The translations under genes and the position numbers were made by a program. Source: Escherichia phage pEC-M719-6WT.2. Taken from it: a DNA stretch of 64,000 nucleotides. Positions 1 to 64,000 of the stretch are shown here, piece by piece. How positions within the stretch are numbered: the stretch's first letter is position 1; every line of letters starts with the position of its first letter. The DNA is taken from the sequence record OQ845958.1, one strand, 5' to 3'. Below the pieces are notes generated by a model. That model was not told where the DNA came from. It was given only the letters and a program-made list of their open reading frames with translations, and made no database searches.

Positions 1-1590
1 TCTCGTTTCTGTTGCCGTACGTTCATTGAGTTTTTTCGGAGAAATAATTACATCATCAACAAATGCAAAATCACTGTTCTGATTTACTTGGGCAGTCGTT
101 GCGATTCTGGCAATGCCTCGTTGGTTCTCTTTAGCAACACGGTTGGCTAAAGTCTGAGGGGTAATTGCGAGTTCTTTTTCTGGGTTATTTTCATGGTCAA
201 CGTTTGCCTGAGTCTGGTTTGCCAGAGCAATAACACCAAGACGTGCACGCGTGGAATCATTTAATGAGTCAACTCGTTCGACAGTCGGGACGTTCTGAGC
301 GACAACCCAATAACTTGTTCCAGACACTGTATCTTCTGCATATGATAATTCAATAACCGGAGTATAACTGATGTTGCCATTAAAGGTCAATGAATCAACC
401 AGCACCCAAGTTGTATCTGGTGGATACTCGGAACGTTTAGGGAATTGCAGCAATTTAATGTCAGATGCAATCTTATCGCCAACAGCAGCTCTTATATTAA
501 CAGTCTGTGATTTACGGAGATAGTTCAATGCAATTTTAACAATGTCGCCTTGCAAAACATTAGTTGGTAAATCGATATTAATCGTTGCCGGAGTTGAGTT
601 ATCTTCGCCAAATACAATGACACTTTCGTTTGGTAAAAGTTTAACGCTATCGCGAATAACGCGAAGACGAGTTTTAAAATCACCGTCCCAAACATACCAG
701 AGTTTTTCGGCAGCATTATAAACGAAGAAACCATCACCTGTAGTACGGAATTCCATTTGATGCTGGCCAGCTTTACCAAGACTGGAACTGGTGTCAAAGG
801 TTTCAACCATCAGGTGGAACGTTGGCCCCATGCCATCGATATCAACAGATTTGACAATATCACCCTGGTTTGCATACTTAGGAAGAATGAAAGTAATCGG
901 TGCACCAGTTGTATAACGACGCATAATAAAGTCGCCAGCTTGTGCATGGAAACGTCCGGTCGACGGTTCTACTCTGATACCACGTTCTTCGTTACCTGCT
1001 TCCCAAAATTGCCATAAGCGGTTTGAAAAGATAAGCATGTTATAAGAGAATGGTTTGGTAATTAAAACTTCTGAATACTGATTACCAAAGCGAACAATCT
1101 TTTGGTTACCTTGGCCAGGCACGTTGCTTGACTGGATTTTAATTTCATTATAACCGGTATTACCGCCGATATCTTTAATAACGATGGTATCACCATCAGT
1201 CGGGTTCGGAGGCAATGTAAATGTGGTAAAGCTTGCAGCTGAGTCGACTGCGATAAATTCCCCGGAGCTAAGCTGACGAGTTGGAGATGCAACAGTTTCC
1301 CATTTAGGGTCAGTACGAGTTGCTAACCAATACTGAGGGGTAAATGCTCCAGCTGGTGCCGGAATATCACGTTGAGCAACCCAAATACGGTTATCATTAA
1401 TAACTGCAAAGTTCTTTTTGTATCCGCGTGTTGCATCATATTGTTGAACTGTGTTTTCTTCTATAAAGAAACCTACGTTAACGCCGTCTGATAAAACTGA
1501 GTAATCAGCTTTTGCGACATTAATGACTTTCTCACCAGCAGCATCGAGACCGGATGTTGCTCTGAATGCTGGTTTTAAAATATCGGCCAT
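1..1590 (-). CDS. 34: long tail fiber proximal subunit gp34, N-terminal part (3' end beyond window)
   Basis: Minus-strand frame open from window edge to ATG at 1588-1590; translation (e.g. VERVDSLNDSTRARLGVIALA) matches T4 gp34 N-terminus from memory; late promoter just upstream. Confidence 0.85.
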   Translation of the reverse strand, partial: MADILKPAFRATSGLDAAGEKVINVAKADYSVLSDGVNVGFFIEENTVQQYDATRGYKKNFAVINDNRIWVAQRDIPAPAGAFTPQYWLATRTDPKWETVASPTRQLSSGEFIAVDSAASFTTFTLPPNPTDGDTIVIKDIGGNTGYNEIKIQSSNVPGQGNQKIVRFGNQYSEVLITKPFSYNMLIFSNRLWQFWEAGNEERGIRVEPSTGRFHAQAGDFIMRRYTTGAPITFILPKYANQGDIVKSVDIDGMGPTFHLMVETFDTSSSLGKAGQHQMEFRTTGDGFFVYNAAEKLWYVWDGDFKTRLRVIRDSVKLLPNESVIVFGEDNSTPATINIDLPTNVLQGDIVKIALNYLRKSQTVNIRAAVGDKIASDIKLLQFPKRSEYPPDTTWVLVDSLTFNGNISYTPVIELSYAEDTVSGTSYWVVAQNVPTVERVDSLNDSTRARLGVIALANQTQANVDHENNPEKELAITPQTLANRVAKENQRGIARIATTAQVNQNSDFAFVDDVIISPKKLNERTATETR

Positions 1591-1622
1591 GTGCTTTATC
1601 CTTATTGATTTGGTATATGTGT

Positions 1623-1630
1623 ATTTATAT
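1623..1630 (-). promoter_or_regulatory. late promoter (TATAAATA on minus strand) for gene 34
   Basis: Forward TATTTATA = minus TATAAATA about 30 nt upstream of the gene 34 ATG, followed by AAGGA ribosome-binding site. Confidence 0.6.
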
Positions 1631-1660
1631 TGCTTTAAAATTTTTATGCTAATATAATCG
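1631..1660 (+). promoter_or_regulatory. candidate MotA-type middle promoter for rnh
   Basis: TGCTTTAA (MotA-box-like), about 12 nt spacer, then TATAAT; AGAGG ribosome-binding site before the 1687 ATG. Confidence 0.4.
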
Positions 1661-1686
1661 AGTCAACTAATTGAACAGAGGTTCAT

Positions 1687-2631
1687 ATGAATTTAGATTT
1701 TTTACTCCCTGAAGAAGACCGTCAAAAAGATGGTTTTCTGTTACTCGATTTTAGCCAGCTTATCATGGCAGCAGCCTTCCAGGAATTCGGCAAAGACGCA
1801 GGCTTTCCGAAAGTAACAACTGCAATGACCAGACATCTGGTTCTGAACTCTATCAGAAAAAACATTGTACAGTTTAAAAAGCTCGGTTATACAGTCCCAA
1901 TTATTTGTGTTGATAATTCGAAGAATGGTTATTGGCGACGCACGAAATCTTATTATTATAAGAAAAACCGTGCAAAAGCTCGTGAAGAGTCACAATTTGA
2001 TTGGGAAGGCCTACATGCTGCCATGCACATTATCATTGATGAAATGGAAAAACATATGCCTTACATCGTGATGAATATGGATAAAATTGAGGCTGACGAC
2101 CATATTGCAGTATTAACGAAGTTGCTCACTGGTCTCGGGCATCCGGTTATGATTGTTTCTTCGGATGGCGACTTTACCCAGTTACATAAATTCCCTGGGG
2201 TAAAACAATGGTCACCGATGCAGAAAAAATATGTCAAAACTAAATCAGGCGATGCTCTTATGGATTGCGTGACAAAGGTTGTTAAAGGTGACAAAAAAGA
2301 TAACGTGTCAAGCATCAAGGTTCGTGGTGATTTTTATTACACTCGTGAAGAAGGTGAACGCACTCCACCGACCCGCTCTGCTGAGCTTGAACAAATTGCA
2401 CTCAACTATTACGACCATGACGTTTTGAAAACGCTTTTAACAGAAGAGCAATATAATAGATTCTGTGAAAACCAATTGTTGATTGATATGGACTTTATCC
2501 CAACGGAAATATCTGCTTCAATCTTAGAACGATATAATAACTACGTTATCCCAGCCAAAAGTAAAGTTTATCCTTACTTTGTTAAGTCTGGTCTGTCTAA
2601 ACTAACTGCAAACATTGCTGAATTTTATTAA
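1687..2631 (+). CDS. rnh: RNase H (5'-3' exonuclease/flap endonuclease)
   Basis: 314 aa; motifs GYWRRxxxYYYKKNRxKAREES and SSDGDFTQLHK match T4 RNase H from memory; synteny 34-rnh-dsbA-33-59-32. Confidence 0.9.
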   Translation: MNLDFLLPEEDRQKDGFLLLDFSQLIMAAAFQEFGKDAGFPKVTTAMTRHLVLNSIRKNIVQFKKLGYTVPIICVDNSKNGYWRRTKSYYYKKNRAKAREESQFDWEGLHAAMHIIIDEMEKHMPYIVMNMDKIEADDHIAVLTKLLTGLGHPVMIVSSDGDFTQLHKFPGVKQWSPMQKKYVKTKSGDALMDCVTKVVKGDKKDNVSSIKVRGDFYYTREEGERTPPTRSAELEQIALNYYDHDVLKTLLTEEQYNRFCENQLLIDMDFIPTEISASILERYNNYVIPAKSKVYPYFVKSGLSKLTANIAEFY

Positions 2632-2639
2632 GGTATATT

Positions 2640-2909
2640 ATGAAAGAGAAAAAAGTGAAAGTTGAATTTTGTCCTGATACTCATGGTGCTGAACTGGCCA
2701 AGCTGATTAAAGCTGCTTCCGATACCAAATTAAAAATGGAAGCATATGCAGACGAAATTAAAGACCTTAAAGATAAGGCAAAAACTGAATTAGGCGTTGA
2801 CGGTAAGATGTTCAATACACAGCTCGGCCTGTATCATAAAGGCACTCGTGAACGTTTTGAAGATGAAAAAACCGAAGCTGTGGAGCTCTATGATGTCCTC
2901 TTTAGTTAA
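2640..2909 (+). CDS. dsbA: dsDNA-binding late-transcription protein DsbA
   Basis: 89 aa, same length and position as T4 dsbA (between rnh and 33); basic/acidic small protein. Confidence 0.6.
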   Translation: MKEKKVKVEFCPDTHGAELAKLIKAASDTKLKMEAYADEIKDLKDKAKTELGVDGKMFNTQLGLYHKGTRERFEDEKTEAVELYDVLFS

Positions 2910-3183
2910 TTTTGATACACAGAAAACTGAATCGCCTTCCGGGGCGATTAGTAAGCAGCAAAACGGGCTTGATATTGAAGCCATGGTTGAGTCAACTGAA
3001 ATGTCTTATCTGGAAGCTGCGACTGCCTGGTTGGAAGAACGTGGAATTCCTGAAGGCAATTTTGCACGATACATTCCTGCGGGAATCATTGATAAGATTA
3101 TGAATGAAGCATATGATGATAACCTGCTTCGCCCAAGTATGTCTCGTACACAGAAAACTAATACGCTGGACTTTTTGTTATGA
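2890..3183 (+). CDS. 33: late-transcription accessory protein gp33 (start taken at internal ATG; ORF-track frame begins 2797)
   Basis: Position between dsbA and 59 as in T4; N-terminal extension in the ORF track overlaps dsbA and is probably not translated. Confidence 0.55.
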   Translation: MMSSLVNFDTQKTESPSGAISKQQNGLDIEAMVESTEMSYLEAATAWLEERGIPEGNFARYIPAGIIDKIMNEAYDDNLLRPSMSRTQKTNTLDFLL

Positions 3184-3848
3184 TTACGATTCGCATGCCT
3201 CCAAATAACAACCGATACATAAATGGTAAATCAGTATATCAACTGTACTTATCCATCAAACAGCATTTTTCGGGTCGTTATGATATTATCAAATATAACT
3301 GGACCATGCGAATCTCCGATAGTGCTTATCAAAAACGTCGCGATAAGTATTTTTTCGAAAAGCTTAGTGATAAGTACACTCTCAAAGAATTAACGTTAAT
3401 ATTCATGTCAAACCTGGTCGCGAACCAGGATGCATGGATAGGTGATATAAGCGATGCTGATGCTCTGATATTTTATCGAGAATACATTGGCAGACTTAAA
3501 AGAATTAAACAAGTATACGAAGATGATATAAAGAATATCTATTACTTCAGTAAGAAAGTCGAAGTCAAATCGCTTCAAGAGATTTTCGAGTATAATACTA
3601 AAGTAAACACAAGTTATATTTTCAAACTTCTCCAATCGAATGTTATCTCATTTGAAACGTTTTGTTTGCTTGATTCATTTTTAGATATTATAAATAAACA
3701 TGATGAGCAGACTAACGACTTGGTTTGGGAAAAGTATTCAACCAAACTAAATGCATATAAGAAAATCTTAAATATAGATTCTCTTGAAGCTCGTAAATTG
3801 TTCATCGAGACCGTTAAAAACTGTCAAATAACGCTTCAAGCACTTTGA
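3180..3848 (+). CDS. 59: helicase loader gp59
   Basis: 222 aa; strong similarity to T4 gp59 from memory (YNWxMRxSDxAYQKRRDKYFFxKLS, LVANQDAWIGDISDADAL). Confidence 0.9.
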   Translation: MITIRMPPNNNRYINGKSVYQLYLSIKQHFSGRYDIIKYNWTMRISDSAYQKRRDKYFFEKLSDKYTLKELTLIFMSNLVANQDAWIGDISDADALIFYREYIGRLKRIKQVYEDDIKNIYYFSKKVEVKSLQEIFEYNTKVNTSYIFKLLQSNVISFETFCLLDSFLDIINKHDEQTNDLVWEKYSTKLNAYKKILNIDSLEARKLFIETVKNCQITLQAL

Positions 3849-3908
3849 AGTATAATTAATACGTAATCAAAACAACTGCTAAAAATCAAATAATCTAAGG
3901 AAAATCAT

Positions 3909-4820
3909 ATGTCTATGTTTAAACGTAAAAACCCTGCTGACCTGGCTGCTTCCCTTAACGCTCTGAAAGGTGGTTCCGGTTTCTCTTCTGACGATAAAAA
4001 AGAATGGAAACTGAAAGATACTGATGGCGTCGGCTCTGCGGTTATTCGTTTCCTGCCTTCCAAAAATGAAGAAAATCCATCTCCGTTCATCAAGCTCGTT
4101 AACCACGGCTTTAAAAATGGCGGTCAATGGTATATTGAAAACTGTACTTCTACTCACGGCGACTATGAAAACTGTCCTGTGTGTGCGTACATGAATAAGA
4201 ATGACCTGTACAATACAAACGAATCCGAATATCGTAAACTGAAGCGTAATACTTCTTACTGGGCTAACATCCTGGTCATTAAAGACCCTGCTGTTCCGTC
4301 TAACGAAGGCCAAGTATTCAAATATCGCTTCGGCAAGAAAATCATGGACAAAATTAACCAGATGGTTGAAGTCGATGTTGACATGGGCGAAACAGCTATT
4401 GATGTAACTTGTCCTTTTGAAGGTGCAAACTTTGTACTGAAATCTAAACTGGTTTCCGGTTATAAAAACTACGATGATTCCAAATTCATGAACCAGTCTG
4501 AAATCGCTGGTATCAATGATGAAGCATTCCAGAAAAAACTTTGGGACGAAATGTCTGACCTGAATGAATTGCTGGTGTTTAAATCCCTTGAAGAGAATCA
4601 GAAGAAATTCTCTAAAGTAATGGGTACGGCTGCTCTTGGCGGTGCTGCTTCTAAAGCCGCTGCACAAGCTGATAAACTGGGCGCTGACCTGGACGATTTC
4701 GATAAAGATATGGAAGACTTCACTTCCAGCAAACCTGCTAAGTCTGAACGCACTGCGACTGCTCCAAGCACTCCAGAGCCTTCCGATGATGGTCTTGACG
4801 ACCTTCTGGCTGGCCTTTAA
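3909..4820 (+). CDS. 32: single-stranded DNA-binding protein gp32
   Basis: 303 aa; FLPSKN, LVNHGFK, YWANILV and acidic C-terminus match T4 gp32 from memory. Confidence 0.97.
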
Positions 4821-4824
4821 TATA

Positions 4825-4853
4825 AGGGGACCTTCGGGTCCCTTTTTTATTTT
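4825..4853 (+). terminator. intrinsic terminator (GGGACC-UUCG-GGUCCC hairpin + U-tract)
   Basis: ggggaccttcgggtccc followed by ttttttatttt immediately after the gene 32 stop. Confidence 0.7.
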
Positions 4854-4859
4854 CAAAAA

Positions 4860-4895
4860 GTAGTGTACAAGTCCTTTGAGCTAAGGCATAATGAT
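4860..4895 (+). promoter_or_regulatory. sigma70-like early promoter cassette (-35 GTGTACAA, -10 CATAAT)
   Basis: tagtgtacaa, 17 nt spacer, cataat; the same cassette recurs upstream of several small ORFs (6335, 14378, 15925, 22154, 46373). Confidence 0.5.
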
Positions 4896-4930
4896 TCCAT
4901 CAACTACTGATAACAACTGAGGAAATAAAA

Positions 4931-5293
4931 ATGGAAATCGGCAAAAAATATGAGTTCAATCCACATCGTATTAAATCTTTCATTGATATTAGTTCATCGA
5001 ATGCTAGTATGGTCGACATCATCCAAGAAAATGGCGGTTGGTTTGAAGTTAAATCAATATCAAGTGCAGACGGCTATGATTATGTAACCGAAATAATTTG
5101 TGCTAATGGTGCAATCTATAATGATGATGGCATGGGTGATGATTATTTTGAACTTAGTGAAGAAGAGTTTTATTGCTTCCGAGAATACTCCAATTATGCA
5201 AAAACACCTTCAGGGGCGGTTTCTATTAATTGTGTTGTGGATGCTAATAACGTCGACCAAATCATTGAACTTCTACAAAAAGCTTTCAAATAA
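4931..5293 (+). CDS. hypothetical early protein (paralog-family member)
   Basis: 120 aa with GAGGAAATAAAA ribosome-binding site; shares GK(K/F)Y...F(I/V)(D/A) and DYFEL...EF motifs with ORFs 5642-6073 and 18508-19050. Confidence 0.55.
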   Translation: MEIGKKYEFNPHRIKSFIDISSSNASMVDIIQENGGWFEVKSISSADGYDYVTEIICANGAIYNDDGMGDDYFELSEEEFYCFREYSNYAKTPSGAVSINCVVDANNVDQIIELLQKAFK

Positions 5294-5355
5294 CAGTTTA
5301 CAACAGGTCTATGGTTGAGATATTATAGACCTATCAACTACATGAGGAAAATAAA

Positions 5356-5583
5356 ATGGCTAAGGTTAATATTGATATCGTTGATTTTGAATACACTTAC
5401 GAAGTTATTCGTAATCGTTATCCTTCTTTGAGTATGACTTACATTAAAGATACTGTATTCTTTGGTATTCAAATTGAAGTCCAAGGTCCTCTTGAAGACA
5501 TTACCCGCTTTATGCAAAATGAATATTGTGATGGTATGTACCCCGAAGACACTAAATTTTATATGAATTTGATTGAAGCTTAG
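5356..5583 (+). CDS. hypothetical protein
   Basis: 75-aa ORF preceded by GAGGAAAATAAA ribosome-binding site. Confidence 0.45.
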
Positions 5584-5641
5584 TATACAAACCAATGGGA
5601 ACATGCTAATATGTTCCCTCAACCAAAATGAGGAAATTAAA

Positions 5642-6073
5642 ATGGAAACTGGTAAATTTTACGTATTAGACCCCGCTGCCAAAAAACAATTCATCGCTGA
5701 TAGTCCTGATGACAATTCGTGCATGGTCAGGTTGATGGAACAACATGGCAATTCCTTCAAAGTCCTGGATATGTGTTATATTGAAGGTGATTATTTTGTT
5801 GAAAAAGTTGAAATGAAAGATGGCACCATCCTGAATAGTATGGGTGGTGCTGATGAGTACTTTGAACTCGCTGGATGGGAATTCTGTCACTTCCTGGAAG
5901 TTGATGGCGATGCACCTGTTGATACCCAAACCATTCATGTGCAGGTAAATCACAAAAATGCGGCAGAAGTTGATGGCGATGCACCTGTTGATACCCAAAC
6001 CATTCATGTGCAGGTAAATCATAAAAATGCCGCAGAAGTCATTGCACTGATTAAAGCAACTTTTGGGGTCTAA
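5642..6073 (+). CDS. hypothetical protein carrying an internal 23-aa tandem duplication (ORF-track frame starts 5573)
   Basis: Internal ATG with GAGGAAA ribosome-binding site; contains EVDGDAPVDTQTIHVQVNHKNAA twice in tandem. Confidence 0.55.
   Translation: METGKFYVLDPAAKKQFIADSPDDNSCMVRLMEQHGNSFKVLDMCYIEGDYFVEKVEMKDGTILNSMGGADEYFELAGWEFCHFLEVDGDAPVDTQTIHVQVNHKNAAEVDGDAPVDTQTIHVQVNHKNAAEVIALIKATFGV
5897..6034 (+). repeat. 69-bp in-frame tandem duplication (2 copies, about 2 mismatches)
   Basis: gaagttgatggcgatgcacctgttgatacccaaaccattcatgtgcaggtaaatca(c/t)aaaaatgc(g/c)gca repeated head-to-tail. Confidence 0.9.
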
Positions 6074-6329
6074 TATGACTAAAGATGATTTCCTGGATGC
6101 AGTGGAAAAAGCCAGTGAACAATTTGAAGTGATGGGTGTGCGTTTGCATAAAGACAGAAATTATGGTCTGGATGTTCAAACCTACTCATTATGGCTTGTG
6201 GGTGAGCACAGCCTTGCAACCAATCTTGTTATGGGTGTAGATACATATCCTTTATTAGTTAAGTTCAGAAGTATGGAAAAAGCCACTAAGGAAATGATTA
6301 AACTTGGCAAATGGCTTGATAAAATTTAA
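6063..6329 (+). CDS. hypothetical protein
   Basis: 88-aa ORF overlapping the previous stop; coding-like composition. Confidence 0.45.
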   Translation: MGSNMTKDDFLDAVEKASEQFEVMGVRLHKDRNYGLDVQTYSLWLVGEHSLATNLVMGVDTYPLLVKFRSMEKATKEMIKLGKWLDKI

Positions 6330-6334
6330 AAAGT

Positions 6335-6368
6335 AGTGTACAACCAAATGGGGCTATGACATAATGGT
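6335..6368 (+). promoter_or_regulatory. early promoter cassette (GTGTACAA ... CATAAT)
   Basis: aaagtagtgtacaa ... cataatggtcccatactgag; near-identical to the cassettes at 4860 and 15925. Confidence 0.5.
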
Positions 6369-6404
6369 CCCATACTGAGCTACCAAATAAAACTGGAGAA
6401 TAAA

Positions 6405-6644
6405 ATGAAATTACAACGTGAAAGCATCAAAGATTCAGAAGTTAAAGGCAAATGGTACTTTACAATCCAGGGTAACAATCCAGAAGCTCTGGAAAAAGCT
6501 GAAGAAACTTTATGCGCGATGGGTTGGAAAGATGAGTGCGATGGTTGTCCTCTTTATGAAGATGGTAGCTCATCTGGTTTCTGGATTCATCACTCTGACG
6601 TTGACCAATTTAAAGCTGACTGGAAAGTTGCCAAGAAAGCGTGA
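6405..6644 (+). CDS. hypothetical protein
   Basis: 79-aa ORF with GGAGAATAAA ribosome-binding site downstream of early promoter cassette. Confidence 0.5.
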   Translation: MKLQRESIKDSEVKGKWYFTIQGNNPEALEKAEETLCAMGWKDECDGCPLYEDGSSSGFWIHHSDVDQFKADWKVAKKA

Positions 6645-6654
6645 GGAAAATATA

Positions 6655-8430
<1,776 letters not shown>

Positions 8431-8431
<1 letters not shown>

Positions 8432-8628
8432 TGAATATTCGTATAGTAAACAATAGATACGGCACCAATGAGGTGCTGTTTGAAAAAATGAATATAAGTC
8501 TCGATGAACTGCCTAAAGAGAAAACAACGATTTTTGTCCAAAACAAAGAACTTTATGTTATGCGTGTGATTAAATCGTATGAATATGATGATTTCAATCG
8601 GTCTATCTGGTTTATTGTCGAGGTCTAA
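8431..8628 (+). CDS. hypothetical protein
   Basis: 65-aa ORF overlapping td stop (ATGA-type junction). Confidence 0.4.
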
Positions 8629-8689
8629 TGAAAATTCAAATTGCTGGCCTTTTATTTCTGGCCATAATGGTCGGGCTTAACTTCCTACT

Positions 8690-8989
8690 ATGAAAGCCTG
8701 TCGGGTTGTTAACAAATATCAATCCGACTTTGATGTGAATATTCAACGGGGTACCATGTGGGGAAACCCATACAAAGATGGTACCCGAGAAGAAAACATA
8801 AAGAACTTTAAAGAATATTTCATAGCAAAGATTAAATCGGGCGAAATCAAAAGAGAACACCTTGAAACCCTTCGCGGAATGCGATTAGCTTGTACATGCA
8901 AACCAAAAGCATGTCATGGGGATATCATCGCTCTGGTCGTTAACAAACTTTTCAAAGACACCTTTTCGCTCGAGGATTTGGGCGCATAA
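8690..8989 (+). CDS. hypothetical protein, possibly DUF4326-like
   Basis: 99 aa; WGNPY ... ACTCKPKACHGD pattern resembles the DUF4326 family as I recall it; not verifiable here. Confidence 0.45.
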   Translation: MKACRVVNKYQSDFDVNIQRGTMWGNPYKDGTREENIKNFKEYFIAKIKSGEIKREHLETLRGMRLACTCKPKACHGDIIALVVNKLFKDTFSLEDLGA

Positions 8990-9048
8990 ATACGATTCCG
9001 CTTCAGGGCGCTGTGATATAATTATTTAAAATTTAATGAGAGGAAATT

Positions 9049-9294
9049 ATGAATTTACGATTTAAACGCCAGTCAGGCGAAGTCATTTTTGAAATGCCAC
9101 AATTTACCGAACAGGATTTACCTGCACCAAATTCTTATATCACTATTGACGGAATCAAATTTCTGGCCAAACGACATGAACGTGTCTACTGTCATGATTC
9201 AGCCGGTGACGTCCAGTCATATTTTGACATCACTGTCCAGTCAGAAGAAGAATATAATGATGAAATGACTTCGGAACTACCAGAGACAATTTAA
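9049..9294 (+). CDS. hypothetical protein
   Basis: 81-aa ORF with GAGAGGAAATT ribosome-binding site. Confidence 0.45.
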   Translation: MNLRFKRQSGEVIFEMPQFTEQDLPAPNSYITIDGIKFLAKRHERVYCHDSAGDVQSYFDITVQSEEEYNDEMTSELPETI

Positions 9295-9327
9295 GGTTCC
9301 CAACCCTTTTGAACTATAGAGGAAAAC

Positions 9328-11583
9328 ATGCAAGTACAAAAAAGTAGTGGTGTATCTCAAGATTTTGATGGCCAGAAAATTATTAAAGTTCTTTCCTGGT
9401 CATGTGAAGGAACTAATATCGACCCGTATGAATTATACGAAACAATCAAACCACATCTGCGCGATGGCATGACTACTCGCGATATTCAGACGGTTATCAT
9501 CAAAGTATCCGCTGGGCTTATTTCGGTTGAAGAACCAGATTACCAATATGTTGCAGCGAAGGCTACGATGTTTGCTCTACGTAAAGATGTTTATGGACAA
9601 TTTGAGCCACGTTCTTTTATTGACCAGATTTCTTATTGTGTTAATGAAGGTAAATATGACCCAGAGCTGTTGTCAAGCTACTCAGCTGAAGAGATTACTT
9701 ACCTGGAATCTCGTATTAAGCACGAACGCGATTTTGACCTGACTTATGCAGGCGCGATGCAGCTTAAAGAGAAATACCTGGTTAAAGATAAAACCACTGG
9801 GAAAATCTATGAGACTCCACAGTTCGCTATCATGGCCATCGGCATGGCACTGCACCAGGATGAACCAACGGACCGCCTGAAGCACGTTTGCCGTTTTTAT
9901 GATGCAGTATCCACGCAACAGGTTTCGTTGCCCACACCTATCATGGCGGGCGCCAGAACACCTACCCGACAGTTCAGTTCGTGTGTGGTTATCGAAGCTG
10001 CGGACTCCCTGAAGTCAATTAATAAGACTGCTAATTCAATCATCGAATATATCAGCAAGCGTGCAGGTATTGGTATCAACGTTGGCATGATTCGTGCTGA
10101 AGGTTCGAAAATCGGTATGGGTGAAGTCAAGCATACTGGTGTTATTCCGTTCTGGAAACATTTCCAAACGGCTGTTAAATCATGTTCACAAGGTGGAATC
10201 CGTGGCGGCGCTGCTACTGCTTATTATCCTATTTGGCATTTGGAAGTTGAAAATTTACTCGTTCTGAAGAACAACAAGGGCGTTGAAGAAAACCGCATCA
10301 GACATATGGACTATGGTGTCCAGCTGAATAACCTGATGATGGAACGACTGGCTAAGAATGATTACATCACTCTGTTTAGTCCGCACGAAGCAGGTGGTGA
10401 ATTGTATTATTCATATTTTGATAACCCAGATAAATTCCGTGAGTTATATGAAGCCTTGGAAAAAGACCCGACAGTTCGTAAGAAGCGCATCAAAGCAAAA
10501 GATGTATTTGAATTATTCATGACCGAACGTTCCGGGACAGCCAGGGTTTATCCGCAGTTCGTCGATAACGTGAATGACTACACTCCGTTCATCCGTGATA
10601 AGGCTCCAATTCGTCAATCAAACCTTTGCTGCGAAATTGCAATCCCGACCACTGATGTAAACAGCGAAGATGCTGAAATCGGATTGTGTACATTGTCTGC
10701 GTTTGTTCTGGATAGTTTTGACTGGCAGGACCAAGATAAAATTAACGAGCTGGCCGAAGTGCAAGTTCGTGCTCTTGATAACCTGTTGGACTACCAGGGT
10801 TATCCGGTTAAAGAAGCTCTGAAAGCCAAAAAACGCCGCAACCTTGGTGTTGGGGTTACTAACTATGCTGCATGGCTAGCAAGCAATTTCGCTTCCTACG
10901 CTGATGCAAACGATTTAACGCATGAACTGTTCGAGAGATTACAATATGGTCTTATCCGTGCATCAATCAAGCTCGCCAAAGAAAAAGGACCTTGCGAATA
11001 TTATTCAGACACTCGTTGGGCTCGAGGCGAATTACCTATCGACTGGTACAATAAAAAGATTGACCAAATCGCAGCTCCAAACTACGTTTGTGACTGGGCG
11101 CAGCTGCGGGAAGACCTGGTTGAACATGGCATCCGTAATAGCACATTATCAGCACTTATGCCTTGTGAGTCATCTTCCCAAGTTTCTAACAGTACAAACG
11201 GTATCGAACCTCCGCGTGGACCAGTCTCTATTAAAGAGTCAAAAGAGGGTTCCTTTAATCAAGTCGTGCCCAATATTGAACACAATAAAGGATTGTACGA
11301 TTACGCATGGGTGCTAGCTAAGCAAGGTAACAAACCTTATCTGACACAAGTCGCGATTATGTTGAAATGGATTTGTCAGTCAGCATCAGCCAATACATAT
11401 TATGACCCGCAGAATTATCCGAAAGGAAAAGTTCCGATGTCAGTTATGCTTGACGACTTGATGTACTTCTGGTATTTTGGTGGTAAAAACCTTTATTATC
11501 ATAACACTAGAGATGGTTCTGGTACAGACGATTACGAAATCGAAGCTCCTAAAGCAGAAGACTGCTCTGCCTGTAAACTTTGA
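9328..11583 (+). CDS. nrdA: aerobic ribonucleotide reductase large subunit
   Basis: 751 aa; class I RNR motifs and C-terminal CxxC tail; matches T4 NrdA from memory. Confidence 0.97.
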   Translation: MQVQKSSGVSQDFDGQKIIKVLSWSCEGTNIDPYELYETIKPHLRDGMTTRDIQTVIIKVSAGLISVEEPDYQYVAAKATMFALRKDVYGQFEPRSFIDQISYCVNEGKYDPELLSSYSAEEITYLESRIKHERDFDLTYAGAMQLKEKYLVKDKTTGKIYETPQFAIMAIGMALHQDEPTDRLKHVCRFYDAVSTQQVSLPTPIMAGARTPTRQFSSCVVIEAADSLKSINKTANSIIEYISKRAGIGINVGMIRAEGSKIGMGEVKHTGVIPFWKHFQTAVKSCSQGGIRGGAATAYYPIWHLEVENLLVLKNNKGVEENRIRHMDYGVQLNNLMMERLAKNDYITLFSPHEAGGELYYSYFDNPDKFRELYEALEKDPTVRKKRIKAKDVFELFMTERSGTARVYPQFVDNVNDYTPFIRDKAPIRQSNLCCEIAIPTTDVNSEDAEIGLCTLSAFVLDSFDWQDQDKINELAEVQVRALDNLLDYQGYPVKEALKAKKRRNLGVGVTNYAAWLASNFASYADANDLTHELFERLQYGLIRASIKLAKEKGPCEYYSDTRWARGELPIDWYNKKIDQIAAPNYVCDWAQLREDLVEHGIRNSTLSALMPCESSSQVSNSTNGIEPPRGPVSIKESKEGSFNQVVPNIEHNKGLYDYAWVLAKQGNKPYLTQVAIMLKWICQSASANTYYDPQNYPKGKVPMSVMLDDLMYFWYFGGKNLYYHNTRDGSGTDDYEIEAPKAEDCSACKL

Positions 11584-11621
11584 TATAATTATGCTCATGG
11601 ATGAGCTATTGAGGAAATAAA

Positions 11622-12800
11622 ATGAGTACAGTTTTTAATACCACTCCGGTGGATGTTTTAGCCGAGCCAATGTTCTTCGGTTCAGGATTGGGAATTGCCC
11701 GTTATGATATCCAGCGTCATAAAGTTTTTGAAGAATTAACAGAAAAGCAATTATCATTCTTCTGGCGTCCAGAGGAAGTAAACCTGATGATGGACGGAGC
11801 CCAATTTAATAAGCTTCCTGAACATCAACAAAATATTTTTACCAACAACCTGAAATACCAGTCGCTTCTGGATAGTATTCAGGGTCGTGCTCCTGCAGCA
11901 GCATTAGCCGCATTAGTTTCTGACCCGAGTCTTGATACCTGGATTCAGACTTGGACATTCAGCGAGACAATTCACTCTCGTTCTTATACGCACATCATGC
12001 GAAATCTCTATACGGACCCGGCGAAGGTATTCGACGAAATCCTGTTAGATGATGCAATCATGAAGCGAGCAGAATCCATCGGTCATTACTATGATGATGT
12101 TCTGAATAAAACTCGTCAATGGCAAAACCAGATTGCTTTTGTTGAACTGGCCAAAGAAACTCCCGAAGCGGACGAACGTTTGGAACGAGCTATCAAACAA
12201 GAATCTATCGCCAAACGAGCATTGATGAAGTCTCTTTATCTCTGCCTGCATGTCATTAATGCCCTGGAAGCCATTCGTTTTTATGTATCTTTTGCATGTA
12301 CTTTCAACTTCCATAAGAACATGGAAATCATGGAAGGCAATGCGAAGATAATGAAGTTCATCGCCCGCGATGAACAGCTCCACCTTAAGGGGACCCAATA
12401 TATTCTTCGTCAGCTGCAGACTGGTGTTGACGGTGACGAATGGGTTAAAATCGCTCGCGAATGTGAAGCAGAAGCCGCAGACATTTTCATGGAAGTTAAT
12501 CGCCAGGAAAAAGAATGGGCCGTGCATCTGTTTAAAGACGGTGGACTCCCTGGGCTGAGCGTCGAGATTCTTAACCGGTTCATCGATTACCTGACGGTTT
12601 CTCGTATGAAGCAATGTGGTCTCCCGTGTGAAATCGTGTTAGAATCTACTAAGCACCCGATTCCATGGATTCGCGAATATCTTAACTCTGATAATGTGCA
12701 ATCAGCACCACAAGAAGTTGAGTTGTCTGCTTACCTGGTAGCCCAAATTGACAATGACGTCGATGAGAACGTTCTTGCTGGTTTCCGTAAATATCTATAA
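11622..12800 (+). CDS. nrdB: aerobic ribonucleotide reductase small subunit, uninterrupted
   Basis: 392 aa contiguous ORF with di-iron/tyrosyl radical signature; follows nrdA after a 38-nt gap. Confidence 0.96.
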   Translation: MSTVFNTTPVDVLAEPMFFGSGLGIARYDIQRHKVFEELTEKQLSFFWRPEEVNLMMDGAQFNKLPEHQQNIFTNNLKYQSLLDSIQGRAPAAALAALVSDPSLDTWIQTWTFSETIHSRSYTHIMRNLYTDPAKVFDEILLDDAIMKRAESIGHYYDDVLNKTRQWQNQIAFVELAKETPEADERLERAIKQESIAKRALMKSLYLCLHVINALEAIRFYVSFACTFNFHKNMEIMEGNAKIMKFIARDEQLHLKGTQYILRQLQTGVDGDEWVKIARECEAEAADIFMEVNRQEKEWAVHLFKDGGLPGLSVEILNRFIDYLTVSRMKQCGLPCEIVLESTKHPIPWIREYLNSDNVQSAPQEVELSAYLVAQIDNDVDENVLAGFRKYL

Positions 12801-12802
12801 GG

Positions 12803-12824
12803 AAAGGGCTTCGGCCCTTTTTGT
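12803..12824 (+). terminator. intrinsic terminator (GGGC-UUCG-GCCC + U-tract)
   Basis: aaagggcttcggccctttttgtc directly after the nrdB stop. Confidence 0.6.
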
Positions 12825-12826
12825 CT

Positions 12827-13237
12827 ATGAAACAAATCGCTGACGAATACAGTTTTATAAAATACGCGGAGTTAGAGTTAGTCGATGGTAAAATCCCTAT
12901 CCTTACTCTCGCAAACAAGAAAAATGTTATCTATGCTATTTCAGTTGATGATGAACTAGTGTATATTGGTAAGACGAACAACCTTAAGAAGCGTATCAAC
13001 TATTACCGGACTGCAATCAACCGAATCGAACAGACGAGTGATTCAAACAAATCCCGGATGATACATGAAGCTTTACAAGAAGGCAAAAAGGTGGTATTCT
13101 ATGCACGACAATGTTTCAATCTGTCAATGACCAATGAACTTGGTACGATGTCAGTCGAAACGATGTCTCTGGAAGAGCCGATGTTCATCAAGCTTTTTAA
13201 TCCCCCGTGGAATTACCAACATAAGGTGAAGAAATGA
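12827..13237 (+). CDS. denA: endonuclease II (GIY-YIG family)
   Basis: 136 aa from ATG at 12827 (ORF track starts 6 nt earlier); VIYAI ... VYIGKTNNLKKRINYYR and FNPPWN match T4 EndoII from memory. Confidence 0.9.
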   Translation: MKQIADEYSFIKYAELELVDGKIPILTLANKKNVIYAISVDDELVYIGKTNNLKKRINYYRTAINRIEQTSDSNKSRMIHEALQEGKKVVFYARQCFNLSMTNELGTMSVETMSLEEPMFIKLFNPPWNYQHKVKK

Positions 13238-14370
13238 TTGAATTATATGATAACTTAATGAAGCTTTGCACCGAATCCGATAAAGGTAAGTTTTTCTATA
13301 CGGATTTTGTTTCTCCATTTGAAACTAAGTTCCGCATCTTTAGCTATAACTATGCTTCCTATAGTGATTGGCTCCTTGATGATGCGCTGGAGTGCCGTGG
13401 CATTATGTTTGAAATGGATGACAATGGTCCAGTTCGCATTGCTGCTCGCCCTATGGAAAAATTCTTTAATCTGGGTGAGAATCCAATGACCATGGACCTT
13501 AACCTTGATAAGGTTGTCCTGGTTACTGCAAAAGCTGATGGTAGCTTGGTTTCTACTTATATGGACCAGACTAATATCGCCTTTAAATCAAAGGGGTCAA
13601 TCAAAAGCTCCCAAGCAGCTGAATCCTTGCAGGTGTTTAAACAAGAACATCGCAGTGCATTCAGGGCTCGTGTGACTGAAATCACTGAAGCTGGTTATAC
13701 ATGCAACATGGAATATGTTGCACCGACCAACCGCATTGTTTTGCCTTACCAGGAACGTGACCTTATTTTACTGAACGTTCGTCATAATGAAACTGGTGAA
13801 TATATTCCTTATCAGGAGCTGTTCAAAGATGCAGCGCTTCGTCCTTTCCTGGTTGAAGCATATGACCCGGCAACCATTGAGAATGTTCGCGGTATGAAAG
13901 AGATTGAAGGCTTCGTCTATGAGATGGCTAACGGTCAGAAGTTCAAGATGAAAACAGAATGGTATTGTGCTCTGCATCATACTAAAGACTCCATTAATAA
14001 TAATGAGCGACTGTTTGAAGTTGTTGTTGCTGGCGGCGCGGATGATGTTATTGCCATGTTTACTGGCGATACTTATGCTCGTGAAAAAGTTACTGCCTTT
14101 ACTGCAACACATCTGGATTATCTGTCCAACACTCTTGGACTGTTGCTTGATGCACAAAAACAGTTAGCAGGAAAAGACCGTCGCGAGTTTGCGATTAAAG
14201 GTCAAGAGTTATGTAAACCATATCCGGGATTGTTCTCCGTATTAATGAACACCTATCAACGCCCACAGGAAACTGAACAAACGATTGCTCAAATCAATAA
14301 AGTTTTCCTTAAAAATCATAAACTTTACATTCCGTTAGACTACCAGGCGGAAGTAATCCTTCCTGAATAA
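13234..14370 (+). CDS. rnlA: RNA ligase 1
   Basis: 378 aa; FSYNYASYSDWLLDDALECRGIMFE, EDGSLVSTY, FVAPTNRIV match T4 Rnl1 (gene 63) from memory. Confidence 0.9.
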   Translation: MIELYDNLMKLCTESDKGKFFYTDFVSPFETKFRIFSYNYASYSDWLLDDALECRGIMFEMDDNGPVRIAARPMEKFFNLGENPMTMDLNLDKVVLVTAKADGSLVSTYMDQTNIAFKSKGSIKSSQAAESLQVFKQEHRSAFRARVTEITEAGYTCNMEYVAPTNRIVLPYQERDLILLNVRHNETGEYIPYQELFKDAALRPFLVEAYDPATIENVRGMKEIEGFVYEMANGQKFKMKTEWYCALHHTKDSINNNERLFEVVVAGGADDVIAMFTGDTYAREKVTAFTATHLDYLSNTLGLLLDAQKQLAGKDRREFAIKGQELCKPYPGLFSVLMNTYQRPQETEQTIAQINKVFLKNHKLYIPLDYQAEVILPE

Positions 14371-14373
14371 TAA

Positions 14374-14412
14374 AAAAGGGGTGTACAAGCCCCTTCTTTC
14401 TATACATAATGG
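14374..14412 (+). promoter_or_regulatory. terminator hairpin fused to early promoter (-35 in hairpin loop)
   Basis: aaggggTGTACAAgcccctt then ctttctatacataat; stem GGGG/CCCC encloses the -35-like TGTACAA, CATAAT about 17 nt later. Confidence 0.5.
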
Positions 14413-14441
14413 TTCCATCAACTACTGATGAGGACCAAAAC

Positions 14442-14675
14442 ATGTTAAACTTAATTACAAATGACAGAGTTACAAAGGCATATGGTGACAGAAATGATGG
14501 AATCTATGTCTATAAGGGAGACCGCCGGATTGGTTTCATTACTGACCTAAAGGCCAAATTGTTAAAAGAACTGAAAGCTCAAACAAGTGATTCTGGGTTT
14601 AGAGCAAGAGCCAAAAAGAAAGATGAGCGCCTGGGTGCCAACTCTTTTGGTCCCCGGGGTTACAACCGCTACTAA
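14442..14675 (+). CDS. hypothetical protein; paralog of the N-terminal domain of the next gene
   Basis: 77 aa from internal ATG; YGDRNDGIYVYKGDRRIGFITDLKAKL parallels YGDRHDGIYVYKGTKKIGLMTDLRKKL in ORF 14689-15192. Confidence 0.5.
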   Translation: MLNLITNDRVTKAYGDRNDGIYVYKGDRRIGFITDLKAKLLKELKAQTSDSGFRARAKKKDERLGANSFGPRGYNRY

Positions 14676-14688
14676 TGAGGAAAATATT

Positions 14689-15192
14689 ATGGATATGCAA
14701 CTGATTTCAAACGAAATGATTGTCAATGAATATGGTGACCGCCATGACGGAATTTATGTCTATAAAGGGACCAAGAAAATTGGTCTCATGACTGACCTGC
14801 GGAAAAAACTCGCCTCCAATAAAAAGTTGAAGGCGAAACAAAAAGAATATCGTGATAAAAAATCAGAAGAGCGGAAAGAAGCACTGCATGAATCTGTTCC
14901 TGAAATGGTTGACTTCTTAAAGAACCATTTGGTTAAATATGATGCAGAAGTGTTCATTAACCAGACCCAACCTAATGTACATATCAATGGATGTGTTTGT
15001 TATGTTGTGGTTGAACCCCTGACACTTCAACACCGCCTGGGGATTAAACACCCAGTGTTAACCCAGGATGATATGGCGGATGAAGTTGGTAATCAGTTCC
15101 GCATTTCAGCGTCTGACAGTACAAATCACATCCTCCTGAATGGTTTATCCCAGGATGATATTGTTGAGGTAATCATCAAGTTATGCAAATAA
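14689..15192 (+). CDS. alc: candidate Alc-like protein (host transcription shutoff), by position and length only
   Basis: 167 aa from internal ATG with GAGGAAAATATT ribosome-binding site; lies between rnlA and the spanin pair where T4 has alc. No sequence memory of T4 Alc to confirm. Confidence 0.4.
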   Translation: MDMQLISNEMIVNEYGDRHDGIYVYKGTKKIGLMTDLRKKLASNKKLKAKQKEYRDKKSEERKEALHESVPEMVDFLKNHLVKYDAEVFINQTQPNVHINGCVCYVVVEPLTLQHRLGIKHPVLTQDDMADEVGNQFRISASDSTNHILLNGLSQDDIVEVIIKLCK

Positions 15193-15536
15193 GTAATCTC
15201 ACTGCAGGGCTTATGCTAGCCCTGGTAGTAACTGCTGGTAGTGGTTTCTATCTAAAAGCAAAAGTAGATAATCTCAAGACGGCGGTGGCGGAAGTCACCA
15301 AAGTTGCAGAAGATAACGCGAAAAATCTGCAATCAGTAAAAGACCAGATTAATCAAATTAATCTCCTTGACCAGGAGCGCCAGGAATATGTTGAACTTCT
15401 GCAGAAGGAAAATGATAAACTCCGCGCAGATGCAAAACGTACTAAGGTTGTGGCAGCGAAGCCTAAATTAGTTGAAAAACAGATTAATCAGTCTTTTGAT
15501 AAGTTTGCCCAGGACTTCCAGGAGCTCACCAAATGA
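15183..15536 (+). CDS. i-spanin (Rz-like; T4 pseT.3 equivalent)
   Basis: 117 aa; N-terminal transmembrane segment (LMLALVVTAGSGF) followed by charged coiled-coil; overlaps the next ORF. Confidence 0.7.
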   Translation: MQISNLTAGLMLALVVTAGSGFYLKAKVDNLKTAVAEVTKVAEDNAKNLQSVKDQINQINLLDQERQEYVELLQKENDKLRADAKRTKVVAAKPKLVEKQINQSFDKFAQDFQELTK

Positions 15537-15823
15537 TGAAATCTATCATGGCAGTATGTTTGGCTATTGGACTCGTTTCATGCGCCCAGAAGCCCGTTGT
15601 GGAGCCCACAATCCAAGTTCATCCTAATTGGCCTGTTGCATTGGCTGATTACAAACAGCAATGGGAAGTTAAGGTAATTGAGGGTCAAGCCTGGGTTGGT
15701 ATGCCTTTTGAAGCATCGCAAGAATTCCGGATTTGGATGAATGATGTAAAAAGATATGTACATGACCAAAAAGGTATGTTATGTTATTATCGTTCTGAAC
15801 TAAAAGAAGAACGTTGCAAATGA
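15533..15823 (+). CDS. o-spanin lipoprotein (Rz1-like; T4 pseT.2 equivalent)
   Basis: 96 aa; signal peptide with lipobox LVSC; start overlaps i-spanin stop. Confidence 0.7.
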   Translation: MMKSIMAVCLAIGLVSCAQKPVVEPTIQVHPNWPVALADYKQQWEVKVIEGQAWVGMPFEASQEFRIWMNDVKRYVHDQKGMLCYYRSELKEERCK

Positions 15824-15924
15824 TAGAGAACTGTAGCCTTGGTTGGGATATTGTTAGATTTGGTGCATTCTGTTTTTGTTTTGGAATTGCGGCCACTTTA
15901 TGTGTTCAAGGTCTTTTTGGAAAG

Positions 15925-15958
15925 TAGTGTACAAACTCATGGGAGCAGAGTATAATGC
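15925..15958 (+). promoter_or_regulatory. early promoter cassette (GTGTACAA ... TATAAT flanked by short inverted repeat)
   Basis: aaagtagtgtacaa ... GGAGCAgagTATAATgcTCCT; 6-bp inverted repeat brackets the -10. Confidence 0.5.
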
Positions 15959-15984
15959 TCCTACGGATTATAAAATTTGAGGAA

Positions 15985-16469
15985 ATGACTATGACTTTAC
16001 GTGATAACAGTTTTGTGGCTAAGCCTGAATACATTTCAAGTATTAAATCTCCTGTATTACAAAAGCTCTTAAAATTAGGGTCCTGTGCAAGTACACCAAT
16101 TGAAAAGAAGGCAACTTTCGATTTTGCTTGGGCTATTGTGGACGGTATTGATGTAGTAAGACAGGTAACTTTTTATGCTCCTGGTGCTATTGAGCCTTCC
16201 CAAATTATTAACCTGGATGGAAGTAATTATATTACTATCCAACAGTGGTATCGTATGATGCGACCTGTTTGGGAATACCCAGAATTTATTGAAGAATACA
16301 ATGAAAAAGAACGTATTCGTGAACTGGTAAAAAGTTTTGAATATGCGGCTAAACGCCATGGTCAAATGCAAGCTGCCGCTACGCTTGGTGATGTTTCTGA
16401 AAGCGCGGCTTATGAAACTGGTAAAATCCTTAAAACTTGTCGCGAAGAACTTTATAAGGAGCTTGGTGT

Positions 16470-16473
<4 letters not shown>
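15985..16473 (+). CDS. hypothetical protein (internal start of ORF-track 15955-16473)
   Basis: ATG preceded by GAGGAAATGA; 162 aa. Confidence 0.45.
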
Positions 16474-17691
<1,218 letters not shown>

Positions 17692-17692
<1 letters not shown>

Positions 17693-17889
17693 TGAATAAT
17701 ATCGAAAAGATTTTTCGTACAATCGAAGAAATTGAAAAACGTTACGAATACTTTTTCAGTGTATGGCCTTTAACTGATGGACGTATTGGCCTGGATGTAA
17801 TGGACTATAAAGATGAAGACAAGGTCGATGGTGGTATTTTTAAATCCGCTCCAGAACTCTTGGCATTCTTGGAAGAACATTATGTATAA
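17692..17889 (+). CDS. hypothetical protein (internal start of ORF-track 17662-17889)
   Basis: ATG overlapping the pseT stop (TAATG); 65 aa. Confidence 0.4.
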
Positions 17890-18097
17890 CAAACACCATG
17901 AAGTTGAAGAAGAAGCTTATAAAGAGCTTCAGAAACTGGTAGGTCAGAATATGTCTCCTGCTCTTATCAATAACCTGGCTGCACTGCGTAATGACATCAA
18001 CGAACGGTACAAGGGCGAATATTATGTTGAATTCGTTCCGCTGACTGAAGTCATTGACCGATTTATCGTTAATGTCAAGGTGCATACCGTCCATTAA
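17882..18097 (+). CDS. hypothetical protein (internal start of ORF-track 17813-18097)
   Basis: ATG overlapping the previous stop; 71 aa. Confidence 0.4.
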   Translation: MYNKHHEVEEEAYKELQKLVGQNMSPALINNLAALRNDINERYKGEYYVEFVPLTEVIDRFIVNVKVHTVH

Positions 18098-18122
18098 CGC
18101 TTTAAAAATTTTATGGTATAAT
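18098..18122 (+). promoter_or_regulatory. MotA-type middle promoter
   Basis: cGCTTTAA, 12 nt, TATAAT, then conserved leader GGGGTCTAGGTCC; same architecture as promoters at 36613 and 42618. Confidence 0.5.
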
Positions 18123-18168
18123 GGGGTCTAGGTCCTTTGGATACCCCGATAACTAAGCGAGAAAAGAA

Positions 18169-18447
18169 ATGTTTCCCACATATTCTGAAATTGTTAAAGT
18201 ACTTTTTAGTCAGATTGTATCTGATTATCTATACGAAAGCGTCGACGTGTCGACTGAACTAAAAGTGCACGGTCGTTTGTCTGCTATTCTGGAAATCATG
18301 TTCCCAGATGCAGTTGATGCAATCACTGTTCAACTCACGCCTGGTGCAGCATTTGCAATTGTTCCATTTAAAATTGATAACCACATTTTGGCTATTTCAT
18401 GCAAAATGGACTTCCAGAAACAAACGGTAGTTGTCGAAGCAATTTAA
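18169..18447 (+). CDS. hypothetical protein
   Basis: 92-aa ORF with GAGAAAAGAA ribosome-binding site. Confidence 0.45.
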   Translation: MFPTYSEIVKVLFSQIVSDYLYESVDVSTELKVHGRLSAILEIMFPDAVDAITVQLTPGAAFAIVPFKIDNHILAISCKMDFQKQTVVVEAI

Positions 18448-18448
18448 G

Positions 18449-18478
18449 TGTTTACTTTCACCATGGATGGTGTATAAT
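18449..18478 (+). promoter_or_regulatory. early promoter (-35 GTTTAC, extended -10 gtgTATAAT)
   Basis: gtttactttcaccatggatggtgtataat upstream of ORF 18508. Confidence 0.5.
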
Positions 18479-18507
18479 GAATTTCATCAACACATGAGGA
18501 AAACAAA

Positions 18508-19050
18508 ATGAGCGATTTCTTTGAAGAAGGTAAGTTTTACAAATTTGTATCTGAAAATGCCAAAAAACAATTTATTGCCGGAGGCTGGGCAGCTAATTAC
18601 CAAATTGCCGGATACATCGGTATGACTCCATTTGAAGTTAAGATTTTACCTGATAATGTTAGCGGCGGTAAAAAAGTTTGTGAGATTCGTTTGATTGATG
18701 AAAATGATTTTGTGGATTTGGCAAAAATATCTGACGAAGGAAACAGACATCGTGGAGCAATGTTTGTTTCCGCTGGTCCGTTGTCAGATGAATTCCAATA
18801 TTTCATTCAGGCTGAAGTTGGTGTTAAGCCAGAAGTTGAACCTGCGCCAGTAAAACTTGCATCAGTTTGGAAATTGCTCGTGGTTAAAAATGGCAAGATT
18901 GAGATCAACTCTCGTCATACATCAAAAGAATATGCGGAAGACGAAGCAGAGCGCCTGTTAAACCGCGGTACTGCAGAAGATTGTTATATTATCAAAGGCG
19001 ATATCACAAAAGCTTCTATCGTTAAACAAGTTAAACAGGAGACAATCTGA
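18508..19050 (+). CDS. hypothetical protein (paralog-family member)
   Basis: 180 aa; N-terminal GKFYKFVSENAKKQFIA resembles TGKFYVLDPAAKKQFIA of ORF 5642-6073. Confidence 0.5.
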   Translation: MSDFFEEGKFYKFVSENAKKQFIAGGWAANYQIAGYIGMTPFEVKILPDNVSGGKKVCEIRLIDENDFVDLAKISDEGNRHRGAMFVSAGPLSDEFQYFIQAEVGVKPEVEPAPVKLASVWKLLVVKNGKIEINSRHTSKEYAEDEAERLLNRGTAEDCYIIKGDITKASIVKQVKQETI

Positions 19051-19295
19051 TGCTTAGCGAAACCCCAATTACTGTTGAAGAGTTCCACGAAAAAGTGAAG
19101 TCATTTGCTCAAGAGATGATTAACCGAGTATCGCAGCGATTCCCTGCTGCGACTTTGCAAGTTATTCAGGAATCTGCACGCAGTTTTATGATTGTCATTA
19201 ATCCGAAAATTACCCTAAAAGGTGGTGACCAGTTTACCCAACTGAAATTGGGTTCTGACGGTCTGGTTGAAGCGCAGCGAGTGTATATTCAATGA
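19050..19295 (+). CDS. hypothetical protein
   Basis: 81-aa ORF with start overlapping the upstream stop. Confidence 0.4.
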   Translation: MLSETPITVEEFHEKVKSFAQEMINRVSQRFPAATLQVIQESARSFMIVINPKITLKGGDQFTQLKLGSDGLVEAQRVYIQ

Positions 19296-19627
19296 TGAAT
19301 TTAATGGATATTTTCAAAGAATCACTTAAAAATGATTTAGGTGACCATCGTAAGTTGGACCCAGAAACAACTGCATTTATCAAAGTAACGCTTGCGAATG
19401 ATGCTCTGTTTAAAAGTATTCACCCAAGTAATTATGATGCGGTTGTTATCACAGAAGCTCCTGTAGAAATTGGTGAGCGAATGTTTGGGGTGATTTTTGA
19501 CGATAAGAAAAAACGCTTCAGCGACGGTGATAGTATAATTACAACACATGTTAAGAGCATTACTAAATTGCGACATGAATTATATCGTGTTGAAACTATT
19601 AAAACCAATTATCTCGTGGTGATGTAA
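19292..19627 (+). CDS. hypothetical protein
   Basis: 111-aa ORF with start overlapping the upstream stop. Confidence 0.4.
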   Translation: MMNLMDIFKESLKNDLGDHRKLDPETTAFIKVTLANDALFKSIHPSNYDAVVITEAPVEIGERMFGVIFDDKKKRFSDGDSIITTHVKSITKLRHELYRVETIKTNYLVVM

Positions 19628-20209
19628 ATGAAACCAACTACTGTTCTGCAAATCGCATACCTTGTATCTCAAGAATCCAAATGTTGCTCCTGGAAAGTGG
19701 GAGCTGTTATTGAAAAGAATGGACGCATTATTTCTACAGGGTATAATGGTTCCCCTGCAGGTGGGGTCAACTGTTGCGAGCATGCGGAAGAGCAAGGTTG
19801 GTTACTGAATAAACCTAAACCTGTTCTCGTCCCCGGTCACAAGCCAGAATGTGTGAGATTCAGTAAGGTTGACCGTTTTGTATTGGCGAAAGCCCATCGC
19901 GAAGCCCATTCCGCATGGTCAAAGAACAACGAAATCCATGCTGAGCTTAATGCGATTCTGTTTGCAGCCAGAATGGGTTCGTCAATTGAAGGCGCTACTA
20001 TGTATGTGACGCTTTCTCCTTGCCCTGATTGTGCAAAGGCAATTTCCCAATCAGGAATCAAGAAATTGGTTTACTGTGAAACGTATGACAAGAATATTCC
20101 TGGCTGGGATGATATCCTGAAGAATGCGGGAATTGAGGTGTTCAATGTGCCTAAGCGTAGTCTAGACAAATTGAACTGGGAAAACATTAACGAATTTTGT
20201 GGTGAATAA
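19628..20209 (+). CDS. cd: dCMP deaminase
   Basis: 193 aa; cytidine/dCMP deaminase zinc motifs (CEHAE ... SPCPDCAK); length equals T4 Cd. Confidence 0.92.
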   Translation: MKPTTVLQIAYLVSQESKCCSWKVGAVIEKNGRIISTGYNGSPAGGVNCCEHAEEQGWLLNKPKPVLVPGHKPECVRFSKVDRFVLAKAHREAHSAWSKNNEIHAELNAILFAARMGSSIEGATMYVTLSPCPDCAKAISQSGIKKLVYCETYDKNIPGWDDILKNAGIEVFNVPKRSLDKLNWENINEFCGE

Positions 20210-20442
20210 TGAAATTTCGTCTAGTTAAATTTTCAGGTCTGAACTCAAAAGGTGAAAACCTGGTAGCCTTTTCAGTAGAATATAAAAAGTACTTTTTCTC
20301 TCGCTGGAAATCGTACTATAAATCTGAGTGGGTTCGCGCCGAAATGAAATATAAAACGGTACCTATTCTTGATAATTGTCACCGTCTATTGCGTGCTCTA
20401 AAAGAGCGTAATGCAACCACTATTAAAACTGTTTTGGAATAA
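20209..20442 (+). CDS. hypothetical protein
   Basis: 77-aa ORF overlapping the cd stop. Confidence 0.4.
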   Translation: MKFRLVKFSGLNSKGENLVAFSVEYKKYFFSRWKSYYKSEWVRAEMKYKTVPILDNCHRLLRALKERNATTIKTVLE

Positions 20443-20444
20443 TT

Positions 20445-20744
20445 ATGATTTTAACTGAACAAGAAACAATTCGCCTTCGCGAAAAAGTCAAGACTATCTT
20501 GTCTGTCGGCTTTCATGAAGTTCTGTTTGAAAAAGCAGATGGTAGCATCCGTCGTATGACTTGTACTCGCGACCTGGACCTGCTTCCATATAAAGAAATC
20601 CAGGCCCCTGGACCAGAAGTCAATAAAGAACCAGTTAGCTATATCCGGGTATTTGATACCAAGCTTAATGAATGGCGTTCATTCTGTTTCAATAAATTGA
20701 TTTCCGTGAATGGACTGCAGACCGAGACTCTGCTCGTCCTTTAA
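20445..20744 (+). CDS. hypothetical protein
   Basis: 99-aa ORF directly after the previous ORF. Confidence 0.4.
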   Translation: MILTEQETIRLREKVKTILSVGFHEVLFEKADGSIRRMTCTRDLDLLPYKEIQAPGPEVNKEPVSYIRVFDTKLNEWRSFCFNKLISVNGLQTETLLVL

Positions 20745-20769
20745 TGCTTCAAACAATGCATGCTATTAT
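20744..20769 (+). promoter_or_regulatory. candidate MotA-type middle promoter for gene 31
   Basis: aTGCTTCA, about 12 nt, TATTAT immediately upstream of the gene 31 start. Confidence 0.4.
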
Positions 20770-20775
20770 TAATAC

Positions 20776-21123
20776 ATGACCAAACAACATGGATTAAATA
20801 TGGAATTACCAATTAAAGCAGTAGGTGAATATATTATTTTGGTTTCTGAGCCAAAGCAAGCCGGTGATGAAGAAACTACGGCATCAGGTATCGTTATCGG
20901 AAAACTCCATCAGGGTGAAATCCCGGAGATGTGTGAAGTATTTTCGGTTGGTCCGGATGTTCCTGAAGGATTCTGCGAAGTAGGTGATTTGACTCCTCTT
21001 CCGGTTGGCAAGATTGCAAACGTTCCACATCCTCTGGTTGCTCTGGGGCTTAAGCAGGCTAAAGAAGTTAAGCAAAAATTTGTGACCTGTCATTATAAAG
21101 CTGTTCCTTGTCTTTATAAGTAA
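20776..21123 (+). CDS. 31: co-chaperonin (GroES-like) for capsid folding, gp31
   Basis: 115 aa; AVGEYxILVSEPxQAGDEE, [17 protein letters not shown], VTCHYKAxPCLYK match T4 gp31 from memory. True start could be the second ATG at 20800. Confidence 0.9.
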
Positions 21124-21294
21124 AATTAGCGTTATAAATAATAATATGGATTGGTTGATGTCATACAGAGCTTTGCTGGTGTATGGGGTTAGCTAATCCT
21201 AAACGGTGGACTACAACTGAGAGACTTGCCGAAAGGAAGTGAAATTCAGAAGAACGTGTCCACCAAATATTCACCTCATATTGAGGCTTCTAAA

Positions 21295-21549
21295 ATGTCT
21301 TTAAACAAACAATTACAACACGCTCTCGAACTGCAACGCACTGCATGGAATAACGGTCACGAAAACTACGGCGCATCTATTGATGTTGAAGCCGAAGCAC
21401 TGGAAATTCTGCAGTATTTCAAACATCTTAACCCGGTTCAAACCGACCTTCGCGCAGTGCTCGAAGCAAAAGATGAACTGAAATTTGCTAAGCCGCTGGC
21501 ATCTGCTGCCCGTAAAGCTGTTCGCCATTTTGTCGTAACCCTGAAGTAA
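21295..21549 (+). CDS. rIII: rIII-like protein (by position and size only; internal start of ORF-track 21226-21549)
   Basis: 84 aa from ATG with GAGG ribosome-binding site; T4 rIII is a small protein lying next to gene 31. No sequence memory to confirm. Confidence 0.35.
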   Translation: MSLNKQLQHALELQRTAWNNGHENYGASIDVEAEALEILQYFKHLNPVQTDLRAVLEAKDELKFAKPLASAARKAVRHFVVTLK

Positions 21550-21947
21550 GCTGTAGGTGATTCGCTACCTTAGTGCGGCTAGAAAATCGAGGAGCCGTCG
21601 AACCGTCTGATTAATGATTTGCGAATCATTATAGTTTTAAGACCCCGGCAGTTTTACGGTGTACCTCTTGAATGTTATTCTTATAGCGGCAAGTGCATGC
21701 TACCCCGAGGTGATGGCCAATCGGGAGTACGCCTCAAGGCCTATATATCCATCAGTATATATCTTATCCTCGAGAAATCGAACCCGGAACCTTTAAGCTA
21801 ACGGTGTGCAACAGATAAGAGCTATAAGGTATGATGACGAGGTTTATGGTTATCCTGTCGTTAAATATCCGAAACCTAATGTTCCCTTCGAGGGCTTGCG
21901 CAGGCAATGCCAATAAGTCCTGCATTCTATTTTAAAGAGAATTTAAT
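21550..21947. other. ORF-free, relatively GC-rich, hairpin-dense intergenic segment; candidate structured RNA or regulatory region
   Basis: No ORF of 60 aa or more that looks real on either strand; hairpins CGGCT..AGCCG and AATGATTtgcgAATCATT; composition differs from flanking coding DNA. Confidence 0.3.
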
Positions 21948-22109
21948 ATGGCTAAGAAAGAAGTTAAAGTTGTTGATGGCTCCTCCAAACGCGCTGGTTA
22001 CAAGCGTGCGTCCAACAAGCGAATCAATCAGGTGACTGATAAACTTCAGGCTCGTGCTCGTGCGGTATTGCGTGCCGATGCAGCTTGCTTTGGTAAGCCG
22101 AAAGCATAA
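21948..22109 (+). CDS. small basic protein (53 aa), not in ORF track
   Basis: ATG ... TAA frame encoding MAKKEVKVVDGSSKRAGYKRASNKRINQVTDKLQARARAVLRADAACFGKPKA; followed directly by a strong terminator. Confidence 0.4.
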   Translation: MAKKEVKVVDGSSKRAGYKRASNKRINQVTDKLQARARAVLRADAACFGKPKA

Positions 22110-22112
22110 GTT

Positions 22113-22143
22113 CAGGGACTCTTCGGAGTCCCTTTTTTATTTT
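22113..22143 (+). terminator. intrinsic terminator (GGGACUC-UUCG-GAGUCCC + U-tract)
   Basis: agggactcttcggagtcccttttttatttt. Confidence 0.7.
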
Positions 22144-22153
22144 CCATAAAGGG

Positions 22154-22183
22154 GTTTACAACAGGGTTGGTCCAGTGCATAAT
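22154..22183 (+). promoter_or_regulatory. early promoter cassette (GTTTACAA ... CATAAT)
   Basis: ggggtttacaa, 17 nt, cataatgattccatactgagtta; leader nearly identical to the cassette at 46373-46420. Confidence 0.5.
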
Positions 22184-22224
22184 GATTCCATACTGAGTTA
22201 CACAATAAAACACTGGAGAATAAA

Positions 22225-22593
22225 ATGAAAATCAATCTTAACTCATACATCAAAGGTAAAGACCACGACGGTTACAAAGCCATTGAAACTAAAGAGATGC
22301 AATGGCACTTGTATAAAGAACAGTTTGAATTTGTTGGTTGCATGACTCCTGAAGGTCCTTCTGATGACTTCTCCTGGAAAATTATGGTAACAAACTTTTT
22401 TACTGGTGATACATACGAACTGAAAACTTTGATTTTGGGTAAGATTCGTTGTAAGACCTATGAAGATGAAGAAACTGGTTATTCTGAAGATGTTACATGG
22501 TATCAAAATGGTCGCACCACTGCAGACCTTCTGATTGAAAAAATGAAAGCTAAGGGTGAATTAAATTTAGATAATTGGATTAAAGTCGCATAA
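22225..22593 (+). CDS. hypothetical protein
   Basis: 122-aa ORF with GGAGAATAAA ribosome-binding site. Confidence 0.5.
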   Translation: MKINLNSYIKGKDHDGYKAIETKEMQWHLYKEQFEFVGCMTPEGPSDDFSWKIMVTNFFTGDTYELKTLILGKIRCKTYEDEETGYSEDVTWYQNGRTTADLLIEKMKAKGELNLDNWIKVA

Positions 22594-22597
22594 AACA

Positions 22598-22640
22598 GTT
22601 TACTTTGGTACAGGTTATGATATTATAAACCTGTACCAAC
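22598..22640 (+). promoter_or_regulatory. early promoter embedded in a 12-bp inverted repeat (promoter plus stem-loop cassette)
   Basis: GTTTACt TTGGTACAGGTT atgaTATTATaa AACCTGTACCAA; -10 sits in the loop of a perfect 12-bp stem. Confidence 0.55.
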
Positions 22641-22664
22641 AAATGAAAACAACTGGAGAATAAA

Positions 22665-23030
22665 ATGAACTACATCAACTTTGAACGCAAATATGTTTCT
22701 AACTGCATCCCAGGTTCTTCTGAAGTTATTTGCTTGTGGAAACATCAAAACGGTTCAGTGTGTGAAATTGAACAGTATATGACTCCTAACTACGTTTATA
22801 TGCGATTTGAAAATGGTATCACTCTTTCAATCACGATGGAAGGTTCGGTATTCAAAATCGCATTAGATGATGACTTCCGTGAGCGTGATTTAGGGACTCA
22901 TCCTTGCTGGAATGGTGTTAATCGCAAGCTTCTGGTTAAAACTTGGATTCGTCACATCCTGAGCAACAAAGCAAAACCTGAACACCTGGAAGCAATCTTT
23001 GATGTAGTTCTTAATGAATTTGATATCTAA
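22665..23030 (+). CDS. hypothetical protein
   Basis: 121-aa ORF with GGAGAATAAA ribosome-binding site. Confidence 0.5.
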   Translation: MNYINFERKYVSNCIPGSSEVICLWKHQNGSVCEIEQYMTPNYVYMRFENGITLSITMEGSVFKIALDDDFRERDLGTHPCWNGVNRKLLVKTWIRHILSNKAKPEHLEAIFDVVLNEFDI

Positions 23031-23067
23031 TCTTAAATGGGGCGAAAGCCCCCTTGAGGAAAATACT

Positions 23068-23355
23068 ATGTTTATGACTACTTACTTTGATACACGTAAA
23101 AATTTCTGTGAAGTTGTTTTCTCTAAAAAAGGTCTTAATGTTCCTGCTGGGTGTGAACCAACACGTGATTCCATTAAGAACTATGTTGATGTAGTTTGCC
23201 CACTAGAATTCCGGACTGTTAATGGACGCGATACTCTGGCAATCACCAAGCTTAGACGCGACATTGATATTGCCCCAATTGCAGCACGTGAAATTAATTC
23301 ATCTGATATTAATGGCGGTAATGTTAAATCACACGGTTTCCAGATGAGGTTCTAA
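23068..23355 (+). CDS. hypothetical protein (internal start of ORF-track 23014-23355)
   Basis: ATG preceded by GAGGAAAATACT; 95 aa. Confidence 0.45.
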   Translation: MFMTTYFDTRKNFCEVVFSKKGLNVPAGCEPTRDSIKNYVDVVCPLEFRTVNGRDTLAITKLRRDIDIAPIAAREINSSDINGGNVKSHGFQMRF

Positions 23356-23549
23356 TGAAATTATTCTTATCACAAACTGTTCAGTTAAAAGGTGTGGGTA
23401 TTCCTGGAATGATTTCAAAGGTCCTGCCTGCGTTTAAATTAGGCAATACCCAAATTAAAGAAGCATATGCAGTCTTGTGGGTTGATGGAACTGAAGACGT
23501 TCGCATGGGCGGTGAGTTGTCTGTAATCAAATGTTTAAAGCGAGGATAA
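23355..23549 (+). CDS. hypothetical protein
   Basis: 64-aa ORF, start overlapping the upstream stop. Confidence 0.4.
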   Translation: MKLFLSQTVQLKGVGIPGMISKVLPAFKLGNTQIKEAYAVLWVDGTEDVRMGGELSVIKCLKRG

Positions 23550-23550
23550 T

Positions 23551-23763
23551 GTGTTTAAGAAACTGATTCAGAAAATTTTGGGAACAGAAATGGTCGAAGT
23601 TACTTATCGCGTGACTGATGTAAGTCCATGGGCCCGAAATATTGAACCATATACTAAAACAATTAAAATGCTGAAATCTGATGGCGGATTATCTATTAAA
23701 GACCGTCTACCTGGTTATGGTCATTGGGCTGATGTGGATATTATCAGTGTCAAAGATGTCTGA
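23551..23763 (+). CDS. hypothetical protein (apparent GTG start)
   Basis: 70-aa ORF with GAGGATAA ribosome-binding site 5-7 nt upstream of GTG. Confidence 0.4.
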   Translation: MFKKLIQKILGTEMVEVTYRVTDVSPWARNIEPYTKTIKMLKSDGGLSIKDRLPGYGHWADVDIISVKDV

Positions 23764-24214
23764 GTTAGAAATAAGAAGCAATTTCCCGTGGCCATCATGT
23801 GCATTAAGTAACTTTGCCAAATGGCCTTTTGTTATGGAGGGTATCCAGTTTGGAGGTCTTGAAGGCTTCCTGCAAGGGTGCAAGGTGAGAAATGTTGAAC
23901 AACAAAAACGTATATTTGGGATGTCCGGATTGGCCGCCCAGCAAAGTGGAAGAGCTTATGCAAGAGCTGCGGACCGTGGGACGCTTTTCTGGCTTGGAAT
24001 TCCCTTTTCAAGATACTCTGCAGCATGGAAAGAGTTGTATACAAATGCATATTTTGAAGCAGCGCTTCAAAACAAAGGATTCCGCGATGCGTTACAATCC
24101 ACAAAAGGCAAAGTTTTAAAGCATTCGATGGCGAGCCACCTTACTGTTCATGATACAATATTGACTGAACAAGAATTTATTGACATACTTAACCAATTGA
24201 GAGATGCATTATGA
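23756..24214 (+). CDS. NADAR/YbiA-like domain protein (putative ADP-ribose N-glycosidase)
   Basis: 152 aa from internal ATG; SNFAKWP ... EGxQFxxLEGFLQGCK resembles the SNFAAWP ... SEHYFQAQK core of E. coli YbiA as I recall it. Confidence 0.5.
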   Translation: MSELEIRSNFPWPSCALSNFAKWPFVMEGIQFGGLEGFLQGCKVRNVEQQKRIFGMSGLAAQQSGRAYARAADRGTLFWLGIPFSRYSAAWKELYTNAYFEAALQNKGFRDALQSTKGKVLKHSMASHLTVHDTILTEQEFIDILNQLRDAL

Positions 24215-25035
24215 AACCCGTTATTTTAACAGATATTGATGGCGTATGTTTGTCATGGCAGTCTGGCTTACCTTATTTCGCCCAAAAATATAATTTACCC
24301 CTGGAACATATCCTTAAGATGATTCAGGACGAAAAATTTGTGACCCCTGGTAAACTTTTCAATTGTGATGAAGAGTTAGGCGCGCAGTTAATTGAAAAAT
24401 ATAACTGTTCAGACTTTATTCGCTATTTGTCTCCTTATGCGGATGCATTAAGGGTTATCAATAACCTCAAAGAGCAATATGATTTTGTGGCTGTTACAGC
24501 CCTAGGTGATTCCATTGACGCACGCTTGAATCGTCAATTTAACCTGAATGCTTTGTTCCCTGGAGCGTTTAAAGAAGTGATGATGTGTGGCCATACAGCC
24601 TCTAAAGAGGATTTGTTTCAGAAGGCAAAAGACAAATATAATGTCGTTTGTTATATTGATGACCTTGCCCACCATTGCGACCATGCGAGTGAAATTCTCG
24701 AGGTTCCGGTTTATTGGATGGCCCGCGGCGAACGTGATGCTATTCCTAAAACAGCTTCCAAAGTTTTTAATTGGGACGATGTTGCTGGACAGCTTAAACT
24801 GAAACACAAAGATGAACCGGTCAAACCAGAATTCACCCCAGATGAACTCCGTAAACTGGAAGAGCTGTTTCGTGAAACTCGACGCCTTCAACAACAAATG
24901 CAGCAAGGCTGGCAGCCTGGTCAACCGTGGACTCCTGGATATAATCCAGCATATCCATATCAATATGGCCAGCGTGTAGGTACTGGTATTGAATACTGGT
25001 ACAATCAACCGACCGGTGGCCAAGGGGGTAATTGA
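24211..25035 (+). CDS. HAD-superfamily phosphatase-like protein with Q/P/G/Y-rich C-terminal tail
   Basis: 274 aa; HAD motif I ILTDIDGV and motif IV YIDDLAHH; low-complexity C-terminal 50 aa. Confidence 0.55.
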   Translation: MKPVILTDIDGVCLSWQSGLPYFAQKYNLPLEHILKMIQDEKFVTPGKLFNCDEELGAQLIEKYNCSDFIRYLSPYADALRVINNLKEQYDFVAVTALGDSIDARLNRQFNLNALFPGAFKEVMMCGHTASKEDLFQKAKDKYNVVCYIDDLAHHCDHASEILEVPVYWMARGERDAIPKTASKVFNWDDVAGQLKLKHKDEPVKPEFTPDELRKLEELFRETRRLQQQMQQGWQPGQPWTPGYNPAYPYQYGQRVGTGIEYWYNQPTGGQGGN

Positions 25036-25313
25036 TGTTTGTCGTTCATACTATTTCTGACCGTGGTCCAACTACCACGATGGATTACGGTCATGTTAAT
25101 CAGTTTATTCGTCATGTGAATCATAATTACTCGTTTGATATTAATCCGGCTAAAGATAACCCCGTTTGGCGTGAATGCGTTGAGCAAGGATTTATCTATA
25201 TTCACTTCATGACCAAAATGAAACCAGACGGGGCAACTAAATTTGTGTTCACTTATCATAAGCGGCTGGATTTGCTTTTGGAAGACGTGGCATATAATAG
25301 AGTCAACGACTAA
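25032..25313 (+). CDS. hypothetical protein
   Basis: 93-aa ORF between HAD-like gene and ligase. Confidence 0.4.
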   Translation: MMFVVHTISDRGPTTTMDYGHVNQFIRHVNHNYSFDINPAKDNPVWRECVEQGFIYIHFMTKMKPDGATKFVFTYHKRLDLLLEDVAYNRVND

Positions 25314-25323
25314 GAGGTGATTA

Positions 25324-26856
25324 ATGATTTTAGATATTTTAAATGAAATTGCTGCAACCGATTCTACTAAAGAGAAACAAGCTATCTTGGAATCGTATTC
25401 TGATAATGAAACCCTTAAACGCGTGTATCGTTTGACATATTCCAAAGGCATCCAGTTCTATATAAAGAAATGGCCAAAACCTGGGGCAACGACTCAAAGC
25501 TTTGGTATGTTGAATATCGATGATATGCTTGACTTTATCGAATTCACATTAGCCTCTCGCAAATTAACAGGTAATGCGGCAATCGAGGAATTATCTGGTT
25601 ATATTGCAGATGGTAAAAAGGCTGATGTTGAAGTCTTGCGGCGTGTGATGATGCGTGACCTGGAATGTGGCGCATCTGTATCGATTGCGAATAAGGTTTG
25701 GAAAGGTTTAATTCCTGAACAACCGCAGATGCTCGCTTCTTCTTATGATGAAGCTGGTATTGCTAAGAACATTAAGTTCCCGGCCTTTGCACAATTGAAA
25801 GCCGATGGCGCTCGGTGTTTTGCAGAAGTTCGCGGCGATGAGTTGGATGATGTTCGATTGTTATCCCGAGCCGGAAATGAGTACCTCAAGCTTGACCTCC
25901 TTAAAAAGGAATTGATTGAAGCCACCCGTGAAGCGCGTGAGAGACATCCTGAGGGCGTTTTAATTGATGGCGAGTTAGTATACCATGAACAGAAAATAGC
26001 TCCCCAGAATGACGGTTTGGGCTTCCTTTTTGACGATTCAGATGAGATTGCTCCTGCAAAAGAAACTGCTGAATCAAGAACCTTTTCAAATGGTATGGCA
26101 AACAAATCATTGAAAGGAACTATTTCTGCAGCAGAAGCTTCTTGTATGAAATTCCAGGTTTGGGATTATGTTCCGCTGATTGAAGTCTATTCTGATGTTA
26201 AGATTCTCAATCCGTTGAAATACGATGTGCGTTTTGCTGTTCTGGAAAAAATGATTGCAGATAACGTGGTGCTGCATGGTTTTGACCGCATGATTCTGAT
26301 TGAAAACCATGTTGTTAACAATCTTGATGAAGCGAAAGTTATCTATAAGAAATACGTGGATGAAGGCCTTGAAGGTATTATCCTTAAGAACATGGCATCG
26401 ATTTGGGAAAACAAGCGCTCAAAGAACCTGTATAAGTTCAAAGAAGTAATTGACATTGCAATGGAAATCATTGGATATTACGAGCACGATAAAGACCCGA
26501 ATAAGATTGGCGGTGTGGTGCTTCGTTCTTCTTGTGGTAAGATTACAAATAACTGTGGTTCTGGTTTTAAAGACACAACTCAAGTCAAAGATAAGAAAAC
26601 CAAAAAATGGGTTACTATTCCGATTGAGGAGCGTCATGAAATGGACCGTGAAGCCTTGATGGTTAAAGCACGTAAAGGTGAATTGGTTGGAATGATTGCC
26701 GACTGTGAATGTAATGGTTGGTTGACTTCCGAGACTCGTAAAGATAATACGGTTGCATTGTTCCTGCCGATTATCAAAGGGTTCCGTTCCGATAAAGACC
26801 ATGCAGACACATTCGAAGATGTATTTGGCGACTGGTCAAAGACTGGATTAAAATAA
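25324..26856 (+). CDS. 30: ATP-dependent DNA ligase
   Basis: 510 aa; N-terminus MILDILNEIAATDSTKEKQAILE and adenylation-domain lysine context match T4 ligase from memory; GAGGTGA ribosome-binding site. Confidence 0.96.
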   Translation: MILDILNEIAATDSTKEKQAILESYSDNETLKRVYRLTYSKGIQFYIKKWPKPGATTQSFGMLNIDDMLDFIEFTLASRKLTGNAAIEELSGYIADGKKADVEVLRRVMMRDLECGASVSIANKVWKGLIPEQPQMLASSYDEAGIAKNIKFPAFAQLKADGARCFAEVRGDELDDVRLLSRAGNEYLKLDLLKKELIEATREARERHPEGVLIDGELVYHEQKIAPQNDGLGFLFDDSDEIAPAKETAESRTFSNGMANKSLKGTISAAEASCMKFQVWDYVPLIEVYSDVKILNPLKYDVRFAVLEKMIADNVVLHGFDRMILIENHVVNNLDEAKVIYKKYVDEGLEGIILKNMASIWENKRSKNLYKFKEVIDIAMEIIGYYEHDKDPNKIGGVVLRSSCGKITNNCGSGFKDTTQVKDKKTKKWVTIPIEERHEMDREALMVKARKGELVGMIADCECNGWLTSETRKDNTVALFLPIIKGFRSDKDHADTFEDVFGDWSKTGLK

Positions 26857-26857
26857 C

Positions 26858-26880
26858 AAAAGGGCTTCGGCCCTTTTTTA
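26858..26880 (+). terminator. intrinsic terminator (GGGC-UUCG-GCCC + U-tract)
   Basis: aaagggcttcggccctttttta after the ligase stop. Confidence 0.7.
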
Positions 26881-26914
26881 GTATAAATACATCATATTTT
26901 ATAAGGAACCTATT

Positions 26915-28975
26915 ATGTCTGAACAATTAAATGAACTCTTTGACAAATATATCGAAACCTTCGGTTATCCTGTCATTAATATGAATCCAAAATACAAGGT
27001 CCCACAGGTTTGGCAATTCGGTGTTCCTGGGACCAATTCTCTTATGGCCCGTTTGATGCAATTCACGGGCAAAGAAACAGTTAAACAATATAAACGCGGT
27101 GATGCAATTGCCGAGGTATTTCTGTTATCCGGAACTTCACACGGTCATGCTGTTCCTCTGAAGGGTGGTTTAGGTGAAAAACCTCTTGATGCAATTAACT
27201 TGATTTTTACTACAGTCTGGGAAAGCATTAAACTAGGCAAACCTGATGTAGTCTTGTTCCGTTTCCCATCCAAAAAGATGAAAGGACAAGACCAAGCTAT
27301 TATTCGTATTATGAATCGACTGATTCAAATGAAAACCAGCGGACGTTATCATGTTCTTCCGAATGCTTCTGGCCTTGGTAAAAAGAACGCTTATGTAATT
27401 ATGTACAAAAGGGGTGTTGACCTACTTTCGGTTGATGGTATGCCACCAGTCCCTGAGAAATATAAAAAAGTCGAAACTAAAGTTGGTGATGTATTCACCA
27501 ATAAAGATAATGGTGCACAAGTATCCAAACAAGAAATTGCAGCCGAGATTCTGATTGACGCAGCAAACAAAAAGACCGATGCTGCTGTTGCCCAGAAAAC
27601 GAAAATCAGCCGCCGAGCTATTGCACAAGCCCAGTACGCCCCAAGTGATTCCGTGCCAGAAGGTTGGGACGAAATTGATGCAGAAGCTGCTAAGTTTAGT
27701 CGCCCGGCTACGGCAGAACTTATCGATGATTATGAAGAACTGGAAATTTTTGTTCGACCTTCCGAAACGAATACTATGGCTCGTATGCGCGCAGCAGATA
27801 CGGCTATGCGAGCAAATGGTGTTTGGAAAGAAGAAATTCGTGTTGAAGACTCTGACCCAATTTTTAACCGTATGCATCGCGAACTTAAACGTGCTCCAGT
27901 TGGTAGTATGAAGCAGATGCAGATTTTTGCCGAATCATGCGCAGAGATTCTTAACCTTCGCAAAGCCGCATTTATTGAAAGAAAAATGAATGATGCTCCT
28001 CCTAACGTGGATGCAGCCACTTATGCAGCCTCGCTCTGGGAAAAAGAATACACAAGCGCCATTCGTGTTGCAGTTAAAGACTTTGCTGAAGAAGCATCAG
28101 AAAATACTCTTAATTTCACGGCAGGGTATACTGACAACCGTTTCCATTATGGTCAGCGAGAAGCAATTGCAGATTATTGTGGAGCAAACTATGCCGATAT
28201 TAATAATTATTTGATGGGCAAATATTATGAAGAAGAAGCTGAATTCCTAAATCTAGACAGAGTTGTCGAAACAATTAAGGAATTGGATTCGGCCTTTGAA
28301 ATTGGCCATAAGTTGCCACCTAATACAACTCTTTGGCGTGGTCAATATTTAAACGTTCCTACATTTGATAAAATTAAGAAATCTAAATTATTTTATTTCA
28401 GGAACTATGTATCAACGTCGTTTAAACCGATTATCTTTGGTGGCTGGGTGGCGAACGTTGCTATGGCTGCAGTTCATCAGGACTATCGTGATGGGACATC
28501 TTTCCAGGCTGATGACGAAATTGTTTTACCAGATATGCCGGAAGCACGCCGCGACCACGTAATGATGCATGTTGGTTGGAAAATTTCTGGGGCGGACTTA
28601 ATTAACGTAATTGTTCCTGGGGAATTGTCAGGCAACCCATCCGAGCAGGAAGTTATTCTTCCTCGTGGGACTGTAGTTAAGATTACCAAAATTACTGATG
28701 CTTCGTATCAAGGAAACGCGAACGTCAAAATGTTGGAAGCTGATATCCAGACTACGGACCAACTGGATGAAAATGCAGTTATCTATGATGGTGATGTGTT
28801 GATGGAAACTGGTGAGCTTGTCGTTTATCAGGGCGAGGAAACAGAAGAGCCAGTAGAATCTGTTGACTTTGCATCGTTTGCATCCTCTGGGGTAACGAAG
28901 AAAGTCAATCAAGGGCTTGGTATTCTTGCTAGTTGTATTAATTTGGAAGCTATTCCTCCCAAATTCCTTTCATAG
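26915..28975 (+). CDS. alt: ADP-ribosyltransferase Alt (virion-packaged)
   Basis: 686 aa, immediately downstream of gene 30 and upstream of 54/48 as in T4; size matches T4 Alt (about 682 aa). Confidence 0.8.
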   Translation: MSEQLNELFDKYIETFGYPVINMNPKYKVPQVWQFGVPGTNSLMARLMQFTGKETVKQYKRGDAIAEVFLLSGTSHGHAVPLKGGLGEKPLDAINLIFTTVWESIKLGKPDVVLFRFPSKKMKGQDQAIIRIMNRLIQMKTSGRYHVLPNASGLGKKNAYVIMYKRGVDLLSVDGMPPVPEKYKKVETKVGDVFTNKDNGAQVSKQEIAAEILIDAANKKTDAAVAQKTKISRRAIAQAQYAPSDSVPEGWDEIDAEAAKFSRPATAELIDDYEELEIFVRPSETNTMARMRAADTAMRANGVWKEEIRVEDSDPIFNRMHRELKRAPVGSMKQMQIFAESCAEILNLRKAAFIERKMNDAPPNVDAATYAASLWEKEYTSAIRVAVKDFAEEASENTLNFTAGYTDNRFHYGQREAIADYCGANYADINNYLMGKYYEEEAEFLNLDRVVETIKELDSAFEIGHKLPPNTTLWRGQYLNVPTFDKIKKSKLFYFRNYVSTSFKPIIFGGWVANVAMAAVHQDYRDGTSFQADDEIVLPDMPEARRDHVMMHVGWKISGADLINVIVPGELSGNPSEQEVILPRGTVVKITKITDASYQGNANVKMLEADIQTTDQLDENAVIYDGDVLMETGELVVYQGEETEEPVESVDFASFASSGVTKKVNQGLGILASCINLEAIPPKFLS

Positions 28976-28977
28976 GG

Positions 28978-29007
28978 GTTTACAAGCACAAGGAAGTGCG
29001 ATACAAT
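28978..29007 (+). promoter_or_regulatory. early promoter (GTTTACAA ... TACAAT)
   Basis: ggggtttacaagcacaaggaagtgcgatacaat upstream of ORF 29039. Confidence 0.4.
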
Positions 29008-29038
29008 GTTCATATCAATTGCACATGAGGAAAACAAA

Positions 29039-29329
29039 ATGAAATCATCTTTTCGCTTTAACGGTCAGGAACTGGTAGTTGAGAATGTTATCCCGGCTTC
29101 AGAAGAGTTTGACAGCGCGGTGGGTAATGAATTGCGCCGTGTATTTGGTGAAGATAAGAAGTTTGACCTTCGCCCTGTTGAAAACTTTGTAAATTCTGAA
29201 CAAACAGAAAATATTTTTAATGGTGTAGTAACTGGACAACTTGAATCTGAAGCACCAATTGCAATTACAGTCTTTGCTAAGAAAGAAGCTGTAATGACTG
29301 CAGCAGGTTTCATTTCATTCCGCAAATAA
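29039..29329 (+). CDS. hypothetical protein (internal start of ORF-track 29006-29329)
   Basis: ATG preceded by GAGGAAAACAAA; 96 aa. Confidence 0.45.
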   Translation: MKSSFRFNGQELVVENVIPASEEFDSAVGNELRRVFGEDKKFDLRPVENFVNSEQTENIFNGVVTGQLESEAPIAITVFAKKEAVMTAAGFISFRK

Positions 29330-29357
29330 AAAGGGACCTTCGGGTCCCTTTCTTTTT
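29330..29357. terminator. bidirectional intrinsic terminator between convergent genes
   Basis: aaagggaccttcgggtccctttcttttt; palindromic stem with A/T-rich runs on both sides, between ORF 29039 (+) and gene 54 (-). Confidence 0.65.
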
Positions 29358-30315
29358 ATAATATACGTTGACTTCCACCGGAGATTGTTCTCCCAGAACC
29401 AGTGAACGTATTGTACAGACTTGTTAATCCAGATTGAGCACCAGACAAGCGACTCAATTTGGCAACTTCTGCGTTCAAGTTGTTATCTGAACTAATACCA
29501 GATACACCCTTAATAACCTTATCTTCTAACCATTCCAATGCAGCAGCTCTTCCCACCGCGCCAGTTGACATAACGCGATAAGCAAAAGTAACATCAAATG
29601 TAGCTATCTGATTATCCCCTTCATAACTCAATTCAGGCGCTGATACACTTACAGGAACACAACCAGTTAGCATAACAACCGTATGTGGCAATCCATTACG
29701 TGAGTGAAGGTTAACCTGAATATCAGCTTCAACGTCTTCAGGCAAGGCCCTTAGCTGAGTAACTGGGTCTTGCACAGAGTTAACCCAATCGTTAAATGCT
29801 CTGTAGTTCCCTGCCTCTGAATCCATTCTAAAGCTCAATACCAATGGAGAATATTCTCTTCCTGTTATCTTGATATTTGGTGCGTTATGGTTGAGGTCCA
29901 TTTCATAGTTCAACGTGTTATCCGGAAGCTTAACAGAGTGGACCAATAGACCAGCCGTTGGATATGCCATATTAAAGAAATCAAGCAGGTAAGTACCAAC
30001 CTCGAATTCCCCTAATAATGATTGCACAACACGGTTACTCATTGCCCCGATAAGATATTTGCTTATCCCTGATTTGCGAATAAGCTTTTGTGTCCCAGCA
30101 GTAACAAGAGTTGTTATCCCTTGAGTTAAGTCGCCTTGCGTTAAACCAAACCAATCTGAGTTAACAGGAAGGTTGCTGAATAATGCGCCGCCAAACTGGT
30201 CCAGAAGATTCTGAGATTTGGAGGAAGGTGTGGTCGCGAAGACCACACTAAAAAGGTTATTCCTTTGTAAGTCGATATTAATCGCCTGCGTTTGGAATTC
30301 TTGTAAAGTAAACAT
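29356..30315 (-). CDS. 54: baseplate tail-tube initiator gp54
   Basis: 319 aa (T4 gp54 about 320); conserved order 54-48-29-28-27-51. Confidence 0.85.
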   Translation of the reverse strand: MFTLQEFQTQAINIDLQRNNLFSVVFATTPSSKSQNLLDQFGGALFSNLPVNSDWFGLTQGDLTQGITTLVTAGTQKLIRKSGISKYLIGAMSNRVVQSLLGEFEVGTYLLDFFNMAYPTAGLLVHSVKLPDNTLNYEMDLNHNAPNIKITGREYSPLVLSFRMDSEAGNYRAFNDWVNSVQDPVTQLRALPEDVEADIQVNLHSRNGLPHTVVMLTGCVPVSVSAPELSYEGDNQIATFDVTFAYRVMSTGAVGRAAALEWLEDKVIKGVSGISSDNNLNAEVAKLSRLSGAQSGLTSLYNTFTGSGRTISGGSQRIL

Positions 30316-31409
30316 TAGAAACCCTCCGCATATAACGAGCCACGGTTAAGCGTAATGATTTCACGGAAAGTGATTTCAAGTACAAAAGTCGATGGCAGGT
30401 TAGGAGCAATAGCTAATCCGCCGAAATGACCATCCGGAGATTTATCAAATCTTATGCTCTGAATCTGACATGGCCCAAATAGCTCCCCACGACCATCGTA
30501 CGAGCTTGTATCACCGAAGTTGCGGATATACCAGATAGTAGGGTTAGAGACCACCAGAACGTTCGTTAGGAAGCTTGTTATCTCTTCACCGAGCAACTTG
30601 CCGTCAAAGTTATCGATTGCTTCCTTTTTGAAGGTGGATTTATACCATGTATCGATTTTTTCTTTCAGCTCGGAAGCAAACGAACTTTTACCAGTTTCCC
30701 CATAGGAGTAATAGTTAAAAATCTCGTATATCTTCACTATCTGGATTAAGTCCTGGGCCGAACGTGGAGTCATTTCCCAGGTATAAACTTTTGTCCTGTT
30801 GTCCGGGCCAGCATACATGCTTCGTGCGGTTGTGTAAATCTGTTCACCGTGGTCGGCCATTACACCGTTTGTAACTGATTCGAGTGCGCCGAAAACTGCA
30901 GTCGATGCAATGTTACTAAGAATACCGGTGGCTGAGCCACCCCCTTTCGTAATAAGAGATTCACCAACATCATTGAATCGATGCGACACGGATTCTACAT
31001 CAGACTTCGAACGAGGCAACAGGATATTTGCAACAGCATTTGAATCAAAACTTTTACCTGTTGAGCCAGCCCCGGTTAATTTCGATTTAGCAAAAGATGT
31101 TAAACTTTTAACCGGGTTAAATGAAGCACCATTTGAAACGTTCTTTAATGAAGTCAATTGGCTTGACCTATCTGAGCGTAATTCCGGAGATGTTCTTGAA
31201 CTGAAATTGTATGCCGTGAATAACAGACCATTTTTATAAAGGTCATTAACTCGCATATCATCTGAAGAATCATTACCGGAAGCTCGTTCTGCTGGATATT
31301 GCGCCACAATAGTAGCTTGAGCCGGGGCAGCTTTTGACTGCCCCGCGGAGGTCTTAGAACCTCCGTTAAACAAACCCGCAATATCAATATCGAGTTCTTT
31401 TACTTTCAT
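30315..31409 (-). CDS. 48: baseplate tail-tube cap gp48
   Basis: 364 aa, same length as T4 gp48; synteny. Confidence 0.85.
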   Translation of the reverse strand: MKVKELDIDIAGLFNGGSKTSAGQSKAAPAQATIVAQYPAERASGNDSSDDMRVNDLYKNGLLFTAYNFSSRTSPELRSDRSSQLTSLKNVSNGASFNPVKSLTSFAKSKLTGAGSTGKSFDSNAVANILLPRSKSDVESVSHRFNDVGESLITKGGGSATGILSNIASTAVFGALESVTNGVMADHGEQIYTTARSMYAGPDNRTKVYTWEMTPRSAQDLIQIVKIYEIFNYYSYGETGKSSFASELKEKIDTWYKSTFKKEAIDNFDGKLLGEEITSFLTNVLVVSNPTIWYIRNFGDTSSYDGRGELFGPCQIQSIRFDKSPDGHFGGLAIAPNLPSTFVLEITFREIITLNRGSLYAEGF

Positions 31410-31417
31410 ATTATTCC

Positions 31418-33163
31418 TTAGTTAATTCTCGTAGCCTGTCTCATGCCAGGGGCAGGGGTTGAACTTTGGGGAGGCATATTGTATTGCGTCCTGGAAGTCT
31501 TCTGAATATTATTGACCGTGTTAATTTGAGCCTGAGCCGGTGCATCCTTGTATTTATTTTCTTTGGCCTTCATGCCTTCATCAACCTTCGCGGCTTGTTG
31601 CGCATCCGGAGAAGTCTTAATGTCTGGCGGTTTAACCTTCGGTTCATCTTTGAACTTCTCAAGAGACTTATCAAGTTTTTCCAGGAGAGCACGCATATTC
31701 AAGTCTTTCGGAGCTCCACCTTTCGCCATAGCAGGGTCAGCTAATTGTTTTTCAATGTTAGCTCTCATTTCCAGCGCATTCTTTTTATCGGTCGCATCTG
31801 GCTTCATTAGGTTGTCAGCAGTTTGGGTCAAACGAATAATATCAGCCTGTGCTTTGTCACGCTTCTTGAAATAGTCCAGACGTTCTTCTTCTGGAAGGTC
31901 TCTGAAGCTTGTGTCAATACCACCCGCGCGAAGTTGGTCAGCTTGTTCCTTGGTAAGGTTACCATATTTTTCGGCTTGATTAATTAGTTCGGGCTTATCC
32001 TTATACTTCTTATTCATCTTCTCTGCAGCTTTCATTGCTTCAGCCGAACGTTTGTCATGATATTTTGCTATCTTGGTTTGGTCTTCATCATCCAGAGTTG
32101 CCCCTGTATTTTGCTGATAAGACATCAAAGCCGAGGCTTCCACATTATCCGCTAAATCGCCCATCCCAGGGATTTTGCTTAAGATAGCTGAAATCAGTTT
32201 CGAAATCCCAAGCATAAGAAGTTGAGCCATGTTCTTCGTTAAGTTAACCATCCCACGGATAATAGCTTCAGCTAATCCCAACCAGTTCCTTTCACTAAAC
32301 ATCGCTTCAGCATTCTTAGCCCAAGTCATTAGTCCTTCGAGTAACGGTCCCCATTCTTTGAACTTGTCATTAAATTCGGCCCATCCTTTTTCGAATTGCT
32401 TCATGAAATATTGAAAATAAACTCGTATCGCATCGATACCAAATACCAACAGCAATAATCCACCAATAAGCTTGGCTGCTTCAGCAGCGGCCGTAATTGT
32501 GTATTTGAACAGCATCCCGGAGATTCGGTCAGCAACAGAAATCGATGCCTTAAATCCTTTTTCGGTTATCTTCGAAAGGGTGTCAAGCTTATCGCCAAGT
32601 GACCAGGTATTAGTCTCTTTGCCTTCTGCATCGTTTTTTGGTTGTTCTGGTTCTGGAATGAAGTCTGCGTCTGGCTTTTGTTCTTCAGGTGGTATGAGCT
32701 CTGGAACGCTCGCTGTGGGCTTATTCTCTTCAGGCTCTGGTAATGCATCCTCCACAGGTTTAAGGCTTTCAGAACCAGCTACAGGAGACGTGACACCTAG
32801 TTTACCACTTATCATTGCACTGAGTTTGTCGAGTTTATCCGTGAGAATATCCGTGAGGTTTTTAATCCCTTGTTGAGTCTTCTCGGTGGCTTCGGCCGTC
32901 AGTTCGACCCCAGCACTGATATCCTGGAGGACTCCATTATTGGTTTGGATATTCTCGATAATCTGATTACCCTTATCCTCAATAGCTTCCGACACAAGTT
33001 CGGTTGCAGCTTGTGTATTTGTAAGAGTTGTATTCAGATTCGATAGTTCGTCATTCTGTTCGGCAGAGAGGGCTTCCGCCCTCCTTTGTGGTGCTAATTC
33101 TTCAATAAGCTTTTTATTCGGTCCACCGCGTCTGAAGCTCGTTTGTTCGGAGTTCTTATTCAT
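31418..33163 (-). CDS. 29: tail length tape-measure protein gp29
   Basis: 581 aa; extended coiled-coil/charged sequence with central hydrophobic region; synteny with T4 gene 29. Confidence 0.85.
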   Translation of the reverse strand: MNKNSEQTSFRRGGPNKKLIEELAPQRRAEALSAEQNDELSNLNTTLTNTQAATELVSEAIEDKGNQIIENIQTNNGVLQDISAGVELTAEATEKTQQGIKNLTDILTDKLDKLSAMISGKLGVTSPVAGSESLKPVEDALPEPEENKPTASVPELIPPEEQKPDADFIPEPEQPKNDAEGKETNTWSLGDKLDTLSKITEKGFKASISVADRISGMLFKYTITAAAEAAKLIGGLLLLVFGIDAIRVYFQYFMKQFEKGWAEFNDKFKEWGPLLEGLMTWAKNAEAMFSERNWLGLAEAIIRGMVNLTKNMAQLLMLGISKLISAILSKIPGMGDLADNVEASALMSYQQNTGATLDDEDQTKIAKYHDKRSAEAMKAAEKMNKKYKDKPELINQAEKYGNLTKEQADQLRAGGIDTSFRDLPEEERLDYFKKRDKAQADIIRLTQTADNLMKPDATDKKNALEMRANIEKQLADPAMAKGGAPKDLNMRALLEKLDKSLEKFKDEPKVKPPDIKTSPDAQQAAKVDEGMKAKENKYKDAPAQAQINTVNNIQKTSRTQYNMPPQSSTPAPGMRQATRIN

Positions 33164-33716
33164 TTAGGAGTTCCATTATTTTCAGTAACCCCTTAACAGG
33201 ACCATTCGGTCCCGGGATTGCTAATGTGCTTGTGATATCGTCTGCCCACTTAGCAACAAAAGCAGGCATATCCAGAAAGTCTGGAACGTCTTCCCCGAGA
33301 TAAAGAGTCTCCAGGAGATTGTCAACTGGTCCGAATTCTTCATACGGTTTATTAGAGCGGAATTTAAATGTTTTTCCTTGATAAGAGAATTCAAGGCGCT
33401 GACAGATATAAACATCATCCAGCTTATATGTAAACCCATCAATCTCACGTTTGTCTTTTAGCTTACCATTAAATTCCAGAAGATGTAAAGATACAAAGTC
33501 GGATTCAGCTGCTGTAAGATTAGGGAATATCGATTGCATAATCTTTCTTAATGCAGCGTATGGGTTAGGTTCGTTTTTAATCAGATTGTGATGTTTAAGA
33601 CCCAGCTTAGGAATGTGAATCTCTTTATCACCCAGCTGTATTTTCTTCGTCGGCAGAATCAGTTTTAAGTTCATTTTTAACCTTTGGTGGCTCTTCAACT
33701 TCAATAGGCTTACCAT
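33156..33716 (-). CDS. 28: baseplate hub distal subunit gp28 (start uncertain; alternative ATG about 33674)
   Basis: 186 aa in ORF track, overlapping the 3' end of gene 27 by about 89 nt; synteny. Confidence 0.75.
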
Positions 33717-34797
33717 TGGTAAACATATAGAGGTTTGTAATTGATGTATTGTTACTCACTTCATGAATAACTTCGTCTACGTAAAAATCATATTTGAATT
33801 GGTTCTTCGGGTCATAGAAATTTATCTTATCACCCGGGGTTAATTCAAAGTTCCCGTATGTTTTGCAATGCGCGTAACCATCATATTGAGACATGGTTAT
33901 TAATCGTTGCGCTTCTTCGAAACCGTTTCGGTATGTATAATCCGAATAGCCGCCTGAACGAGATACCAGAATGCTGTTTTGTCCTTCCCCAAAAGTTATT
34001 CTGGTTGCGTTCTTGTCAAGGAATGAATGTGCATACACGGTTGCGTTTTCGTATGGTTTTCTTGTGTGTTGGTTCGCCTTTGTTAACCATTCAAAATCGA
34101 AGGCCAATGGAGTCTCGAGGTTTTGTACAAACTGGCCAACCAATCGAGGTTCACCCACCACGAAATTAATTGGCTCTTGTGATGTTAACCATTCATAATC
34201 CTGGATACTTATTCCATCAATATCTTCCCATACAAAAACAAATTTATCAGTTTCTACTGCCAAACCAACTTCCCTTATGAATTCCATATATCGGTTCATC
34301 GAATCACACCATGGAACGTTAGGAGCATAAACGTTTATGCCGTTTATTGGTGGAGAAAGCAACGGTCTATCCTGATAAATTACCCCGGTCATTTCGACTA
34401 ATGTTTCTTGTACACTCGGGTAAAACATACGACTAAATTTCAGGTCTTCAATTTCGTGAATAGGAGCCAGCTGAATTGTAATTATATTATCGCCTTTTGA
34501 ATCCACAGAAACTGCAAAGTGTTTGCTTCCATATATTCTGGATTGGGTTCGGTCTGAGTTGGCATTCTTAACGGAGACTTGTATAATTTGTTCACCGTTC
34601 ATTTTTGTATGTAAGTTCTTTGTGTCGTAGAATTGCAACAGACCTTCGTTTCTTCCGTAAAGAGAATCACGCATGGTCATAGTTGTAAATGTTGCAGCCA
34701 GTTCTACAAAACGGTGCTCGAGCCAGGCATCATAATCTTCGTAAAGGCGTATACTGATATTAGGAAAGCCTTCACGCTGCATAGATTTAGCTGTCAT
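33628..34797 (-). CDS. 27: baseplate hub subunit gp27
   Basis: 389 aa; [30 protein letters not shown] matches T4 gp27 from memory. Confidence 0.9.
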
Positions 34798-35546
34798 TTC
34801 TTCAAGTCCTTCTCAACTAACGATAAAGCAATACCTCGTTCGATAGGAATCATGTGCATGATGCTATCCAGTGTATATTGATTCTTTACCAGTAAGTGGT
34901 TAATTTGATAAAATACAAAGACTTCATCCGGGTTAAGGATAAGCTTAAAGACATCAATCAAGTCTGTATATTCGGTTTTGTGTTTTTCGCAGCAACCATA
35001 TGTAAATGGAATATAAACCGAATGCATTTTCTTAAGAAGCTCTTCGAGGCTCTCTATATCAATTGCATCGATAACTTGCATCTTTGTTTCTTCGGGAAGG
35101 TCTTCCCAATTGTATTTTTGTTCCGAGTCTTCGACGGTCTGAATGGTATTCAAGACAAGCTCTGACTTATCTTTATATTCCACTTCAGGGAACTTAAATT
35201 GTATTTTTATCCCCGCGGTTTCCATTGTTGGATTTGTCAATGGACCTTGACTCATATTAAACAAAGTCTGCTTTGTCTTTTTACATTTTTGACATTCAAA
35301 CGCTACCGGGACTTTTGTCTTACCGATAGAGGAAGTGAATACCTTCAGGAATATGTAAGGCCTCCATGCTTTTGGATACTCTCCAAAATAATCTTCCAAC
35401 AGTTCGTCTAATAATTGTTTTTGTTCTTCGACGGGTTTGTTGTTCATGTCGTTTCGCACAAGCAGTAAATCACGGTAATCAGCGACTGTAAACGGTTTGA
35501 AACGATGAACTCCGTCTGGCATTTCACATCTTACGATATTGGCCAT
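34794..35546 (-). CDS. 51: baseplate hub assembly catalyst gp51
   Basis: 250 aa (T4 gp51 about 249); Cys-rich; divergent from gene 26 as in T4. Confidence 0.8.
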
Positions 35547-35570
35547 AGAATCCCCTTTTATCTTTATTGA

Positions 35571-35582
35571 TATTTATAAATA
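35571..35582. promoter_or_regulatory. palindromic late promoter TATTTATAAATA serving divergent genes 51 (-) and 26 (+)
   Basis: TATAAATA readable on both strands within a 12-bp palindrome centred between the two start codons. Confidence 0.55.
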
Positions 35583-35599
35583 CAGTAAAGGAGCAAATT

Positions 35600-36223
35600 A
35601 TGACTTATGAATTTATTGTCCAAATTAAAAATAAAACTATAAATTGTAGGGCTTTTACCTTGCGCGAATACAAAGATTTGCTTCAGGCAAAATTAGAAAA
35701 GCGTATGGAACCTGCAATAATTGAACTGCTTAATAAATGCACTGATGCTAAAGGGTTAAACAAACAGGAAGCCGAGCTGCTTCTTATTAATCTCTGGGCA
35801 AATAGTCTCGGAGCTGTTAACGTCGAGCATACATGGGTATGCGAATGCGGAAAGGAACAAGATATTCCTGTGACTATAAGTCGTGCAAGCATCGTGGATG
35901 AGTCTGAAGTTATTCGTGATTTCGGGGCATTTAAAATTAAATTCCGTTATCCTGGGTTGTTTGAAGACGGCGATAAAGGTAAAATGATTGCTTGTTGTAT
36001 CGAATATATTATCACGGAAGGTGGCGAGCGCATCGTTGTTGATGACTTAAATGAAGCCGAAATCGAGGACCTATACAACGCAATTACCCTCGATGATATA
36101 AATGCACTAACCGAAGAACTTCTCAAGCCACAGGTCCAAATGGCTATTCCTATCTCTTGCGAGTGCGGAGCGCATTCTGTCCATGTAATTAAGGGGCTTA
36201 AAGAATTCTTTAAGTTTATGTAA
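35600..36223 (+). CDS. 26: baseplate hub subunit gp26 (internal start of ORF-track 35567-36223)
   Basis: 207 aa from ATG with AAGGAG ribosome-binding site (T4 gp26 about 208); the ORF-track start would lie upstream of the late promoter. Confidence 0.8.
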   Translation: MTYEFIVQIKNKTINCRAFTLREYKDLLQAKLEKRMEPAIIELLNKCTDAKGLNKQEAELLLINLWANSLGAVNVEHTWVCECGKEQDIPVTISRASIVDESEVIRDFGAFKIKFRYPGLFEDGDKGKMIACCIEYIITEGGERIVVDDLNEAEIEDLYNAITLDDINALTEELLKPQVQMAIPISCECGAHSVHVIKGLKEFFKFM

Positions 36224-36613
36224 ATGAATATAAACAAAATGTATAGCGATGTATCTCCCGACTTATCTACAAGTTGGGATAAAGACGTTGCTAAAGTAAC
36301 TGGCGCAAGGTCTGTTAAGAACAGTCTTCTAGGAATAATCACCACAAGAAAAGGGTCACGGCCTTTTATGCCTGAATTTGGATGTGATATAAGTAATCAG
36401 CTTTTTGAGAATATCACACCGTTAATTACAGATACCATTAAACGCAACATCGTCTCCGCGGTGCGGAACTTCGAACCAAGAATAAGCAATCTACAGGTTG
36501 CAGTTGTCCCTATGTATGATGATAACTCCATTATCGTAACGGTTCAGTTCAGCATTGTTGATGACCCTGATACCCTCGAACAAATCAGGATTCAGCTAAG
36601 TCAAAACGGTTAA
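36224..36613 (+). CDS. 25: baseplate wedge protein gp25
   Basis: 129 aa; GIITTRKGSRPFxPEFGCD and SAVRNxEPRI match T4 gp25 from memory. Confidence 0.92.
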   Translation: MNINKMYSDVSPDLSTSWDKDVAKVTGARSVKNSLLGIITTRKGSRPFMPEFGCDISNQLFENITPLITDTIKRNIVSAVRNFEPRISNLQVAVVPMYDDNSIIVTVQFSIVDDPDTLEQIRIQLSQNG

Positions 36614-36638
36614 TGCTTTAATTTTATGGCTGTATAAT
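36613..36638 (+). promoter_or_regulatory. MotA-type middle promoter for uvsY
   Basis: aTGCTTTAA, 12 nt, TATAAT, then conserved leader GGTTCTAGACCC. Confidence 0.55.
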
Positions 36639-36666
36639 GGTTCTAGACCCTTACATTGGATACATT

Positions 36667-37101
36667 ATGAAAACAGAGATTGAATATAAGTTGGAAGTCT
36701 TTCAGGACGAGTTAGATGCAGATTTAAAAATTGATGGTACACAACTTCAATATGAAACACAAAACAACGTTTTGTTGCATAGCAAATGGTTGAGATTGTA
36801 TACCAACTGCAAGAAAGAAATAATGCGTCTTGAGATTCAGAAGAAAACTGCACTGAAAAAACGACTAGACCATTATACGGGAAGAGGTGACCCAGGGGAA
36901 GAGGTATGCATGGATGTATACGAGAAGTCAGAATTGAAAACAGTCATGGCAGCAGATTCAAACATACTGAAGATTGATACTTCAATTCAGTATTGGGCAC
37001 TACTCCAGGACTTCTGTAGCGCTGCATTAGATGGTGTTAAGTCGCGAAGTTTCGCACTTAAACATATGTTAGAAATAAGACAATTCGAGGCAGGCAAATA
37101 A
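36667..37101 (+). CDS. uvsY: recombination mediator UvsY (internal start of ORF-track 36637-37101)
   Basis: 144 aa; LQYExxNNVxLxSKWL, RLDxYxGRGD, FAxKHxxxxRxFEAGK match T4 UvsY from memory. Confidence 0.9.
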   Translation: MKTEIEYKLEVFQDELDADLKIDGTQLQYETQNNVLLHSKWLRLYTNCKKEIMRLEIQKKTALKKRLDHYTGRGDPGEEVCMDVYEKSELKTVMAADSNILKIDTSIQYWALLQDFCSAALDGVKSRSFALKHMLEIRQFEAGK

Positions 37102-37334
37102 TGCGATATTCTATCGACGATGCGTTTAACCAAGACGAAGAGTTCGAAGAAGAAATTAAGTATATGATGAAGGAATGGAAATTGAATCGTGCAGATATTC
37201 GTATCTGCGCTGACCACCCTTGCGGTGAAGATGTTATCTATGTTAAAGGTAAATTTGCAGGATACATCGATGATGCGTTCTATTCTCACAATATGGGGAT
37301 AGATACTGGTATGAGATACTTTAAGGAAAATTAA
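37101..37334 (+). CDS. hypothetical protein (uvsY.-1 position)
   Basis: 77-aa ORF overlapping the uvsY stop; Cys/His-containing. Confidence 0.45.
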   Translation: MRYSIDDAFNQDEEFEEEIKYMMKEWKLNRADIRICADHPCGEDVIYVKGKFAGYIDDAFYSHNMGIDTGMRYFKEN

Positions 37335-37445
37335 ATGAAAAATATTAGTAAGATTCTCGACGAGATGGTTATCTCTGCAAACCGAATAACTGAAATTGTT
37401 AATGAGATGAAAGCTCGTGCTGCTATTATGAAGAGCACTAAATAG
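37335..37445 (+). CDS. small ORF (36 aa), not in ORF track
   Basis: ATG preceded by AAGGAAAATTAA; ends TAG at about 37445. Confidence 0.3.
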   Translation: MKNISKILDEMVISANRITEIVNEMKARAAIMKSTK

Positions 37446-37473
37446 ATATGTAAGTTTAACTGAGGAGACAATC

Positions 37474-37641
37474 ATGTCAGATAAGATTTGTGTTGTCTGT
37501 AAAACTCCAATCGATTCTGCATTGGTTGTGGATACAGACCAAGGTCCGGTGCATCCGGGCGCCTGTTATAATTATGTTCAGAGTTTGCCAGTTACGGAAA
37601 ATACAGAAGAGCAACTGAACGAGACCCAACTTTTAATTTAG
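37474..37641 (+). CDS. small CxxC protein (55 aa), not in ORF track
   Basis: ATG preceded by strong ribosome-binding site GAGGAGACAATC; CVVC motif; followed by terminator. Confidence 0.4.
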   Translation: MSDKICVVCKTPIDSALVVDTDQGPVHPGACYNYVQSLPVTENTEEQLNETQLLI

Positions 37642-37660
37642 CTAGTGTTGTTAACCATTT

Positions 37661-37700
37661 TTGGTTTTGCCCCTTCCTTTTGGTTGGGGCCTTTTTATTT
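37661..37700 (+). terminator. intrinsic terminator
   Basis: gccccttccttttggttggggc followed by ctttttattt. Confidence 0.5.
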
Positions 37701-37926
37701 AGAAATCTTCGTCTTCGTCGTCGTCCATATCCTCAAGCTCGGCGCGTTTACCGGCAAGAGCATCACGAACACTGATATCATCGGAATCTTTTAGTTCAGC
37801 TTCTTTGCTGCGTTTTTTATAATAGCCTTCCAACTCCTTCAGACCGTCCATGGTCTGACAGGAACCAATCTTAGCCATAAAGCCTTCAATTGATGCTTCG
37901 TACATAATTTCTTCGAAGGATTTCAT
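37699..37926 (-). CDS. UvsW.1-like small acidic protein
   Basis: 75 aa directly downstream (minus strand) of the uvsW region, as T4 uvsW.1; acidic C-terminus. No sequence memory to confirm. Confidence 0.5.
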   Translation of the reverse strand: MKSFEEIMYEASIEGFMAKIGSCQTMDGLKELEGYYKKRSKEAELKDSDDISVRDALAGKRAELEDMDDDEDEDF

Positions 37927-38621
37927 TATATTTCCACCTGTTTAATTAAATTTCTGATTTTATATAAAGAAAGCCCCGTTGCTACAGAAGCTTGCTTCAT
38001 CGAACCATATTCAATCCCGTTTAAAACCACTTTCTTAGCGGCAGGATTTTTGGATGGGTCTTTATAACGTTCTTTTGCTTTATCTGAAATTTTCTTTGAT
38101 GCTTCTGGTGTATGTGATTTACCATACATCCAATTACCTTCACCTTTATTTCTTTCAGATATAGCTTGACATTGTGCTTGAGAGTATTTATACGGATTCG
38201 CTTTCTTTGTCGCAGATATTTTATCGGCCCAAGTTATTTTGCGACCCTTCAATAATTGGCTCATATATTCTTTATGTTCTTCAGTATGGTGCTTACCATA
38301 AAAAGGATTACCTTCACCAGTTTGAAGAGCTGACATTTGCCTACGCTCCCATCCATACGATTTATTAAATTGTCGTTGATGTGTCCGAGAGCTCATACCC
38401 ATAGCAATGACGGCCTTTATAAGACCGTAATGATTAGGATGAATTTTGGCCAATAATTTATGTGCAATAAAATGTTCTTCCGGAGTAAGGTTGACTCTGT
38501 TTTCTTGTGTATCAGGTCCACCCATACATTCTGGAATAATATGGTGAGATTCCGTATATCCAATTGGTTTGGAAGCCTTTCGGCTCCCAATTAAATCATC
38601 ATATATTTTTTGATAATTCAA
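37926..38621 (-). CDS. free-standing HNH homing endonuclease (HNH + NUMOD3-like repeats + C-terminal HTH), apparent TTG start
   Basis: 231 aa; ESHHIIPECMGGPDTQENRVNLTPEEHFIAHK; two GEGNxxYGKxHTxExxKxxS repeats; C-terminal GIEYGSMKQASVATGLSLYKIRN. Start/stop overlap uvsW and uvsW.1. Confidence 0.8.
   Translation of the reverse strand: MNYQKIYDDLIGSRKASKPIGYTESHHIIPECMGGPDTQENRVNLTPEEHFIAHKLLAKIHPNHYGLIKAVIAMGMSSRTHQRQFNKSYGWERRQMSALQTGEGNPFYGKHHTEEHKEYMSQLLKGRKITWADKISATKKANPYKYSQAQCQAISERNKGEGNWMYGKSHTPEASKKISDKAKERYKDPSKNPAAKKVVLNGIEYGSMKQASVATGLSLYKIRNLIKQVEI
37930..37948. repeat. 19-bp direct repeat copy 1 (atttccacctgtttaatta), at the 3' end of the HNH gene
   Basis: Exact copy of the sequence at 38622-38640; encodes KQVEI on the minus strand. 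Confidence 0.85.
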
Positions 38622-40117
38622 ATTTCCACCTGTTTAATTACATAGTTAAACCGTTCATCAGCATATCTTTGTATACGTTCAAGGCCATGCTTTAGGGCAA
38701 AGTTCAAATGAACATATTTCTTTTTAGCATTTGCCGATTTAGGTTTAACACCCATATCGTCAACGATATCAAAAACGTTTGCTTGTGATTTGGATTCATG
38801 TTTTCGAAGCACGCGGCCAATTGTCTGGAGTACAATTACCTTTGACTTGACCGGGTGAGCGAAAATAATATGATGGAGGTTTTTAACGGAAATACCCGTC
38901 GAGAATACACCGTATGAAGCTACAACAATAATTCCTTTTCCATTCTCTGCCATGACCTTTAATGCATTACGAGTTTCGGTATCAACTTCCCCGGAAACAT
39001 AATACACTTTCTCATGACCAGCTTCCTTAAGCATTTCAAACATCGATTTGCCATGCTCGATATTCTTAAACATCAAAAAGACGTTTTCATCTTTTTTAGC
39101 AAGCTTGAGAGCAAGATTTGTTACCCATTTATTTCGGCGTGTAGCTTTTGTAATTACCTTAATTTCATCCTGATAAGTTTTACCTTTCATTTTAACGGTA
39201 AATTCATCAGGGTAACGAAGGAAAATACTATTTATTTTAAGGTCAGTAACCTGTCCATCTTCCATCAATTTAGATGTGGATACTGGTTTAAAGATATCAC
39301 CAAACAGACCCATATATTGCATAAGGTTGGCTTTGCCGTCACGGAGTGAACCTGACAAACCAAATTTAAACGTACAATTCGTAAGGCCTTCGATAACCGT
39401 CGAAATTGATTTACCTGTCGCCATATGACATTCGTCATTCATAAACTGGCCAAACTGTTCAAACCATTCTTTAGGTTGTTTTACAGCCGTCTGATAAGTC
39501 GATACATAAATCATCGCATCAGAATCGCGTTTGGTACCAGAACGAATACCCAGACAAGCTTCACGAGGGAACAGACGATAATCAACAAAGTCATTAATCA
39601 TCTGGTCAACGAGCGCAGTTGTAGGAACAAGGATAAGTACTTTGCCTTCATAGTTCTCGAGATAATATCGCGCCAGAAGCGCCTGGATGAGACTTTTACC
39701 TGCAGACGTAGGTAAGTTCAGAATCTTTCTTCTGTTGACCAGACCATCATATACGGCGTCAGATTGATACCAATGGGGAGTTATCTTGGTATTGCCTGAA
39801 TAGATTTCTTTTGACTCGACCCATTTGTCGAATTCTTCGCGAGAGATTTCTTCTTTCTCTGTGATTTGTGGGTCAATCCAGAATGAATAGCCAAACTGGT
39901 CAGCGAACTTTTTAATTTGATTAACCAAACCGTATGGTAATTTACGATTGTAATCCAGGAGGCGGATTCGTCCGTCCCAAACTCCCTGCTTGAATTTTGG
40001 ATTGAAGCGATAGTTTTCAGCTTCGAAGCTGAAGTAATCACGGAGTTCGTAGAAGATTCCATCTTCACATTCAACATGCACGTGACTAAAATTTAGAAAG
40101 TTGATTTTAATATCCAT
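38618..40117 (-). CDS. uvsW: UvsW ATP-dependent DNA/RNA helicase (start at internal ATG; ORF track extends to 40156)
   Basis: About 499 aa from MDIKINF; helicase motifs NLPTSAGKS, DECH, GLSGSLRDGKA; matches T4 UvsW from memory. The ORF-track start lies upstream of the late promoter. Confidence 0.95.
   Translation of the reverse strand: MDIKINFLNFSHVHVECEDGIFYELRDYFSFEAENYRFNPKFKQGVWDGRIRLLDYNRKLPYGLVNQIKKFADQFGYSFWIDPQITEKEEISREEFDKWVESKEIYSGNTKITPHWYQSDAVYDGLVNRRKILNLPTSAGKSLIQALLARYYLENYEGKVLILVPTTALVDQMINDFVDYRLFPREACLGIRSGTKRDSDAMIYVSTYQTAVKQPKEWFEQFGQFMNDECHMATGKSISTVIEGLTNCTFKFGLSGSLRDGKANLMQYMGLFGDIFKPVSTSKLMEDGQVTDLKINSIFLRYPDEFTVKMKGKTYQDEIKVITKATRRNKWVTNLALKLAKKDENVFLMFKNIEHGKSMFEMLKEAGHEKVYYVSGEVDTETRNALKVMAENGKGIIVVASYGVFSTGISVKNLHHIIFAHPVKSKVIVLQTIGRVLRKHESKSQANVFDIVDDMGVKPKSANAKKKYVHLNFALKHGLERIQRYADERFNYVIKQVEI
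38622..38640. repeat. 19-bp direct repeat copy 2 (atttccacctgtttaatta), at the 3' end of uvsW
   Basis: Exact copy; both uvsW and the HNH protein end in the peptide KQVEI followed by stop. Confidence 0.85.
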
Positions 40118-40144
40118 GATGATTCCAAGGTAATAAATATATCT

Positions 40145-40152
40145 ATATTTAT
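40145..40152 (-). promoter_or_regulatory. late promoter (TATAAATA on minus strand) for uvsW
   Basis: Forward TATTTATA about 28 nt upstream of the uvsW ATG. Confidence 0.5.
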
Positions 40153-40171
40153 ACACTAACCGAGGTTCATC

Positions 40172-40837
40172 ATGATTGACAAGAACTACATTGAGGAAAT
40201 TCGTGTCCTCGAGAAAAAAGAAGCCAAAGAAAAATTAGCCGAATACGCAGCATCACTTGGCGTTGATGTTAAGAAAACAAAAACCTTTGATAATATGTTG
40301 GCTGACCTGGAAGCAGGACTTAAAGCATTTGCTGACATGCCTATGCCTGATGATAATGAAGGTCTGAGCATCACTGACCTTATCGATGCCGACGATGAAT
40401 TGTCAGGTGCTAAATTTGATGGCGATGAGTCAGCTAAAGAAGAAGCTAAACTCTTATTTGATGCTCCAACCGAAGCAAAGGTTGAAGTTGTTGAAATCGA
40501 AGAACCAGTTGTTTTGGTCGAAGAAGATGTTCCTTTTATCGAAGAAAAGTTCGAAGCAGCTGTTGCTAAGGTTGTCGAATCTGAAAAACCTGTATTTGCT
40601 CTGCCAAAAAACTTTAGTCCAAATCTTATGCTTATTGGCAAGAACCCTGGATTCTGTACTGTTCCGTGGTGGATTTATCAGTGGATTGCCGAGACTCCGG
40701 ATTGGAAAGAACGTCCAACTGCTTTCCCACATCCCACCGCGCATCAAACCCTATTCAGTTTGATTTATTACATCAATCGTAATGGGTCTGTTCTAGTACG
40801 AGAAACTCGTAACTCATCTTTTGTCACTTTAAAATAA
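40172..40837 (+). CDS. hypothetical acidic protein; possibly Inh-like (prohead protease inhibitor) by position
   Basis: 221 aa, highly acidic, adjacent to hoc as T4 inh is; no sequence memory to confirm. Confidence 0.3.
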   Translation: MIDKNYIEEIRVLEKKEAKEKLAEYAASLGVDVKKTKTFDNMLADLEAGLKAFADMPMPDDNEGLSITDLIDADDELSGAKFDGDESAKEEAKLLFDAPTEAKVEVVEIEEPVVLVEEDVPFIEEKFEAAVAKVVESEKPVFALPKNFSPNLMLIGKNPGFCTVPWWIYQWIAETPDWKERPTAFPHPTAHQTLFSLIYYINRNGSVLVRETRNSSFVTLK

Positions 40838-40846
40838 GGGTTTATT

Positions 40847-41980
40847 ATGGCTTATACCGTAGCTATTGCTCCTTTGGCGGCTACGGCCGTTATTGGAGCA
40901 ACAACCAATTTCACTGCAACCGGCTCTGGTGCTGCAGCTGAAGGTGTTGAATCATTTGTATGGACCGTTGATGGCGTTCCTCAATCTTCTGTGACTGCAG
41001 CAATGGATTATGTCGCTGTTGGCCCAGCAGGCAGTAAGACTATTAAAGTTGTTGCAACTACCACTCCGGCAGACGGTGAACCGGAAACTGCTGAGGCTGA
41101 GACAACTTTAACTATCCAGAATAAAACAATGCCTGCTATTACATTGACTTTAGACCCTGCCTCTGTTACTAAAGAAGTGGGGCAATCTCAAGTTGTTACT
41201 GCTAACGTGACAGGCGCTCCTTCTGGTGCAACAATCGCTTACGTTTGGAAACGTAACACTAGCGTAATCGCAGGTCAAACTGGTAAAACTATTACCGTCA
41301 CCGAATCAGCAGAAGCAAATTATACATTGAACTGTGAAGTTACTGTTTCTGCACCCGATTATAATAATGGCACCGCATCTAAAGGAGCTGCGGTAACTTT
41401 TGTTAAGAAAACTATGTCGGGTGTTTCTGTTACTTTAGCACCGACCTCTATTAATGTTCCTGAAGGAACTCCGGCTTCTTTTAAAGCTACTGTAGCCGGT
41501 GCGCCTGCTGGTGCTACTTTTGCCTATTCTTGGAAGAAAGATGGTTCACCAGTCGCTGGTACCACGGATACTTTGGCAATCGATACAAGCGCCGAAGGTT
41601 CCCAGTTAATTGAAGTTTCTGTTGTTGTATCTGCTACAGATTATAACCCTGTAACCGTTACCAAAACTGGTAATGTAACAGTCACGGCTAAAGTCGCACC
41701 AGTTCCAGATGGCGAATTACCATATATTCACCCATTGCCAGTACGTAATTCAGCTTATATCTGGTGTGGTTGGTGGGTTATGGATGAAATTCAGAAAATG
41801 ACTCTTGCTGGGCAAGACTGGAAAACTGATGACCCAGATAGCCCGTATTATTTGCACCGATACACACTTCAAAAAATGATTACCGACTATCCAGAGGTTG
41901 ATGTACAAGAATCTCGTAATGGTCGAGTTATTCATCGCACCGCTTTAGAAACTGGTATTATATACGATTACGTTTATTAA
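40847..41980 (+). CDS. hoc: highly immunogenic outer capsid protein Hoc (tandem Ig-like domains)
   Basis: 377 aa (T4 Hoc 376); three repeated about 90-aa Thr/Val-rich Ig-like modules plus C-terminal Trp-rich capsid-binding domain. Confidence 0.8.
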   Translation: MAYTVAIAPLAATAVIGATTNFTATGSGAAAEGVESFVWTVDGVPQSSVTAAMDYVAVGPAGSKTIKVVATTTPADGEPETAEAETTLTIQNKTMPAITLTLDPASVTKEVGQSQVVTANVTGAPSGATIAYVWKRNTSVIAGQTGKTITVTESAEANYTLNCEVTVSAPDYNNGTASKGAAVTFVKKTMSGVSVTLAPTSINVPEGTPASFKATVAGAPAGATFAYSWKKDGSPVAGTTDTLAIDTSAEGSQLIEVSVVVSATDYNPVTVTKTGNVTVTAKVAPVPDGELPYIHPLPVRNSAYIWCGWWVMDEIQKMTLAGQDWKTDDPDSPYYLHRYTLQKMITDYPEVDVQESRNGRVIHRTALETGIIYDYVY

Positions 41981-42010
41981 TTAAAAAGGGACCTTCGGGT
42001 CCCTTTATTT
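41981..42010 (+). terminator. intrinsic terminator (GGGACC-UUCG-GGUCCC + U-tract)
   Basis: aaaagggaccttcgggtccctttatttttatgg. Confidence 0.7.
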
Positions 42011-42147
42011 TTATGGTACTGAGCAAACGTTGCCTGGCCCCTTCTCCGGTAAGTCCTTGTGGTCATACCATAACAATTGTTCATCTGGCATAAAAATCAT
42101 GTTTACAAGTTAAAAATTCCATGTTAAGATAGCTTCACTAACTCAAC

Positions 42148-42351
42148 ATGAGAATCATTATGGATAAGGTTAAAGTACATTTTTTGCATGAATCTGGCAT
42201 GACATTTATTGAAATCGCCAAGGTATTAGGCGGGACTGCTAAAGAGATGGCAAAGGCCTGGGTTGATGTAGAACAAGCCAAAGCTAAATTTAAAGCGAAA
42301 GAAAAGATTGTTTATCGTAAACGTTTGAATAACAAAAAGGTGAAGAAATGA
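42148..42351 (+). CDS. hypothetical small basic protein, possible HTH
   Basis: 67 aa; MTFIEIAKVLGGTAKEMAK helix-turn-helix-like; early-type promoter (GTTTACAA) upstream. Confidence 0.4.
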   Translation: MRIIMDKVKVHFLHESGMTFIEIAKVLGGTAKEMAKAWVDVEQAKAKFKAKEKIVYRKRLNNKKVKK

Positions 42352-42611
42352 CATTCGCAGAAGAACTACGCCAAATAGCCAAAGAGTCACAAGATAAAGT
42401 TGCAAATGACTTTATTTCTATATTTCGCAAAGTGGCTATTGCCGCCGCCGAGAACGGCAAAGATGCTGTTAATATGGCAGTTTCTGAAAAAGAGTATGAA
42501 GAAGGAAACCGCGCAAAGATATCTGAATTTCTGCGAGCAGAAAAATTTACATCTTTTACCTGGAATTATGATTGGCAAGAATCCAAGCCAATGCTGTATG
42601 TAAAATTCTGA
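42348..42611 (+). CDS. hypothetical protein
   Basis: 87-aa ORF overlapping the upstream stop. Confidence 0.4.
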   Translation: MTFAEELRQIAKESQDKVANDFISIFRKVAIAAAENGKDAVNMAVSEKEYEEGNRAKISEFLRAEKFTSFTWNYDWQESKPMLYVKF

Positions 42612-42617
42612 CCCTTT

Positions 42618-42654
42618 TTGCTTCAAATAAAAATGCGGTATAATGGTTCTAGAC
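42618..42654 (+). promoter_or_regulatory. MotA-type middle promoter upstream of rnlB
   Basis: tTGCTTCAA, 13 nt, TATAAT, then conserved leader GGTTCTAGACCC. Confidence 0.5.
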
Positions 42655-42741
42655 CCTTTGTGACTATTAATTCCTTTCAAAGAAAGAAAGTATAGCGGGT
42701 CTAATTTATAATGATATTTATAACATCAAAAGTGAGAGATT

Positions 42742-43749
42742 ATGTTTAAGAAATACAACAGCCTTGAAAATCACTATAATAACAAGTTCATTGAAAAGAT
42801 TCGCCTGCAAGGCTTCACCAGCGGTGAATGGGTAGCTCGTGAGAAAATTCATGGTACCAACTTTTCATTAATCATTGAACAAGACAATGTGACATGCGCG
42901 AAACGCACTGGACCTATTCTACCTGCAGAAGATTTCTATGGTTATGAAATTGTATTAAAGAACTACGCAGATTCTATTAAATCTGTGCAGAAACTTTTGC
43001 AGGATATTAATTACCAGGCTTACCAGATTTATGGCGAGTTTGCTGGTACAGGTATTCAGAAGAATGTGGATTACGGCGATAAAGATTTCTATGTGTTTGA
43101 TATCCGCGTTACTAAGGAAGATGGCTCTGAATCCGTCCTGACTGACACACTTATGGAAGCCTTTTGTATTATTCATAAGTTTAAAGTTGCCCCACGCCTG
43201 GCCACAGGTAGCTTTGAAGACTTGATTAAGCTCCCTAATGACCTGGATTCTGTGGTCCCTGATTACAATTTTACAGTGGATAACGCAGGATTGACTACAG
43301 CAAATACCACTGATTTTGATGCAAAGGTGGAAGGTAAAGTATTCACTGCTGAAGGATTTGTATTAAAACCTGATGTTCCTGCATGGTTACCTAACGGTGA
43401 GCGCGTAGCGATTAAATGCAAGAACTCTAAATTCAGTGAAAAGAAAAAGTCTGATAAGCCTATTAAAGCTGCAGTTGTGTTGTCACAGGAAGACCTGGAT
43501 GTTTTATGGAAGTTCACTGATTATGTGACTGTTAACCGCATCAATAATGTTATCAGTAAGATTGGGGAAGTATCGCCGAAGGATTTTGGGAAGGTAATGG
43601 GTTTGACTGTCCAGGATATCCTGGAAGAAGCGGGTCGTGAAGGCCTTGAATTAACCCAGACGGAAAATCCTGTTGAAGTTAAAAAGCAACTTATCGCAAA
43701 TGTAAGAGAAACATTAAGACATGTTTGGATTGCATTAATTAGTGAATAA
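42742..43749 (+). CDS. rnlB: RNA ligase 2
   Basis: 335 aa; MFKKYxSLENHYNxKFIEK, [34 protein letters not shown] match T4 Rnl2 from memory. Confidence 0.95.
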
Positions 43750-43780
43750 AAAAGGGCCACAAGGCCCTTATTCTTTTTCC
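43750..43780. terminator. bidirectional intrinsic terminator (GGGCC-ACAA-GGCCC)
   Basis: Palindromic stem flanked by A-run and T-run, between convergent rnlB (+) and the gene 24 paralog (-). Confidence 0.6.
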
Positions 43781-45051
43781 AGCGGTGGAAGTTTAACACC
43801 AAGATAAGAACTCAATTGACTTTGGTTAGCCATCTTATCCATATCAGCTCCATCAATAAGGCGAGCTTCTTTATCATCTTTAGCAACGGTGTAAGGGTTT
43901 GCAGTCAAAGCATAACGAGCTAACAGTGCAACCGTAGGCTGTAAGCTTTCAGGGTCAACAATAACCTTGAATTCCCCAACCGAGGTATCACCCTCATCAT
44001 CAACTTCGCTAAGCCCTTCCGTATAAGGCGCATAATACAAAGATGCGACCGTCTGACCCTCGCCCATATCCGCATTTACACCAACAATAACATAATCGCA
44101 TGGACTATTCATATCTGCATAAAGAGGCAAACCGTTCTTCAGAACACCATAGGCCAATTCATCCTGGTCTTCCTTTTTCTCAACCCAACCAGAAGCGGCT
44201 AAAATAGCTGCACAACGGGAAGAAGCAACCGCATATGTACCAGCAAATGAAGTCTGACGTTGAACTGCAGAATTCATTTCACACATATAATAATACAGGG
44301 TTCGCGCGCGGTCCTGTGCGTTATCATATTTCGGGTCAGTGAGATTCAACACGCCTTTTTCAGAAACACCTTGTACCTTGAAGCGGGAACTAACAGTAAT
44401 AAGGGATTGCAATACATCCTTATTAATTTCCTCCGCCATTTGAATACCGAGAATATTATCGATGAAGTCTGTTGCATCGAAACCGTTTGCTTCCAGGTCC
44501 TGGGCAAGCTCGACAGTTAAAGAAGTTTTCAACTTTCTGGATTTAACTTCAGTCTGCCATTTATCGATACGGAACCCAGCTTCAGCAATTTCAGGATGCC
44601 CCTTTTCAAATTTATCAGTGAAAGCAGCATCTGACATCATTCTTATATGTCCAGCAGCAATGGCTTCAGAAATAACTTCACCTAAATCAGTTTCGAGTGT
44701 CCCGGCGAATGGTGATGCTTCCAGAACTTTGAATACAACGCTTTCAAACTGAAACATATCGCCGACTGCATAAGCTTCGTCTTTGTTTGTAAATTCTGGA
44801 ATATTCTTACGCTCGAACATACCAATCTGACCTGCAAATGTTGCTCCACCGAGATAAGTCATTTTATCATCTGGGTTCAGAACACGAACACCATACAGGG
44901 CTGCAACAGGCTGGGTAGTTTTCTGTTCGGCCACGAGCGCTTTAAAAATTCGTTTATTCGTAGCCTGAGTATAAGAAAGCAAATTAGGACGGGCGACCTG
45001 GTTGGCCGCCGTTAATGTTGATTCGTGAATTAGTGCATTAATCTTTTGCAT
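43768..45051 (-). CDS. gp24-like capsid vertex protein paralog (second copy)
   Basis: 427 aa; roughly half identical by eye to the adjacent gp24 and to T4 gp24 (KSRKLKTxLTVELAQDLEANGF, EINKDVLQSLITVS). Confidence 0.85.
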   Translation of the reverse strand: MQKINALIHESTLTAANQVARPNLLSYTQATNKRIFKALVAEQKTTQPVAALYGVRVLNPDDKMTYLGGATFAGQIGMFERKNIPEFTNKDEAYAVGDMFQFESVVFKVLEASPFAGTLETDLGEVISEAIAAGHIRMMSDAAFTDKFEKGHPEIAEAGFRIDKWQTEVKSRKLKTSLTVELAQDLEANGFDATDFIDNILGIQMAEEINKDVLQSLITVSSRFKVQGVSEKGVLNLTDPKYDNAQDRARTLYYYMCEMNSAVQRQTSFAGTYAVASSRCAAILAASGWVEKKEDQDELAYGVLKNGLPLYADMNSPCDYVIVGVNADMGEGQTVASLYYAPYTEGLSEVDDEGDTSVGEFKVIVDPESLQPTVALLARYALTANPYTVAKDDKEARLIDGADMDKMANQSQLSSYLGVKLPPLEKE

Positions 45052-46332
45052 TTACGCCTCATAAATGATTGGCGGAAGTTTAACACCGAGCAGATAAGAC
45101 ATATTGCTCTGACCGGCCATTAAATCCATATTGGTTGCATCGATAATACGAGCTTCTTTATCGTCTTTAGCAACGGTGTACGGGTTAGCTGAAAGTGCGT
45201 AACGAACCATCAGAGAGATAGATGGCTGCAAGCTGTCTGGGTCCACAATGACCTTAAACGCACCAACGTGCTCTTCATCATCCAAGTCCAGGCCTTCGGT
45301 ATAAGGAGCATAGAAAATTGAGCCTACGACTTCGTTTCCGCCGTAATTTTCTTTAACACCAACAGTTACATAATCCAATGGACTGTTAACATCACAGAAT
45401 ACAGGGAGGCCATTAATCAAATAACCGTACGCTGTTTCGGGGAGCCACTGTTCGTCTTCTGGCCTGTGTTTCAACCAACCAGAACCGGCCAACATAGCAG
45501 CAACACGGCTAGAGGCAACAACAAAGGTACCGGAATAAGATGTAGTTTTCTGAATTTCGGAGTTCATTTCGCAAACCAGTTCGTACAGTTTACGTGCACC
45601 TTCTGGGGCTGCATCGTATGTTAAATCGATGGTGCCATTGTCAGAAACGCCAGTTACTTTATAACGCTTGGAAACGGTAATAAGAGACTGAAGAACATCT
45701 TTGTTAATTTCATCTGCCATAATAGTGGCAAGCAGGTCTTCTAAGAAAGCAGGAGCATTAAAACCATTTGCTTCCATATCCTGGGCAAGTTCAACAGTTA
45801 ATGCAGTTTTCAATTTACGTGTTTTAACCGGAGCATTCCATTTGTTAACCTGGAATACAGCATTGCTAATTTCAACATCACCGGCTTCGAATTTTTCAGT
45901 GTGTGCGGCATCAGGAACAAGGCGAATAGTCGATGCAATAAGACCTTCTTGCAGAACATCAGATAACACTGTTTCTGTGGTCGATGCAAATGGATTATCA
46001 ACCAGAGCTTTGTAAACGATATTTTGGTATTTTACATATTCGCCTTTAGCCACAGGCTGAGTGGCTGTAGTTAATTCTGGAATAGTTGTGCGGTCTTTAG
46101 AACCGACTTCGCCTCCATAAGTAGCGCCCGTCTGGAAACTGAATTCATTATCAGGAGTAAGATATTTAACACCATACAGTGCAGCAACAGGTTGGTTAGT
46201 ACGTTGTTCAGCGATGATATCGCGGTAAATCAATTTAGTCGTAGCGCGGGTCAAAGCAACAAGATTCGGGCGGCCCAAGGAGTTGCTGGTAGTAATAGTT
46301 GACTCGCGCAGTAATTTGTTAATCTTTGCCAT
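45052..46332 (-). CDS. 24: capsid vertex protein gp24
   Basis: 426 aa; N-terminus MAKINxLLRESTxTxSNSxGRPNLVALTRATTKLIY and much of the body match T4 gp24 from memory. Confidence 0.92.
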   Translation of the reverse strand: MAKINKLLRESTITTSNSLGRPNLVALTRATTKLIYRDIIAEQRTNQPVAALYGVKYLTPDNEFSFQTGATYGGEVGSKDRTTIPELTTATQPVAKGEYVKYQNIVYKALVDNPFASTTETVLSDVLQEGLIASTIRLVPDAAHTEKFEAGDVEISNAVFQVNKWNAPVKTRKLKTALTVELAQDMEANGFNAPAFLEDLLATIMADEINKDVLQSLITVSKRYKVTGVSDNGTIDLTYDAAPEGARKLYELVCEMNSEIQKTTSYSGTFVVASSRVAAMLAGSGWLKHRPEDEQWLPETAYGYLINGLPVFCDVNSPLDYVTVGVKENYGGNEVVGSIFYAPYTEGLDLDDEEHVGAFKVIVDPDSLQPSISLMVRYALSANPYTVAKDDKEARIIDATNMDLMAGQSNMSYLLGVKLPPIIYEA

Positions 46333-46358
46333 TTGCGCTTTCCTTTTGTGATATACTT

Positions 46359-46366
46359 TATTTATA
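46359..46366 (-). promoter_or_regulatory. late promoter (TATAAATA on minus strand) for gene 24
   Basis: Forward TATTTATA about 25 nt upstream of the gp24 ATG; back-to-back with a plus-strand early promoter. Confidence 0.55.
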
Positions 46367-46372
46367 AAAGTT

Positions 46373-46420
46373 GTTTACAACCAGATTAAGATAAGACATA
46401 ATGATTCCATACTGAGTTAA
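46373..46420 (+). promoter_or_regulatory. early promoter cassette (GTTTACAA in short hairpin ... CATAAT)
   Basis: gttGTTTACAAc ... cataatgattccatactgagtta; leader nearly identical to the cassette at 22154. Confidence 0.5.
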
Positions 46421-46443
46421 CAAACAAAACCTGGAGTTTAAAA

Positions 46444-46725
46444 ATGAACAAAGCAACTTTCCTTCTGAACACCTTTAAAAAATTGGAAATTGAAGTTATT
46501 GCATTGGTCAACAAATACCCAAATGGTGTTAATGGTAATGCTCTGAACAAACTAGTTAAAAAATATGAAAACTTAGCATATGACACTGATTTCTGGTGGA
46601 ATGGTAATTATTCTACTCACACTAAAGATAAAAATGGTAACTGGTTGAAACTTCAAGAAAACAATGTTAACTTCAGAGACCTCATCAAGCGCCGGGTAGA
46701 AGTTCATTTAAATGGTATGGTATGA
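46444..46725 (+). CDS. hypothetical early protein inserted between late genes 24 and 23
   Basis: 93-aa ORF on the opposite strand to flanking capsid genes, with its own promoter and terminator. Confidence 0.55.
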   Translation: MNKATFLLNTFKKLEIEVIALVNKYPNGVNGNALNKLVKKYENLAYDTDFWWNGNYSTHTKDKNGNWLKLQENNVNFRDLIKRRVEVHLNGMV

Positions 46726-46730
46726 AAACA

Positions 46731-46766
46731 AGAAAGGGACCTCAAGGGTCCCTTTTTATTTAACTT
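46731..46766. terminator. bidirectional intrinsic terminator (GGGACC-UCAA-GGGUCCC)
   Basis: aagaaagggacctcaagggtccctttttattt; serves ORF 46444 (+) and gene 23 (-). Confidence 0.65.
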
Positions 46767-46775
46767 AATCTAGGA

Positions 46776-48335
46776 TTAAATTCCTTTAACATATACGCGG
46801 CGGAAGTAACCGTTCAAGCCGAGGCTGTTAACGATGTCCGGCATGCCATTCTGGATGCGCTTGGCCGGAGCCTGAGCTACCGGGTCAGCGAACGGGTTAA
46901 TACCGATACCGTAACGGGTTTTGAAGCCCATAACCGGCTGGAAGTTTTTCGGGTCAGAGCCACGCAGCGGGGTCAGTGCAACATATGGTGCGTAGTAGAT
47001 ACCAGCATCCATTTCGTTAGCGCCTTTGTAACCGATGGTGAAATAGTCTGCACGAGCATACTGGTCGATGTATACACGGTATTTGCCACCCAGAACACCA
47101 GCGAACACAGCTTTAGTGGTGTCAACGTTGAAACCTTTACCCAGACCCTGAGCAGCATAAGATACGGAGGTATCAACTGCAGCCAGTACGTTAACTACGT
47201 TACGGGAAGCGATGATGAAGTTACCTGCACCACGGCCAGTCTGACGAGCGATTTCAGCGGCTTCTTTATCAATCTGGAACAGTAAAGCTTTGAAGCTTTC
47301 ACCAGCCCAACGAGCGCCACGGATATCAATCGGGTCCTGGAAGTCAAACACACCAGCTTTAGCGCCAACGGTGTTGGTCATACCAGATTTACCAACCTGT
47401 GCGGAGTAGTTAATCCAATCGATAACTTCGCGGTTGATTTCCAGCATAATTTCGGTAGCCAGAATACCACTCAATTCGGCATCAGCATCCATACCATGAA
47501 CAGCGCGCAGGTCCTGTGCCAGTTCGATGGAGTAACTTGCTTTCAGCTGGCGGGATTTAGCTTCGATAACTTGTTTATCGATACGGAAGCCCATTTCGTT
47601 CCACGGGTTATCAGTAGAACCGTTGAAGCCTTCCTGCAATTCGGCGATAGAGGTAGCCATACCTTCAGCGATTTCGGCCAGCTTACCAGCTTCGAGCAGT
47701 TTGGTAACTTCGGCGTCAAGTTTAGCGGCATCAGTAGCAGCAGCATCAACGGTTACAGCTTCAACAGCCTGGAAGTGCGCGGCACCGGTTGCTTCGAAGA
47801 AGTGAGAATAAATTTTACCAACGGTAAGAACTTTGCTTGCAGCCAGAGCTTCGAAAGCCTCAGCAGCGCCCTGACCAGAGAACATAGCATTTGGAGCATA
47901 CATCGGGTGGAAAGCTTCTTTAGCACCTGCAGCTACAGGGTCTTTACCGTAAACTGCACGCAGGGCAAATACCTGGCCAGTCGGGTTGTTCAGAGGCTGT
48001 ACGCCACAAATATCAAACGCAATCAGATGCGGGATAGCACGACGAACCATGCCCATAACTGCCGGCCCAATCTGAGTTACTGCACCAGAGGTCTGGCCAG
48101 CAGCGATATTGGTAGCATCATAACCATGGTCACCACCGATTTCAGCTTCGGTCAGGAAAGAACCAAATGCTTCGGAGATTTTTTCGTCACGGTATTCAGG
48201 AGCGGTCAGAATATCTTGTTCCTGGTTTTCAAAGATTTTAGCGATGATAGCTTGTTTGGAAGCACCAACGATTTCCGGAAGAGCTTCGTTTTCCAGCAGA
48301 GCGGACCATTTTTGAACTAATGCATTCTTTTTCAT
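46776..48335 (-). CDS. 23: major capsid protein gp23
   Basis: 519 aa; long stretches match T4 gp23 from memory (e.g. SFLTEAEIGGDHGY, NPWNEMGFRIDKQVIEAKSRQLKA, C-terminal FRRVYVKGI). Confidence 0.98.
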   Translation of the reverse strand: MKKNALVQKWSALLENEALPEIVGASKQAIIAKIFENQEQDILTAPEYRDEKISEAFGSFLTEAEIGGDHGYDATNIAAGQTSGAVTQIGPAVMGMVRRAIPHLIAFDICGVQPLNNPTGQVFALRAVYGKDPVAAGAKEAFHPMYAPNAMFSGQGAAEAFEALAASKVLTVGKIYSHFFEATGAAHFQAVEAVTVDAAATDAAKLDAEVTKLLEAGKLAEIAEGMATSIAELQEGFNGSTDNPWNEMGFRIDKQVIEAKSRQLKASYSIELAQDLRAVHGMDADAELSGILATEIMLEINREVIDWINYSAQVGKSGMTNTVGAKAGVFDFQDPIDIRGARWAGESFKALLFQIDKEAAEIARQTGRGAGNFIIASRNVVNVLAAVDTSVSYAAQGLGKGFNVDTTKAVFAGVLGGKYRVYIDQYARADYFTIGYKGANEMDAGIYYAPYVALTPLRGSDPKNFQPVMGFKTRYGIGINPFADPVAQAPAKRIQNGMPDIVNSLGLNGYFRRVYVKGI

Positions 48336-48356
48336 GTGTTGTATAACCTTATTAAA

Positions 48357-49175
48357 TTAAGAAATTCGTGATGCTGCGAGAGCAGACAAGTCCGCGAAGG
48401 ACAGGGTAGGCTTGGCGCCTTTTTCTTCAACTGCTTCTGAAATGTAATTCAGTGCCGCAGCATCGTCTACATTTTTATTTATAGCGGCTTCGGTGATTGG
48501 TTTGCCGGTGGGTTCTACCTGACCTTTAACCATTTCAACGATAGCGCCAATTTTGGTACCGAATGCATCAGAGTATTCCATGCCTTCTACCAGAGAACCA
48601 ACTTTTTCTTTTTGAGATTCAGTCAGGTCTTTAGTCGCTTCAGTCAACGCAACTTCACGTTGGACATAATTGATATAAGCATCACGCTTAGCAACTTCTT
48701 CGAACAGATTAGCGGTTTCTTCTTTCTGTTCAGCCAGTTCTTCCTGCATTTCTGCAACAACATCGACAGATTCTTCTGGAACAACAACGTTGTGCTCAAC
48801 GAACAGTTCTTTCATGCCGGTGAACATGGATTCGAACAGGTCAGCTTTAATGCCACGGTCGACAGCCAGTTTATTTTCAGCGAGCCATTCTTTAGCAACG
48901 TGGTCCAGGAATTTAGCTGCAGATTCTTTCAGTTTTTTCTCTGCTTTTTCGTCGGCTTCTTCTTTATTCTTTTCGACTTCTTCTTCAGCTTTTTCAGCGA
49001 TGGCGTGAATGTGAGATTCTGCCAGTTTGATGGCGTGTTGCTTGACGGTAGCTTCGAATACAGTGCCGAAGGTAGCTTTCGCTTCCGGGGACAAATTAAC
49101 TGATTCGAAAATACTATCGAGAGCAACGGAAGCATCGATATTCTGAGCTTCAGAAATGAGTTGTTCTTTAAGCAT
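48357..49175 (-). CDS. 22: prohead core scaffolding protein gp22
   Basis: 272 aa, highly acidic coiled-coil protein; synteny 20-67-68-21-22-23. Confidence 0.85.
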   Translation of the reverse strand: MLKEQLISEAQNIDASVALDSIFESVNLSPEAKATFGTVFEATVKQHAIKLAESHIHAIAEKAEEEVEKNKEEADEKAEKKLKESAAKFLDHVAKEWLAENKLAVDRGIKADLFESMFTGMKELFVEHNVVVPEESVDVVAEMQEELAEQKEETANLFEEVAKRDAYINYVQREVALTEATKDLTESQKEKVGSLVEGMEYSDAFGTKIGAIVEMVKGQVEPTGKPITEAAINKNVDDAAALNYISEAVEEKGAKPTLSFADLSALAASRIS

Positions 49176-49207
49176 TTTGTAGTCCTGTTGTTAAGATATA
49201 CATTTAT

Positions 49208-49846
49208 TTATAACGTCTTTAAAGCCTCTGCGAGAGCCATAAAGGCGTCATCGGCACTGGTATCGGCAACTGCCGTTTGTGATTCTGTAATCTGCTTTGG
49301 TTTGACCCAAGCGTCCGGAGCACTTGGCCCCCATACTGCATCTACTCCAACCGTCAATTTAAAACCTTCATTAACGATGCTATAACCTTTTGCTGATTTA
49401 GTCAAGGAACCAAGTCCACGACTAGATACACCTGGAATCCAACCTGCTCTTATATTTGCAGCAAGTTTATCACCTGGGCCATGGTCGCCTTCGATAATAC
49501 GTGCGCGGCCATATACATCATTACCTTTCCACCACATATCTTCAATAATAATAGCGGCTTGCATAGGGTCGACGTTAGCACGGGGCGGATGATTTAATTC
49601 TCCTAAAGCTTGTTTAGTAGCAACCTGTTCTGTCATATAATCAGCAACGGCTTTTTCCAAAATATGTTTAGGATAAAGTCGTTTATTACGGTTAACAACT
49701 TCAGCTTGTAGGAAAATACCTTCAATATAAAGTCCTGGCTTTAAACCGCTGCTGGAACCGTCATGAGATTCCAACATCGGTACACCATCTTTAATTTCGC
49801 CCGGTTGACCCCAGTGTTCAATTAGTAACTCTGGTTTCTGTTCCAT
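49208..49846 (-). CDS. 21: prohead protease gp21
   Basis: 212 aa, same length as T4 gp21; synteny; late promoter TATAAATA upstream. Confidence 0.88.
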   Translation of the reverse strand: MEQKPELLIEHWGQPGEIKDGVPMLESHDGSSSGLKPGLYIEGIFLQAEVVNRNKRLYPKHILEKAVADYMTEQVATKQALGELNHPPRANVDPMQAAIIIEDMWWKGNDVYGRARIIEGDHGPGDKLAANIRAGWIPGVSSRGLGSLTKSAKGYSIVNEGFKLTVGVDAVWGPSAPDAWVKPKQITESQTAVADTSADDAFMALAEALKTL

Positions 49847-50274
49847 TAATCAAGTCCGAATGCTTTACGCTTAGCTCGAGCTTTTTTGCGCTTGCGCTCT
49901 GCTCTGATTTGCGTAGATGGGTTTGCTCTTTTTGTTTTAGTAGCCAGACGGGCAATTTGACGACGTTTAGCTTTAGAAAGACCAGTTGTTTGGAAAGCAT
50001 TACGCTTACGAGTAGCTAGGTCTTTTGTGCGGGTTAACTCACCGCGAGACGATACATGTTTAACGATAAATTCGTTAAGCTGAACACCTTCATTCAGCGC
50101 GCCGATAACCGTTGCTTTTTCATATTCACCGGCTGCAAACATGTTTTCTACAATAATATTTATATCGTCTTTTTCTAAGGCTTCAGATAATGAATCAAAT
50201 TGTCCCTGAGCTTCTTCGGAAACACTTTCAATGTTTTCAAGAGTTAATTCGTAATCATCAGGGATAATAAACAT
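49846..50274 (-). CDS. 68: prohead core protein gp68
   Basis: 142 aa; position between 67 and 21 as in T4. Confidence 0.75.
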
Positions 50275-50522
50275 TATTCATCGTCCTCATCTTCATCATC
50301 GTCGCCTTCGTCAGCGTCATCAGATTCTTTTTTGTCTTTCTTTTCTGCTTTACCGTCTTCATCATCTTCTTTAGGCTCTTCGCCTTCAATCATGATGGAA
50401 CGTGCAATTTCAATCTTACGTTCTTCAATCAAACTACCGCATACTGGGCCAATGTTTTCAGCAAAATATTTGCGAACGGCTACGAGGTCGTTTGATTTAA
50501 TGGCTTCAAATAAATCATCCAT
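50274..50522 (-). CDS. 67: prohead core protein gp67
   Basis: 82 aa with acidic C-terminal tail; position after gene 20 as in T4. Confidence 0.75.
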
Positions 50523-52096
50523 TAGAAATCCTCTTCTTCTTCTTCAGGGTTTTGGAAACGAGCCTCTTTGGACTCCAATTCAATTTGCTTAGCTTCTTGA
50601 TTAATTTCTTCATCAGACATCTGGAGGAAGTCCTTCATAGCCGTTTGATGCGAAATATATTTACCGATAAACGGTTCAGCCATCGTTAGCATATTGATTC
50701 TGCGTTCCATGATTTCTGCGTCTTTCATTTCGGTGAAATAGCTATCACGGTTGAACGTAACTTTAATATTATTTAGTTCCTTTTCCCATTCCTCTTCTGA
50801 AATAATTTTTTTCAGGATAAGGTTGGTTTTAAGCGGGTCGAGGAAAACTTCTTCAAATTTATTCTGTAGCTGCCTAATCCATTTAGAGAAATTCAATTCA
50901 TCGCGAGTAATTGTCGCGCCCGCATCAAACATAACGCCGCTGTTTTGGTCATTAGGGATACGAGATAATGGAATTCGGAGAGCCTGATATAGGTTGTTCT
51001 TAAACCAGCGAACATCGTCCATATCCGACATGCCTTGTGCACCCGGGAGTGTATCAACTTCGGTGACTGCTTTACCATCACGACGTTGCAACCAATAGTC
51101 TTCTGTCATTGACATGTTGTGCTGTTGGTTTTTGATTTTACCCGTGGTTGCATCATATACGACACGGTTTTTCATCGTATTCATAATATGTTGCATGTGT
51201 GCTGCTGCTTTACGAGACGGCATATTTCCGGTATCGATATAAAAGACTCGGCGGTCTGGTGCACGAGTTATACGATAAATGACTAAAGCATCTTCTAATA
51301 GTTTTAATTGGTTTGCAGGTTTAATTGCTCGTTGTAAGTATCCGATGATATTCTTACCACAGCAATCGAGTAATCCCGAATGCGCATATACAATCGCCGC
51401 ACGAGGAATTTTTATTTTAGTACCTGCTTCATATATACGACCATCGGCACAATAACTTTCATGACCAGTATCGTATACAAAATATTCTCTGTAACCGTCG
51501 ACAATTTTTGTACCATTTTCCATGCGTGTAACGATTTCACGGATGAACTGGATTTGTCTTGGGTCAAGGCGACGAAGTTCTTGGACCCCATCTTTAAGTT
51601 TTGCTGGGTTGATAATTTTGTGGAAGAAAATTCGAGAATCCACATACCAACGTTTAAAGTGGTCAGAACCTTTACGCTCGAAATTAAGGAGGTTATTAAC
51701 TTCCGCGAATTCTTCAAGGATTCGGTCTTTAATTTTCTGACTAAATTCGGTAGCATCAAGATTAAGAGCTACAACATCTTTACCGTCTTCAAAAACGATA
51801 GCATCAGACACAATTTCTTGCACCGCGTTATCAACTTCATAATTATTTAGTAAGTTGCGGTAGGTGTCAATTAATTCCCTGGTATTTTTTACTTCAGGTT
51901 CATTACTCCCGAACATCTGTTGCATCAATGCATTATACGGGACGTTTTGTTCTTGTGACTCAATTTCGCGAGCCCCATCGTCAAACTTCGGCCCGGTCAT
52001 TGACTCTAAATTATTTTTTTCTTGTTGCTTATATTCTTGTTCATCTTCTTTAGCCCAAGGCTTAAGAAAATTTAGTATTGTGTTAAAACCTGCCAT
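50522..52096 (-). CDS. 20: portal vertex protein gp20
   Basis: 524 aa, same length as T4 gp20; late promoter upstream; synteny. Confidence 0.92.
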
Positions 52097-52153
52097 TAGA
52101 GTCTCCGAAGTTTGGGAAATGAGGCCGAAGCCTCATAATAACTTTATTTATAC

Positions 52154-52645
52154 TTATTCCCACCAGTCAATTGCGAACGTTGCTTCGAACGTTTCAATTT
52201 CGTTGTTACTGTCCCAATCCATCTGGACTTCCCCAACGTTGGTTGGCCACATGCCGGTAATAACAACTTCTTTCGTAACGGTCTTACCATCACGATGGAA
52301 CTGACGAACAGTAGCGGTTTTCTTATAATCAGCAGGAGCTGCACCGGTGATTTCGTTAGTCATACCGTGACACAGGTTTTGCCAATCAACAATTGCTTGA
52401 CGAACTTTATGAGCATCGTCGTTATAAATCGTAATAGTCCAGTCATCAAATGTACGGTCGCCCGCAACGTTGATTTTACGGTTCATGTAACCGACAGGAA
52501 CTTTTTCTACAATGCCAGCAGGCATCGGGGCTGCTTTACAATGGAAAGCAAAGTTTTTACCCAGGAATGGGATTTCGACTTCGAACAGGTTAGGGCGAGC
52601 AAAGTCGCCGGATTCGAAAGCGCGTGTGATATCGGTCAACTCCAT
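52154..52645 (-). CDS. 19: tail tube protein gp19 (start at internal ATG; ORF track extends to 52696)
   Basis: 163 aa from MELTDITRAFESGDFARPNLF, same length as T4 gp19; the ORF-track start abuts a TATAAATA late promoter and is unlikely to be translated. Confidence 0.93.
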   Translation of the reverse strand: MELTDITRAFESGDFARPNLFEVEIPFLGKNFAFHCKAAPMPAGIVEKVPVGYMNRKINVAGDRTFDDWTITIYNDDAHKVRQAIVDWQNLCHGMTNEITGAAPADYKKTATVRQFHRDGKTVTKEVVITGMWPTNVGEVQMDWDSNNEIETFEATFAIDWWE

Positions 52646-52697
52646 TAAGGAATCCTCTTTATAGACACAGGTCGCGCGAACGCGTCCCTGATGCATG

Positions 52698-52705
52698 TAT
52701 TTATA
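52698..52705 (-). promoter_or_regulatory. late promoter (TATAAATA on minus strand) for gene 19
   Basis: Forward TATTTATA about 50 nt upstream of the gp19 ATG. Confidence 0.5.
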
Positions 52706-52762
52706 CTAGGTAATATGATTCATCATCTCAAGATAACGGCTTCCCAGAATCAACTACAGGAG

Positions 52763-52813
52763 CCCGTAGAACCGATTATGCTTTTATTTATACCACTGTA
52801 TAATGGTTCTACG
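52763..52813. promoter_or_regulatory. promoter element inside a 10-bp inverted repeat, readable as a plus-strand middle promoter or a minus-strand late promoter
   Basis: CCGTAGAACC gatt aTGCTTTTA tttataccactg TATAAT GGTTCTACGG; reverse complement contains TATAAATA. Confidence 0.45.
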
Positions 52814-52849
52814 GTTTCTAACTGATTAATTCATTCTAAGCGATGATAA

Positions 52850-54829
52850 TTATTGTGGCCCAATCAGCTCATCAAAATCAGCACCAGTGCTAGTGGCTAC
52901 GAAGTTAAGAGTGATGTAGTTGATGCTGCGCGCAGGTTTAAAATAAATGCTAGCAACAAACTCATTTCGGTCTATGACCGACGGGGTGTTGTTAGTAGTA
53001 TCACAAACTACACGACCTTCATAAATGCCACCAAGTGCACGAATACCATCCAAGTATTGAGAAGTTTCCATACGGAATGATGCACGAGTGAAGTTATCGT
53101 TAAGCTCAAACAGTTTATATTTGGATGCATCACCGATATTTTTCTTCAGCATATTCGTAAGACGACGAACGTTAATATGGTCCATCGGAGATGGAACTTT
53201 AGTTGCAGTCTTATCACCATACAGAACAAAACCATCACCACCTGCGAAACCAACAACCGGGTTGATAGCTTCTTGATACATGCGGTCACGTTGGGTCTGA
53301 CGTGGTTCAACAGCCAATTTCAGAACGTTCAGAATCTGACCGCGGTTATAACCAGCCGGAGACATCCAAGGCTGAGAAACATCATCAGTACGAGCACACA
53401 GACCAGCCATATCAGCTGCCAGAGGAACCCAACGGTTAACGTCATTATATTTATCATACTGATATTTATAGTTGCCATCAATCGCTGCATAAGTCGTGCT
53501 GATATTCATGTTATCAGTATCAAATGCGCCAGCACCTGTACGCCAGTCAATCAGGTTATCCACTGCACGGGTCAGAGGAACGTTAACCAACAGACCTTTC
53601 GGCGGGGAAATAAATGCCAGACAATCCTGACGTTCGTCAGCAATAGAAACCACGTGTTTCTGAACAGTGGAAGCGGTTGCATCACCTTCACCAGCTACTG
53701 CACCAGCGATAAGCAGGTTAATATGCAGTGCTTCACGGTCAGCAAACAGGTCCCAACCTTGCATCAAATCACCAGCGGTAATCTTATCGTTTGCAGAAAT
53801 ACCACCAGACAGATTGATGATACCACTGAAGCCTGCAGGCCAGTTGCGAGATGTTGCATAGATGTAGTTGGAAGTACCTTTTGCAAAGTAGTCATCCAGA
53901 TAAATGTTATTACCGTAAACATCTTTTTCGCCCTGCTTGGTAGACAAAACAACGTTTTCGACGATTGCACCATCGCGGCGAACGATAATTGCATATTGGT
54001 TTTCAGACTGAGGACCATAGTTAAACACGGCACGAGCCACAGAAGCACGCGTTCCGCCGCCCGGGAAAATATTCAGATTTGCAGCTGCGCCTTTTTCAAA
54101 TTCAGCTTTAGATACGATTTCAACTTCCAGAGTAGAACCGATTTCGCCTGGATAAAGAGCAACAACACCTGGCATTGCATATTTTGCTAATGATGCCTGG
54201 AATTCCAGAGAAGTAATTGCTTCTTCACTGTTTTCTGCTTCAGTCAACAGAATTCCAGAATCGGTAACAATTTTCCCAACAGTGATGGTACCAGATACAC
54301 CAGAAGAAGTGGTTGTAACTTCCGCAGTCCATGCACTACCTAAATTAGGATACTGATTAATAGTTTTGGCAAATGCAATAATCTTATCGGTAGGAATAAA
54401 GATTGCCTGAATTTTACCATCAACGTCGACCTTGGTCACACGGCCAGCCGGTTCAACAACAGTCTGGTTGTGTTTAACCTGAATAACATCACCGACAGCA
54501 TAGTTTGTACCAGCAGTTACGATGGTAGTTTCAATATTGCCAGCAATAGGGGATGCGTTTTTAGCTTCGTCACGGTTAACAACACGTACAGTACGGAGGT
54601 CATTACCATATTGCAGGAAGTTCATCCCACTCATAAAGTAATCTGCTGTTTCATTATTCGGACCACCAAACAAATCAACAAGTTCAACTTCGTTTGTAAT
54701 TTGAGTTACCTGGAAAGCTGGGCCCCACTGGAATTTACCAACCAGCGCCGCACGACCCGTCGCGTTACGAACAACAGTGCTTTGTACCGTTGTTTCTTTG
54801 AGCTCAATGCCCGGGGATAATAAAGCCAT
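52850..54829 (-). CDS. 18: tail sheath protein gp18
   Basis: 659 aa, same length as T4 gp18; late promoter TATAAATA upstream (forward TATTTATA near 54868). Confidence 0.93.
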   Translation of the reverse strand: MALLSPGIELKETTVQSTVVRNATGRAALVGKFQWGPAFQVTQITNEVELVDLFGGPNNETADYFMSGMNFLQYGNDLRTVRVVNRDEAKNASPIAGNIETTIVTAGTNYAVGDVIQVKHNQTVVEPAGRVTKVDVDGKIQAIFIPTDKIIAFAKTINQYPNLGSAWTAEVTTTSSGVSGTITVGKIVTDSGILLTEAENSEEAITSLEFQASLAKYAMPGVVALYPGEIGSTLEVEIVSKAEFEKGAAANLNIFPGGGTRASVARAVFNYGPQSENQYAIIVRRDGAIVENVVLSTKQGEKDVYGNNIYLDDYFAKGTSNYIYATSRNWPAGFSGIINLSGGISANDKITAGDLMQGWDLFADREALHINLLIAGAVAGEGDATASTVQKHVVSIADERQDCLAFISPPKGLLVNVPLTRAVDNLIDWRTGAGAFDTDNMNISTTYAAIDGNYKYQYDKYNDVNRWVPLAADMAGLCARTDDVSQPWMSPAGYNRGQILNVLKLAVEPRQTQRDRMYQEAINPVVGFAGGDGFVLYGDKTATKVPSPMDHINVRRLTNMLKKNIGDASKYKLFELNDNFTRASFRMETSQYLDGIRALGGIYEGRVVCDTTNNTPSVIDRNEFVASIYFKPARSINYITLNFVATSTGADFDELIGPQ

Positions 54830-54861
54830 TTTGAGTCCTCTAATAGTTTGCTTTACTTTAT

Positions 54862-57165
<2,304 letters not shown>

Positions 57166-57169
<4 letters not shown>

Positions 57170-58041
57170 AGTGGTACCCTATTTTTTCTTGGAGCTGGCG
57201 GTGCTGGGTCAACCGGTACAGGAATATCCTGCGAATATGTTTGAACAGATTCACCTTGCCAGTCTTCTTGGTCGACGTCTCGTGGAACGGCTTCCGAGTC
57301 AACAGATTCGAAATTGCCCTCTGGTGCAAGCTCTCTGGAATTTGCAAAGAAGTCAAGATAGATAGTACGGATTTCCCCGGCTACTTCCTTGACCGGTGGA
57401 TATAACCAACCGTTAACTTCGAACATAATGGACCATTCGAGTCTACGACGAGTCATTGCATCACCTTCAATTTGCTCATCCATAGCAATTGACTGCAATA
57501 CGATTCTTATATCACGTTCGAATGTAATTTCATTCGTGTAAAGTTCAGTGATGGTTGTATTAAAATGTGGCTGGAAGTAAGGCATGATTTGTTCGATAAT
57601 CTGGAACATATCATCTTGATGCCTTGTATATATTCCAAGCTCGAAAATCATTTTGACCGGCACAGGAGAATATTGAGATATCTGCTTGCGAGGGTCGTTA
57701 TTAGCAAATCGCGCTTGTGTGTGATTCTGGAGAGCCGTTTTATATTGCCCGTTATACATCAAGTCAACCATATGTAGGTTCATACGGGGCAATACGGTCT
57801 CGATTTTAGCCTTCTGAGCAGCACGTTCTTGTGGTGACATGTCAGGAGTCGGTGTATTCTGAATAGCGGTCCATTTTCCAAGCTGCATCATGAATTTTTC
57901 TTTTGAAGCATAAGAAATAGGGACCTTAATATATTTAAGTCCAGTGTCTTCTCTGGTTCTGGCCACTTGTACATGGGAAAATAAATCGCCCATTAAAACG
58001 ATATAGCGACGCAGAGACGAATTATAAAAATGCCCAAACAA
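57166..58041 (-). CDS. 15: tail sheath stabilizer / tail completion protein gp15
   Basis: 291 aa; MFGxFYNSSxRRY ... ITYASKE ... QPHFNTT match T4 gp15 from memory. Confidence 0.9.
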
Positions 58042-58084
58042 AGTAACCTCCAGGCGCCCAGTTCGGGCGCATTAATAAATGTAT

Positions 58085-58873
58085 TTATTCATCAAAGAAA
58101 CTATCGTCAAAGCTATCCTGTTTTGCCTTCGGAGGAGCCTCAAGTCCACGACCATTCTGCACAAAATATGGTTTAACATATTCAGCTGCTTCTGCGTTAA
58201 TCTCATTGGATTCAGCATAAGGGATATTGCTGATATCTGTAAGACCATCGATATTGTGGATTGGTTGTAAATCGAGCTCACTGAATTCTGGAATATTAAT
58301 ACCTTCATTCCGTTGCAATTCGGGTTTAAGCTCTTCTCCGGAGTAAATGTATTTGCTCGCAGTGATTTTACGGATAGCATTTTGACCTACCTGATAGAAT
58401 GGGTCATAAGGTTGCACCCATGTAATTTCGAACAGGCTGTTATCAAGAGGGAAATAAATCAAATCCCCGGCAATAGGTTCAGTTCCATTGCATTGGTGTT
58501 TAAACAGGTTAGGGTTAATCGATATTGTAATTTCATCGTTCACAGTCATACCGAATTTACTAAAGATAGAACCATCACCCTGATATGCATCGAACGTATC
58601 CAGATATCCAGCAAATTTCCATGCTTTATCAAATTTACTCTGGAGGTCTTCACCAAATAACAAATCCGGTTTAACGAATTGCCTTGGGATATAATAAAGA
58701 GACATTCCGCGCATCTGAATACTTTCAGCAACAATAGCATCTGCTAAAGTCTGGGTATTTTCATGATGCATAAAGTTTACATATTGGTTGAGTATCTCTG
58801 ACGAGTTTGTATTGTCATACCCGGTTCCATCTTCGAGCCGAGCGAATAAGCTTGCATCATAAGAATTACGCAT
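58085..58873 (-). CDS. 14: neck protein gp14
   Basis: 262 aa (T4 gp14 about 256); synteny 13-14-15. Confidence 0.8.
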
Positions 58874-59501
58874 AATTCCATAATTTCCATTTTTCGGCTG
58901 TACTTTTACATCTGTAAATGACCGTCGCCGGTGTTATCGAATAATATTCTGCACATTTTCTTCCGGTACAAAATTCTAGGTCGCCGGTAATAATTTTACG
59001 CGCGGCCGGATTTTTATCATCAGAAAAATCTGGATGTCTGTCCTTAAAATCAATCCACATTCGAGCTGTTGATTCTTTACGACGTTTTAATCCTTCTTCT
59101 GACCATTCCCTTTGTTTTGCTGCGTCTGACATTCGTTTTCTTGATTCTGCTGTTCTCTTTTTACCAAAGGCAGGGGAATCTTCTGGACAACTATAACCTT
59201 CTGGTCCGCCTCCCCCTGTTGGATGTAAATTTGCACAATTATCGAAACTTTCTAAAAGCTCACTGACTAGTAAGGCTTCGGCTTCTTTTAATAGGGCAGG
59301 CGATTCAAAAGGTTTAGACCATGTAATGTCGACTAAACATTTCCTTCCGTATTTTTGTTTAGCTCGCTTGACAATAGTACCAGAACCGAAATAACTATCC
59401 GCTTTAGAATCTTCATAATGTGAATGGCGTTTACCGCCATATACCATTATCCCATTAGATGTTTCAAATGTTGATACATAAAGTCTATAGTATGTAGTCA
59501 T
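58866..59501 (-). CDS. free-standing GIY-YIG-type (seg/I-TevI-like) homing endonuclease candidate
   Basis: 211 aa filling the 13/14 gap; degenerate N-terminal GIY-YIG-like motif (YRLYV ... IMVYGGKR); C-terminal [32 protein letters not shown] resembles the I-TevI DNA-binding domain. Confidence 0.5.
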
Positions 59502-59504
59502 TAA

Positions 59505-60443
59505 TCACCCAATTAGTATTCCAGCTGGTGCATCCAGCAGGTCAAGTTCTTCGCGGAGACGTTCTTTTTCCATACGAGCTTCTTCAATTAAACGAACACC
59601 ATCAACCGTGGTACCACCTGGCATCATCATCCCCTGGTGTTTAGCCAATACGTTGCCGTTAACTTCCTTAACGAGCGCTGTGGCATAGTCTTTCACCCAA
59701 CGGTTGTTATATGCACCATCTTGAAGTCCAAGGTCCTCACCAGCTCTCATACCGCTTATTCTGCGCGCTGGGTTATCCCACTGTGCGCCTGCATTCCACG
59801 GATTATCACAATCAGCCGAAGCAAAACCATAGCCAGCTGTATTGCCTACCATTGAATCCACACCGTTATATGATTTGGTAAAAACTTCAATTACAATCAC
59901 ATCTCCCTGGCGGAAGTTGCCCATAATTTTAAGTTGTTCGGTATCGTCATTATACCAGTAATCTGGCAGCGGAACCATCAGGTCTTGCATCATTGAACGG
60001 TATTGCATAAGCTGTGTAAAATAACCAAGGTCTGCACCAAAAGCATTTGGACCAAAGCTGTTACATGAGCTACCCATTCCACCGTTAATCCCGGCCAGTC
60101 CCAGAACAAAATCTGTGAACCATGGATATGTAGCTTGACCATCCATCGAAGTTAATGAACCGACGTTAGTACGAATAATCTGCGTTACTGCAAAAATATT
60201 ACGGCCTTTTAAATCGAAAACACCATCGCGAAATTTCTGTTGTGAAACGTCATCATGACCGATATAAAAAGCCTGATAACCTTTGTTATAACCATTATAA
60301 TGATATTCACCATATAATTCTAATGCACGCTGGATGCAATCATAGACCTGTTCGGTCGTAACTTCGATATTCGTAATTGGAGCACCAAGACGTCGAAGGA
60401 TTGCATCTTTTAATTGTTTCGGGTTGTATGATTCAGTTGCCAT
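59505..60443 (-). CDS. 13: neck protein gp13
   Basis: 312 aa (T4 gp13 about 309); N-terminus [15 protein letters not shown] ... [16 protein letters not shown] matches T4 from memory; late promoter upstream. Confidence 0.9.
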
Positions 60444-60460
60444 ATGTTTTCCTCTTTACT

Positions 60461-60468
60461 GTATTTAT
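60461..60468 (-). promoter_or_regulatory. late promoter (TATAAATA on minus strand) for gene 13
   Basis: Forward TATTTATA about 20 nt upstream of the gp13 ATG with AAAGAGGAAAAC ribosome-binding site. Confidence 0.55.
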
Positions 60469-60473
60469 ACGAA

Positions 60474-60498
60474 AAAAGGGCCGAAGCCCTTTTGTTAT
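60474..60498. terminator. intrinsic terminator after wac (GGGC-UUCG-GCCC), potentially bidirectional
   Basis: aaaaagggccgaagcccttttgtt immediately downstream of the wac stop on the minus strand. Confidence 0.6.
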
Positions 60499-62120
60499 GG
60501 TCCAACAGTCACGAATGTAGACAAAAGAACCCATGCATTATCAACGAGCACATAAGGGAGACCATCAGCTGCAGGAGCGACAGGAGGCCTTTTGGCGAGC
60601 TCTGTTTCTAAGGCTGATACTTTACCTTCTAAAGTAGTTATCTTCGCCTCGGCCGCATCCAGGCGACCAGGGAGCGGAGTTACTGTACCTTCAAGGGTTG
60701 TCACGCGAGTGGTTAATGGTGCAATTTTTGCAGTATCGAGTTTAATTGCATCAATCTCGGTTCTGGTATCGATAATTTCAGTCCAGTTTCCTTGCTTGCG
60801 ACCATATAACTTATTGTCCAATGGTGCGTCGTTCAGCTTGGATGCCATCAGCATATCCAAGTTAATTACAACCGGAAGAACACCACGTTCAGCCACAGTA
60901 GCACCGTTAGGGTTTGTACCATTCATCTGGCTAGTTAAAGTCAAAATAGAGCCTTTCATACCAGTGTTATTTGTACCGATTTCGGCCTGTACATCCTGAA
61001 GGCCTGATGCAGTTTCGTTAGCCAGTGTAGTGGTCGCATTCAACTTATACGTGATAGTGTTTGGCTCCGGAGATTGCTCTGTACCGATTCTCTGAGAAAG
61101 CCATGCAGTGGTACCACGTAAACCAGAGCTTGAATCCTGGCCAACAACAACCTGTAAGCCATTAACATCCGAGCGCAAAGCACTGATTCGACCATTAATT
61201 GTTAATGGTTCCAGAGCGGTGCCGATATCAGCTTCAACCTTAGCAAGTCTTGGTTTGATATCCGCAATATCTGTTTCATTGACCGAAACACGTCCACCAA
61301 GATTTTCAACGCGAGTTGTAATTGCAAGTCCGTTACCAAAACCAATAGCTTCTTGAATGTTGACAATATCTTCGTCAATTTCGACTACTTTGTCGTCAAG
61401 AGTATTCAGTCGAACAAATACAGTCGGTTTACCTGTTGCTAAAGTAGACTCACCTAATTCTTCGCGAATTTTAATTACTTTTATGTTAAGAGAACCAACA
61501 TCAGAATCATGATAGTTATCTTCAAGAGTCTTAATACGAACTCCATGAGCAACAATAGCCGAACTGTTATCGATGATGCGGCGTTTCATGCCTTTTGACG
61601 GATTGCCGATAACCTGGAGACCATTTATATCTTGGTCAACATACTGGCCTAATTCATTTTTAATCCATACGAGGTCATTACGAACTGTGCGATAATATGA
61701 ATCGGTTAACGGGTCATAAACGCCAACATCTTCTTTTAACTTTTTAAGGTCTTCAGATGTTTCGCTTGATAATAATTCGGTATTAAATTGACGTTCATCA
61801 AGGTCAAGAATATCCGTACGGTTTTTTTCAATTTGTTTAACAACTTCCGTGTTAGTTGTTATATTCAAAGCTTCCTGAATATTATTGACGTTATCAATAA
61901 TTTCGTTTATTTTTTCTTTAGATGCATTTGAGTTGTCGTCGAGTGTATCTACGTTTGTTTGAACGCCAACTGCAGCGGCGTTCAAATTACCATCATGACC
62001 ATATTTGGTACTGGCCGCAGTCATACAATCGCCGTTTTGTATCCAACGAATTCTCTGTTGACCTTCGTCTGGAATACCGATGCTATACGGCAGTTCTTTG
62101 AGACTGAGTTTATTAATCAT
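60495..62120 (-). CDS. wac: fibritin (whisker/neck fibre) with C-terminal foldon (start at internal ATG; ORF track extends to 62171)
   Basis: About 541 aa; N-terminus LPYSIGIPDEGQQRIRWIQNG and C-terminal foldon-like PYVLVDNAWVLLSTF parallel T4 fibritin from memory. Confidence 0.9.
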   Translation of the reverse strand: MINKLSLKELPYSIGIPDEGQQRIRWIQNGDCMTAASTKYGHDGNLNAAAVGVQTNVDTLDDNSNASKEKINEIIDNVNNIQEALNITTNTEVVKQIEKNRTDILDLDERQFNTELLSSETSEDLKKLKEDVGVYDPLTDSYYRTVRNDLVWIKNELGQYVDQDINGLQVIGNPSKGMKRRIIDNSSAIVAHGVRIKTLEDNYHDSDVGSLNIKVIKIREELGESTLATGKPTVFVRLNTLDDKVVEIDEDIVNIQEAIGFGNGLAITTRVENLGGRVSVNETDIADIKPRLAKVEADIGTALEPLTINGRISALRSDVNGLQVVVGQDSSSGLRGTTAWLSQRIGTEQSPEPNTITYKLNATTTLANETASGLQDVQAEIGTNNTGMKGSILTLTSQMNGTNPNGATVAERGVLPVVINLDMLMASKLNDAPLDNKLYGRKQGNWTEIIDTRTEIDAIKLDTAKIAPLTTRVTTLEGTVTPLPGRLDAAEAKITTLEGKVSALETELAKRPPVAPAADGLPYVLVDNAWVLLSTFVTVGP

Positions 62121-62128
62121 TTTGGTCC

Positions 62129-63679
62129 TTAGTAATGAATTTTGATAATATAGTTTAAAGACATATTCCATGGGCGAGTTTCATAACCAATAAGACCTTC
62201 ACGGTTTAACGTACCTAAAGCATCTCTGCCGCCACCGAGTTCAAATCCATCGTTAGTAAAATATGAAGCGTTATCCCAGTCTGCATATTTTCTTGTGCCC
62301 AGATAACCTTGATAAACTGATGCACCAAATGGAGCTTCGTTACGTTGGTATTCACCCCAACCACCCGCGTGTTTATGATATGACATTTGCTGAGCTTGTA
62401 CACCACCGACCCATGAACCATCACAACCAACACCCAAACGGTCTTTGCCATAACCATCTTGACCGCGGTTATTCAGAATATGTCCACCGGTACCAGCACC
62501 ACGAACAAACAAACCACGCATATCAGGAATACCGACGTTGGTCCAATCGCCACCGAAACGAGTTCCAACAGTATTTCGATAGTCAGGGAATTGGTCACCA
62601 TTAACGGTGCCGCCGTGACACATAATCCAGCCAGGAGGAGCACTATCACCTGCGAACATCATCACCGTTCCAACTGGAACCCGTTCAGAAGCATAGCGCT
62701 GTGTAGAAAGTAATTGACCGCCCATATGAGCTGTATTGGAATCAAAATTGCCGGTGGAAATATAATCTAAAGAAAGACTTCCATTAATTCGTTGACCACC
62801 ACGAGTGTTGATTACATCAGCATTCCAAGCCAGTGCACCTGAACCATCACCACCAGGAGCAACCCCCGCTTGAGTAGTTAATCTAACAACGCCACGAATA
62901 TCGGTTGTGGCTCCACGACCATTAAGAGTTGCACCAGTTACCGCAACACCATCAGCACTGTTATTAATTTCTGACTGGTTACCAAGACGAATAATTCCAG
63001 CGCGGTCTTGTGTTGCTGTACGAGCATTTAAACCTGCTGGAGAAATTGCTACACCGTCACCCAGGGTTCCTGCTTGCACTTCAGCATTTGTAGCAATTCG
63101 TACTAAACCAGAAACAGTTTGTGTGGCAGTTGAATAAGTTGGAAGCGCCGCTGTTGCTTTGCCAATTGCCAGAGCAACTTTCAACGGAGACATAGCGGTT
63201 GTATCATCTGTACCAGCTAAAGCTGCATCCTCGGTACTAATACGAAGAACACCCAGGTTATTTTCAGTACCAACACGAACAGTAAAAACATTATCAATTG
63301 TTGCTTTTAATGAAGATGGAACAATAGCTGCATCGGTTACTGTCCCGGCAATTGCTTCGGCATTGGTTGCATAACGGGTAATACCTACATAAGTTTCTGT
63401 AGCTTGCGTAGGAATGTCTAAACGAGCTTTTAAGGTCGCTGGAGTAACTGCAGAGTCTGGACTAATACCATCAATAACTTCTTGTGTGGTGGCTAGCCTG
63501 ATGAGTCCTGCGGTCGTTTCGGATGAGGCTGGGATATATCCATCTAACGCAATTTTATTAAGAGACCCTAAAGCCTCTTGTACGTTGGTAACAGTCGACG
63601 GGAAAGCTGTTCCCGTCGGGTCGAATGTTTTATATTCGGATTTATCGCTAATGTGTTTTAGCGTGTTAGTCGTTGTCAT
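62129..63679 (-). CDS. 12: short tail fibre protein gp12
   Basis: 516 aa; C-terminal HKHAGG ... FTNDG ... ETRPWNxSLNYIIK match T4 gp12 from memory. Confidence 0.93.
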   Translation of the reverse strand: MTTTNTLKHISDKSEYKTFDPTGTAFPSTVTNVQEALGSLNKIALDGYIPASSETTAGLIRLATTQEVIDGISPDSAVTPATLKARLDIPTQATETYVGITRYATNAEAIAGTVTDAAIVPSSLKATIDNVFTVRVGTENNLGVLRISTEDAALAGTDDTTAMSPLKVALAIGKATAALPTYSTATQTVSGLVRIATNAEVQAGTLGDGVAISPAGLNARTATQDRAGIIRLGNQSEINNSADGVAVTGATLNGRGATTDIRGVVRLTTQAGVAPGGDGSGALAWNADVINTRGGQRINGSLSLDYISTGNFDSNTAHMGGQLLSTQRYASERVPVGTVMMFAGDSAPPGWIMCHGGTVNGDQFPDYRNTVGTRFGGDWTNVGIPDMRGLFVRGAGTGGHILNNRGQDGYGKDRLGVGCDGSWVGGVQAQQMSYHKHAGGWGEYQRNEAPFGASVYQGYLGTRKYADWDNASYFTNDGFELGGGRDALGTLNREGLIGYETRPWNMSLNYIIKIHY

Positions 63680-64000
63680 TACGATACTCGCTTATAATGG
63701 TAAAGTGAAATTGCGCCATCTGCTGTGCCACCTGATAATGTCTGGGTTGAAGTTCCAAGATATTCCCAGGAACCATAACCACCGCGCGGTTGCTGTATAA
63801 TAGTCTGGCTAAGCGTACAACCATATTGAGTAAAAGGTGCAAAATTATGGTTTTGATAGTCGTTATATGTAATATTTAATATAGACTGGTCTACACTATC
63901 AATTGCAGAGCTTGATACAATTAAACTATCAGCAACAGCCGCCAGCAAAGCATCGTTAACCTTGGAAGCAACTAATACAGCCGAATCCCCGACAATAACC
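63679..64000 (-). CDS. 11: baseplate wedge protein gp11, C-terminal part (5' end beyond window)
   Basis: Frame stays open to the window edge (ORF-track start at 63948 is an in-frame TTG); position upstream of gene 12 as in T4. Confidence 0.6.
   Translation of the reverse strand, partial: VIVGDSAVLVASKVNDALLAAVADSLIVSSSAIDSVDQSILNITYNDYQNHNFAPFTQYGCTLSQTIIQQPRGGYGSWEYLGTSTQTLSGGTADGAISLYHYKRVS

Follow-up and report, generated by a model that had tools for sequence, protein, structure and literature searches.

The closest described counterparts of the sequences reported here are the promoter-early stem-loops (PeSLs), first defined in phages RB49 and phi1 by Arbiol et al. 2010 (PMC2839356). In a PeSL, a sigma-70-like promoter is combined with an A/T-rich tract and a stem-loop, and a Shine-Dalgarno (SD) sequence and an ATG follow; the stem-loop can occupy five possible positions, most commonly between the promoter boxes or overlapping the -10 (PMC2839356). 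Promoter and terminator activity have been shown for the RB49/phi1 PeSLs, and neighbouring PeSLs were found experimentally to recombine into mini-circles (PMC2839356). The family was extended to PST/T4 (TTTACW...TAYWAT) and to nt-1/KVP40 by Comeau et al. 2014 (PMC4122927). The PeSL papers also mention 'PeSL-like sequences' near gene 43 of JS98, while Gaprivervirus is not analysed in them. T4 early promoters, a second point of reference, are very strong promoters of the UP/-35/TGn/-10 type with extra conserved positions, and are read by unmodified host sigma-70 polymerase with stimulation by Alt (PMC2988021). A third is provided by the morons of lambdoid phages.

The sequence analysed here (the window) is the 64,000-nt stretch of Escherichia phage pEC-M719-6WT.2 (OQ845958.1), in which recurrent early promoter cassettes with associated stem-loops had been predicted in front of small ORFs. 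The cassettes share with PeSLs sigma-70-like boxes about 17 nt apart, an A/T tract, a stem-loop, and the SD and ATG of a small gene. Like PeSLs, they are composite and intergenic, carry the stem-loop in varied positions, precede a small non-essential gene and cluster in hyperplastic regions, with chimeric cassettes and module indels between close relatives. They differ in their boxes: the -35 is GT(G/T)TAC and the -10 often CATAAT, compared with TTGACA/TATAAT in RB49 and TTTACW/TAYWAT in PST/T4. A further difference is the initial transcribed sequence GATTCCAT(ACTGAG or CAACTACTGAT), common to five copies. The likeness is one of sequence; the promoter, terminator and mini-circle activities of PeSLs were demonstrated in RB49/phi1. 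The original prediction had referred to promoter-plus-stem-loop modules of some T4-type phages, and these do exist in the literature, as PeSLs (PMC2839356; PMC4122927). The cassettes are of this already described type. For Gaprivervirus no explicit description was found, a search of one literature library for early promoters or PeSLs in the genus returning no paper.

Morons resemble the cassettes in that a small accessory gene brings along a promoter and in some cases a terminator as well. One example in the window is the cassette and 93-aa ORF lying antisense between late genes 24 and 23. Morons, in contrast, lack a conserved flanking repeat and are considered to insert by illegitimate events (discussion in PMC2839356), whereas in the window exchange probably takes place in the repeated regulatory sequence.

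Genome context and recurrence of the motif

By its sequence, the window is from a Gaprivervirus, a relative of T4 (Straboviridae, Tevenvirinae). Positions 4000-24000 share 91-98% identity with the Escherichia and Shigella phages EAWsc9, UPEC07, VR7, VR20, VR25, VR26 and SP18, and a query with 4-24 kb returned 31 GenBank records with coverage of 80% or more. The + strand carries T4-like early and middle genes between 1.7 and 29.3 kb (rnh, dsbA, 33, 59, 32, frd, td, nrdA, nrdB, denA, rnlA, alc, pseT, cd, 31, rIII, 30.9-30.1, 30 and alt, the last at nt 26915-28975). Outside this interval the - strand is occupied mostly by late structural genes. When the window was scanned for Rfam families and tRNAs, nothing was found.

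Eight cassette positions had been proposed, and all of them hold the motif, with offsets of 1-3 nt at most. The consensus offered for them, (G/T)GT(T/G)TACAA and (C/T)ATAAT about 17 nt apart, proved too narrow as a strict pattern: in its literal form, first base included, it matches only three sites, and without the first base it matches six of the eight. The sites at 18449 and 22598 carry GTTTACTT, and 22598 also has TATTAT, so that both miss the shortened form. A relaxed pattern, GT[GT]TAC-N17-20-(C/T/G)AT(A/T)AT or TANAAT, was applied to the whole window and matched 10 distinct sites, every one of them on the + strand, against a chance expectation of 0.9 +/- 0.95 from first-order Markov simulations of both strands. 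The earlier observation of recurrent cassettes is confirmed. A two-block weight-matrix scan, with a reporting cutoff 4 bits under the top score of six simulated strands, recovered the same 10 + strand sites and none on the - strand above the cutoff. Two of the sites, 5296 and 28978, are additions to the earlier list, and two degenerate copies at 5583 (GTATAC) and 42101 (weak -10, TAAGAT) bring the total to 12 cassettes.

The cassette is also the largest direct-repeat family in the window according to an unbiased, promoter-blind repeat finder, which returned family D1 (seven copies of 46 nt) and family D2 (five copies of 61 nt), along with a leader repeat of 34 nt that occurs three times. A generic sigma-70 scan of the window, on the other hand, found 64 sites against 53 +/- 7.6 expected, which is no significant enrichment, so the informative signal lies in the phage-specific extended motif only. 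The description of the copies as near-identical holds for five cassettes (4863, 6336, 14381, 22154 and 46373, named below P1, P3, P4, P7 and P10), which score 30-34 bits in leave-one-out tests and have CATAATG(A/G)T(T/C)CCAT in common. It does not hold for the others, which score 13-22 bits, near the null maximum.

Structure of the cassettes

All 12 cassettes are intergenic and have the same orientation as the small ORF downstream. That they precede small ORFs was borne out: the ORFs downstream are 63-180 aa long and, one alc-related ORF apart, come from phage families whose function is unknown. The 20 nt upstream of the cassettes average 74% A+T, compared with 59 +/- 11% for random 20-mers of the window, with P9 (55% A+T) as the exception to this A/T-rich tract. 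The -35 is GT(G/T)TAC, usually followed by AA, and the spacer of the 12 sites is 16-18 nt. The -10 reads CATAAT, TATAAT, TATTAT or TACAAT, is preceded by TGn in a few cassettes, and lies 29-41 nt from the ATG. In 11 of the 12, GAGG or GGAG forms a Shine-Dalgarno site 10-11 nt upstream of the ATG.

Four cassettes, all on the + strand as are those that follow, lie between gene 32 and frd.1. P1 (nt 4821-4933), between gene 32 and a frd.2a-like ORF, begins with the intrinsic terminator GGGGACCTTCGGGTCCC plus T-run (4824-4851, hairpin 4824-4845) and an A-rich tract, continues with -35 GTGTAC (4863) and -10 CATAAT (4887-4892), and ends with leader GATTCCATCAACTACTGAT, GAGG and the ATG at 4931. P2 (nt 5294-5358), upstream of frd.3 (ATG 5356), has -35 GTTTAC (5296) and -10 TATTAT (5321-5326), the latter within the inverted repeat AGGTCTAT...ATAGACCT (minimum free energy (MFE) -13.2, z -3.6). 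The degenerate P2b (nt 5584-5644), a member of repeat family D1 found upstream of a Frd.2-family ORF (ATG 5642), has -35 GTATAC starting at 5583 within the frd.3 stop codon, -10 TAATAT (5607-5612) and the inverted repeat GGGAACAT...ATGTTCCC (MFE -12.0, z -5.1). P3 (nt 6330-6407), upstream of frd.1 (ATG 6405), combines -35 GTGTAC (6336) with TGn and -10 CATAAT (6360-6365); the repeat ATGGGGCTAT...ATGGTCCCAT encloses the -10 (MFE -14.6) and is followed by leader CCATACTGAG and GGAG.

P4 (nt 14371-14444) precedes an N-terminal alc-like ORF (ATG 14442) and has a small hairpin, GGGG-TGTACAA-GCCCC, over the -35 (14381), with -10 CATAAT at 14405-14410; it is nearly invariant in eight relatives. P5 (nt 15900-15993) precedes a 160-aa ORF (phrog_4482, ATG 15991) with -35 GTGTAC (15927) and -10 TATAAT (15951-15956), the -10 being enclosed by GGGAGCA...TGCTCC (MFE -12.9). 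P6 (nt 18448-18510) lies between cd.3 and a 180-aa ORF (ATG 18508), with -35 GTTTAC (18450), -10 TATAAT (18473-18478) and a 5-bp spacer hairpin, CACCA..TGGTG.

P7 (nt 22110-22227), upstream of 30.8 (ATG 22225), carries the terminator GGGACTCTTCGGAGTCCC plus T-run (22116-22139, hairpin 22116-22133), -35 GTTTAC (22154), TGn with -10 CATAAT (22178-22183), leader GATTCCATACTGAG and GGAG. P8 (nt 22594-22667), upstream of 30.7 (GGAG, ATG 22665), has -35 GTTTAC (22598) and -10 TATTAT (22621-22626) within a 10-bp inverted repeat, GGTACAGGTT...AACCTGTACC (MFE -17.3, z -6.1, lowest 0.3%). P9 (nt 28976-29041), upstream of alt.-3 (ATG 29039), has -35 GTTTAC (28978), -10 TACAAT (29002-29007) and a 4-bp spacer hairpin, GCAC..GTGC.

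Two cassettes lie outside the early region. P10 (nt 46350-46446), in the gap between genes 24 and 23 and upstream of a 93-aa ORF (phrog_6003, nt 46444-46725, ATG 46444), is on the strand opposite to these flanking late genes and consists of -35 GTTTAC (46373), -10 CATAAT (46397-46402), leader GATTCCATACTGAG and GGAG, with no hairpin. The weak P11 (nt 41979-42162), upstream of a 63-67-aa ORF (phrog_1566), has the terminator GGGACCTTCGGGTCCC (41988-42003, hairpin 41985-42005), -35 GTTTACAA (42101) and a poor -10, TAAGAT (42125-42130); its membership is doubtful because its leave-one-out score is only 0.5 bits.

Probable early promoters and their counterparts in T4

The reading of the cassettes as early promoters agrees with their geometry, strand, small-ORF context and positional counterparts in T4, and from the sequence and T4 together we infer that they are active. 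Matching cassettes in T4 follow gene 32 and precede 30.8, 30.7, cd.2 and alc. After gene 32 the layout is that of P1 (terminator, TTTTTTATTTT, A-rich tract and GTTTACAA) and upstream of 30.8 it is that of P7, while upstream of 30.7 both promoter and hairpin are nearly identical to P8. The counterpart of P6 lies between cd.3 and cd.2, where the T4 GenBank record names the early promoter Pe133295, and an early-promoter-like cassette upstream of T4 alc corresponds to P4. The cassettes vary hardly at all within the genus, the third -35 position changing between G, T and A among orthologues, and loci of other Tevenvirinae genera contain the same motif family, with 39 copies on the + (gene) strand against two on the - strand. 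Given the same arrangement at the T4 junctions, the conservation within the genus and the wider Tevenvirinae family, the cassettes are very probably classical early promoters of a T4-like phage (Gaprivervirus).

They share with the T4 early promoters the -35 core GTTTAC, the A-rich upstream tract, the 16-18 nt spacer and the occasional TGn. In several copies in the window, unlike in T4, the third base of the -35 is G and the first base of the -10 is C, and the gene order near the cassettes of the 32-frd region differs from that of T4.

On this model, host sigma-70 polymerase would bind right after infection to the A/T tract, the -35 GT(G/T)TAC(A/T)(A/T), the 16-18 nt spacer and a -10 of the form (C/T)A(T/C)(A/T)AT, at times with TGn, and would start transcription about 7 nt downstream. 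The product would have a short leader of 20-35 nt, leading into a small early gene whose ATG lies 10-11 nt after the ribosome site GAGG or GGAG. The UUCG-loop terminators at the head of three cassettes would end the preceding transcription unit, and these terminators, together with hairpins that form only in read-through RNA, would limit or shape transcription coming from it. Stimulation by Alt and a role of the hairpins would also be expected in this phage.

Proposed gene shuffling at the cassettes

The cassettes had further been proposed to be shuffling units for small early genes, with a comparison of flanking gene content as the check. Nt 1-30 kb of the window were compared with 13 relatives drawn from GenBank records, IMG/VR (queried with gp30.7 and Frd proteins) having yielded only three Gaprivervirus genomes. 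Breakpoints in gene content fall within or directly beside six of 10 cassettes. Those of P1 lie at 4912, 4933 and 4946 (leader and ATG), that of P2 at 5358 (ATG), those of P2b at 5565 and 5581, and those of P3 at 6327, 6342/3 and 6395 (-35 and SD). At P5 a deletion or replacement begins at 15994/15995 (ATG) in SP18, TH44 and TH15, and at P7 the breakpoints fall at 22117-22138, in the terminator.

Several relatives have chimeric cassettes, with switch points at the -35, at -10/+1 or at the SD/ATG. The ORF254c|frd.3 spacer of VR7 follows the 254c side of the window up to the -35 (…AAAAAGTAGTGTACA) and then the spacer, -10 and leader of the frd.3 side, so that the -35 half of P3 is fused to the frd.3 cassette. 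In VR26 and VR25, P1 is retained as far as CATAATGATTCCAT, beyond which leaders and genes are different, and in SP18 the entire P2 cassette precedes frd.2b instead of frd.3, with the switch at the SD/ATG. The upstream half of P10 is common to the Dhakaviruses Bp7 and IME08 up to GTTTACA, beyond which -10 and leader differ; the ORF that follows in Bp7/IME08 is annotated with an identical position and length (282 nt). In SP18, TH57 and TH54 the terminator hairpin upstream of P7 is duplicated, and an additional ORF lies between the copies. Module order varies as well: 32-frd.3-frd.2-frd.1 in T4, frd.2-254c-frd.3-frd.1 in VR7, frd.2-254c-frd.2a-frd.3-frd.1 in TH57 and frd.2a-frd.3-frd.2-254c-frd.1 in the window. 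The promoter-led frd.3 and frd.2-254c modules are thus permuted among phages.

Since cassette stretches of 45-115 nt recur in the same orientation at many junctions, they may serve as homology patches for the phage recombination system, for which homology of under about 50 bp is enough (PMC2839356). Recombination between cassettes would then occasionally move, delete or swap promoter-led gene modules. A role of the cassettes in recombination is rather probable, the pathway being one that we infer.

The strongest alternative is that the cassettes are promoters only, and that breakpoints fall there merely because viable changes in gene content occur at gene boundaries; the cassettes would then simply mark where independent transcription units start, recombination not being favoured. 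The junction-level excess is indeed weak: six of 10 cassette junctions have breakpoints against 13 of 39 others (odds ratio 3, Fisher one-sided p=0.12, not significant). Many indels elsewhere lie at cassette-free junctions or stem from the insertion of homing endonucleases (segG-like in the gap from 59 to 32, mobE-like after pseT), which account for several of these 13 junctions. P4, P6, P8 and P9 show no breakpoint among the 13 relatives, and several cassette positions are common to T4, so those cassettes are stable and not mobile. Three points speak against this alternative: cassettes, at 4.1% of the sequence, contain 12 of the 37 breakpoint clusters (p=1.6e-8 against a uniform null), the switch points fall inside the motif itself (the -35 in VR7, after CATAATGATTCCAT in VR26, the SD/ATG in SP18, and the -35 of P10 in comparison with the Dhakaviruses), and mini-circles formed by PeSL recombination have been demonstrated in RB49/phi1 (PMC2839356). 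Promoters with no part in recombination are therefore a somewhat unlikely explanation. The shuffling proposal is partly supported, on qualitative grounds: the case is convincing for the hyperplastic 32-frd region and for P5, P7 and P10, and it is not general to every cassette, four of the 10 being breakpoint-free and the enrichment not significant.

It is very unlikely that the cassettes are the ends of an active mobile element whose dedicated site-specific recombinase recognises the stem-loop. The idea was raised by the PeSL authors for GGGG...CCCC stem-loops (PMC2839356), and the terminator GGGACCTTCGGGTCCC, with its UUCG loop, recurs at three sites (repeat family D6). The modules, however, have no associated recombinase gene, their downstream ORFs being small and of unknown function; the stems have no common sequence; and the switch points are scattered over -35, -10, leader, SD and terminator, as in homologous exchange and not as at a fixed cleavage site. 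Apart from such an element, active mobilisation of cassettes as circles is conceivable in Gaprivervirus, though improbable.

Stem-loops

Stem-loops accompany the cassettes largely as predicted, and are strong in eight of the 12 (three upstream terminators and five inverted repeats enclosing the -10), weak in three and absent from one. The terminators, UUCG-loop hairpins with a T-run, are upstream of P1, P7 and P11. The repeats enclosing the -10 belong to P2, P2b, P3, P5 and P8, have MFE values of -12 to -17 kcal/mol (z -2.7 to -6.1) and rank in the lowest 0.3-4.8% of the genome's 46-nt windows. Weak hairpins lie over the -35 in P4 and in the spacer in P6 and P9; P10 has none.

Lacking a U-run, the hairpins around the -10 do not count as canonical intrinsic terminators. 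They would fold only in read-through RNA or single-stranded DNA. A transcript from the cassette's own promoter lacks the 5' arm, so the repeat most likely acts on read-through RNA, as an attenuator or 3' stabiliser, for which one RB49 PeSL stem-loop provides a precedent. A more elaborate, and improbable, reading is that the repeats form a device distinguishing two RNA populations, with leader GATTCCATACTGAG as a second signal: read-through RNA would contain both arms and fold, while RNA from the cassette's own promoter would begin inside or after the 3' arm and stay open. If so, mRNA of the same gene would be handled differently (in stability, RegB/RNase E processing or translation) according to the promoter of origin.

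The P8 promoter and stem (GGTACAGG/CCTGTACC) are kept in T4 and in all compared loci but one (L019, CTTGTACC). Across T4 and other genera the P8 stem is essentially invariant, the one-sided change in L019 being the only one, and within the genus P4-P9 show almost no variation. Because the orthologous stems are invariant or nearly so, covariation among orthologues gives no support either way. The arms do differ from promoter to promoter (GGTACAGG, AGGTCTAT, GGGAACAT, GGGAGCA and ATGGGGC), with complementarity kept, which points to a nucleic-acid structure and argues against an operator for a common protein. Dyad symmetry overlapping the -10 is the classical position of a repressor site, and the repeats could in principle be operators at which a dimeric phage or host DNA-binding protein shuts off the early promoters; yet a single protein could not bind all of these different arms, and related loci have the same -10 and leader both with and without a matching 5' arm. 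The operator reading was rejected on account of the differing arms and is hardly credible. Least of all can the recurrence be a chance product of A/T-rich intergenic sequence, an explanation of negligible probability that would fit the unenriched generic sigma-70 scan but is ruled out by the site counts (10 against 0.9 expected, on a single strand), and is also opposed by the rank of the cassette as top direct-repeat family, its fixed placement relative to start codons and its conservation in relatives and T4.

Structured RNAs flanking rIII

The intergenic regions flanking rIII (nt 21124-21294 and 21550-21947) were observed to be conserved non-coding sequence that holds structured RNAs with compensatory changes, well supported by covariation. 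In the rIII|30.9 region, the 5' domain (nt 21580-21682) has 24 pairs, 99% paired, and seven pairs with changes on both sides, against 2.3 +/- 1.0 in shuffles (0/500) and at most one in slid controls; G-U pairs assign this structure to the + strand. The length of a central insert in this element is 0, about 50 or about 152 nt. A single copy of the element per genome was found in 614 phage records, most of which do not annotate it. For the 31|rIII leader 28 pairs are predicted, and compensatory changes occur in 12; the rIII ribosome site lies in its last hairpin. An Rfam search of nt 21000-22250 gave no family match. These RNAs may matter more than the promoter cassettes.

Significance

The cassettes leave current understanding unchanged. 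They are of practical use in annotation, as the GenBank records of relatives could be corrected at several start codons and early promoters, and in the engineering of therapeutic coliphages, because they mark safe insertion points and strong early promoters. For the T4-like phages, they add one more genus in which small accessory genes are wired for immediate expression, and they illustrate how promoter-led gene modules are reordered at repeated regulatory sequences.

Candidate structured RNAs near rIII

The intergenic region between rIII and 30.9 (nt 21550-21947, + strand; 398 nt) is non-coding and looks like a structured RNA absent from Rfam. It is highly conserved among T4-like genera, the T4 version being 244 nt, and consists of two conserved flanks around a central insert of 0, ~50 or ~152 nt (nt 21676-21827, + strand, in the window). 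Within the 5' domain 24 pairs are predicted, 7 of which show compensatory changes, a number matched by none of 500 shuffles and not approached by slid controls (at most one); the structure was assigned to the + strand because of its G-U pairs. The element occurs once per record in 614 phage records and is left without annotation in most of them. A search of nt 21000-22250 against Rfam returned no match, and a tRNA scan found none.

The gap between gene 31 and rIII holds a 171 nt rIII leader (nt 21124-21294, + strand), the 5' start of which is the late-promoter-like sequence TATAAATA. Comparison of T4, Gaprivervirus and other genera shows that the leader structure is conserved, with compensatory changes in 12 of 28 predicted pairs. 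The rIII Shine-Dalgarno site lies inside the final predicted hairpin (CCTCATATTGAGG), which points to translational control of the gene.

Putative promoter cassettes, duplications and repeats

Seven middle-promoter-like cassettes, all on the + strand, lie at nt 1640-1670, 8990-9048, 18098-18168, 20745-20799, 36604-36645, 42611-42660 and 52770-52811. Each combines a MotA-box-like (T)GCTT(T/C)A, a gap of ~12 nt and TATAAT or TATTAT; three of the seven share GTATAATGGTTCTA, and they are similar to the 'PmSL' elements of PMC4122927. The copy at 52770 is located between late genes 19 and 18 and is oriented opposite to both, and so is a possible antisense promoter.

In GenBank records of EAWsc9 and similar phages, the ORF following the early promoter cassette P5 is given a start codon (ATG; nt 15955 in the window) that shares bases with the -10 box (TATAATG). 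An alternative start, 36 nt downstream at 15991, is preceded by GAGGAA, and the protein read from it covers phrog_4482 over its full length. The start at 15991 also agrees better with the cassette geometry than the one at 15955.

The Frd.2-family ORF contains a tandem duplication of 69 nt (nt 5897-6034; perfect register, 97% identity), which accounts both for its length of 143 aa instead of ~120 aa and for an apparent breakpoint at 5966-5971 relative to related phages. Gene 24 (head vertex) is present as tandem paralogues on the - strand (nt 43768-45051 and 45052-46332; 427 and 426 aa) with 72% identity over a 197-nt stretch, and a tandem pair is likewise annotated in the Bp7 and IME08 records. 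An extra small ORF (nt 14442-14675) upstream of alc (nt 14689-15192), served by the early cassette P4, repeats the alc start over 65 nt at 74% identity and resembles an incomplete second copy of the N-terminal part of alc.

A terminator hairpin with a UUCG loop, GGGACCTTCGGGTCCC, recurs in three copies, after gene 32 (nt 4818-4853), after alt.-3 (nt 29324-29359) and before the weak cassette P11 (nt 41979-42014). It is an additional dispersed repeat and a potential source of homology for recombination.

Follow-up and report, generated by a model that had tools for sequence, protein, structure and literature searches.

A 69-nt in-frame tandem duplication in an Frd.2-family paralog of a T4-like Escherichia phage, probably recent and tolerated

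The gene 32-frd interval contains two Frd.2-family genes

The DNA analyzed here, which we refer to as the window, is a stretch of 64,000 nt from Escherichia phage pEC-M719-6WT.2 (OQ845958.1; accession given in PMC11769469). Exact matches to the consecutive accessions WMU95645 to WMU95654 of this phage were obtained for 6 proteins of the window, and no other source contained the dihydrofolate reductase sequence. The gene of interest is an ORF at positions 5642 to 6073 on the plus strand, stop codon included, which encodes 143 amino acids. It sits in the interval between gene 32 and frd of a T4-like Gaprivervirus, an arrangement common to EAWsc9, P8, UPEC07, JS98, and T4. The surrounding genes encode a gp32 homolog (3909 to 4820), a T4 Frd.2 ortholog (4931 to 5293, plus strand), Frd.3 (5356 to 5583), a small ORF product (6075 to 6329), Frd.1/DUF5417 (6405 to 6644), dihydrofolate reductase (frd, 6993 to 7574), and thymidylate synthase (td, 7571 to 8431). 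Directly after gene 32, at 4824 to 4845, lies a strong hairpin that resembles an intrinsic terminator, with the sequence AAGGGGACCTTCGGGTCCCTTT and a T-run behind it.

The ORF opens with an ATG codon at 5642 downstream of a GAGGA Shine-Dalgarno sequence and ends with a TAA stop codon at 6071 to 6073. The protein recorded for the same phage as WMU95648.1 (P0083, 156 amino acids) is the translation of 5603 to 6073 from an upstream ATG at 5603, but the start at 5642 is favored by the Shine-Dalgarno sequence and by the homologs, all of which start at the same METGK.

The encoded protein matched the Pfam family PF03197 (FRD2) with 114.6 bits (cutoff 29, E 3.5e-33), in two separate stretches because of the duplication described below, and phrog_622 with an E value of 5.6e-33. 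The family-invariant residues Y7, N25, F39, E80, F84, N129, and F141, which occupy columns invariant over 34 sequences including distant representatives, were all present. The identity to T4 Frd.2 (NP_049852) was 31% (E 2e-16), whereas the single-copy, 120 amino acid product of the ORF at 4931 to 5293 was 78% identical to T4 Frd.2 (E 1e-72; PF03197 E 1.5e-35). The ORF at 5642 to 6073 was therefore rejected as the T4 frd.2 ortholog and is considered to be a second, divergent paralog of the JS98 frd.2a type. A search of PDB sequences with this protein identified no relative.

The two paralogs in the window were arranged in the order frd.2 (T4-type), frd.3, frd.2 (second type), and in JS98 the order was frd.2a (second type), frd.2b (T4-type), orf, frd.3 (2515 to 3273 in the JS98 locus numbering), while T4 contains a single frd.2 gene. 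We also noted several doubtful labels in the records. The Frd.2 paralog is called "endonuclease VII" in P8 and ESCO10 (2845 to 3207 in the P8 locus numbering), Frd.3 is called "ssDNA binding protein" in P8 (2557 to 2784), and the ORF upstream of frd in EAWsc9 (3857 to 4198 in its locus numbering, corresponding to 6655 to 6996 in the window) is labeled "PemK/MazF family toxin," although the window ORF at 6655 to 6996 gave no significant Pfam match.

A 69-nt unit is duplicated in the second Frd.2-family gene

Tandem Repeats Finder identified an array at 5897 to 6039 with a period of 69 nt, 2.1 copies, 97% matches, no indels, and a score of 272. It was the only array in the window with a period longer than 21 nt, all others having periods of at most 21 nt and scores of at most 53. 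Direct reading of the sequence placed copy 1 at 5897 to 5965 (residues 86 to 108) and copy 2 at 5966 to 6034 (residues 109 to 131), each 69 nt long and on the plus strand. The array extended rightward into a partial third copy of 5 nt, GAAGT, at 6035 to 6039 on the plus strand, which is the same microhomology that opens each of the 2 copies and the likely site of misalignment.

The 69-nt unit begins in frame 0 of the ORF. The 2 copies differed at 2 positions, 5953 versus 6022 (C and T, giving CAC and CAT for His) and 5962 versus 6031 (G and C, giving GCG and GCC for Ala). Both mismatches were located at third codon positions and were synonymous, and copies 1 and 2 thus both encode EVDGDAPVDTQTIHVQVNHKNAA. 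According to our own estimate, the chance of a 67 of 69 match between adjacent 69-mers in a sequence of 64 kb is below 1e-30. A sequence-only reading of the window had described 2 head-to-tail 69-bp copies with 2 mismatches in this ORF and an in-frame duplication of a 23-residue segment; all of its coordinates and counts were correct, and the segment is indeed duplicated in frame. An antisense ORF at 5666 to 6022 was dismissed as an unsupported by-product of the repeat. Elsewhere in the window, short imperfect tandem repeats with periods of 9, 12, and 21 nt and scores of 31 to 53 were clustered at 48934 to 48998.

The duplication is found in two closely related phages

The nearest record in the phage collection was that of EAWsc9 (Gaprivervirus), with 97.9% identity over 25 kb. 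The 432-nt ORF was also present in EAWsc9, with matching breakpoints and 2 identical copies of the unit, and the protein that it encodes there was identical to that of the window. Across the ORF, the 2 phages differed only at positions 5953 and 6031, which are sites of the mismatches between the copies in the window. Among the 63 phage records that contained the unit, EAWsc9 was the only one to match the junction between copies 1 and 2 in one piece, and in the alignment P8 and UPEC07 showed a gap of 69 nt against the window and EAWsc9. The ORFs in P8, UPEC07, MN01, CJ20, RZ, DK-13, VR20, and JS98 were single-copy and 363 to 372 nt long, as were 7 IMG/VR loci of 363 to 369 nt.

The orthologs MN01_00251 (QIN95629), UPEC07 QUL77493, vB_YenM_P8 XAO54587, and JS98 frd.2a (AAU29214) represent the same gene in the same neighborhood and are 88% to 93% identical to the window protein outside the extra unit. 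They share with it the N-terminal domain, the linker motif EVDGDAP, the strand TQTIHVQV, and the helix EVIALIKATF, but consist of 120 to 123 amino acids and contain a single unit (69 or 72 nt), as compared to 143 amino acids and 2 units in the window.

The duplication was not recovered from the larger collections. The exact junction pattern was absent from IMG/VR and JGI metagenome contigs, and its single match in GTDB genomes, to a Porphyromonadaceae MAG, was due to chance, as the sequences were not alike outside the pattern. The ORF was also not found in complete E. coli assemblies. The 32 homolog clusters identified among 5.8 billion proteins were all 118 to 124 amino acids long, and their listed members were at most 125 amino acids except for 2 calls from upstream start codons; the apparent length outlier P0136 (142 amino acids) likewise merely reflects an upstream start call. 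About 30 distant single-domain representatives, which a profile search recovered from 1.84 billion proteins, were 112 to 138 amino acids long and had no internal duplication. An exact look-up of the 143-residue form in a collection of 15 billion proteins found no entry, and the 156-residue form present there, WMU95648.1, is from pEC-M719-6WT.2 itself and does not constitute independent evidence.

In summary of copy numbers, which the sequence-only reading had proposed to check in related isolates, there were 2 copies in EAWsc9 and one in every other relative examined, that is, 62 phage records, 7 IMG/VR loci, 32 protein clusters, and about 30 distant representatives. Since 2 copies with identical breakpoints were found only in the window and EAWsc9, the duplication has a single origin. 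The suggestion that the site is a hotspot of replication slippage found no support, since there is one origin only, the copy number is just 1 or 2, and no other duplication was seen in this gene among the surveyed relatives.

Origin and age of the duplication

The single-copy alleles indicate how the duplication may have arisen. In UPEC07 and P8 the unit is bracketed as CTG-GAAGTT...GCG-GAAGTT, and the direct repeat at the ends of the unit is GAAGTTG in MN01 and JS98 and GAAGT in CJ20, RZ, and DK-13. These direct repeats (GAAGT, GGAAGTT, or GAAGTTG) are separated by 69 or 72 nt. The head-to-tail copies without a spacer, the presence of a single-copy allele in close relatives, and the short direct repeat that flanks the unduplicated unit are all as expected for slippage or a microhomology-guided event. 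Head-to-tail duplications that end in a microhomology of 5 to 7 nt are classical products of slipped mispairing or microhomology-guided unequal exchange. In T4 and other genomes, spontaneous tandem duplications and deletions occur at short direct repeats by slipped mispairing or microhomology-mediated illegitimate recombination. These duplications are likewise head-to-tail, without a spacer and with breakpoints in the direct repeat; unlike in those cases, what is seen here is the product and not the event. The other half of the earlier suggestion, replication slippage as such, fits the anatomy, since the unit in single-copy alleles is flanked precisely on either side by a 5- to 7-nt direct repeat, GAAGT(T).

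In the scenario that we favor, the single-copy ancestor carried the GAAGT(T) direct repeat at both ends of the 69-nt segment, and a nascent strand or recombination intermediate would have misaligned between the 2 microhomologies during replication so that the segment was copied twice, as judged from the product. Two identical copies would thereby have formed before the window and EAWsc9 lineages split, followed by 2 point changes on the window lineage. The differences between the window and EAWsc9 correspond exactly to the 2 mismatches between the copies, which makes duplication followed by point changes the simplest history.

Alternatively, the array could have been generated by unequal homologous or microhomology-guided exchange between co-infecting phage genomes with different alleles, rather than by intramolecular slippage. 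T4-like phages recombine heavily and the region is mosaic. Furthermore, the end of copy 1 in the window (CAC...GCG GCA) matches the MN01/JS98 allele, and copy 2 with its 3' flank (CAT...GCC GCA GAA GTC ATT GCA CTG) is exactly the CJ20 allele. However, the copies in EAWsc9 are identical (CAT...GCG in both) and differ from the window only at 2 sites, for which identical copies followed by 2 point changes at already polymorphic sites is the simpler account. We regard exchange between different alleles as rather unlikely. Slippage followed by substitutions and exchange would each require 2 events, and the sequences cannot decide between these 2 histories. More generally, nothing distinguishes slippage from unequal exchange between 2 genomes, and slippage is probably the mechanism as judged from the end product.

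Returning to the proposed duplication before the split of the 2 lineages, the age of the event can be assessed from the surrounding divergence. The window and EAWsc9 differed at 121 of about 6,100 aligned positions around the gene. There were about 30 differences in the preceding 875 nt (4750 to 5625), and only 3 substitutions at 5626 to 6750, which covers the duplicated gene, the ORF at 6075 to 6329, and frd.1. The duplication thus lies in a block that was recently shared, probably through recombinational exchange, and its persistence cannot be counted as long-term. The occurrence in both phages may go back to a single recent transfer by recombination instead of long co-inheritance. Two of the 3 differences in the block fell inside the 138-nt array (binomial P of about 0.04 by our own calculation), a weak hint at most, and both variants at 5953 and 6031 also occur as alleles in single-copy relatives. 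The claim that near-identity of the copies reflects a recent event is consistent with these data, since only the window and EAWsc9 carry the duplication, the EAWsc9 copies are identical, and the 1.1-kb block contains 3 differences.

It was also noted that the switch in divergence occurs at an intergenic hairpin, with 7 substitutions and an indel clustered at 5593 to 5627. A perfect palindrome with an 8-bp stem, GGGAACATGCTAATATGTTCCC, is located at 5597 to 5618 between frd.3 and the duplicated paralog, at the boundary of the low-divergence block; it was called terminator-like on the minus strand only.

Predicted structure of the duplicated protein

The 23-residue unit consists of an acidic linker (VDGDAPVD), a strand (TQTIHVQV), and a helix cap (NHKNAA). 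Copy 1 is not followed by a C-terminal helix, whereas copy 2 continues into the conserved helix EVIALIKATFGV and forms with it the intact C-terminal element. The AF2 model of the 143-residue protein had a mean pLDDT of 84.4. The N-terminal domain was modeled with strands at residues 6 to 9, 38 to 47, 50 to 58, 63 to 65, and 84 to 87 and helices within residues 11 to 35 (pLDDT 82 to 95), and the C-terminal helix at residues 130 to 141. Strands were also predicted at residues 96 to 105 in copy 1 and 116 to 125 in copy 2, with a pLDDT of 66 to 81 (66 to 70 for the strand in copy 1). Model confidence in the repeat region was thus low. In this model, mutual pairing of the 2 repeat strands is conceivable. 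The single-copy control from MN01 (pLDDT 88.6) contained no strand at residues 88 to 106, followed by a helix at residues 107 to 118.

The nearest solved folds to the predicted N-terminal barrel were FeoA/DtxR-type SH3-like domains, as is also the case for the GoF/MotB.1/Frd.2 family (Kim et al. 2025, PMC12152347). In that study, T4 Frd.2, GoF, and MotB.1 are described as having an N-terminal five-stranded LSm-like/SH3-like barrel (residues 1 to 88 in Frd.2), a flexible linker, and variable C-terminal parts, and no confident multimer models were obtained (PMC12152347). T4 Frd.2 (NP_049852) resembles the window protein in belonging to PF03197, in its N-terminal beta-barrel, variable linker, and C-terminal strand-helix, and in its location between gene 32 and frd, and the 2 proteins share the C-terminal ending ...N-x-x-E/Q-I-I-x-L-L-x-K-x-F. 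The duplication lies at what corresponds to the "flexible linkers" that join "CTDs of various structures" in these proteins (PMC12152347).

The product of the duplicated gene would accordingly be expected to retain both the predicted SH3/LSm-like barrel at its N-terminus (residues 1 to about 87) and a single intact strand-helix element at its C-terminus, while the connecting segment would lengthen from about 8 residues to about 31 and contain a spare copy of the conserved strand. The second option offered in the sequence-only reading, a modular domain expansion, was not borne out. The unit comprises a linker, one strand, and a helix cap rather than a folding module, copy 1 lacks the helix, and the structure prediction that had been suggested for the repeat unit, here made with AF2 on the whole protein, gave no autonomous structural module.

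Constraint on the gene and tolerance of the insertion

The spacing between F84 and N129 ranged from 15 to 44 residues across the 34 family members, with a median of 23; it was 44 in the duplicated protein and also in the natural 138-residue member P0061. Close relatives differed by one linker codon, which was either absent or TAT, GAT, GCT, or GTT. The range in spacing and the variation in the linker codon place the insertion in the one length-variable part of the protein. The identity to single-copy orthologs outside the inserted copy was 91% to 93%.

The pN/pS ratio was 0.087 for the C-terminal part versus 0.247 for the N-terminal domain, with a pS of 0.275 in the unit. Since the unit holds the most constrained residues, an extra copy could affect function. 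However, the pN/pS values of the duplicated allele against its relatives were 0.13 to 0.29, as compared to a median of 0.17 among the others, and showed no relaxed constraint on the duplicated allele, which by this measure appears to be under ordinary purifying selection. The duplicated allele also had a private E78G substitution at a nearly invariant residue.

Given the variable length of the segment, the spacing matched by a natural member, and the purifying selection, the insertion is most likely tolerated, and probably near-neutral as far as can be judged from sequence comparisons. Taken together, we consider it likely that the repeat is a genuine and recent in-frame duplication of single origin and slippage type, which is tolerated and close to neutral rather than a source of new function.

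A different interpretation is that the allele represents adaptive remodeling, in which the extra linker and strand change the pairing of the C-terminal element, such that a strand-strand contact between molecules might, for instance, become a hairpin within one molecule. The oligomeric state of the protein or its binding to partners would then be altered, and selection would have kept the allele. No part of the protein is more conserved than the duplicated segment, and the single-copy AF2 model has no strand there, whereas both copies form strands when duplicated, consistent with mutual pairing. The ORF has remained intact with only synonymous differences between the 2 isolates, and a perfect 69-nt tandem repeat is expected to be easily lost in a highly recombinogenic T4-like phage. 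In addition, T4 frd.2 was scored as a fitness gene with CRISPRi-ART (PMC11879866). Against this, the duplication is known from only 2 closely related isolates in which the block differs at 3 of about 1,100 positions, so that its persistence has been short, and the repeat was modeled with a low pLDDT. Amber mutants of T4 frd.2 show normal plating (PMC12152347), and the ORF at 5642 to 6073 is not the T4 frd.2 ortholog. We therefore find it improbable that the duplication is adaptive.

A specific form of this idea is that TQTIHVQV normally pairs between Frd.2 molecules or with a partner, and that the duplication would supply the partner strand in cis. We hold this to be quite doubtful. If true, the product would be an early phage protein that has become self-satisfied, monomeric, or re-targeted and that selection maintains in the lineage, and a possible gain would be escape from a host factor that recognizes the exposed strand.

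Two further explanations compare poorly with a tolerated coding duplication. The first is that the unit is a DNA or RNA element within the coding region, such as a promoter, an operator, or a structured RNA. A 24-nt core, GTTGATACCCAAACCATTCATGTG (5918 to 5941 and 5987 to 6010), was invariant at the DNA level in all of the 10 alleles compared while flanking codons varied synonymously, although a sample of 10 alleles is too small to separate constraint from chance. No sigma-70-like promoter or terminator-like site was found inside 5897 to 6034 (T4 middle and late promoter consensus sequences in the unit were inspected by eye only), the RNA fold of 5880 to 6060 was no better than shuffles (z -0.24), and the plentiful synonymous variation elsewhere in the unit (pS 0.275) points to constraint at the protein level, which makes such an element very improbable. 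The second, that the genome truly has one copy, is equally remote: although tandem repeats can be affected by mis-assembly or polishing errors, an independently sequenced phage with 2% divergence has the same duplication and breakpoints, collapse or expansion of a repeat would not create the 2 differences between the window copies, the reading frame is preserved, and typical short reads are longer than the 138-nt array. The worry that the repeat is an assembly artefact, which is unlikely, is largely removed by the independent record of EAWsc9 and by the differences between the window copies.

Function of the Frd.2 family and significance of the length variant

From their predicted structures, T4 Frd.2, GoF, and MotB.1 have been proposed to act in RNA or gene expression early in infection (PMC12152347), with experimental support for an RNA-related role only from the GoF gain-of-function mutant. 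The reports on the dispensability of frd.2 in T4 are in conflict, as no other T4 gene of unknown function was scored as "Fit" in the CRISPRi-ART screen (PMC11879866), whereas the amber mutant had a normal efficiency of plating (PMC12152347). One possible reason is that dCas13d has polar or translational-coupling effects on downstream genes. All of these functional data come from genes other than the paralog at 5642 to 6073.

The duplicated protein adds a new length variant to a known family, one that the records do not describe as such, and is not a new kind of element. What stands out in the DNA as a striking repeat is thus a genuine strain-level length variant of an uncharacterized family rather than an artefact, a mobile element, or a new system. 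As a natural insertion mutant, it indicates that the segment between the barrel and the strand-helix tolerates an insertion of 23 residues that includes a decoy of the most conserved motif. Together, the 2 alleles, with 143 and 120 amino acids, could serve as a natural probe of the binding partner of this motif.

Finally, we noted that positions 35 to 67 of the Frd.2 profile, which cover the beta-hairpin (about residues 35 to 67 of the window protein), gave repeated matches in giant proteins in the library of 1.84 billion proteins. One of these, P0053, consists of 4,421 amino acids and was matched in 15 stretches, and others include P0063, P0065, P0066, and P0072. These matches may represent unrelated hairpin repeats or a distant shared motif.

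Follow-up and report, generated by a model that had tools for sequence, protein, structure and literature searches.

The Alc protein of bacteriophage T4 acts on the RNA polymerase of Escherichia coli and causes termination only where the cytosine of the DNA is unmodified. Another T4 protein, MotA, binds sigma70 with its N-terminal domain and DNA with its C-terminal "double wing" domain. Small phage-encoded binders of RNA polymerase include T4 AsiA, T7 Gp2 and Xp10 P7, and the so-called microProteins, such as Id and LITTLE ZIPPER, are small paralogs with a single domain, by which a multi-domain parent protein or its partners are titrated. For stopping transcription on dC-DNA, T4 Alc, the only Alc for which this activity is known, needs residues R368/P372 of the RNA polymerase beta subunit (PMC2988021, PMC2939025), and its mechanism is given as unknown in reviews (PMC2988021).

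Here we analyse an alc locus in Escherichia phage pEC-M719-6WT.2 (OQ845958.1), using a 64,000-nucleotide stretch of its DNA (hereinafter, the window). Judging from the positions of the ORFs and their matches to Pfam and PHROG families, the gene order around this locus is syntenic with the T4 nrdB-pseT segment: nrdB (11622-12800), a denA-type GIY-YIG endonuclease gene (12821-13237) and rnlA (13234-14370) are followed by a short ORF of 77 codons (14442..14675, plus strand), to which rnlA is directly 5', an ORF of 167 codons (14689..15192, plus strand), the spanin genes pseT.3/pseT.2 in the T4-like order, and pseT (16787-17692). The first-pass annotation had located both ORFs correctly, quoted their peptides exactly, and placed the longer one in the T4 alc position, as is borne out by its location between rnlA and pseT.3. 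We refer to the short ORF as alcB, following the GenBank gene name alcb in phage SP18. The region 13800-15600 matches 33 GenBank phage records at 91-98.6% identity, including VR7, VR20, VR25, VR26, SP18, RZ, P8, UPEC01/07 and their relatives; according to the taxonomy lines that were read, most of these phages belong to Gaprivervirus, with no assignment given for P8 and phage 212. Farther downstream, between the spanins and pseT (15955-16790), the window contains two function-unassigned ORFs of 172 aa (phrog_4482) and 106 aa (phrog_2364), and a single 118-aa ORF is annotated in the spanin-pseT interval of SP18, so this stretch is variable within the genus. In phage DCP80 (PQ671644, 4393-7417), similarity to the window ends just past alc, the pseT.3/pseT.2 pair was not found at the alc-downstream position, and with a genome of only 141 kb this phage may have undergone a deletion or a rearrangement, unless the sequence is misassembled.

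The 167-aa product had been proposed to be Alc from its position and length, and profile searches bear this identification out: it matches the Pfam family PF17527 with 166.4 bits (cut-off 25; E=6.5e-49), residues 1-166 covering profile positions 1-176 of 177, and phrog_1253 with E=1.6e-73. In the AlphaFold2 model (pLDDT 92), the protein is predicted to consist of a small head (residues 1-33; helix 8-15 and hairpin 23-33), a single 47-residue helix (residues 34-80), with a very high content of K, E and R and no heptad pattern, and an alpha/beta C-terminal domain (residues 87-166), which harbors most of the family-invariant residues and for which the best PDB match of the model is the DNA-binding domain of MotA. 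Alc has no solved structure: searching PDB sequences with either the protein or its family profile as the query gave no significant match, NCBIfam holds no model for either Alc or the short paralog, and an Rfam search of the whole window gave no match. Among the Gaprivervirus genomes (L001-L017), the Alc head occurs as two alleles, MDMQ..NEY..TKKIGLM and MNMQ..DVY..SKNVGFL, and the synonymous divergence of alc is 0.32 in codons 1-60 (14689-14868) vs 0.065 in codons 61-167 (14869-15189), a distribution that points to a recombination mosaic with a putative breakpoint about halfway along the long helix.

The first-pass annotation described the two ORFs as a tandem partial duplication, the shorter one being a stand-alone copy of the N-terminal domain of the longer one. 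Their homology withstands formal alignment, with 31/64 identities (48%) and E=5e-17 in BLASTP, the short ORF paralleling Alc residues 1-~62. The short product matches PF17527 as well (41 bits, cut-off 25; E=2.1e-10), within profile positions 3-62 only, and it aligns over its entire length (residues 1-77, positions 1-77 of 77) with phrog_17715 (E=5.7e-53). The full Alc architecture is not found in it: the C-terminal domain, with its TQPNV...HRLGI...DDIVE motifs, is absent, and a search of all frames of 14560-14700 revealed no remnant of this domain, with nothing aligning to Alc past the charged helix (scores 21-30). Given the absence of this domain and the confinement of the match to positions 3-62, the 77-aa protein is to be considered a paralog of the Alc head rather than an Alc.

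The tandem arrangement, with the two ORFs adjacent on the plus strand, is also evident as a repeat at the DNA level. Copy A (14411..14548, plus strand) consists of a leader with a Shine-Dalgarno sequence and the codons that specify the short protein's head, and copy B (14658..14798, plus strand) of the alc leader and the codons for the Alc head; the two are 69% identical over 143 columns, with an alignment score of 97, as compared to 23 +/- 3 (maximum 34) for 200 shuffles. The starts of the copies are 247 nt apart and a leader of ~31 nt precedes each ATG. Since the repeat begins ~31 nt 5' of each ATG and includes ...CTACTrATGAGGA..., the duplicated unit held the leader together with the Shine-Dalgarno sequence. 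Copy B also encodes the last five codons of the short ORF (GYNRY) and its stop. The gene alcB descends from an old tandem duplication that comprised the alc leader and roughly the first 70 codons of alc. Of the original description, the duplication stands, and the notion of a simple copy of one domain needs amending, given that the paralog is old and carries an additional, family-specific tail. A recent duplication in situ was considered and rejected: the short protein is 31-52% identical to the neighbouring Alc and 41-59% to the Alc of other genera, so that its head is no closer to its neighbour than to distant homologs, and orthologs are found in divergent lineages. Derivation of the tail from the Alc C-terminal domain was rejected as well, although MAFFT set its NSFGP under NQTQP of Alc, because only N and P match.

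The old age of the gene becomes apparent from its distribution. Among 50,697 GenBank phage records, a full-length copy is present in only 33, all of the Gaprivervirus type and each with two Alc-like places. In T2 and in JS98, a representative of Dhakavirus, the genus named as the nearest in the GenBank records of SP18 and VR7, rnlA is followed directly by alc, without the short ORF. A profile search of 1.84 billion representative proteins yielded only 34 Alc-family clusters. One of these, P0043 (78 aa), is 49% identical to the short protein of the window over the whole length without gaps (E=2e-27), and its contig carries rnlA, the 78-aa ORF and an alc gene whose 167-aa product shares 77% identity with the Alc of the window. 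A third lineage (L023/L024) has a 77-aa ORF at the equivalent place and an Alc that is 75% identical to that of the window. The orthologs on L021 and L023/L024 are 48-50% identical over the full length and occupy the same position between rnlA and alc. In two further lineages, with 60-63% identical Alc, the short ORF is absent. The question raised at first pass, whether the short ORF occurs in related phages, is thus answered by its presence in the 33 GenBank records and two uncultured lineages; the latter came solely from the representative-protein search and contig look-ups, whereas scans of IMG/VR and JGI metagenomes with the short-ORF alignment returned only Gaprivervirus copies and ordinary Alc N-termini. 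Between the three lineages with the short ORF, pS is 0.72-0.82, that is, synonymous sites are saturated, and pN is 0.29-0.41. Since orthologs are shared across this saturated divergence, the short paralog must have arisen once, before the three lineages split, and was kept thereafter.

Several metagenomic sequences that superficially resemble stand-alone Alc heads fall outside this set. In the T4-like contig L022 (2894-3431), alc is divided between two ORFs, one for the head (61 aa) and one for the C-terminal part (111 aa), located between rnlA and the spanins, which could be a natural split or a frameshift error of the assembly; cluster P0053 (61 aa), which we considered as a stand-alone head, is the first half of an alc split in this way (61 + 111 aa). 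The 175-aa product P0055 (L040:198-725), encoded upstream of a dCMP deaminase, combines an Alc-like head and the start of the helix with an unrelated, low-complexity C-terminus; its contig coverage is 1.2x and P0056 is an alternative-frame variant, so the sequence is unreliable and neither is counted as evidence.

Within the cultured clade, the short ORF behaves as a genuine, conserved protein-coding gene. We compared the window with 17 relatives (18 genomes in total), and both ORFs are intact in 18/18. The dN/dS of the short ORF (Nei-Gojobori) is 0.115, with 16 of the 22 segregating sites at codon position 3, which is in the same range as for its neighbours (0.109 for alc, 0.081 for rnlA and 0.10-0.14 for the spanins), and for codons 45-77, which have no homology to Alc, dN/dS is as low as 0.037. 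A Pro-Arg pair in the tail is encoded by CCC-CGG in some genomes and by CCT-AGA in others, a doubly synonymous swap that leaves the amino acids unchanged. The concern that the short ORF might be an unexpressed fragment is contradicted by this purifying selection together with the conserved translation and promoter signals (see below).

A CDS is called at the short ORF in all 15 GenBank records whose annotation was read. In EAWsc9, it is labelled "PRC domain-containing protein", and in the record of phage 212 the product names are displaced by one gene. An 88-aa form starting from the ATG at 14409 was rejected: it lacks a Shine-Dalgarno sequence, and since an in-frame TAA lies two codons 5' of the ATG at 14442 in 8/18 genomes, the latter is the start. 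Upstream, the reading frame of alc stays open for another 39 codons, and some GenBank calls of alc are 189-201 aa long; these extended calls are gene-finder artefacts. In P8, DCP80 and CJ20, alc is called from such upstream in-frame starts, overlapping the short ORF. A programmed +1 frameshift at CCC-CGG that would fuse the short ORF to alc was also discarded, the site being replaced by CCT-AGA in 9/18 genomes.

Conservation extends to the expression signals. Just 3' of the rnlA stop, a terminator-like hairpin (14376..14395, plus strand; 7 pairs, 4 of them G-C, then CTTTCT) is kept in 18/18 genomes. It overlaps the -35 element of a T4-early-type promoter-like site (14382..14410, plus strand), (G)TGTACA-17 nt-CATAAT, which starts 60 nt 5' of the ATG; the T-to-G change that weakens the -35 (GTGTACA for GTTTACA) sits in the loop of the hairpin. 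Elements of the form GTTTAC(A/T)-16/17-(T/C)A..AT are found at similar distances elsewhere: T2 has GTTTACA-17-TATAGT, a textbook T4 early promoter, starting 60 nt 5' of alc, JS98 has TTTACA-16-TAGTAT 64 nt 5' of alc, and L021, L023 and L024 have a like element 56-60 nt 5' of the short ORF, with nothing but coding sequence between the short ORF and alc. Judging from position and consensus, the site at 14382-14410 would serve as the promoter. A candidate MotA-box middle promoter inside rnlA (TTGCTTGA, ~14143), read by eye, was abandoned as no suitable -10 was seen.

Each of the two ORFs has a Shine-Dalgarno sequence GAGGA 7 nt before its ATG, at 14430..14434 for the short ORF (start 14442) and at 14677..14681 for alc (start 14689), both on the plus strand; the former is found in 17/18 genomes, EAWsc9 having GCGGA. 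The stop of the short ORF, TAA (14673-14675), is separated by 1 nt from the alc GAGGA, and in the VR7 group, L021 and L023 the stop TGA overlaps the alc Shine-Dalgarno sequence (TGAGGA); every lineage shows one or the other of these two arrangements. Such a layout would allow translational coupling of alcB and alc, and the simplest reading of these signals is an early alcB-alc bicistron. Because the alcB stop abuts or overlaps the alc Shine-Dalgarno sequence, AlcB and Alc are probably made together early in infection. A literature search for transcript or proteome data on Gaprivervirus found none.

The short protein is predicted by AlphaFold2 to have a head (residues 1-32; helix 7-14 and hairpin 22-32) and the start of a helix (~33-45), with pLDDT of ~90 over residues 11-40, dropping past ~45 to ~50 in the tail; a helix-hairpin-helix start is common to the predicted structures of Alc and the short protein. 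The head invariants I6, G16, D20, G21, I22 and G32, as well as the near-invariant D36 and L37, are present in the short protein of the window and in all of its Gaprivervirus orthologs; in one ortholog from metagenomes, L024, G21 is replaced by E. Beyond ~45, the long charged spacer helix is lacking, as is the alpha/beta C-terminal domain. In their place, the protein has a tail (~46-77) that is basic, rich in Gly, Pro and aromatic residues, and without a counterpart in Alc; the pI of the short protein is 10.1, vs 6.65 for Alc. The three lineages share the tail motif GF..[RK]..R.G.NSFGP...N[KR][FY]-COOH, with 10 invariant positions (G52, F53, R63, G65, N67, S68, F69, G70, P71 and N75). The tail abounds in Gly and Pro in the other two lineages, which makes a helical structure unlikely, and it is probably disordered.

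What could be the role of such a protein? The following sequence of events can be envisaged. The gene alcB is the first, and alc the second, in a two-gene unit, which would be transcribed from the same early promoter that in T2 and JS98 serves alc directly. Alc itself would be composed of two modules, the C-terminal domain, similar to the DNA-binding domain of MotA, sensing cytosine in DNA, and the head anchoring Alc to a partner, most likely the host RNA polymerase near R368/P372 of the beta subunit. AlcB might then dock via its head on the site used by Alc and act there through its own tail, whereby the shut-off of host transcription by Alc would be tuned; in this view, AlcB would compete with Alc incidentally, and not as its sole purpose. 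We favour this scenario, namely that AlcB docks on the partner of the Alc head, probably RNA polymerase, and modulates the shut-off via its tail, and we do so tentatively, putting it at somewhat less than an even chance. Retention of the invariant head residues argues that the ancestral contact is still in use, and conservation of the tail suggests that AlcB is more than a passive decoy.

A pure decoy or antagonist, which would only occupy the docking site of Alc, or Alc itself, and so limit Alc activity, is nevertheless what the architecture of AlcB brings to mind: it has the head, lacks the C-terminal domain and is encoded together with alc, and a regulator or decoy was the function suggested at first pass. 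The reason proposed for such a decoy is the sparing of phage DNA whose cytosine modification differs from that of T4. However, in T4, hydroxymethylcytosine-containing DNA already resists Alc without glucosylation, a passive decoy would need no tail motif invariant across lineages with saturated synonymous sites, and an inhibitor made from the same promoter at the same time would provide no temporal control. On the other side, VR7 retains dCTPase, denA and alc although gene 42, beta-gt and alpha-gt are missing from the syntenic sites (PMC8056088, PMC12115623), and its DNA has been reported as modified and unglycosylated (PMC6326788). On balance, a pure decoy seems unlikely, if by no means far-fetched.

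In comparable measure doubtful is a function unrelated to Alc, with the head re-used as a scaffold and the basic tail binding nucleic acid or another host protein; AlcB might, for example, disrupt the nucleoid or bind RNA, independently of Alc and of RNA polymerase. The composition of the tail, basic, Gly/Pro-rich and aromatic, and its conserved NSFGP motif would fit such a function, as would the faster divergence of AlcB between lineages (~49% identity, vs 75-77% for Alc), but in each of the three lineages alcB is strictly linked to alc, which speaks for a role connected with that of Alc, and the residues that are invariant in the head throughout the family have been kept.

Rather unlikely, in our estimation, is that AlcB is a partner subunit, whereby the head would oligomerise and an AlcB-Alc hetero-oligomer would have altered valency or specificity. 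Adjacent, probably translationally coupled genes are typical of the subunits of one complex, and the head invariants are retained, but nothing points to oligomerisation of Alc, the ER/K-like charged helix being devoid of a heptad pattern, and the two Alc head alleles of Gaprivervirus pair freely with AlcB variants, with no obvious co-variation. Finally, that alcB is a dead remnant of the duplication or an artefact of gene calling, as its shortness, the encoding of its last five codons by the alc leader and the tail frameshift in the metagenomic variant P0002 could imply, is scarcely credible in view of its dN/dS, particularly that of the tail, its intactness in all 18 genomes, the full-length matches in 33 GenBank records with a CDS called in the 15 read, the conserved Shine-Dalgarno sequence and its persistence in three lineages across saturated synonymous divergence.

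The cytosine chemistry of the phages that carry alcB may also matter. In the VR7 annotation (HM563683, 14000-40000), gene 42, beta-gt and alpha-gt are absent from their T4 positions (the intervals uvsX-gene 43 and genes 47-55 were inspected), with gp56 dCTPase present; the enzyme making the DNA modification is not evident in this annotation. Gaprivervirus as a whole is described as lacking the hydroxymethylcytosine pathway, yet alc, denA, denB and dCTPase are kept (PMC8056088, PMC12115623), and the cytosines of VR7 are the ones reported as modified but unglycosylated (PMC6326788). One could therefore imagine AlcB as an attenuator or specificity factor of Alc that co-evolved with an unusual cytosine chemistry, a more specific proposition that we consider quite improbable and whose link to chemistry comes from the one cultured lineage, Gaprivervirus, that carries alcB. 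On this reading, a phage with AlcB could retain a terminator that senses cytosine and yet be spared the silencing of its own genes. If true, the natural separation of the head from the C-terminal domain would assign anchoring on RNA polymerase to the head and cytosine sensing to the MotA-like C-terminal domain, and the manner in which Alc reads DNA modification, a question that dates from 1993, would be settled. More generally, alcB marks a clade that apparently uses a non-T4 cytosine chemistry, and may accordingly bear on how a shut-off factor is retuned upon a change in the modification of the DNA.

Irrespective of the precise role, we believe that the main value of alcB is as a handle on the unsolved mechanism of Alc. 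A stand-alone Alc head that is under selection is a ready reagent for assigning the binding of RNA polymerase and the reading of DNA to one or the other half of Alc, and the AlphaFold2 model with its match to the MotA domain offers a concrete, if model-based, prediction for the two halves. There is also a practical side: Gaprivervirus phages have been proposed for therapy, and alcB is inconsistently annotated in their genomes.

When compared with the systems outlined at the beginning, AlcB is closest to T4 Alc (PF17527; PHROG 1253), with which it shares the N-terminal ~45-60 residues, the head invariants, the leader with the Shine-Dalgarno sequence and the genomic position; unlike Alc, it has neither the spacer helix past ~45 nor the C-terminal domain, and carries an unrelated, conserved basic tail. 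The existence of the gene is already known: "alcb" of SP18 (ADO19581), VR7ORF243c (ADR32618) and PHROG 17715 represent the same gene, with products 95-100% identical, and the SP18 record (GQ981382) notes "similar to N-terminal region of bacteriophage JS98 Alc". The label "inhibitor of host transcription" attached to PHROG 17715 is transferred from Alc, and a literature search for studies of alcb or VR7 gp243 found none. What is added here is the evidence of purifying selection, the orthologs from two uncultured lineages, the tail motif, the operon layout and the structural reading. AsiA, Gp2 and P7 resemble AlcB in their size class (60-90 aa), early expression and host-takeover context; they differ in having no relation to it in sequence or fold, and the binding of RNA polymerase by AlcB is only inferred. 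As to the microProteins, AlcB is likewise a truncated paralog in which the interaction module is kept and the effector domain is gone; the microProteins, however, are eukaryotic and their heterodimerisation has been demonstrated, whereas for AlcB an interaction is a proposal, and its added conserved tail suggests a function of its own.

Follow-up and report, generated by a model that had tools for sequence, protein, structure and literature searches.

Four promoters in the DNA analysed here, a stretch of 64,000 nucleotides from Escherichia phage pEC-M719-6WT.2 (OQ845958.1; hereafter the window, with positions counted from its first letter), resemble each other not only in the -10 element but also beyond it, up to and past the point where transcription is expected to begin. 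A preliminary description of the window had taken this block for a conserved leader motif downstream of MotA-type promoters, and had proposed an RNA hairpin, a processing site, a protein-binding site or a mobile promoter cassette. What the block is, how widely it is kept in T4-like phages and what it may do are the questions addressed here.

Comparison of a 4-kb stretch around the first of the four sites placed the window among Gaprivervirus T4-like phages of Escherichia, Shigella and Yersinia, the nearest match being vB_EcoM_RZ (96.7%). The genes motA and asiA lie outside the 64-kb window; the annotation of SP18, a 94.5%-identical relative, includes both. Early and middle transcription follow the + strand of the window, and the gene names at the four sites were taken from SP18 and from ORF maps. 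T4-type phage genomes have a G+C content of about 35% (PMC4122927 Table 1).

The four sites and their predicted starts

The first site is located upstream of cd.3 (ATG at 18169). Its MotA box taaCGCTTta (18095..18104, + strand) overlaps the stop codon of the upstream ORF, with CGCTT 14 nt before the -10 element TATAAT (18117-18122), which is followed by GGGGTCTAGGTCC. The core (18117..18139) contains the discriminator GGGGTCT (18123-29), a predicted start at A 18130 and the initial transcribed block AGGTCCTTTG (18130-39), the full sequence being GGTATAATGGGGTCTAGGTCCTTTGG. The fourth G is an expansion of the G run, i.e. a 1-nt insertion: relatives carry GGGTCT at this locus (L309 and L313 read TATAATGGGTCTAGGTCC), and because of the additional G the site is missed by ungapped searches. 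The CGCTT variant of the MotA box is also found in the mapped T4 promoter PnrdC.7.

The second site, upstream of uvsY (ATG at 36667), is the positional orthologue of T4 PuvsY/oriF. The MotA box taaTGCTTta (36611..36620, + strand) overlaps the gp25 stop codon, and TATAAT (36633-36638) is followed by GGTTCTAGACCC, giving a core at 36633..36654 with the discriminator GGTTCT (36639-44), a predicted start at A 36645 and AGACCCTTAC at 36645-54 (full sequence TGTATAATGGTTCTAGACCCTTAC). The third site lies upstream of rnlB (ATG at 42742), with the MotA box tttTGCTTca at 42616..42625 and TATAAT at 42639-42644 (+ strand), again followed by GGTTCTAGACCC; its core (42639..42660; GGTTCT 42645-50, predicted start A 42651, AGACCCTTTG 42651-60, full sequence GGTATAATGGTTCTAGACCCTTTG) is the best-conserved intergenic block between Gaprivervirus and JS98-like loci. 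A degenerate second copy, TATAGCGGGTCTA, is present in the rnlB leader (42691..42703, + strand) and at this locus only.

The fourth site, in the gene 18/19 intergenic region, has the MotA box ttaTGCTTtt at 52776..52785 and TATAAT at 52799-52804 (+ strand), followed by GGTTCTACGGTT (core 52799..52814; GGTTCT 52805-10, predicted start A 52811, full sequence TGTATAATGGTTCTACGGTTTC). It is oriented antisense, into the 3' end of the late gene 18 (stop codon 52850-52), and its sequence diverges from the others after TCTA. The entire promoter is flanked by a perfect 10-bp inverted repeat, CCGTAGAACC (52764..52773) and GGTTCTACGG (52805-14), which is completed by the bases CGG after TCTA; this explains why the site departs from the family at that point. 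On the late strand, the repeat corresponds to a 10-bp stem whose loop contains a TATAAATA late-promoter box (52785-92, - strand). Gene 19 is preceded by two such TATAAATA boxes (52703-52795, - strand), one of them within the spacer between the MotA box and the -10 element, so that the two strands carry overlapping elements here, a late box on one and a middle-type promoter on the other.

At all four sites (T/C)GCTT precedes a perfect TATAAT by 14-15 nt, and the -10 spacing after TGCTT reproduces the geometry of T4 PuvsY; the assignment to MotA-type promoters is borne out by this anatomy. The position given earlier for the rnlB site, 42649, needs correction, as the -10 element is actually at 42639, 10 nt away.

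The near-identity reported for the four sites is real in the sense that the shared motif is far above chance expectation, but it is exact only at the uvsY and rnlB sites. These are the only carriers of the exact 18-mer, for which 2 matches were found in the window against 0.27 expected even with three mismatches allowed. The 13-mer TATAATGGNTCTA, with at most one mismatch, gave 4 matches against 0.40 expected, and none of 100 shuffles reached 4. Three of these matches are the uvsY, rnlB and gene 18/19 sites, the last of which shares just the first 13 nt with the others, up to TATAATGGTTCTA; the fourth (60287, - strand) was rejected as a promoter, being intragenic and devoid of a MotA box. Another candidate, TATAATGGTTCC at 19742, was also rejected, since it lies inside cd and is conserved in T4 as coding sequence. 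The string ATAATG(A/G)TTC is not restricted to middle promoters either: five early-type promoters of the window read CATAATG(A/G)T(T/C)CCAT.

The position of the block relative to the start site can be deduced by homology with T4. The starts of T4 PuvsY, PnrdC.7 and P34i have been mapped to 115371, 53325 and 153011, respectively (Hinton 2010, PMC2988021 Table 1), and in each case the start is the A located 7 nt past the -10 element, i.e. the A of TCTA. By analogy, transcription in this phage is predicted to begin at 18130, 36645, 42651 and 52811. If the A of TCTA is the start, then GGTTCT is the untranscribed discriminator (-6 to -1), and the leader begins only with AGACCC. The term leader motif thus holds for the transcribed AGACCC part, some 6-10 conserved nucleotides, but, by T4 homology, not for GGTTCT. 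The tetranucleotide CTAG, which occurs only 35 times in the 64-kb window, coincides exactly with the predicted start of the cd.3, uvsY and rnlB promoters (TCTAG).

Middle promoters of this kind are a minority. On the + strand of the window, the block is carried by only 4 of the 12 MotA-type candidates with a perfect TATAAT. The MotA/AsiA-dependent middle promoters of T4 have the same MotA box near -30, the same -10 element at 12 +/- 1 bp and the same A start 7 nt on, but differ in that the -6 to +9 block is present in 3 of 58 only; the signature G(G/A)NTC(T/C)A(+1) is limited to these three mapped promoters, most discriminators being A+T-rich. Most functional middle promoters lack the block, and MotA activation as such therefore does not require it. 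The published T4 middle-promoter consensus ends at the -10 element with an optional TGn (PMC2988021).

Conservation, gain and loss in T4-like phages

The lineage distribution of the block was surveyed in IMG/VR loci, and T4 and SP18 were scanned as whole genomes. A scan of IMG/VR with the 14-mer GTATAATGGTTCTA was uninformative, the matches listed being unrelated contigs. Judged from its sequence, the block sets apart a rare subclass among the MotA-type promoters of Tevenvirinae, and the genome-wide search suggested in the preliminary description has shown it to be conserved across T4-like phages.

In T4, where the copies read TATAATG(A/G)NTCTAAG(T/C)CC, the members are PuvsY (oriF), PnrdC.7, loosely P34i (oriG), and two further MotA-type promoter-like sites on the + strand of AF158101. 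One of these (-10 at 11885) lies in the srd/modA intergenic region and points into modA, the other (-10 at 75988) lies between gene 3 and gene 2 and points into gene 2; both are absent from the table of mapped middle promoters (PMC2988021 Table 1). SP18 contains seven copies, associated with cd.3, uvsY, rnlB, anti-18, anti-modA, anti-gene 2 and an internal promoter of gene 34, and its equivalents of the two T4 antisense sites are at 11414 and 73490 on the + strand. Both sites keep their position and orientation across several genera: the anti-modA promoter was found at all 14 srd loci recovered, and the anti-gene-2 promoter in at least seven lineages of the IMG/VR loci. The rnlB copy was found in Gaprivervirus, in JS98-like loci and in one other lineage, and the anti-18 copy, i.e. 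the fourth site of the window, likewise in three lineages (SP18/Gaprivervirus, JS98-like loci and one other), being absent in the T4 group.

At the uvsY promoter of the IMG/VR loci, G-TATAAT-GG(T/G)(T/C)(T/C)T-A-G(G/T)(T/C)CCTT is retained in more than 20 distinct sequences whose spacer and leader are wholly different. Even where the identity of UvsY and gp3 to the queries has dropped to about 50-60%, the block is still present. Its retention at the uvsY, anti-gene-2 and anti-modA loci, with randomised spacer and leader, reflects purifying selection and not recent copying. At rnlB, too, the block persists next to a diverged spacer and leader. The conservation past the -10 element that had been noticed in the window is therefore real and under selection.

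When 64 distinct sequences were anchored on the -10 element, the conserved stretch extended from -15 to +9, with background values beyond +10. The information content was 0.6-1.4 bits at most positions between -3 and +9, comparable to that of the MotA box, values which are descriptive only because the 64 sequences are phylogenetically related; positions -3 to +9 were free of constraint from the search pattern, which partly fixed -12 to -5. Many members of the family have T, G and G at -15, -14 and -13, in the manner of an extended -10 element. The first nine or so transcribed nucleotides are AGACCCTT here, AGGTCCTT in most lineages and AAGTCCTTCC in T4, the sequence of +2 to +6 drifting between lineages; the initial transcribed consensus of T4 is AAGTCC, as against AGACCC in this phage.

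Although both the class and the individual promoters of T4 are already known, no description of the -6 to +9 subclass block or of its conserved antisense members was found in the literature examined.

Beside the loci at which the block has long been kept (uvsY, anti-gene 2 and anti-modA), there are others at which it comes and goes. The anti-18, rnlB and nrdC.7 copies are lineage-specific, and at cd.3, rnlB, anti-18 and T4 nrdC.7 block, MotA box and leader are gained or lost jointly. At cd.3, close relatives differ by a clean indel of about 72 bp: Gaprivervirus and one JS98-like genome have the MotA box, -10 element, block, leader and Shine-Dalgarno sequence before the ATG, and the other JS98-like genomes, whose Cd.3 is 96-97% identical to that of the window, have only TGA-ggtaatt-ATG. 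Moreover, paralogues within a genome share variants (TCTAAG(T/C)CC in 4 of 4 in T4; GGTTCT in 5 of 6 in Gaprivervirus, with AGACC in three), and the copies in one genome are partly homogenised. The cd.3 indel and the lineage-specific copies accordingly support the proposal of a mobile promoter cassette; that orthologous loci have kept the block over long periods shows that it is under selection as well.

Mobile regulatory cassettes of T4-like phages have been described as PeSLs and PmSLs, the latter built on a TGCTT Mot box and a -10 element (Arbiol 2010; Comeau 2014, PMC4122927). Like these, the promoters described here are short cassettes that recur in the genome and occur at indels between close relatives. 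PeSLs and PmSLs end in a Shine-Dalgarno sequence and a start codon, which is true for the cd.3, uvsY and rnlB sites but not for the anti-18, anti-gene-2 and anti-modA sites. Several block copies are, in contrast to PeSLs and PmSLs, antisense and without a gene, both plastic regions and the conserved core contain copies, and the defining conserved part lies downstream of the -10 element. In addition, the terminator stem-loop directly upstream of a PeSL or PmSL is missing at the first three sites, only the fourth being bracketed by an inverted repeat. The block is not a PeSL, because at the first three sites coding sequence runs up to or into the MotA box with no stem-loop upstream.

A further short sequence, GATAATAGATTA, recurs in several lineages 3' of two antisense promoters, anti-gene-2 and anti-18 (L177, L180, L186 and L208-L212; about +31 to +50), and is present in the window at 52843-52852. 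On the opposite strand it borders directly on the late gene's stop codon, and the duplicated unit may therefore measure about 85 bp.

Possible function of the block

On balance, and with modest confidence, we favour the view that MotA/AsiA-dependent middle promoters include a distinct, conserved subclass whose core is this block, and that the block acts on the DNA level within the RNA polymerase open complex. The module would extend from about -15 to +9, and would consist of (T)G(G) directly before a perfect TATAAT, a discriminator of the form G-G-N-T-C-T, an A fixed as the start 7 nt past the -10 element and a G+C- and pyrimidine-rich stretch in the first nine or so transcribed nucleotides. 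The G at -6/-5 would contact region 1.2 of sigma-70 and stabilise the open complex, the T(-1)A(+1) step would fix the start site, and +2 to +9 would determine where the bubble ends downstream and how fast the polymerase escapes from the promoter. A core of this kind could give a strong, precisely starting promoter once MotA replaces the -35 contact, and the module may spread in a cassette-like fashion. The start sites of this phage are inferred, as are the contact of the block with sigma region 1.2 and core polymerase, the effect on promoter strength and the role of +2 to +9 in bubble positioning and promoter escape, a stretch that is G+C-rich and then pyrimidine-rich and that matches no defined polymerase element.

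A G at -5/-6 is known to contact sigma-70 region 1.2 and to lengthen the life of the open complex, as in the long-lived complexes of the lambda PR promoter. Lambda PR reads GATAATGGTTGCA(+1) and has ATAATGGTT in common with the block, after which both have a discriminator of 6 nt and start at an A; it differs in using a -35 element, in not depending on MotA and in lacking the conserved +2 to +9 block. A functional parallel to lambda PR, i.e. a long-lived open complex, would fit this likeness. The early promoters of the lineage, which work without MotA, read G(A/G)T(T/C)C(C/T)A(+1), with G at -6 in 27 of 29 and A at +1 in 24 of 29, and the discriminator shape that they share with the block points to the polymerase, not MotA, as the reader of that half. 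It should be noted, however, that T4 and this phage use the same host polymerase, and therefore a constraint imposed by polymerase alone cannot explain a lineage-specific consensus at +2 to +6; variants that differ by lineage and are common to paralogues would also fit gene conversion or a lineage-specific trans-acting factor. Downstream promoter elements are not mentioned in a study of DksA and the discriminator (PMC6024815) or in the structure of the sigma-appropriation complex (PMC6755090).

If this assignment to the core promoter is correct, the -6 to +9 module would be a third element of sigma-appropriation promoters, which are now defined by the MotA box and the -10 element. It would provide a concrete, mutable sequence with which to study what separates origins from ordinary middle promoters, the source of 'anti-late' RNA and the movement of cassettes, and it would give the annotation of T4-like genomes a sharper pattern for strong middle promoters and their exact start sites.

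The main rival, which we retain although we consider it unlikely, is that the block marks dedicated MotA promoters for functional non-coding RNAs, namely the R-loop primers of oriF and oriG and antisense RNAs. As part of the same reading, and equally unlikely, these antisense RNAs would be of the 'anti-late' or anti-early kind and would run into genes 2, 18, 34 and modA at their 3' ends. The main product of such promoters would be a primer/R-loop RNA or an antisense 'anti-late' RNA rather than an mRNA, and the strong core, the G+C clamp and a 5' end rich in C/U and free of structure would promote lasting RNA-DNA hybrids or polymerase roadblocks. The module would then be what makes a middle promoter competent as an origin or for R-loops, or what makes it a stable head-on polymerase roadblock, and it would be the sequence signature that reviews say T4 origins lack.

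Several data are consistent with this possibility. The uvsY site is orthologous by position to T4 PuvsY, which is oriF, and T4 P34i, which is oriG, reads GTATAATGGTCCCAGAG and is conserved in SP18; both origin promoters are within the 3/58 subclass. The T4 R-loop origins and the uvsY site also have in common a middle promoter, and the origins continue with A+T-rich DNA. The leaders are unstructured, as this reading would have it, and three of the seven SP18 copies and two of the five T4 copies are antisense without a downstream ORF (anti-18, anti-gene 2 and anti-modA), each sitting directly 3' of the gene it runs into. These antisense copies may relate to the classical 'anti-late RNA' of T4. 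They may also relate to the 22 antisense start sites detected in T4 by dRNA-seq (bioRxiv 10.1101/2024.04.04.588121). A terminator scan downstream of the anti-18 site showed no convincing end for the antisense RNA.

Against this, P34i is a loose member of the family, inside coding sequence and without the initial transcribed block, even though it resembles the anti-18 site in being antisense to a late gene; the cd.3, rnlB, uvsY and nrdC.7 copies are directly upstream of genes with ribosome-binding sites; and the mapped T4 origins oriA and oriE are kilobases away from the antisense copies. The A+T content at +11 to +60 is 0.64-0.82 in the T4 members against 0.68 +/- 0.06 for all middle promoters, and these overlapping ranges mean that downstream A+T content does not discriminate. 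Furthermore, T4 origins have no common local motif, oriF and oriG show little homology and are alike only in having a middle promoter and an unwinding element, and R-loop formation is independent of specific sequences (PMC3016281).

A quite unlikely alternative is that the block acts in the RNA, the first ten or so nucleotides (A-G-G/A-Y-C-C-U-U) being a 5' tag read by a protein, an RNase or a complementary RNA. Such a tag would control stability, processing or Rho loading. That conservation reaches +9, that the 5' ends are single-stranded in predicted folds and that the block occurs on coding and non-coding transcripts alike would all agree with a tag. However, conservation is strongest before the start (-6 to -1), the anti-18 site has lost the transcribed part and kept the untranscribed one, +2 to +6 drifts between lineages, and there is neither a known candidate reader nor a matching Rfam family.

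The more specific proposal of an RNA hairpin did not survive folding. For 12 transcripts of the family, the predicted stability of the first 40 nt does not exceed that of shuffled sequences (MFE z from -0.16 to +1.08), no common fold emerged among single-sequence folds of +1 to +30, +45 or +60, and a search with Rfam at gathering thresholds returned nothing in the window. In the rnlB leader alone, the 5' AGACCC of the transcript can pair with a GGGTCT 46 nt downstream, located in the degenerate copy TATAGCGGGTCTA (60-nt fold, -12.8 kcal/mol). A promoter signature for NAD capping was also considered. Such promoters favour a purine at -1, and the signature does not fit the block, which has T at that position. 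The block may be a processing site or a non-palindromic protein site.

Neutral shared ancestry, i.e. recent copying or gene conversion of a cassette whose bases past the -10 element have no function, is improbable and already disfavoured. The cd.3 indel, the lineage-specific copies, the homogenisation within genomes and the precedent of PeSL/PmSL cassettes (PMC4122927) speak for it, but it does not account for a block kept in phages about 50-60% identical in UvsY and gp3, next to a randomised spacer and leader.

Least credible, and in our opinion very improbable, is an operator across the start at which a phage or host DNA-binding protein would switch these promoters jointly off or on: although the uvsY and rnlB sites are near-palindromic and genome-specific variants are common to paralogues, as if co-evolving with a trans-acting factor, T4 and most of the remaining copies lack palindromy, there is no known candidate regulator, and the early promoters have the same discriminator shape. 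The near-palindrome itself is present in the uvsY and rnlB sites, where the TCTAGA dyad of GGTTCTAGACCC is self-complementary at 10 of 12 positions, but the other members score only 2-8 of 12; the TCTAGA palindrome is thus lineage-specific. With dyad symmetry confined to these two sites and T4 copies reading TCTAAGTCC, a palindromic protein-binding site was rejected. An inverted MotA box within the block, an idea derived from T4 PnrdC.7 (GGCTTAGA on the opposite strand), was likewise rejected, being absent from the Gaprivervirus copies.

Early-type promoters and duplications in the window

A second promoter family of the window, of the early type, is found on the + strand at 4840-4900, 6313-6410, 14358-14418, 15916-15961, 22131-22230 and 46350-46430. 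It consists of AAAAAGTAGTGTACA, a gap of about 17 nt and CATAATG(A/G)TTCCATACTGAG, and in some copies the leader is conserved up to CTGGAGAATAAAATGAAA. Three early-type copies are directly 3' of a GGGACCTTCGGGTCCC terminator hairpin (4818-53, 29324-59 and 41979-42014), and together with it they look like terminator/early-promoter cassettes of the PeSL type. In many early promoters the -10 element is surrounded by an inverted repeat, e.g. GGGGTCagagTATAATGACCCC (SP18 L136, L137, L002 and L138, and T4 7191; the SP18 examples include record positions 166751, 137312 and 167158), which would place the -10 element in the loop of a potential hairpin.

Two duplications within coding sequences were also observed. 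Gene 24 (head vertex) is represented by tandem paralogues on the - strand, at 43768-45051 and 45052-46332, whose products of 427 and 426 aa are 55% identical, and at the same locus SP18 has a single gp24 annotated. An in-frame 69-bp tandem duplication, 97% identical, is located at 5897-6034 (+ strand), as a result of which EVDGDAPVDTQTIHVQVNHKNAA is present twice close to the C-terminus of a 166-aa ORF (5573-6073).

Follow-up and report, generated by a model that had tools for sequence, protein, structure and literature searches.

Conserved folded RNA modules, one of them ToxI-like, between genes rIII and 30.9 of T4-like bacteriophages

[quoted passage not shown] When host transcription stops, the labile antitoxin RNA ToxI decays, the RNase ToxN is freed and the cell dies (PMC5772629). 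The 36-nt ToxI unit of P. atrosepticum reads AGGTGATTTGCTACCTTTAAGTGCAGCTAGAAATTC (PMC4010927; the same sequence is also present as a primer in PMC5772629), and ToxI arrays number 1.9-5.6 repeats (PMC3401426). Within the unit, the U9-A25 pair is part of the pseudoknot core helix, and C27 and U28 are needed for ToxN binding (PMC3475682). Phage-made ToxI look-alikes, known as pseudo-ToxI, were shown experimentally to restore the inhibition of ToxN in phage phiTE; the 1.5 repeats of the wild-type phage were not protective and needed expansion, they carry GAC for CUA at positions 27-29, and U9C/A25G was described in them as a compensatory pair (PMC3475682).

Structured phage RNAs of another kind are rnaC and rnaD (species 1 and 2) of T4, which measure 120-140 nt, are co-transcribed with other genes and belong to a tRNA-cluster locus. 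T4-type phages also possess promoter-early/stem-loop mobile cassettes, in which an early sigma-70-type promoter is joined to a conserved stem-loop. Many phages considered for therapy against E. coli, Klebsiella, Shigella and Enterobacter belong to this group, and to our knowledge its counter-defence has been studied almost wholly via proteins.

Here, we analysed the interval (hereafter, the gap) between genes rIII and 30.9 in a window of 64,000 nucleotides from Escherichia phage pEC-M719-6WT.2 (record OQ845958.1). The phage in the window is T4-like, belongs with VR7, SP18 and UPEC07 (Gaprivervirus) and shows 99.8% identity to UPEC07 over 1.15 kb. We report that the gap is a chain of conserved folded RNA modules, named A0, A1, B, C1 and C2 (Table 1), backed by compensatory base changes.

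The gap between rIII and 30.9

The original prediction had pointed at an ORF-free, GC-enriched and hairpin-rich segment between an rIII-like gene and a small basic ORF. PHROG matches identify the two flanks as rIII and 30.9, the annotation of rIII is carried by the records of UPEC07, SP18 and VR7, and the 30.9 homologue is annotated as gp30.9 in the latter two. The stretch between them indeed has no credible gene, as the mechanically called ORFs do not exceed 60 aa and belong to no Pfam or PHROG family. The claims on composition and stability did not hold, since the GC content of the gap (0.437) lies at the 77th percentile of the window (mean 0.41 +/- 0.035), the flanking genes are in fact higher (rIII, 0.455; 30.9, 0.488), and the minimum free energy of the whole gap is ordinary compared with shuffled sequence (z-scores of -0.15 and +0.47 for the + and - strands, respectively). 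The failure to fit a tRNA cloverleaf agrees with ARAGORN, which returned 0 tRNA or tmRNA genes in the whole window. The distinctive signal of the gap is its conservation across genera combined with covariation, which is invisible in one sequence. The proposal of a structured noncoding RNA, for which covariance analysis in related phages and an Rfam scan including group I introns had been suggested as checks, thus gained support on the + strand: compensatory changes were found in B, A1 and C1 together with conservation across many T4-like genera, and no Rfam family was matched.

The order on the + strand is cd ... gp31, rIII, gap, 30.9, terminator and 30.8, the last of which, located past the terminator, has its own promoter-like site. 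The promoter scan revealed no sigma-70 promoter inside 21550-21947, and the terminator scan none inside the gap, the sole terminator standing after 30.9. The gap is therefore predicted to be internal to an rIII-30.9 transcript. Three promoter classes, early, middle and late, drive rIII in T4 (PMC9409239), and the transcription of the gap would proceed from the rIII promoters. The gap was also considered as a promoter-early/stem-loop cassette, which was rejected because no promoter-like site lies inside it. Likewise, A0 and C1 were read as promoters (sigma-70, early GTTTAC, MotA box, late TATAAATA); the scan gave no site, and their covarying helices argue for RNA.

Table 1. Features of the rIII-30.9 region, with positions in the window
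Feature	Position	Strand	Basis or description
gp31	20776-21123	+	
Promoter-like site upstream of rIII	21113-21142		sequence scan
Late-promoter motif TATAAATA upstream of rIII	21133-21140		
rIII (lysis-inhibition accessory protein)	21295-21549	+	PHROG phrog_1457, E 2.4e-42
Gap without credible gene (398 nt)	21550-21947	+	between rIII stop (21549) and 30.9 start (21948)
A0, single ToxI-family repeat (pseudo-ToxI) by sequence, AGGTGATTCGCTACCTTAGTGCGGCTAGAAAATC	21555-21588	+	homology to toxI
A1, branched irregular hairpin	21589-21675	+	alignment A3, covariation
A1 apical hairpin	21613-21630		
B, ~150-nt 7-helix RNA	21678-21830	+	covariance model, covariation, BLAST
B closing stem P1	21679-21687 with 21821-21829		
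B invariant segment GCUAACGGUGUGCAACAG	21797-21814		
C1	21830-21876	+	TATGATG, hairpin (GAC-g-AGG ... CCT-GTC, conserved loop TTTATGGTTAT), then CGTTAAATATCCGAAACC
C2, proximal leader of 30.9	21877-21947	+	coordinates computed, conservation by eye
C2 hairpin CCCTTCGAGGG	21884-21894		
C2 hairpin GCAGG..CCTGC	21900-21923		
C2 hairpin ATTCT..AGAAT	21924-21942		pairs with 30.9 Shine-Dalgarno region
30.9 (small basic protein)	21948-22109	+	PHROG phrog_1427, E 2.9e-26
Intrinsic terminator, end of rIII-30.9 unit	22114-22143	+	8-bp stem (22114-22133) with 5 G-C pairs, then T run TTTTTTATTTT

The gap is non-coding. In UPEC07, U115 and a number of Klebsiella phages, automatic annotation nevertheless called small proteins here, and some GenBank records contain ORFs of 60, 53 and 34 aa, which together make up the case for reading the gap as coding. 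These ORFs are not conserved and lack a Pfam or PHROG family. Every homologue of B has stops in all six frames, the variable positions among the homologues are distributed 25/23/20 with no 3-base periodicity, and substitutions in the helices are compensatory; the pattern of coding-type substitutions in a conserved ORF, named beforehand as evidence to the contrary, was not seen. The ORF starting at the ATGATG of C1 varies between 2 and 34 codons depending on the phage and is not conserved either. We consider a protein-coding role extremely improbable, and many GenBank records at present mis-annotate the RNAs of this gap as hypothetical proteins.

In BLAST against 50,697 phage records, the gap matched approximately 1,000 T4-like genomes, and the matches split into sharp-edged blocks of 90-100% identity across genera; in more distant genera, the sequence around the conserved blocks was unmatched at that BLAST sensitivity. 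The rIII-30.9 intergenic regions of 13 phages were aligned, and then 46 distinct versions of 126-422 nt were mapped. These versions are a mosaic of the five modules, differing in presence and order, with the modules retaining 85-100% identity among many of the T4-like genera. The window has all of them in the order A0-A1-B-C1-C2, T4/RB32 have only C1+C2, RB69 and VR7 have A1, an alternative hairpin of 52 nt and C1+C2, and Klebsiella phages of Jiaoda-/Slopek-type show C1-A0-B-C2. In Moon- and Karamvirus, B stands directly after rIII. The slot between A1 and C1 is accordingly polymorphic, being occupied by B, by the 52-nt hairpin or by nothing. That the VR7/RB69 slot is a deletion remnant of B was rejected, as it forms a distinct hairpin with a compensatory change of its own (CAGA/TCTG to CAGC/GCTG).

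The ToxI-like repeat A0

Judged by its sequence, A0 is homologous to toxI. It shares 31 of 34 bases with the P. atrosepticum unit, the alignment having a 2-nt deletion in the second loop, and the local score of 25 compares with a maximum of 17 in 200 shuffles. A search of the gap against 72,556 plasmids and 5,426 E. coli genomes gave similarity only at 21554-21592 (query 5-43), always on toxI repeat arrays; these were from pECA1039-like P. atrosepticum, E. coli, E. albertii, Lelliottia and Hafnia. The P. atrosepticum plasmid offered 13 match places for this region, and the array of E. coli pU90-1, with 3.5 repeats and a terminator, is situated ~150 nt upstream of an annotated ToxN/AbiQ toxin. 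It should be added that this antitoxin repeat, which occupies the first 34 nt of the gap, had been overlooked by the original prediction.

Similarly to ToxI of pECA1039 and E. coli, A0 has a unit of ~36 nt with the core helix, C27-U28-A29 and a putative 3' motif of the AA^AU type. The pseudoknot core helix (8-11 with 23-26) consists of four standard pairs in the window copy, where U9C occurs together with A25G. Across genuine ToxI repeats and phage variants, this helix changes from T-A to C-G and from G-C to A-T and is kept throughout; the second swap characterises the diverged form of A0 in Tequatrovirus, SP18 and S16, in which it affects the 4-bp core. At the aligned positions 27-29 A0 reads CTA, so that the ToxN-contact bases C27 and U28 are retained, and an extra 3' A would preserve the cleavage context in the manner described in PMC3475682. 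For the ToxN cleavage motif AA^AU, the 3' side of A0 reads GAAAATC, and the 5' side, GAAGTAAGCTGT, is without the motif.

In contrast to ToxI, A0 is a single repeat with a shorter second loop and without the 5' cleavage motif, would lie within a phage mRNA, right behind the stop codon of rIII, and has no adjacent toxN. Tandem Repeats Finder gave 0 rows, and the exact sequence occurs once in the window; A0 is flanked by rIII and 30.9, both co-directional with it. Its single copy and the missing toxN neighbour point to an orphan antitoxin mimic and not to a toxin-antitoxin locus. In this respect, A0 resembles the pseudo-ToxI of phiTE, which is also a phage-borne orphan with U9C/A25G and the extra 3' A, and like which it presumably occupies ToxN. 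The two differ in that phiTE is rV5-like and has 1.5 repeats with GAC at 27-29 and a need for expansion (PMC3475682), whereas A0 belongs to T4-like phages and is one complete repeat with CUA; A0, unlike the phiTE element, has a fixed site after rIII in many genera, beside other structured RNA modules.

A degenerate ToxI pattern run over IMG/VR recovered phiTE (142,349 bp, 1.5 repeats), which served as a positive control, the present locus, T4-like contigs, and several unrelated phage contigs with one ToxI-like repeat each. A TTGACA/TATAAT promoter of its own accompanies one of these unrelated repeats, and a terminator of its own another. The bacterial 36-mer matched 197 phage records, 163 of them from Klebsiella phages; the Klebsiella records inspected were T4-like phages with the match at the position of A0. 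In GenBank, the match in phiTE is labelled pseudo-ToxI, and those in T4-like phages are unannotated or belong to hypothetical proteins. Searchable literature, subscription-only papers aside, yielded no report of a ToxI-like repeat in T4-like phages. Pseudo-ToxI as a kind is already known from phiTE; what is new, within that literature, is a fixed and unannotated element in T4-like phages.

Structure and distribution of module B

The structure of B was derived with RNAalifold and manual refinement and comprises seven helices. The closing stem P1 (5-9 bp) is freely variable in sequence. P2 (GGC/GCC) leads via a conserved internal loop to the long irregular hairpin P3, P4 is a hairpin, and inside P5 are P6, mostly capped by a GNRA loop, and P7; P1, P2, P4 and P5 meet in a four-way junction with zero linker bases. 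The invariant core is formed by GGCAAGKGCAUG (from 21688), GGCCUAU and GCUAACGGUGUGCAACAG; the segments that are invariant or almost so comprise GGCAAGKGCAUG, GGCCUAU, GGAMCC and GCUAACGGUGUGCAAC.

Among 24 distinct sequences, 95.6% of cells pair, compared with 26-44% in slid controls, and 32 of the 47 pairs are changed on both sides, in an alignment that was fitted to the model and leans towards structure; none of 500 shuffles of it reached any of the five measures. An independent MAFFT alignment retained double changes in 24 of 47 pairs. G.U pairs in B are compatible with the + strand only. The covariance model R1 gave one match in the window, at 185 bits and E 3e-39. H-type pseudoknots in B (GAGGYG/CGCCUC, GGCC/GGCC) were considered and rejected in favour of the P3 hairpin on account of compensatory changes in L058, JC221 and EcL8g.

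By BLAST, B is present in 410 phage records with 85-100% identity and sharp edges, in genera and groups including Tequatro-, Gapriver-, Dhaka-, Jiaoda-, Marfa-, Karam-, Moon-, Kanagawa- and Muldoonvirus. B invariably shares the orientation of the flanking genes, follows rIII directly in many genera and precedes 30.9 in most; the covariance model placed it after rIII in 15 of the 35 rIII-bearing IMG/VR loci. Two phages, JC221 of Yersinia and phi1_146002 of Klebsiella, have B at a second locus, downstream of uvsY and ahead of the convergent uvsW, within a long non-coding tract ending in a terminator. The copies there are diverged (110 and 100 bits, respectively) and supply further compensatory changes to P5 and P7; in JC221, no 30.9-like ORF follows. 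These results show that B is a genuine RNA that folds and moves on its own, that its sequence is strongly constrained and that it has no fixed link to 30.9.

The 18-mer of B is identical in all examined copies but one, across at least nine genera. In 185,579 bacterial species genomes it had only three matches, all in unrelated MAGs and taken to be due to chance. B showed no similarity to the E. coli genomes and plasmids. A host origin of B was rejected on these grounds, the similarity of the gap to E. coli and plasmids being confined to A0 and the 18-mer occurring in three MAGs only. Rfam 15 (4227 models) gave no match, at gathering thresholds or at E <= 10, for the window, for B alone or for the JC221 locus. 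B also lacks linker bases and T-arm or D-arm features, and the search for antisense targets of its invariant loops in the window yielded only chance 9-10-mers. As far as could be searched, B is an RNA family without a described match; no description of it was found in the searchable literature, again with subscription-only papers aside.

Being a structured, co-transcribed phage RNA of similar size, B is comparable to T4 rnaC and rnaD. It differs from them in locus and has no sequence similarity, and it is without the tRNA-like 3' domain of rnaC; homology was rejected, as only chance 8-14-mers were in common. B furthermore resembles riboswitch aptamers and orphan Rfam motifs in its closed P1 of free sequence, multi-helix junction and invariant unpaired bases, and differs from riboswitches in that no Rfam model matches, an expression platform is not conserved and the gene downstream is not constant. 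A riboswitch is unlikely, considering the second locus of B without a 30.9-like ORF in JC221 and the missing conserved platform. Resemblances to the hairpin ribozyme (GUAUAU), SAM-I (CUUAUC...GAUAAG, GCAAC), C/D box RNAs (AUGAUGA), the retron ncRNA and the RegA operator were considered as well; each of the five failed on architecture or on conservation among homologues.

B might also be catalytic, by self-cleavage or in another way, and so cut the rIII-30.9 transcript. Its size, closed multi-helix form, variable closing stem, invariant junction and intergenic location in phages are all typical of small ribozymes. No Rfam ribozyme model matched it, however, even at E <= 10, and no conserved candidate cleavage site was identified in it, which makes such an activity very unlikely in our opinion.

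Putative role of the modules and the leader of 30.9

With moderate confidence, we propose that the gap constitutes a co-transcribed RNA counter-defence island made up of the ToxI mimic A0, a trans-acting B and a C1/C2 leader. In this model, the rIII-30.9 mRNA would carry the gap, which would fold into independent RNA modules. A0, presumably made throughout the infection, would bind and occupy ToxN and thereby render it inactive. Given its presumed transcription from the rIII promoters and the retained ToxN-contact bases, A0 is best explained as a ToxN decoy; we infer an antitoxic activity against ToxN, with which A0 would probably disarm the suicide defence of the host.

The single repeat, a loop 2 nt shorter than in ToxI and the lack of a 5' AA^AU speak against activity of A0, as does the need for expansion in phiTE, although the repeats of that phage have GAC and not CUA at positions 27-29. 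ToxI-ToxN pairs are specific, and A0 may therefore match the ToxN of some hosts only; it may be weak or restricted to certain ToxN variants. It should also be mentioned that against ToxN, T4-like phages are already equipped with an inhibitory protein, TifA (PMC9391042, PMC10853763). TifA shares with A0 the phage group and the presumed target and differs in being a protein, the gene of which is located in another part of the genome; A0 would represent an RNA route. Should A0 work, antitoxin RNA mimicry would be widespread in nature instead of a laboratory oddity confined to phiTE, and the element, an unannotated ToxI look-alike at a fixed locus in hundreds of genomes, would be a direct predictor of phages that escape ToxIN-bearing hosts.

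B would be the second accessory RNA of the gap to act in trans, with a specific protein or small ligand as its partner and plausibly in counter-defence as well. It behaves as a unit: it is present, absent or replaced, moves between loci and is exchanged between genera. This accessory distribution, combined with the neighbourhood of A0, makes counter-defence the most plausible theme for B, which is linked to defence only via these two features. A0 precedes B here and in Klebsiella phages, and an A0-like repeat follows B in JC221; B occurs without A0 in Moon- and Karamvirus and is absent beside the ToxI-like repeats of non-T4 phages. More speculatively, and with considerable doubt, B could be the founder of a new class of phage RNAs, a compact four-way-junction cassette, portable among T4-like phages of Enterobacteria, that neutralises a host immune component by catalysis or as a decoy or sponge, the latter for a defence protein or a signalling nucleotide. 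B is among the most conserved non-coding sequences of T4-like phages and as such a target in the search for a new RNA-protein or RNA-ligand interaction; if its counter-defence role is true, the rIII-30.9 gap would be the first multi-RNA counter-defence island in a virulent phage.

Alternatively, the modules could be passive mRNA architecture that serves processing or stability, or acts as an insulator or as recombination cassettes of a hyperplastic region, similar to the promoter/stem-loop cassettes of T4-type phages and with no specific molecular target, the likeness to ToxI being a captured relic. Such a role would suit a gap located inside an mRNA with unremarkable overall folding energy, in which modules are shuffled, swapped and lost between close relatives and the A1/C1 slot is polymorphic. 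It fits poorly with the invariant loops and junctions and with an 18-mer kept across at least nine genera, which exceed the needs of stability hairpins, as well as with A0, where the ToxN-contact bases are kept and the fold is maintained via compensatory change. Unrelated phages, moreover, repeatedly contain single ToxI-like repeats, which in some instances come with a promoter or terminator of their own, and the stem-loops of the gap stand without a sigma-70 promoter. We regard passive architecture as unlikely and retain the counter-defence island as the preferred explanation.

RNA structure and covariation are likewise evident in A1 and C1. A1, found in Gapriver-, Tequatro- and Mosigvirus, consists of an outer helix AGGAG/CTCTT, the middle helices CCGT/ACGG and AACCGTC/GGCAGTT, and the apical hairpin. 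In alignment A3 of 12 distinct sequences its mean identity was 97%, and 97.9% of cells pair, compared with 21-58% in slid controls; its covariation is modest, with four middle-helix pairs changed on both sides and nearly all of the variation in one helix. The hairpins named by the original prediction fared differently in this comparison. AATGATT-tgcg-AATCATT, corresponding to the apical hairpin, is real and invariant in every relative carrying A1. CGGCT..AGCCG is present here, straddling the ToxI-like unit and A1, but the SP18/Tequatrovirus variant is without it, and GAGGTG..CGCCTC competes with helix P3 of B, the pairing that covariation supports.

The basal stem of C1 is common to 12 diverse variants, and of the three pairs in this stem two show double changes (UA 7 / AU 4 / GC 1 and CG 7 / GC 3 / UA 2), being swapped in 5 of the 12; the loop and tail of C1 are conserved in sequence. 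In Klebsiella phages and L159, C1 is located upstream of A0. C1 and C2 would form the leader of 30.9, in which a hairpin would hide the ribosome-binding site; the suggestion of a long regulated leader is in so far supported, as the 3' end of the gap has the look of a 30.9 leader in which a hairpin covers the Shine-Dalgarno region.

Extended to the whole gap, this suggestion would make it one long cis-acting 5' leader of 30.9, with B as a riboswitch-type or protein-binding sensor of translation. B is closed and aptamer-like with invariant junction bases, it lies upstream of 30.9 in most genera, and the last hairpin of the gap pairs with the Shine-Dalgarno region, all of which agrees with a cis-acting role. 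The comparative data are harder to reconcile with it: B stands after uvsY in JC221 and phi1_146002 with no 30.9-like ORF downstream, T4/RB32, RB69 and VR7 retain 30.9 and C1/C2 without B, and B stands at a distance from the start codon, with 50-140 nt of other modules in between. Furthermore, P1 is free to vary while the downstream modules are constant, so that no conserved alternative pairing, i.e. no expression platform, is available. A whole-gap leader is consequently quite unlikely, and within the proposed counter-defence island the leader function would be confined to C1/C2. For C2, the layout is kept in other genera with different sequences, for example CCTCTTAGAGGG in PS2 and GGGAGC...GCTCCC in Klebsiella phages, as assessed by eye and uncounted.

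ToxI-like repeats in phages unrelated to T4

Single ToxI-like repeats, resembling the RNA antitoxin of the ToxIN system, were also present in phages unrelated to T4, namely in IMG/VR contigs of 5–90 kb (L153, L154 and L160–L166), Salmonella phage 7-11/SE131, Vibrio phage JSF12 and Salinivibrio phage CW02. Most of these repeats contain CTAGAAA. The repeat of L153 has its own promoter (TTGACA-17-TATAAT) and is accompanied by a diverged second repeat, and in L161 a terminator lies directly 3' of the repeat. These records suggest that antitoxin mimicry is widespread among phages and has gone unannotated.

RNA modules in related phages

The seven-helix module B was found at a second location, in long non-coding tracts downstream of uvsY in Yersinia phage JC221 and Klebsiella phage phi1_146002, together with C2-like hairpins (GTACCCYTTG.GGG) and a C1-like element (hairpin and CGTWAAAA). 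Both tracts are closed by a bidirectional terminator, the small CDSs annotated within them look spurious, and that of JC221 also holds a ToxI-like repeat.

In VR7, RB69, L122, L123 and L125, which lack B, its slot is occupied by a 52-nt alternative hairpin containing CGTCAGAAAAAGGTTATCTGTCTAAG. The stem of this hairpin exists in two compensatory versions, CAGA/TCTG and CAGC/GCTG, and its loop is similar to that of C1; the hairpin and C1 may be paralogues. In Klebsiella phage 15882-6-1 (L006, about 1340–1440), PG7, Merlin and PS2, the second C2 hairpin is enlarged, with a stem GGGAGC...GCTCCC around repeated CGAAAGAA-like motifs (CCGAAAGAACTGTCGAAAGAAGTTGAACCTCGGAAGAACG); these A-rich repeats might be another candidate nuclease decoy.

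Surroundings of the gap and its annotation

The promoter-like site upstream of 30.8 is similar to the T4 early type. An additional gene, 30.6A, lies between 30.9 and 30.8 in SP18 (L002, 1538–1888) and phage 212 and is absent from the window, a further sign that the region around 30.9 is plastic. Upstream of rIII, the gp31–rIII interval (21124–21294) forms a second non-coding region of approximately 170 nt.

Features mapped in the window and in related phages
Feature	Position	Location
Non-coding tract, JC221 (L091)	1100–1935	3' of uvsY
Non-coding tract, phi1_146002 (L150)	1490–1830	3' of uvsY
Slot of 52-nt hairpin	GAATGT to TATGATG	B-less phages VR7 (L003), RB69 (L007), L122, L123, L125
Strong intrinsic terminator	22114–22133 + T run	3' of 30.9
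Promoter-like TTTACA-17-CATAAT, inside GGTTTACA	within 22114–22183	between terminator and 30.8
T4 late-promoter consensus TATAAATA	21133–21140	within gp31–rIII non-coding region
Sigma-70-like site	21113–21142	at gp31–rIII non-coding region

The GenBank records PQ341120.1, OL362041.1, PP445228.1 and OR539220.1 place the label "1,4-alpha-glucan branching enzyme" on the 53-aa homologue of gp30.9 or on the gap itself, which is non-coding; the label is almost certainly an annotation artefact.
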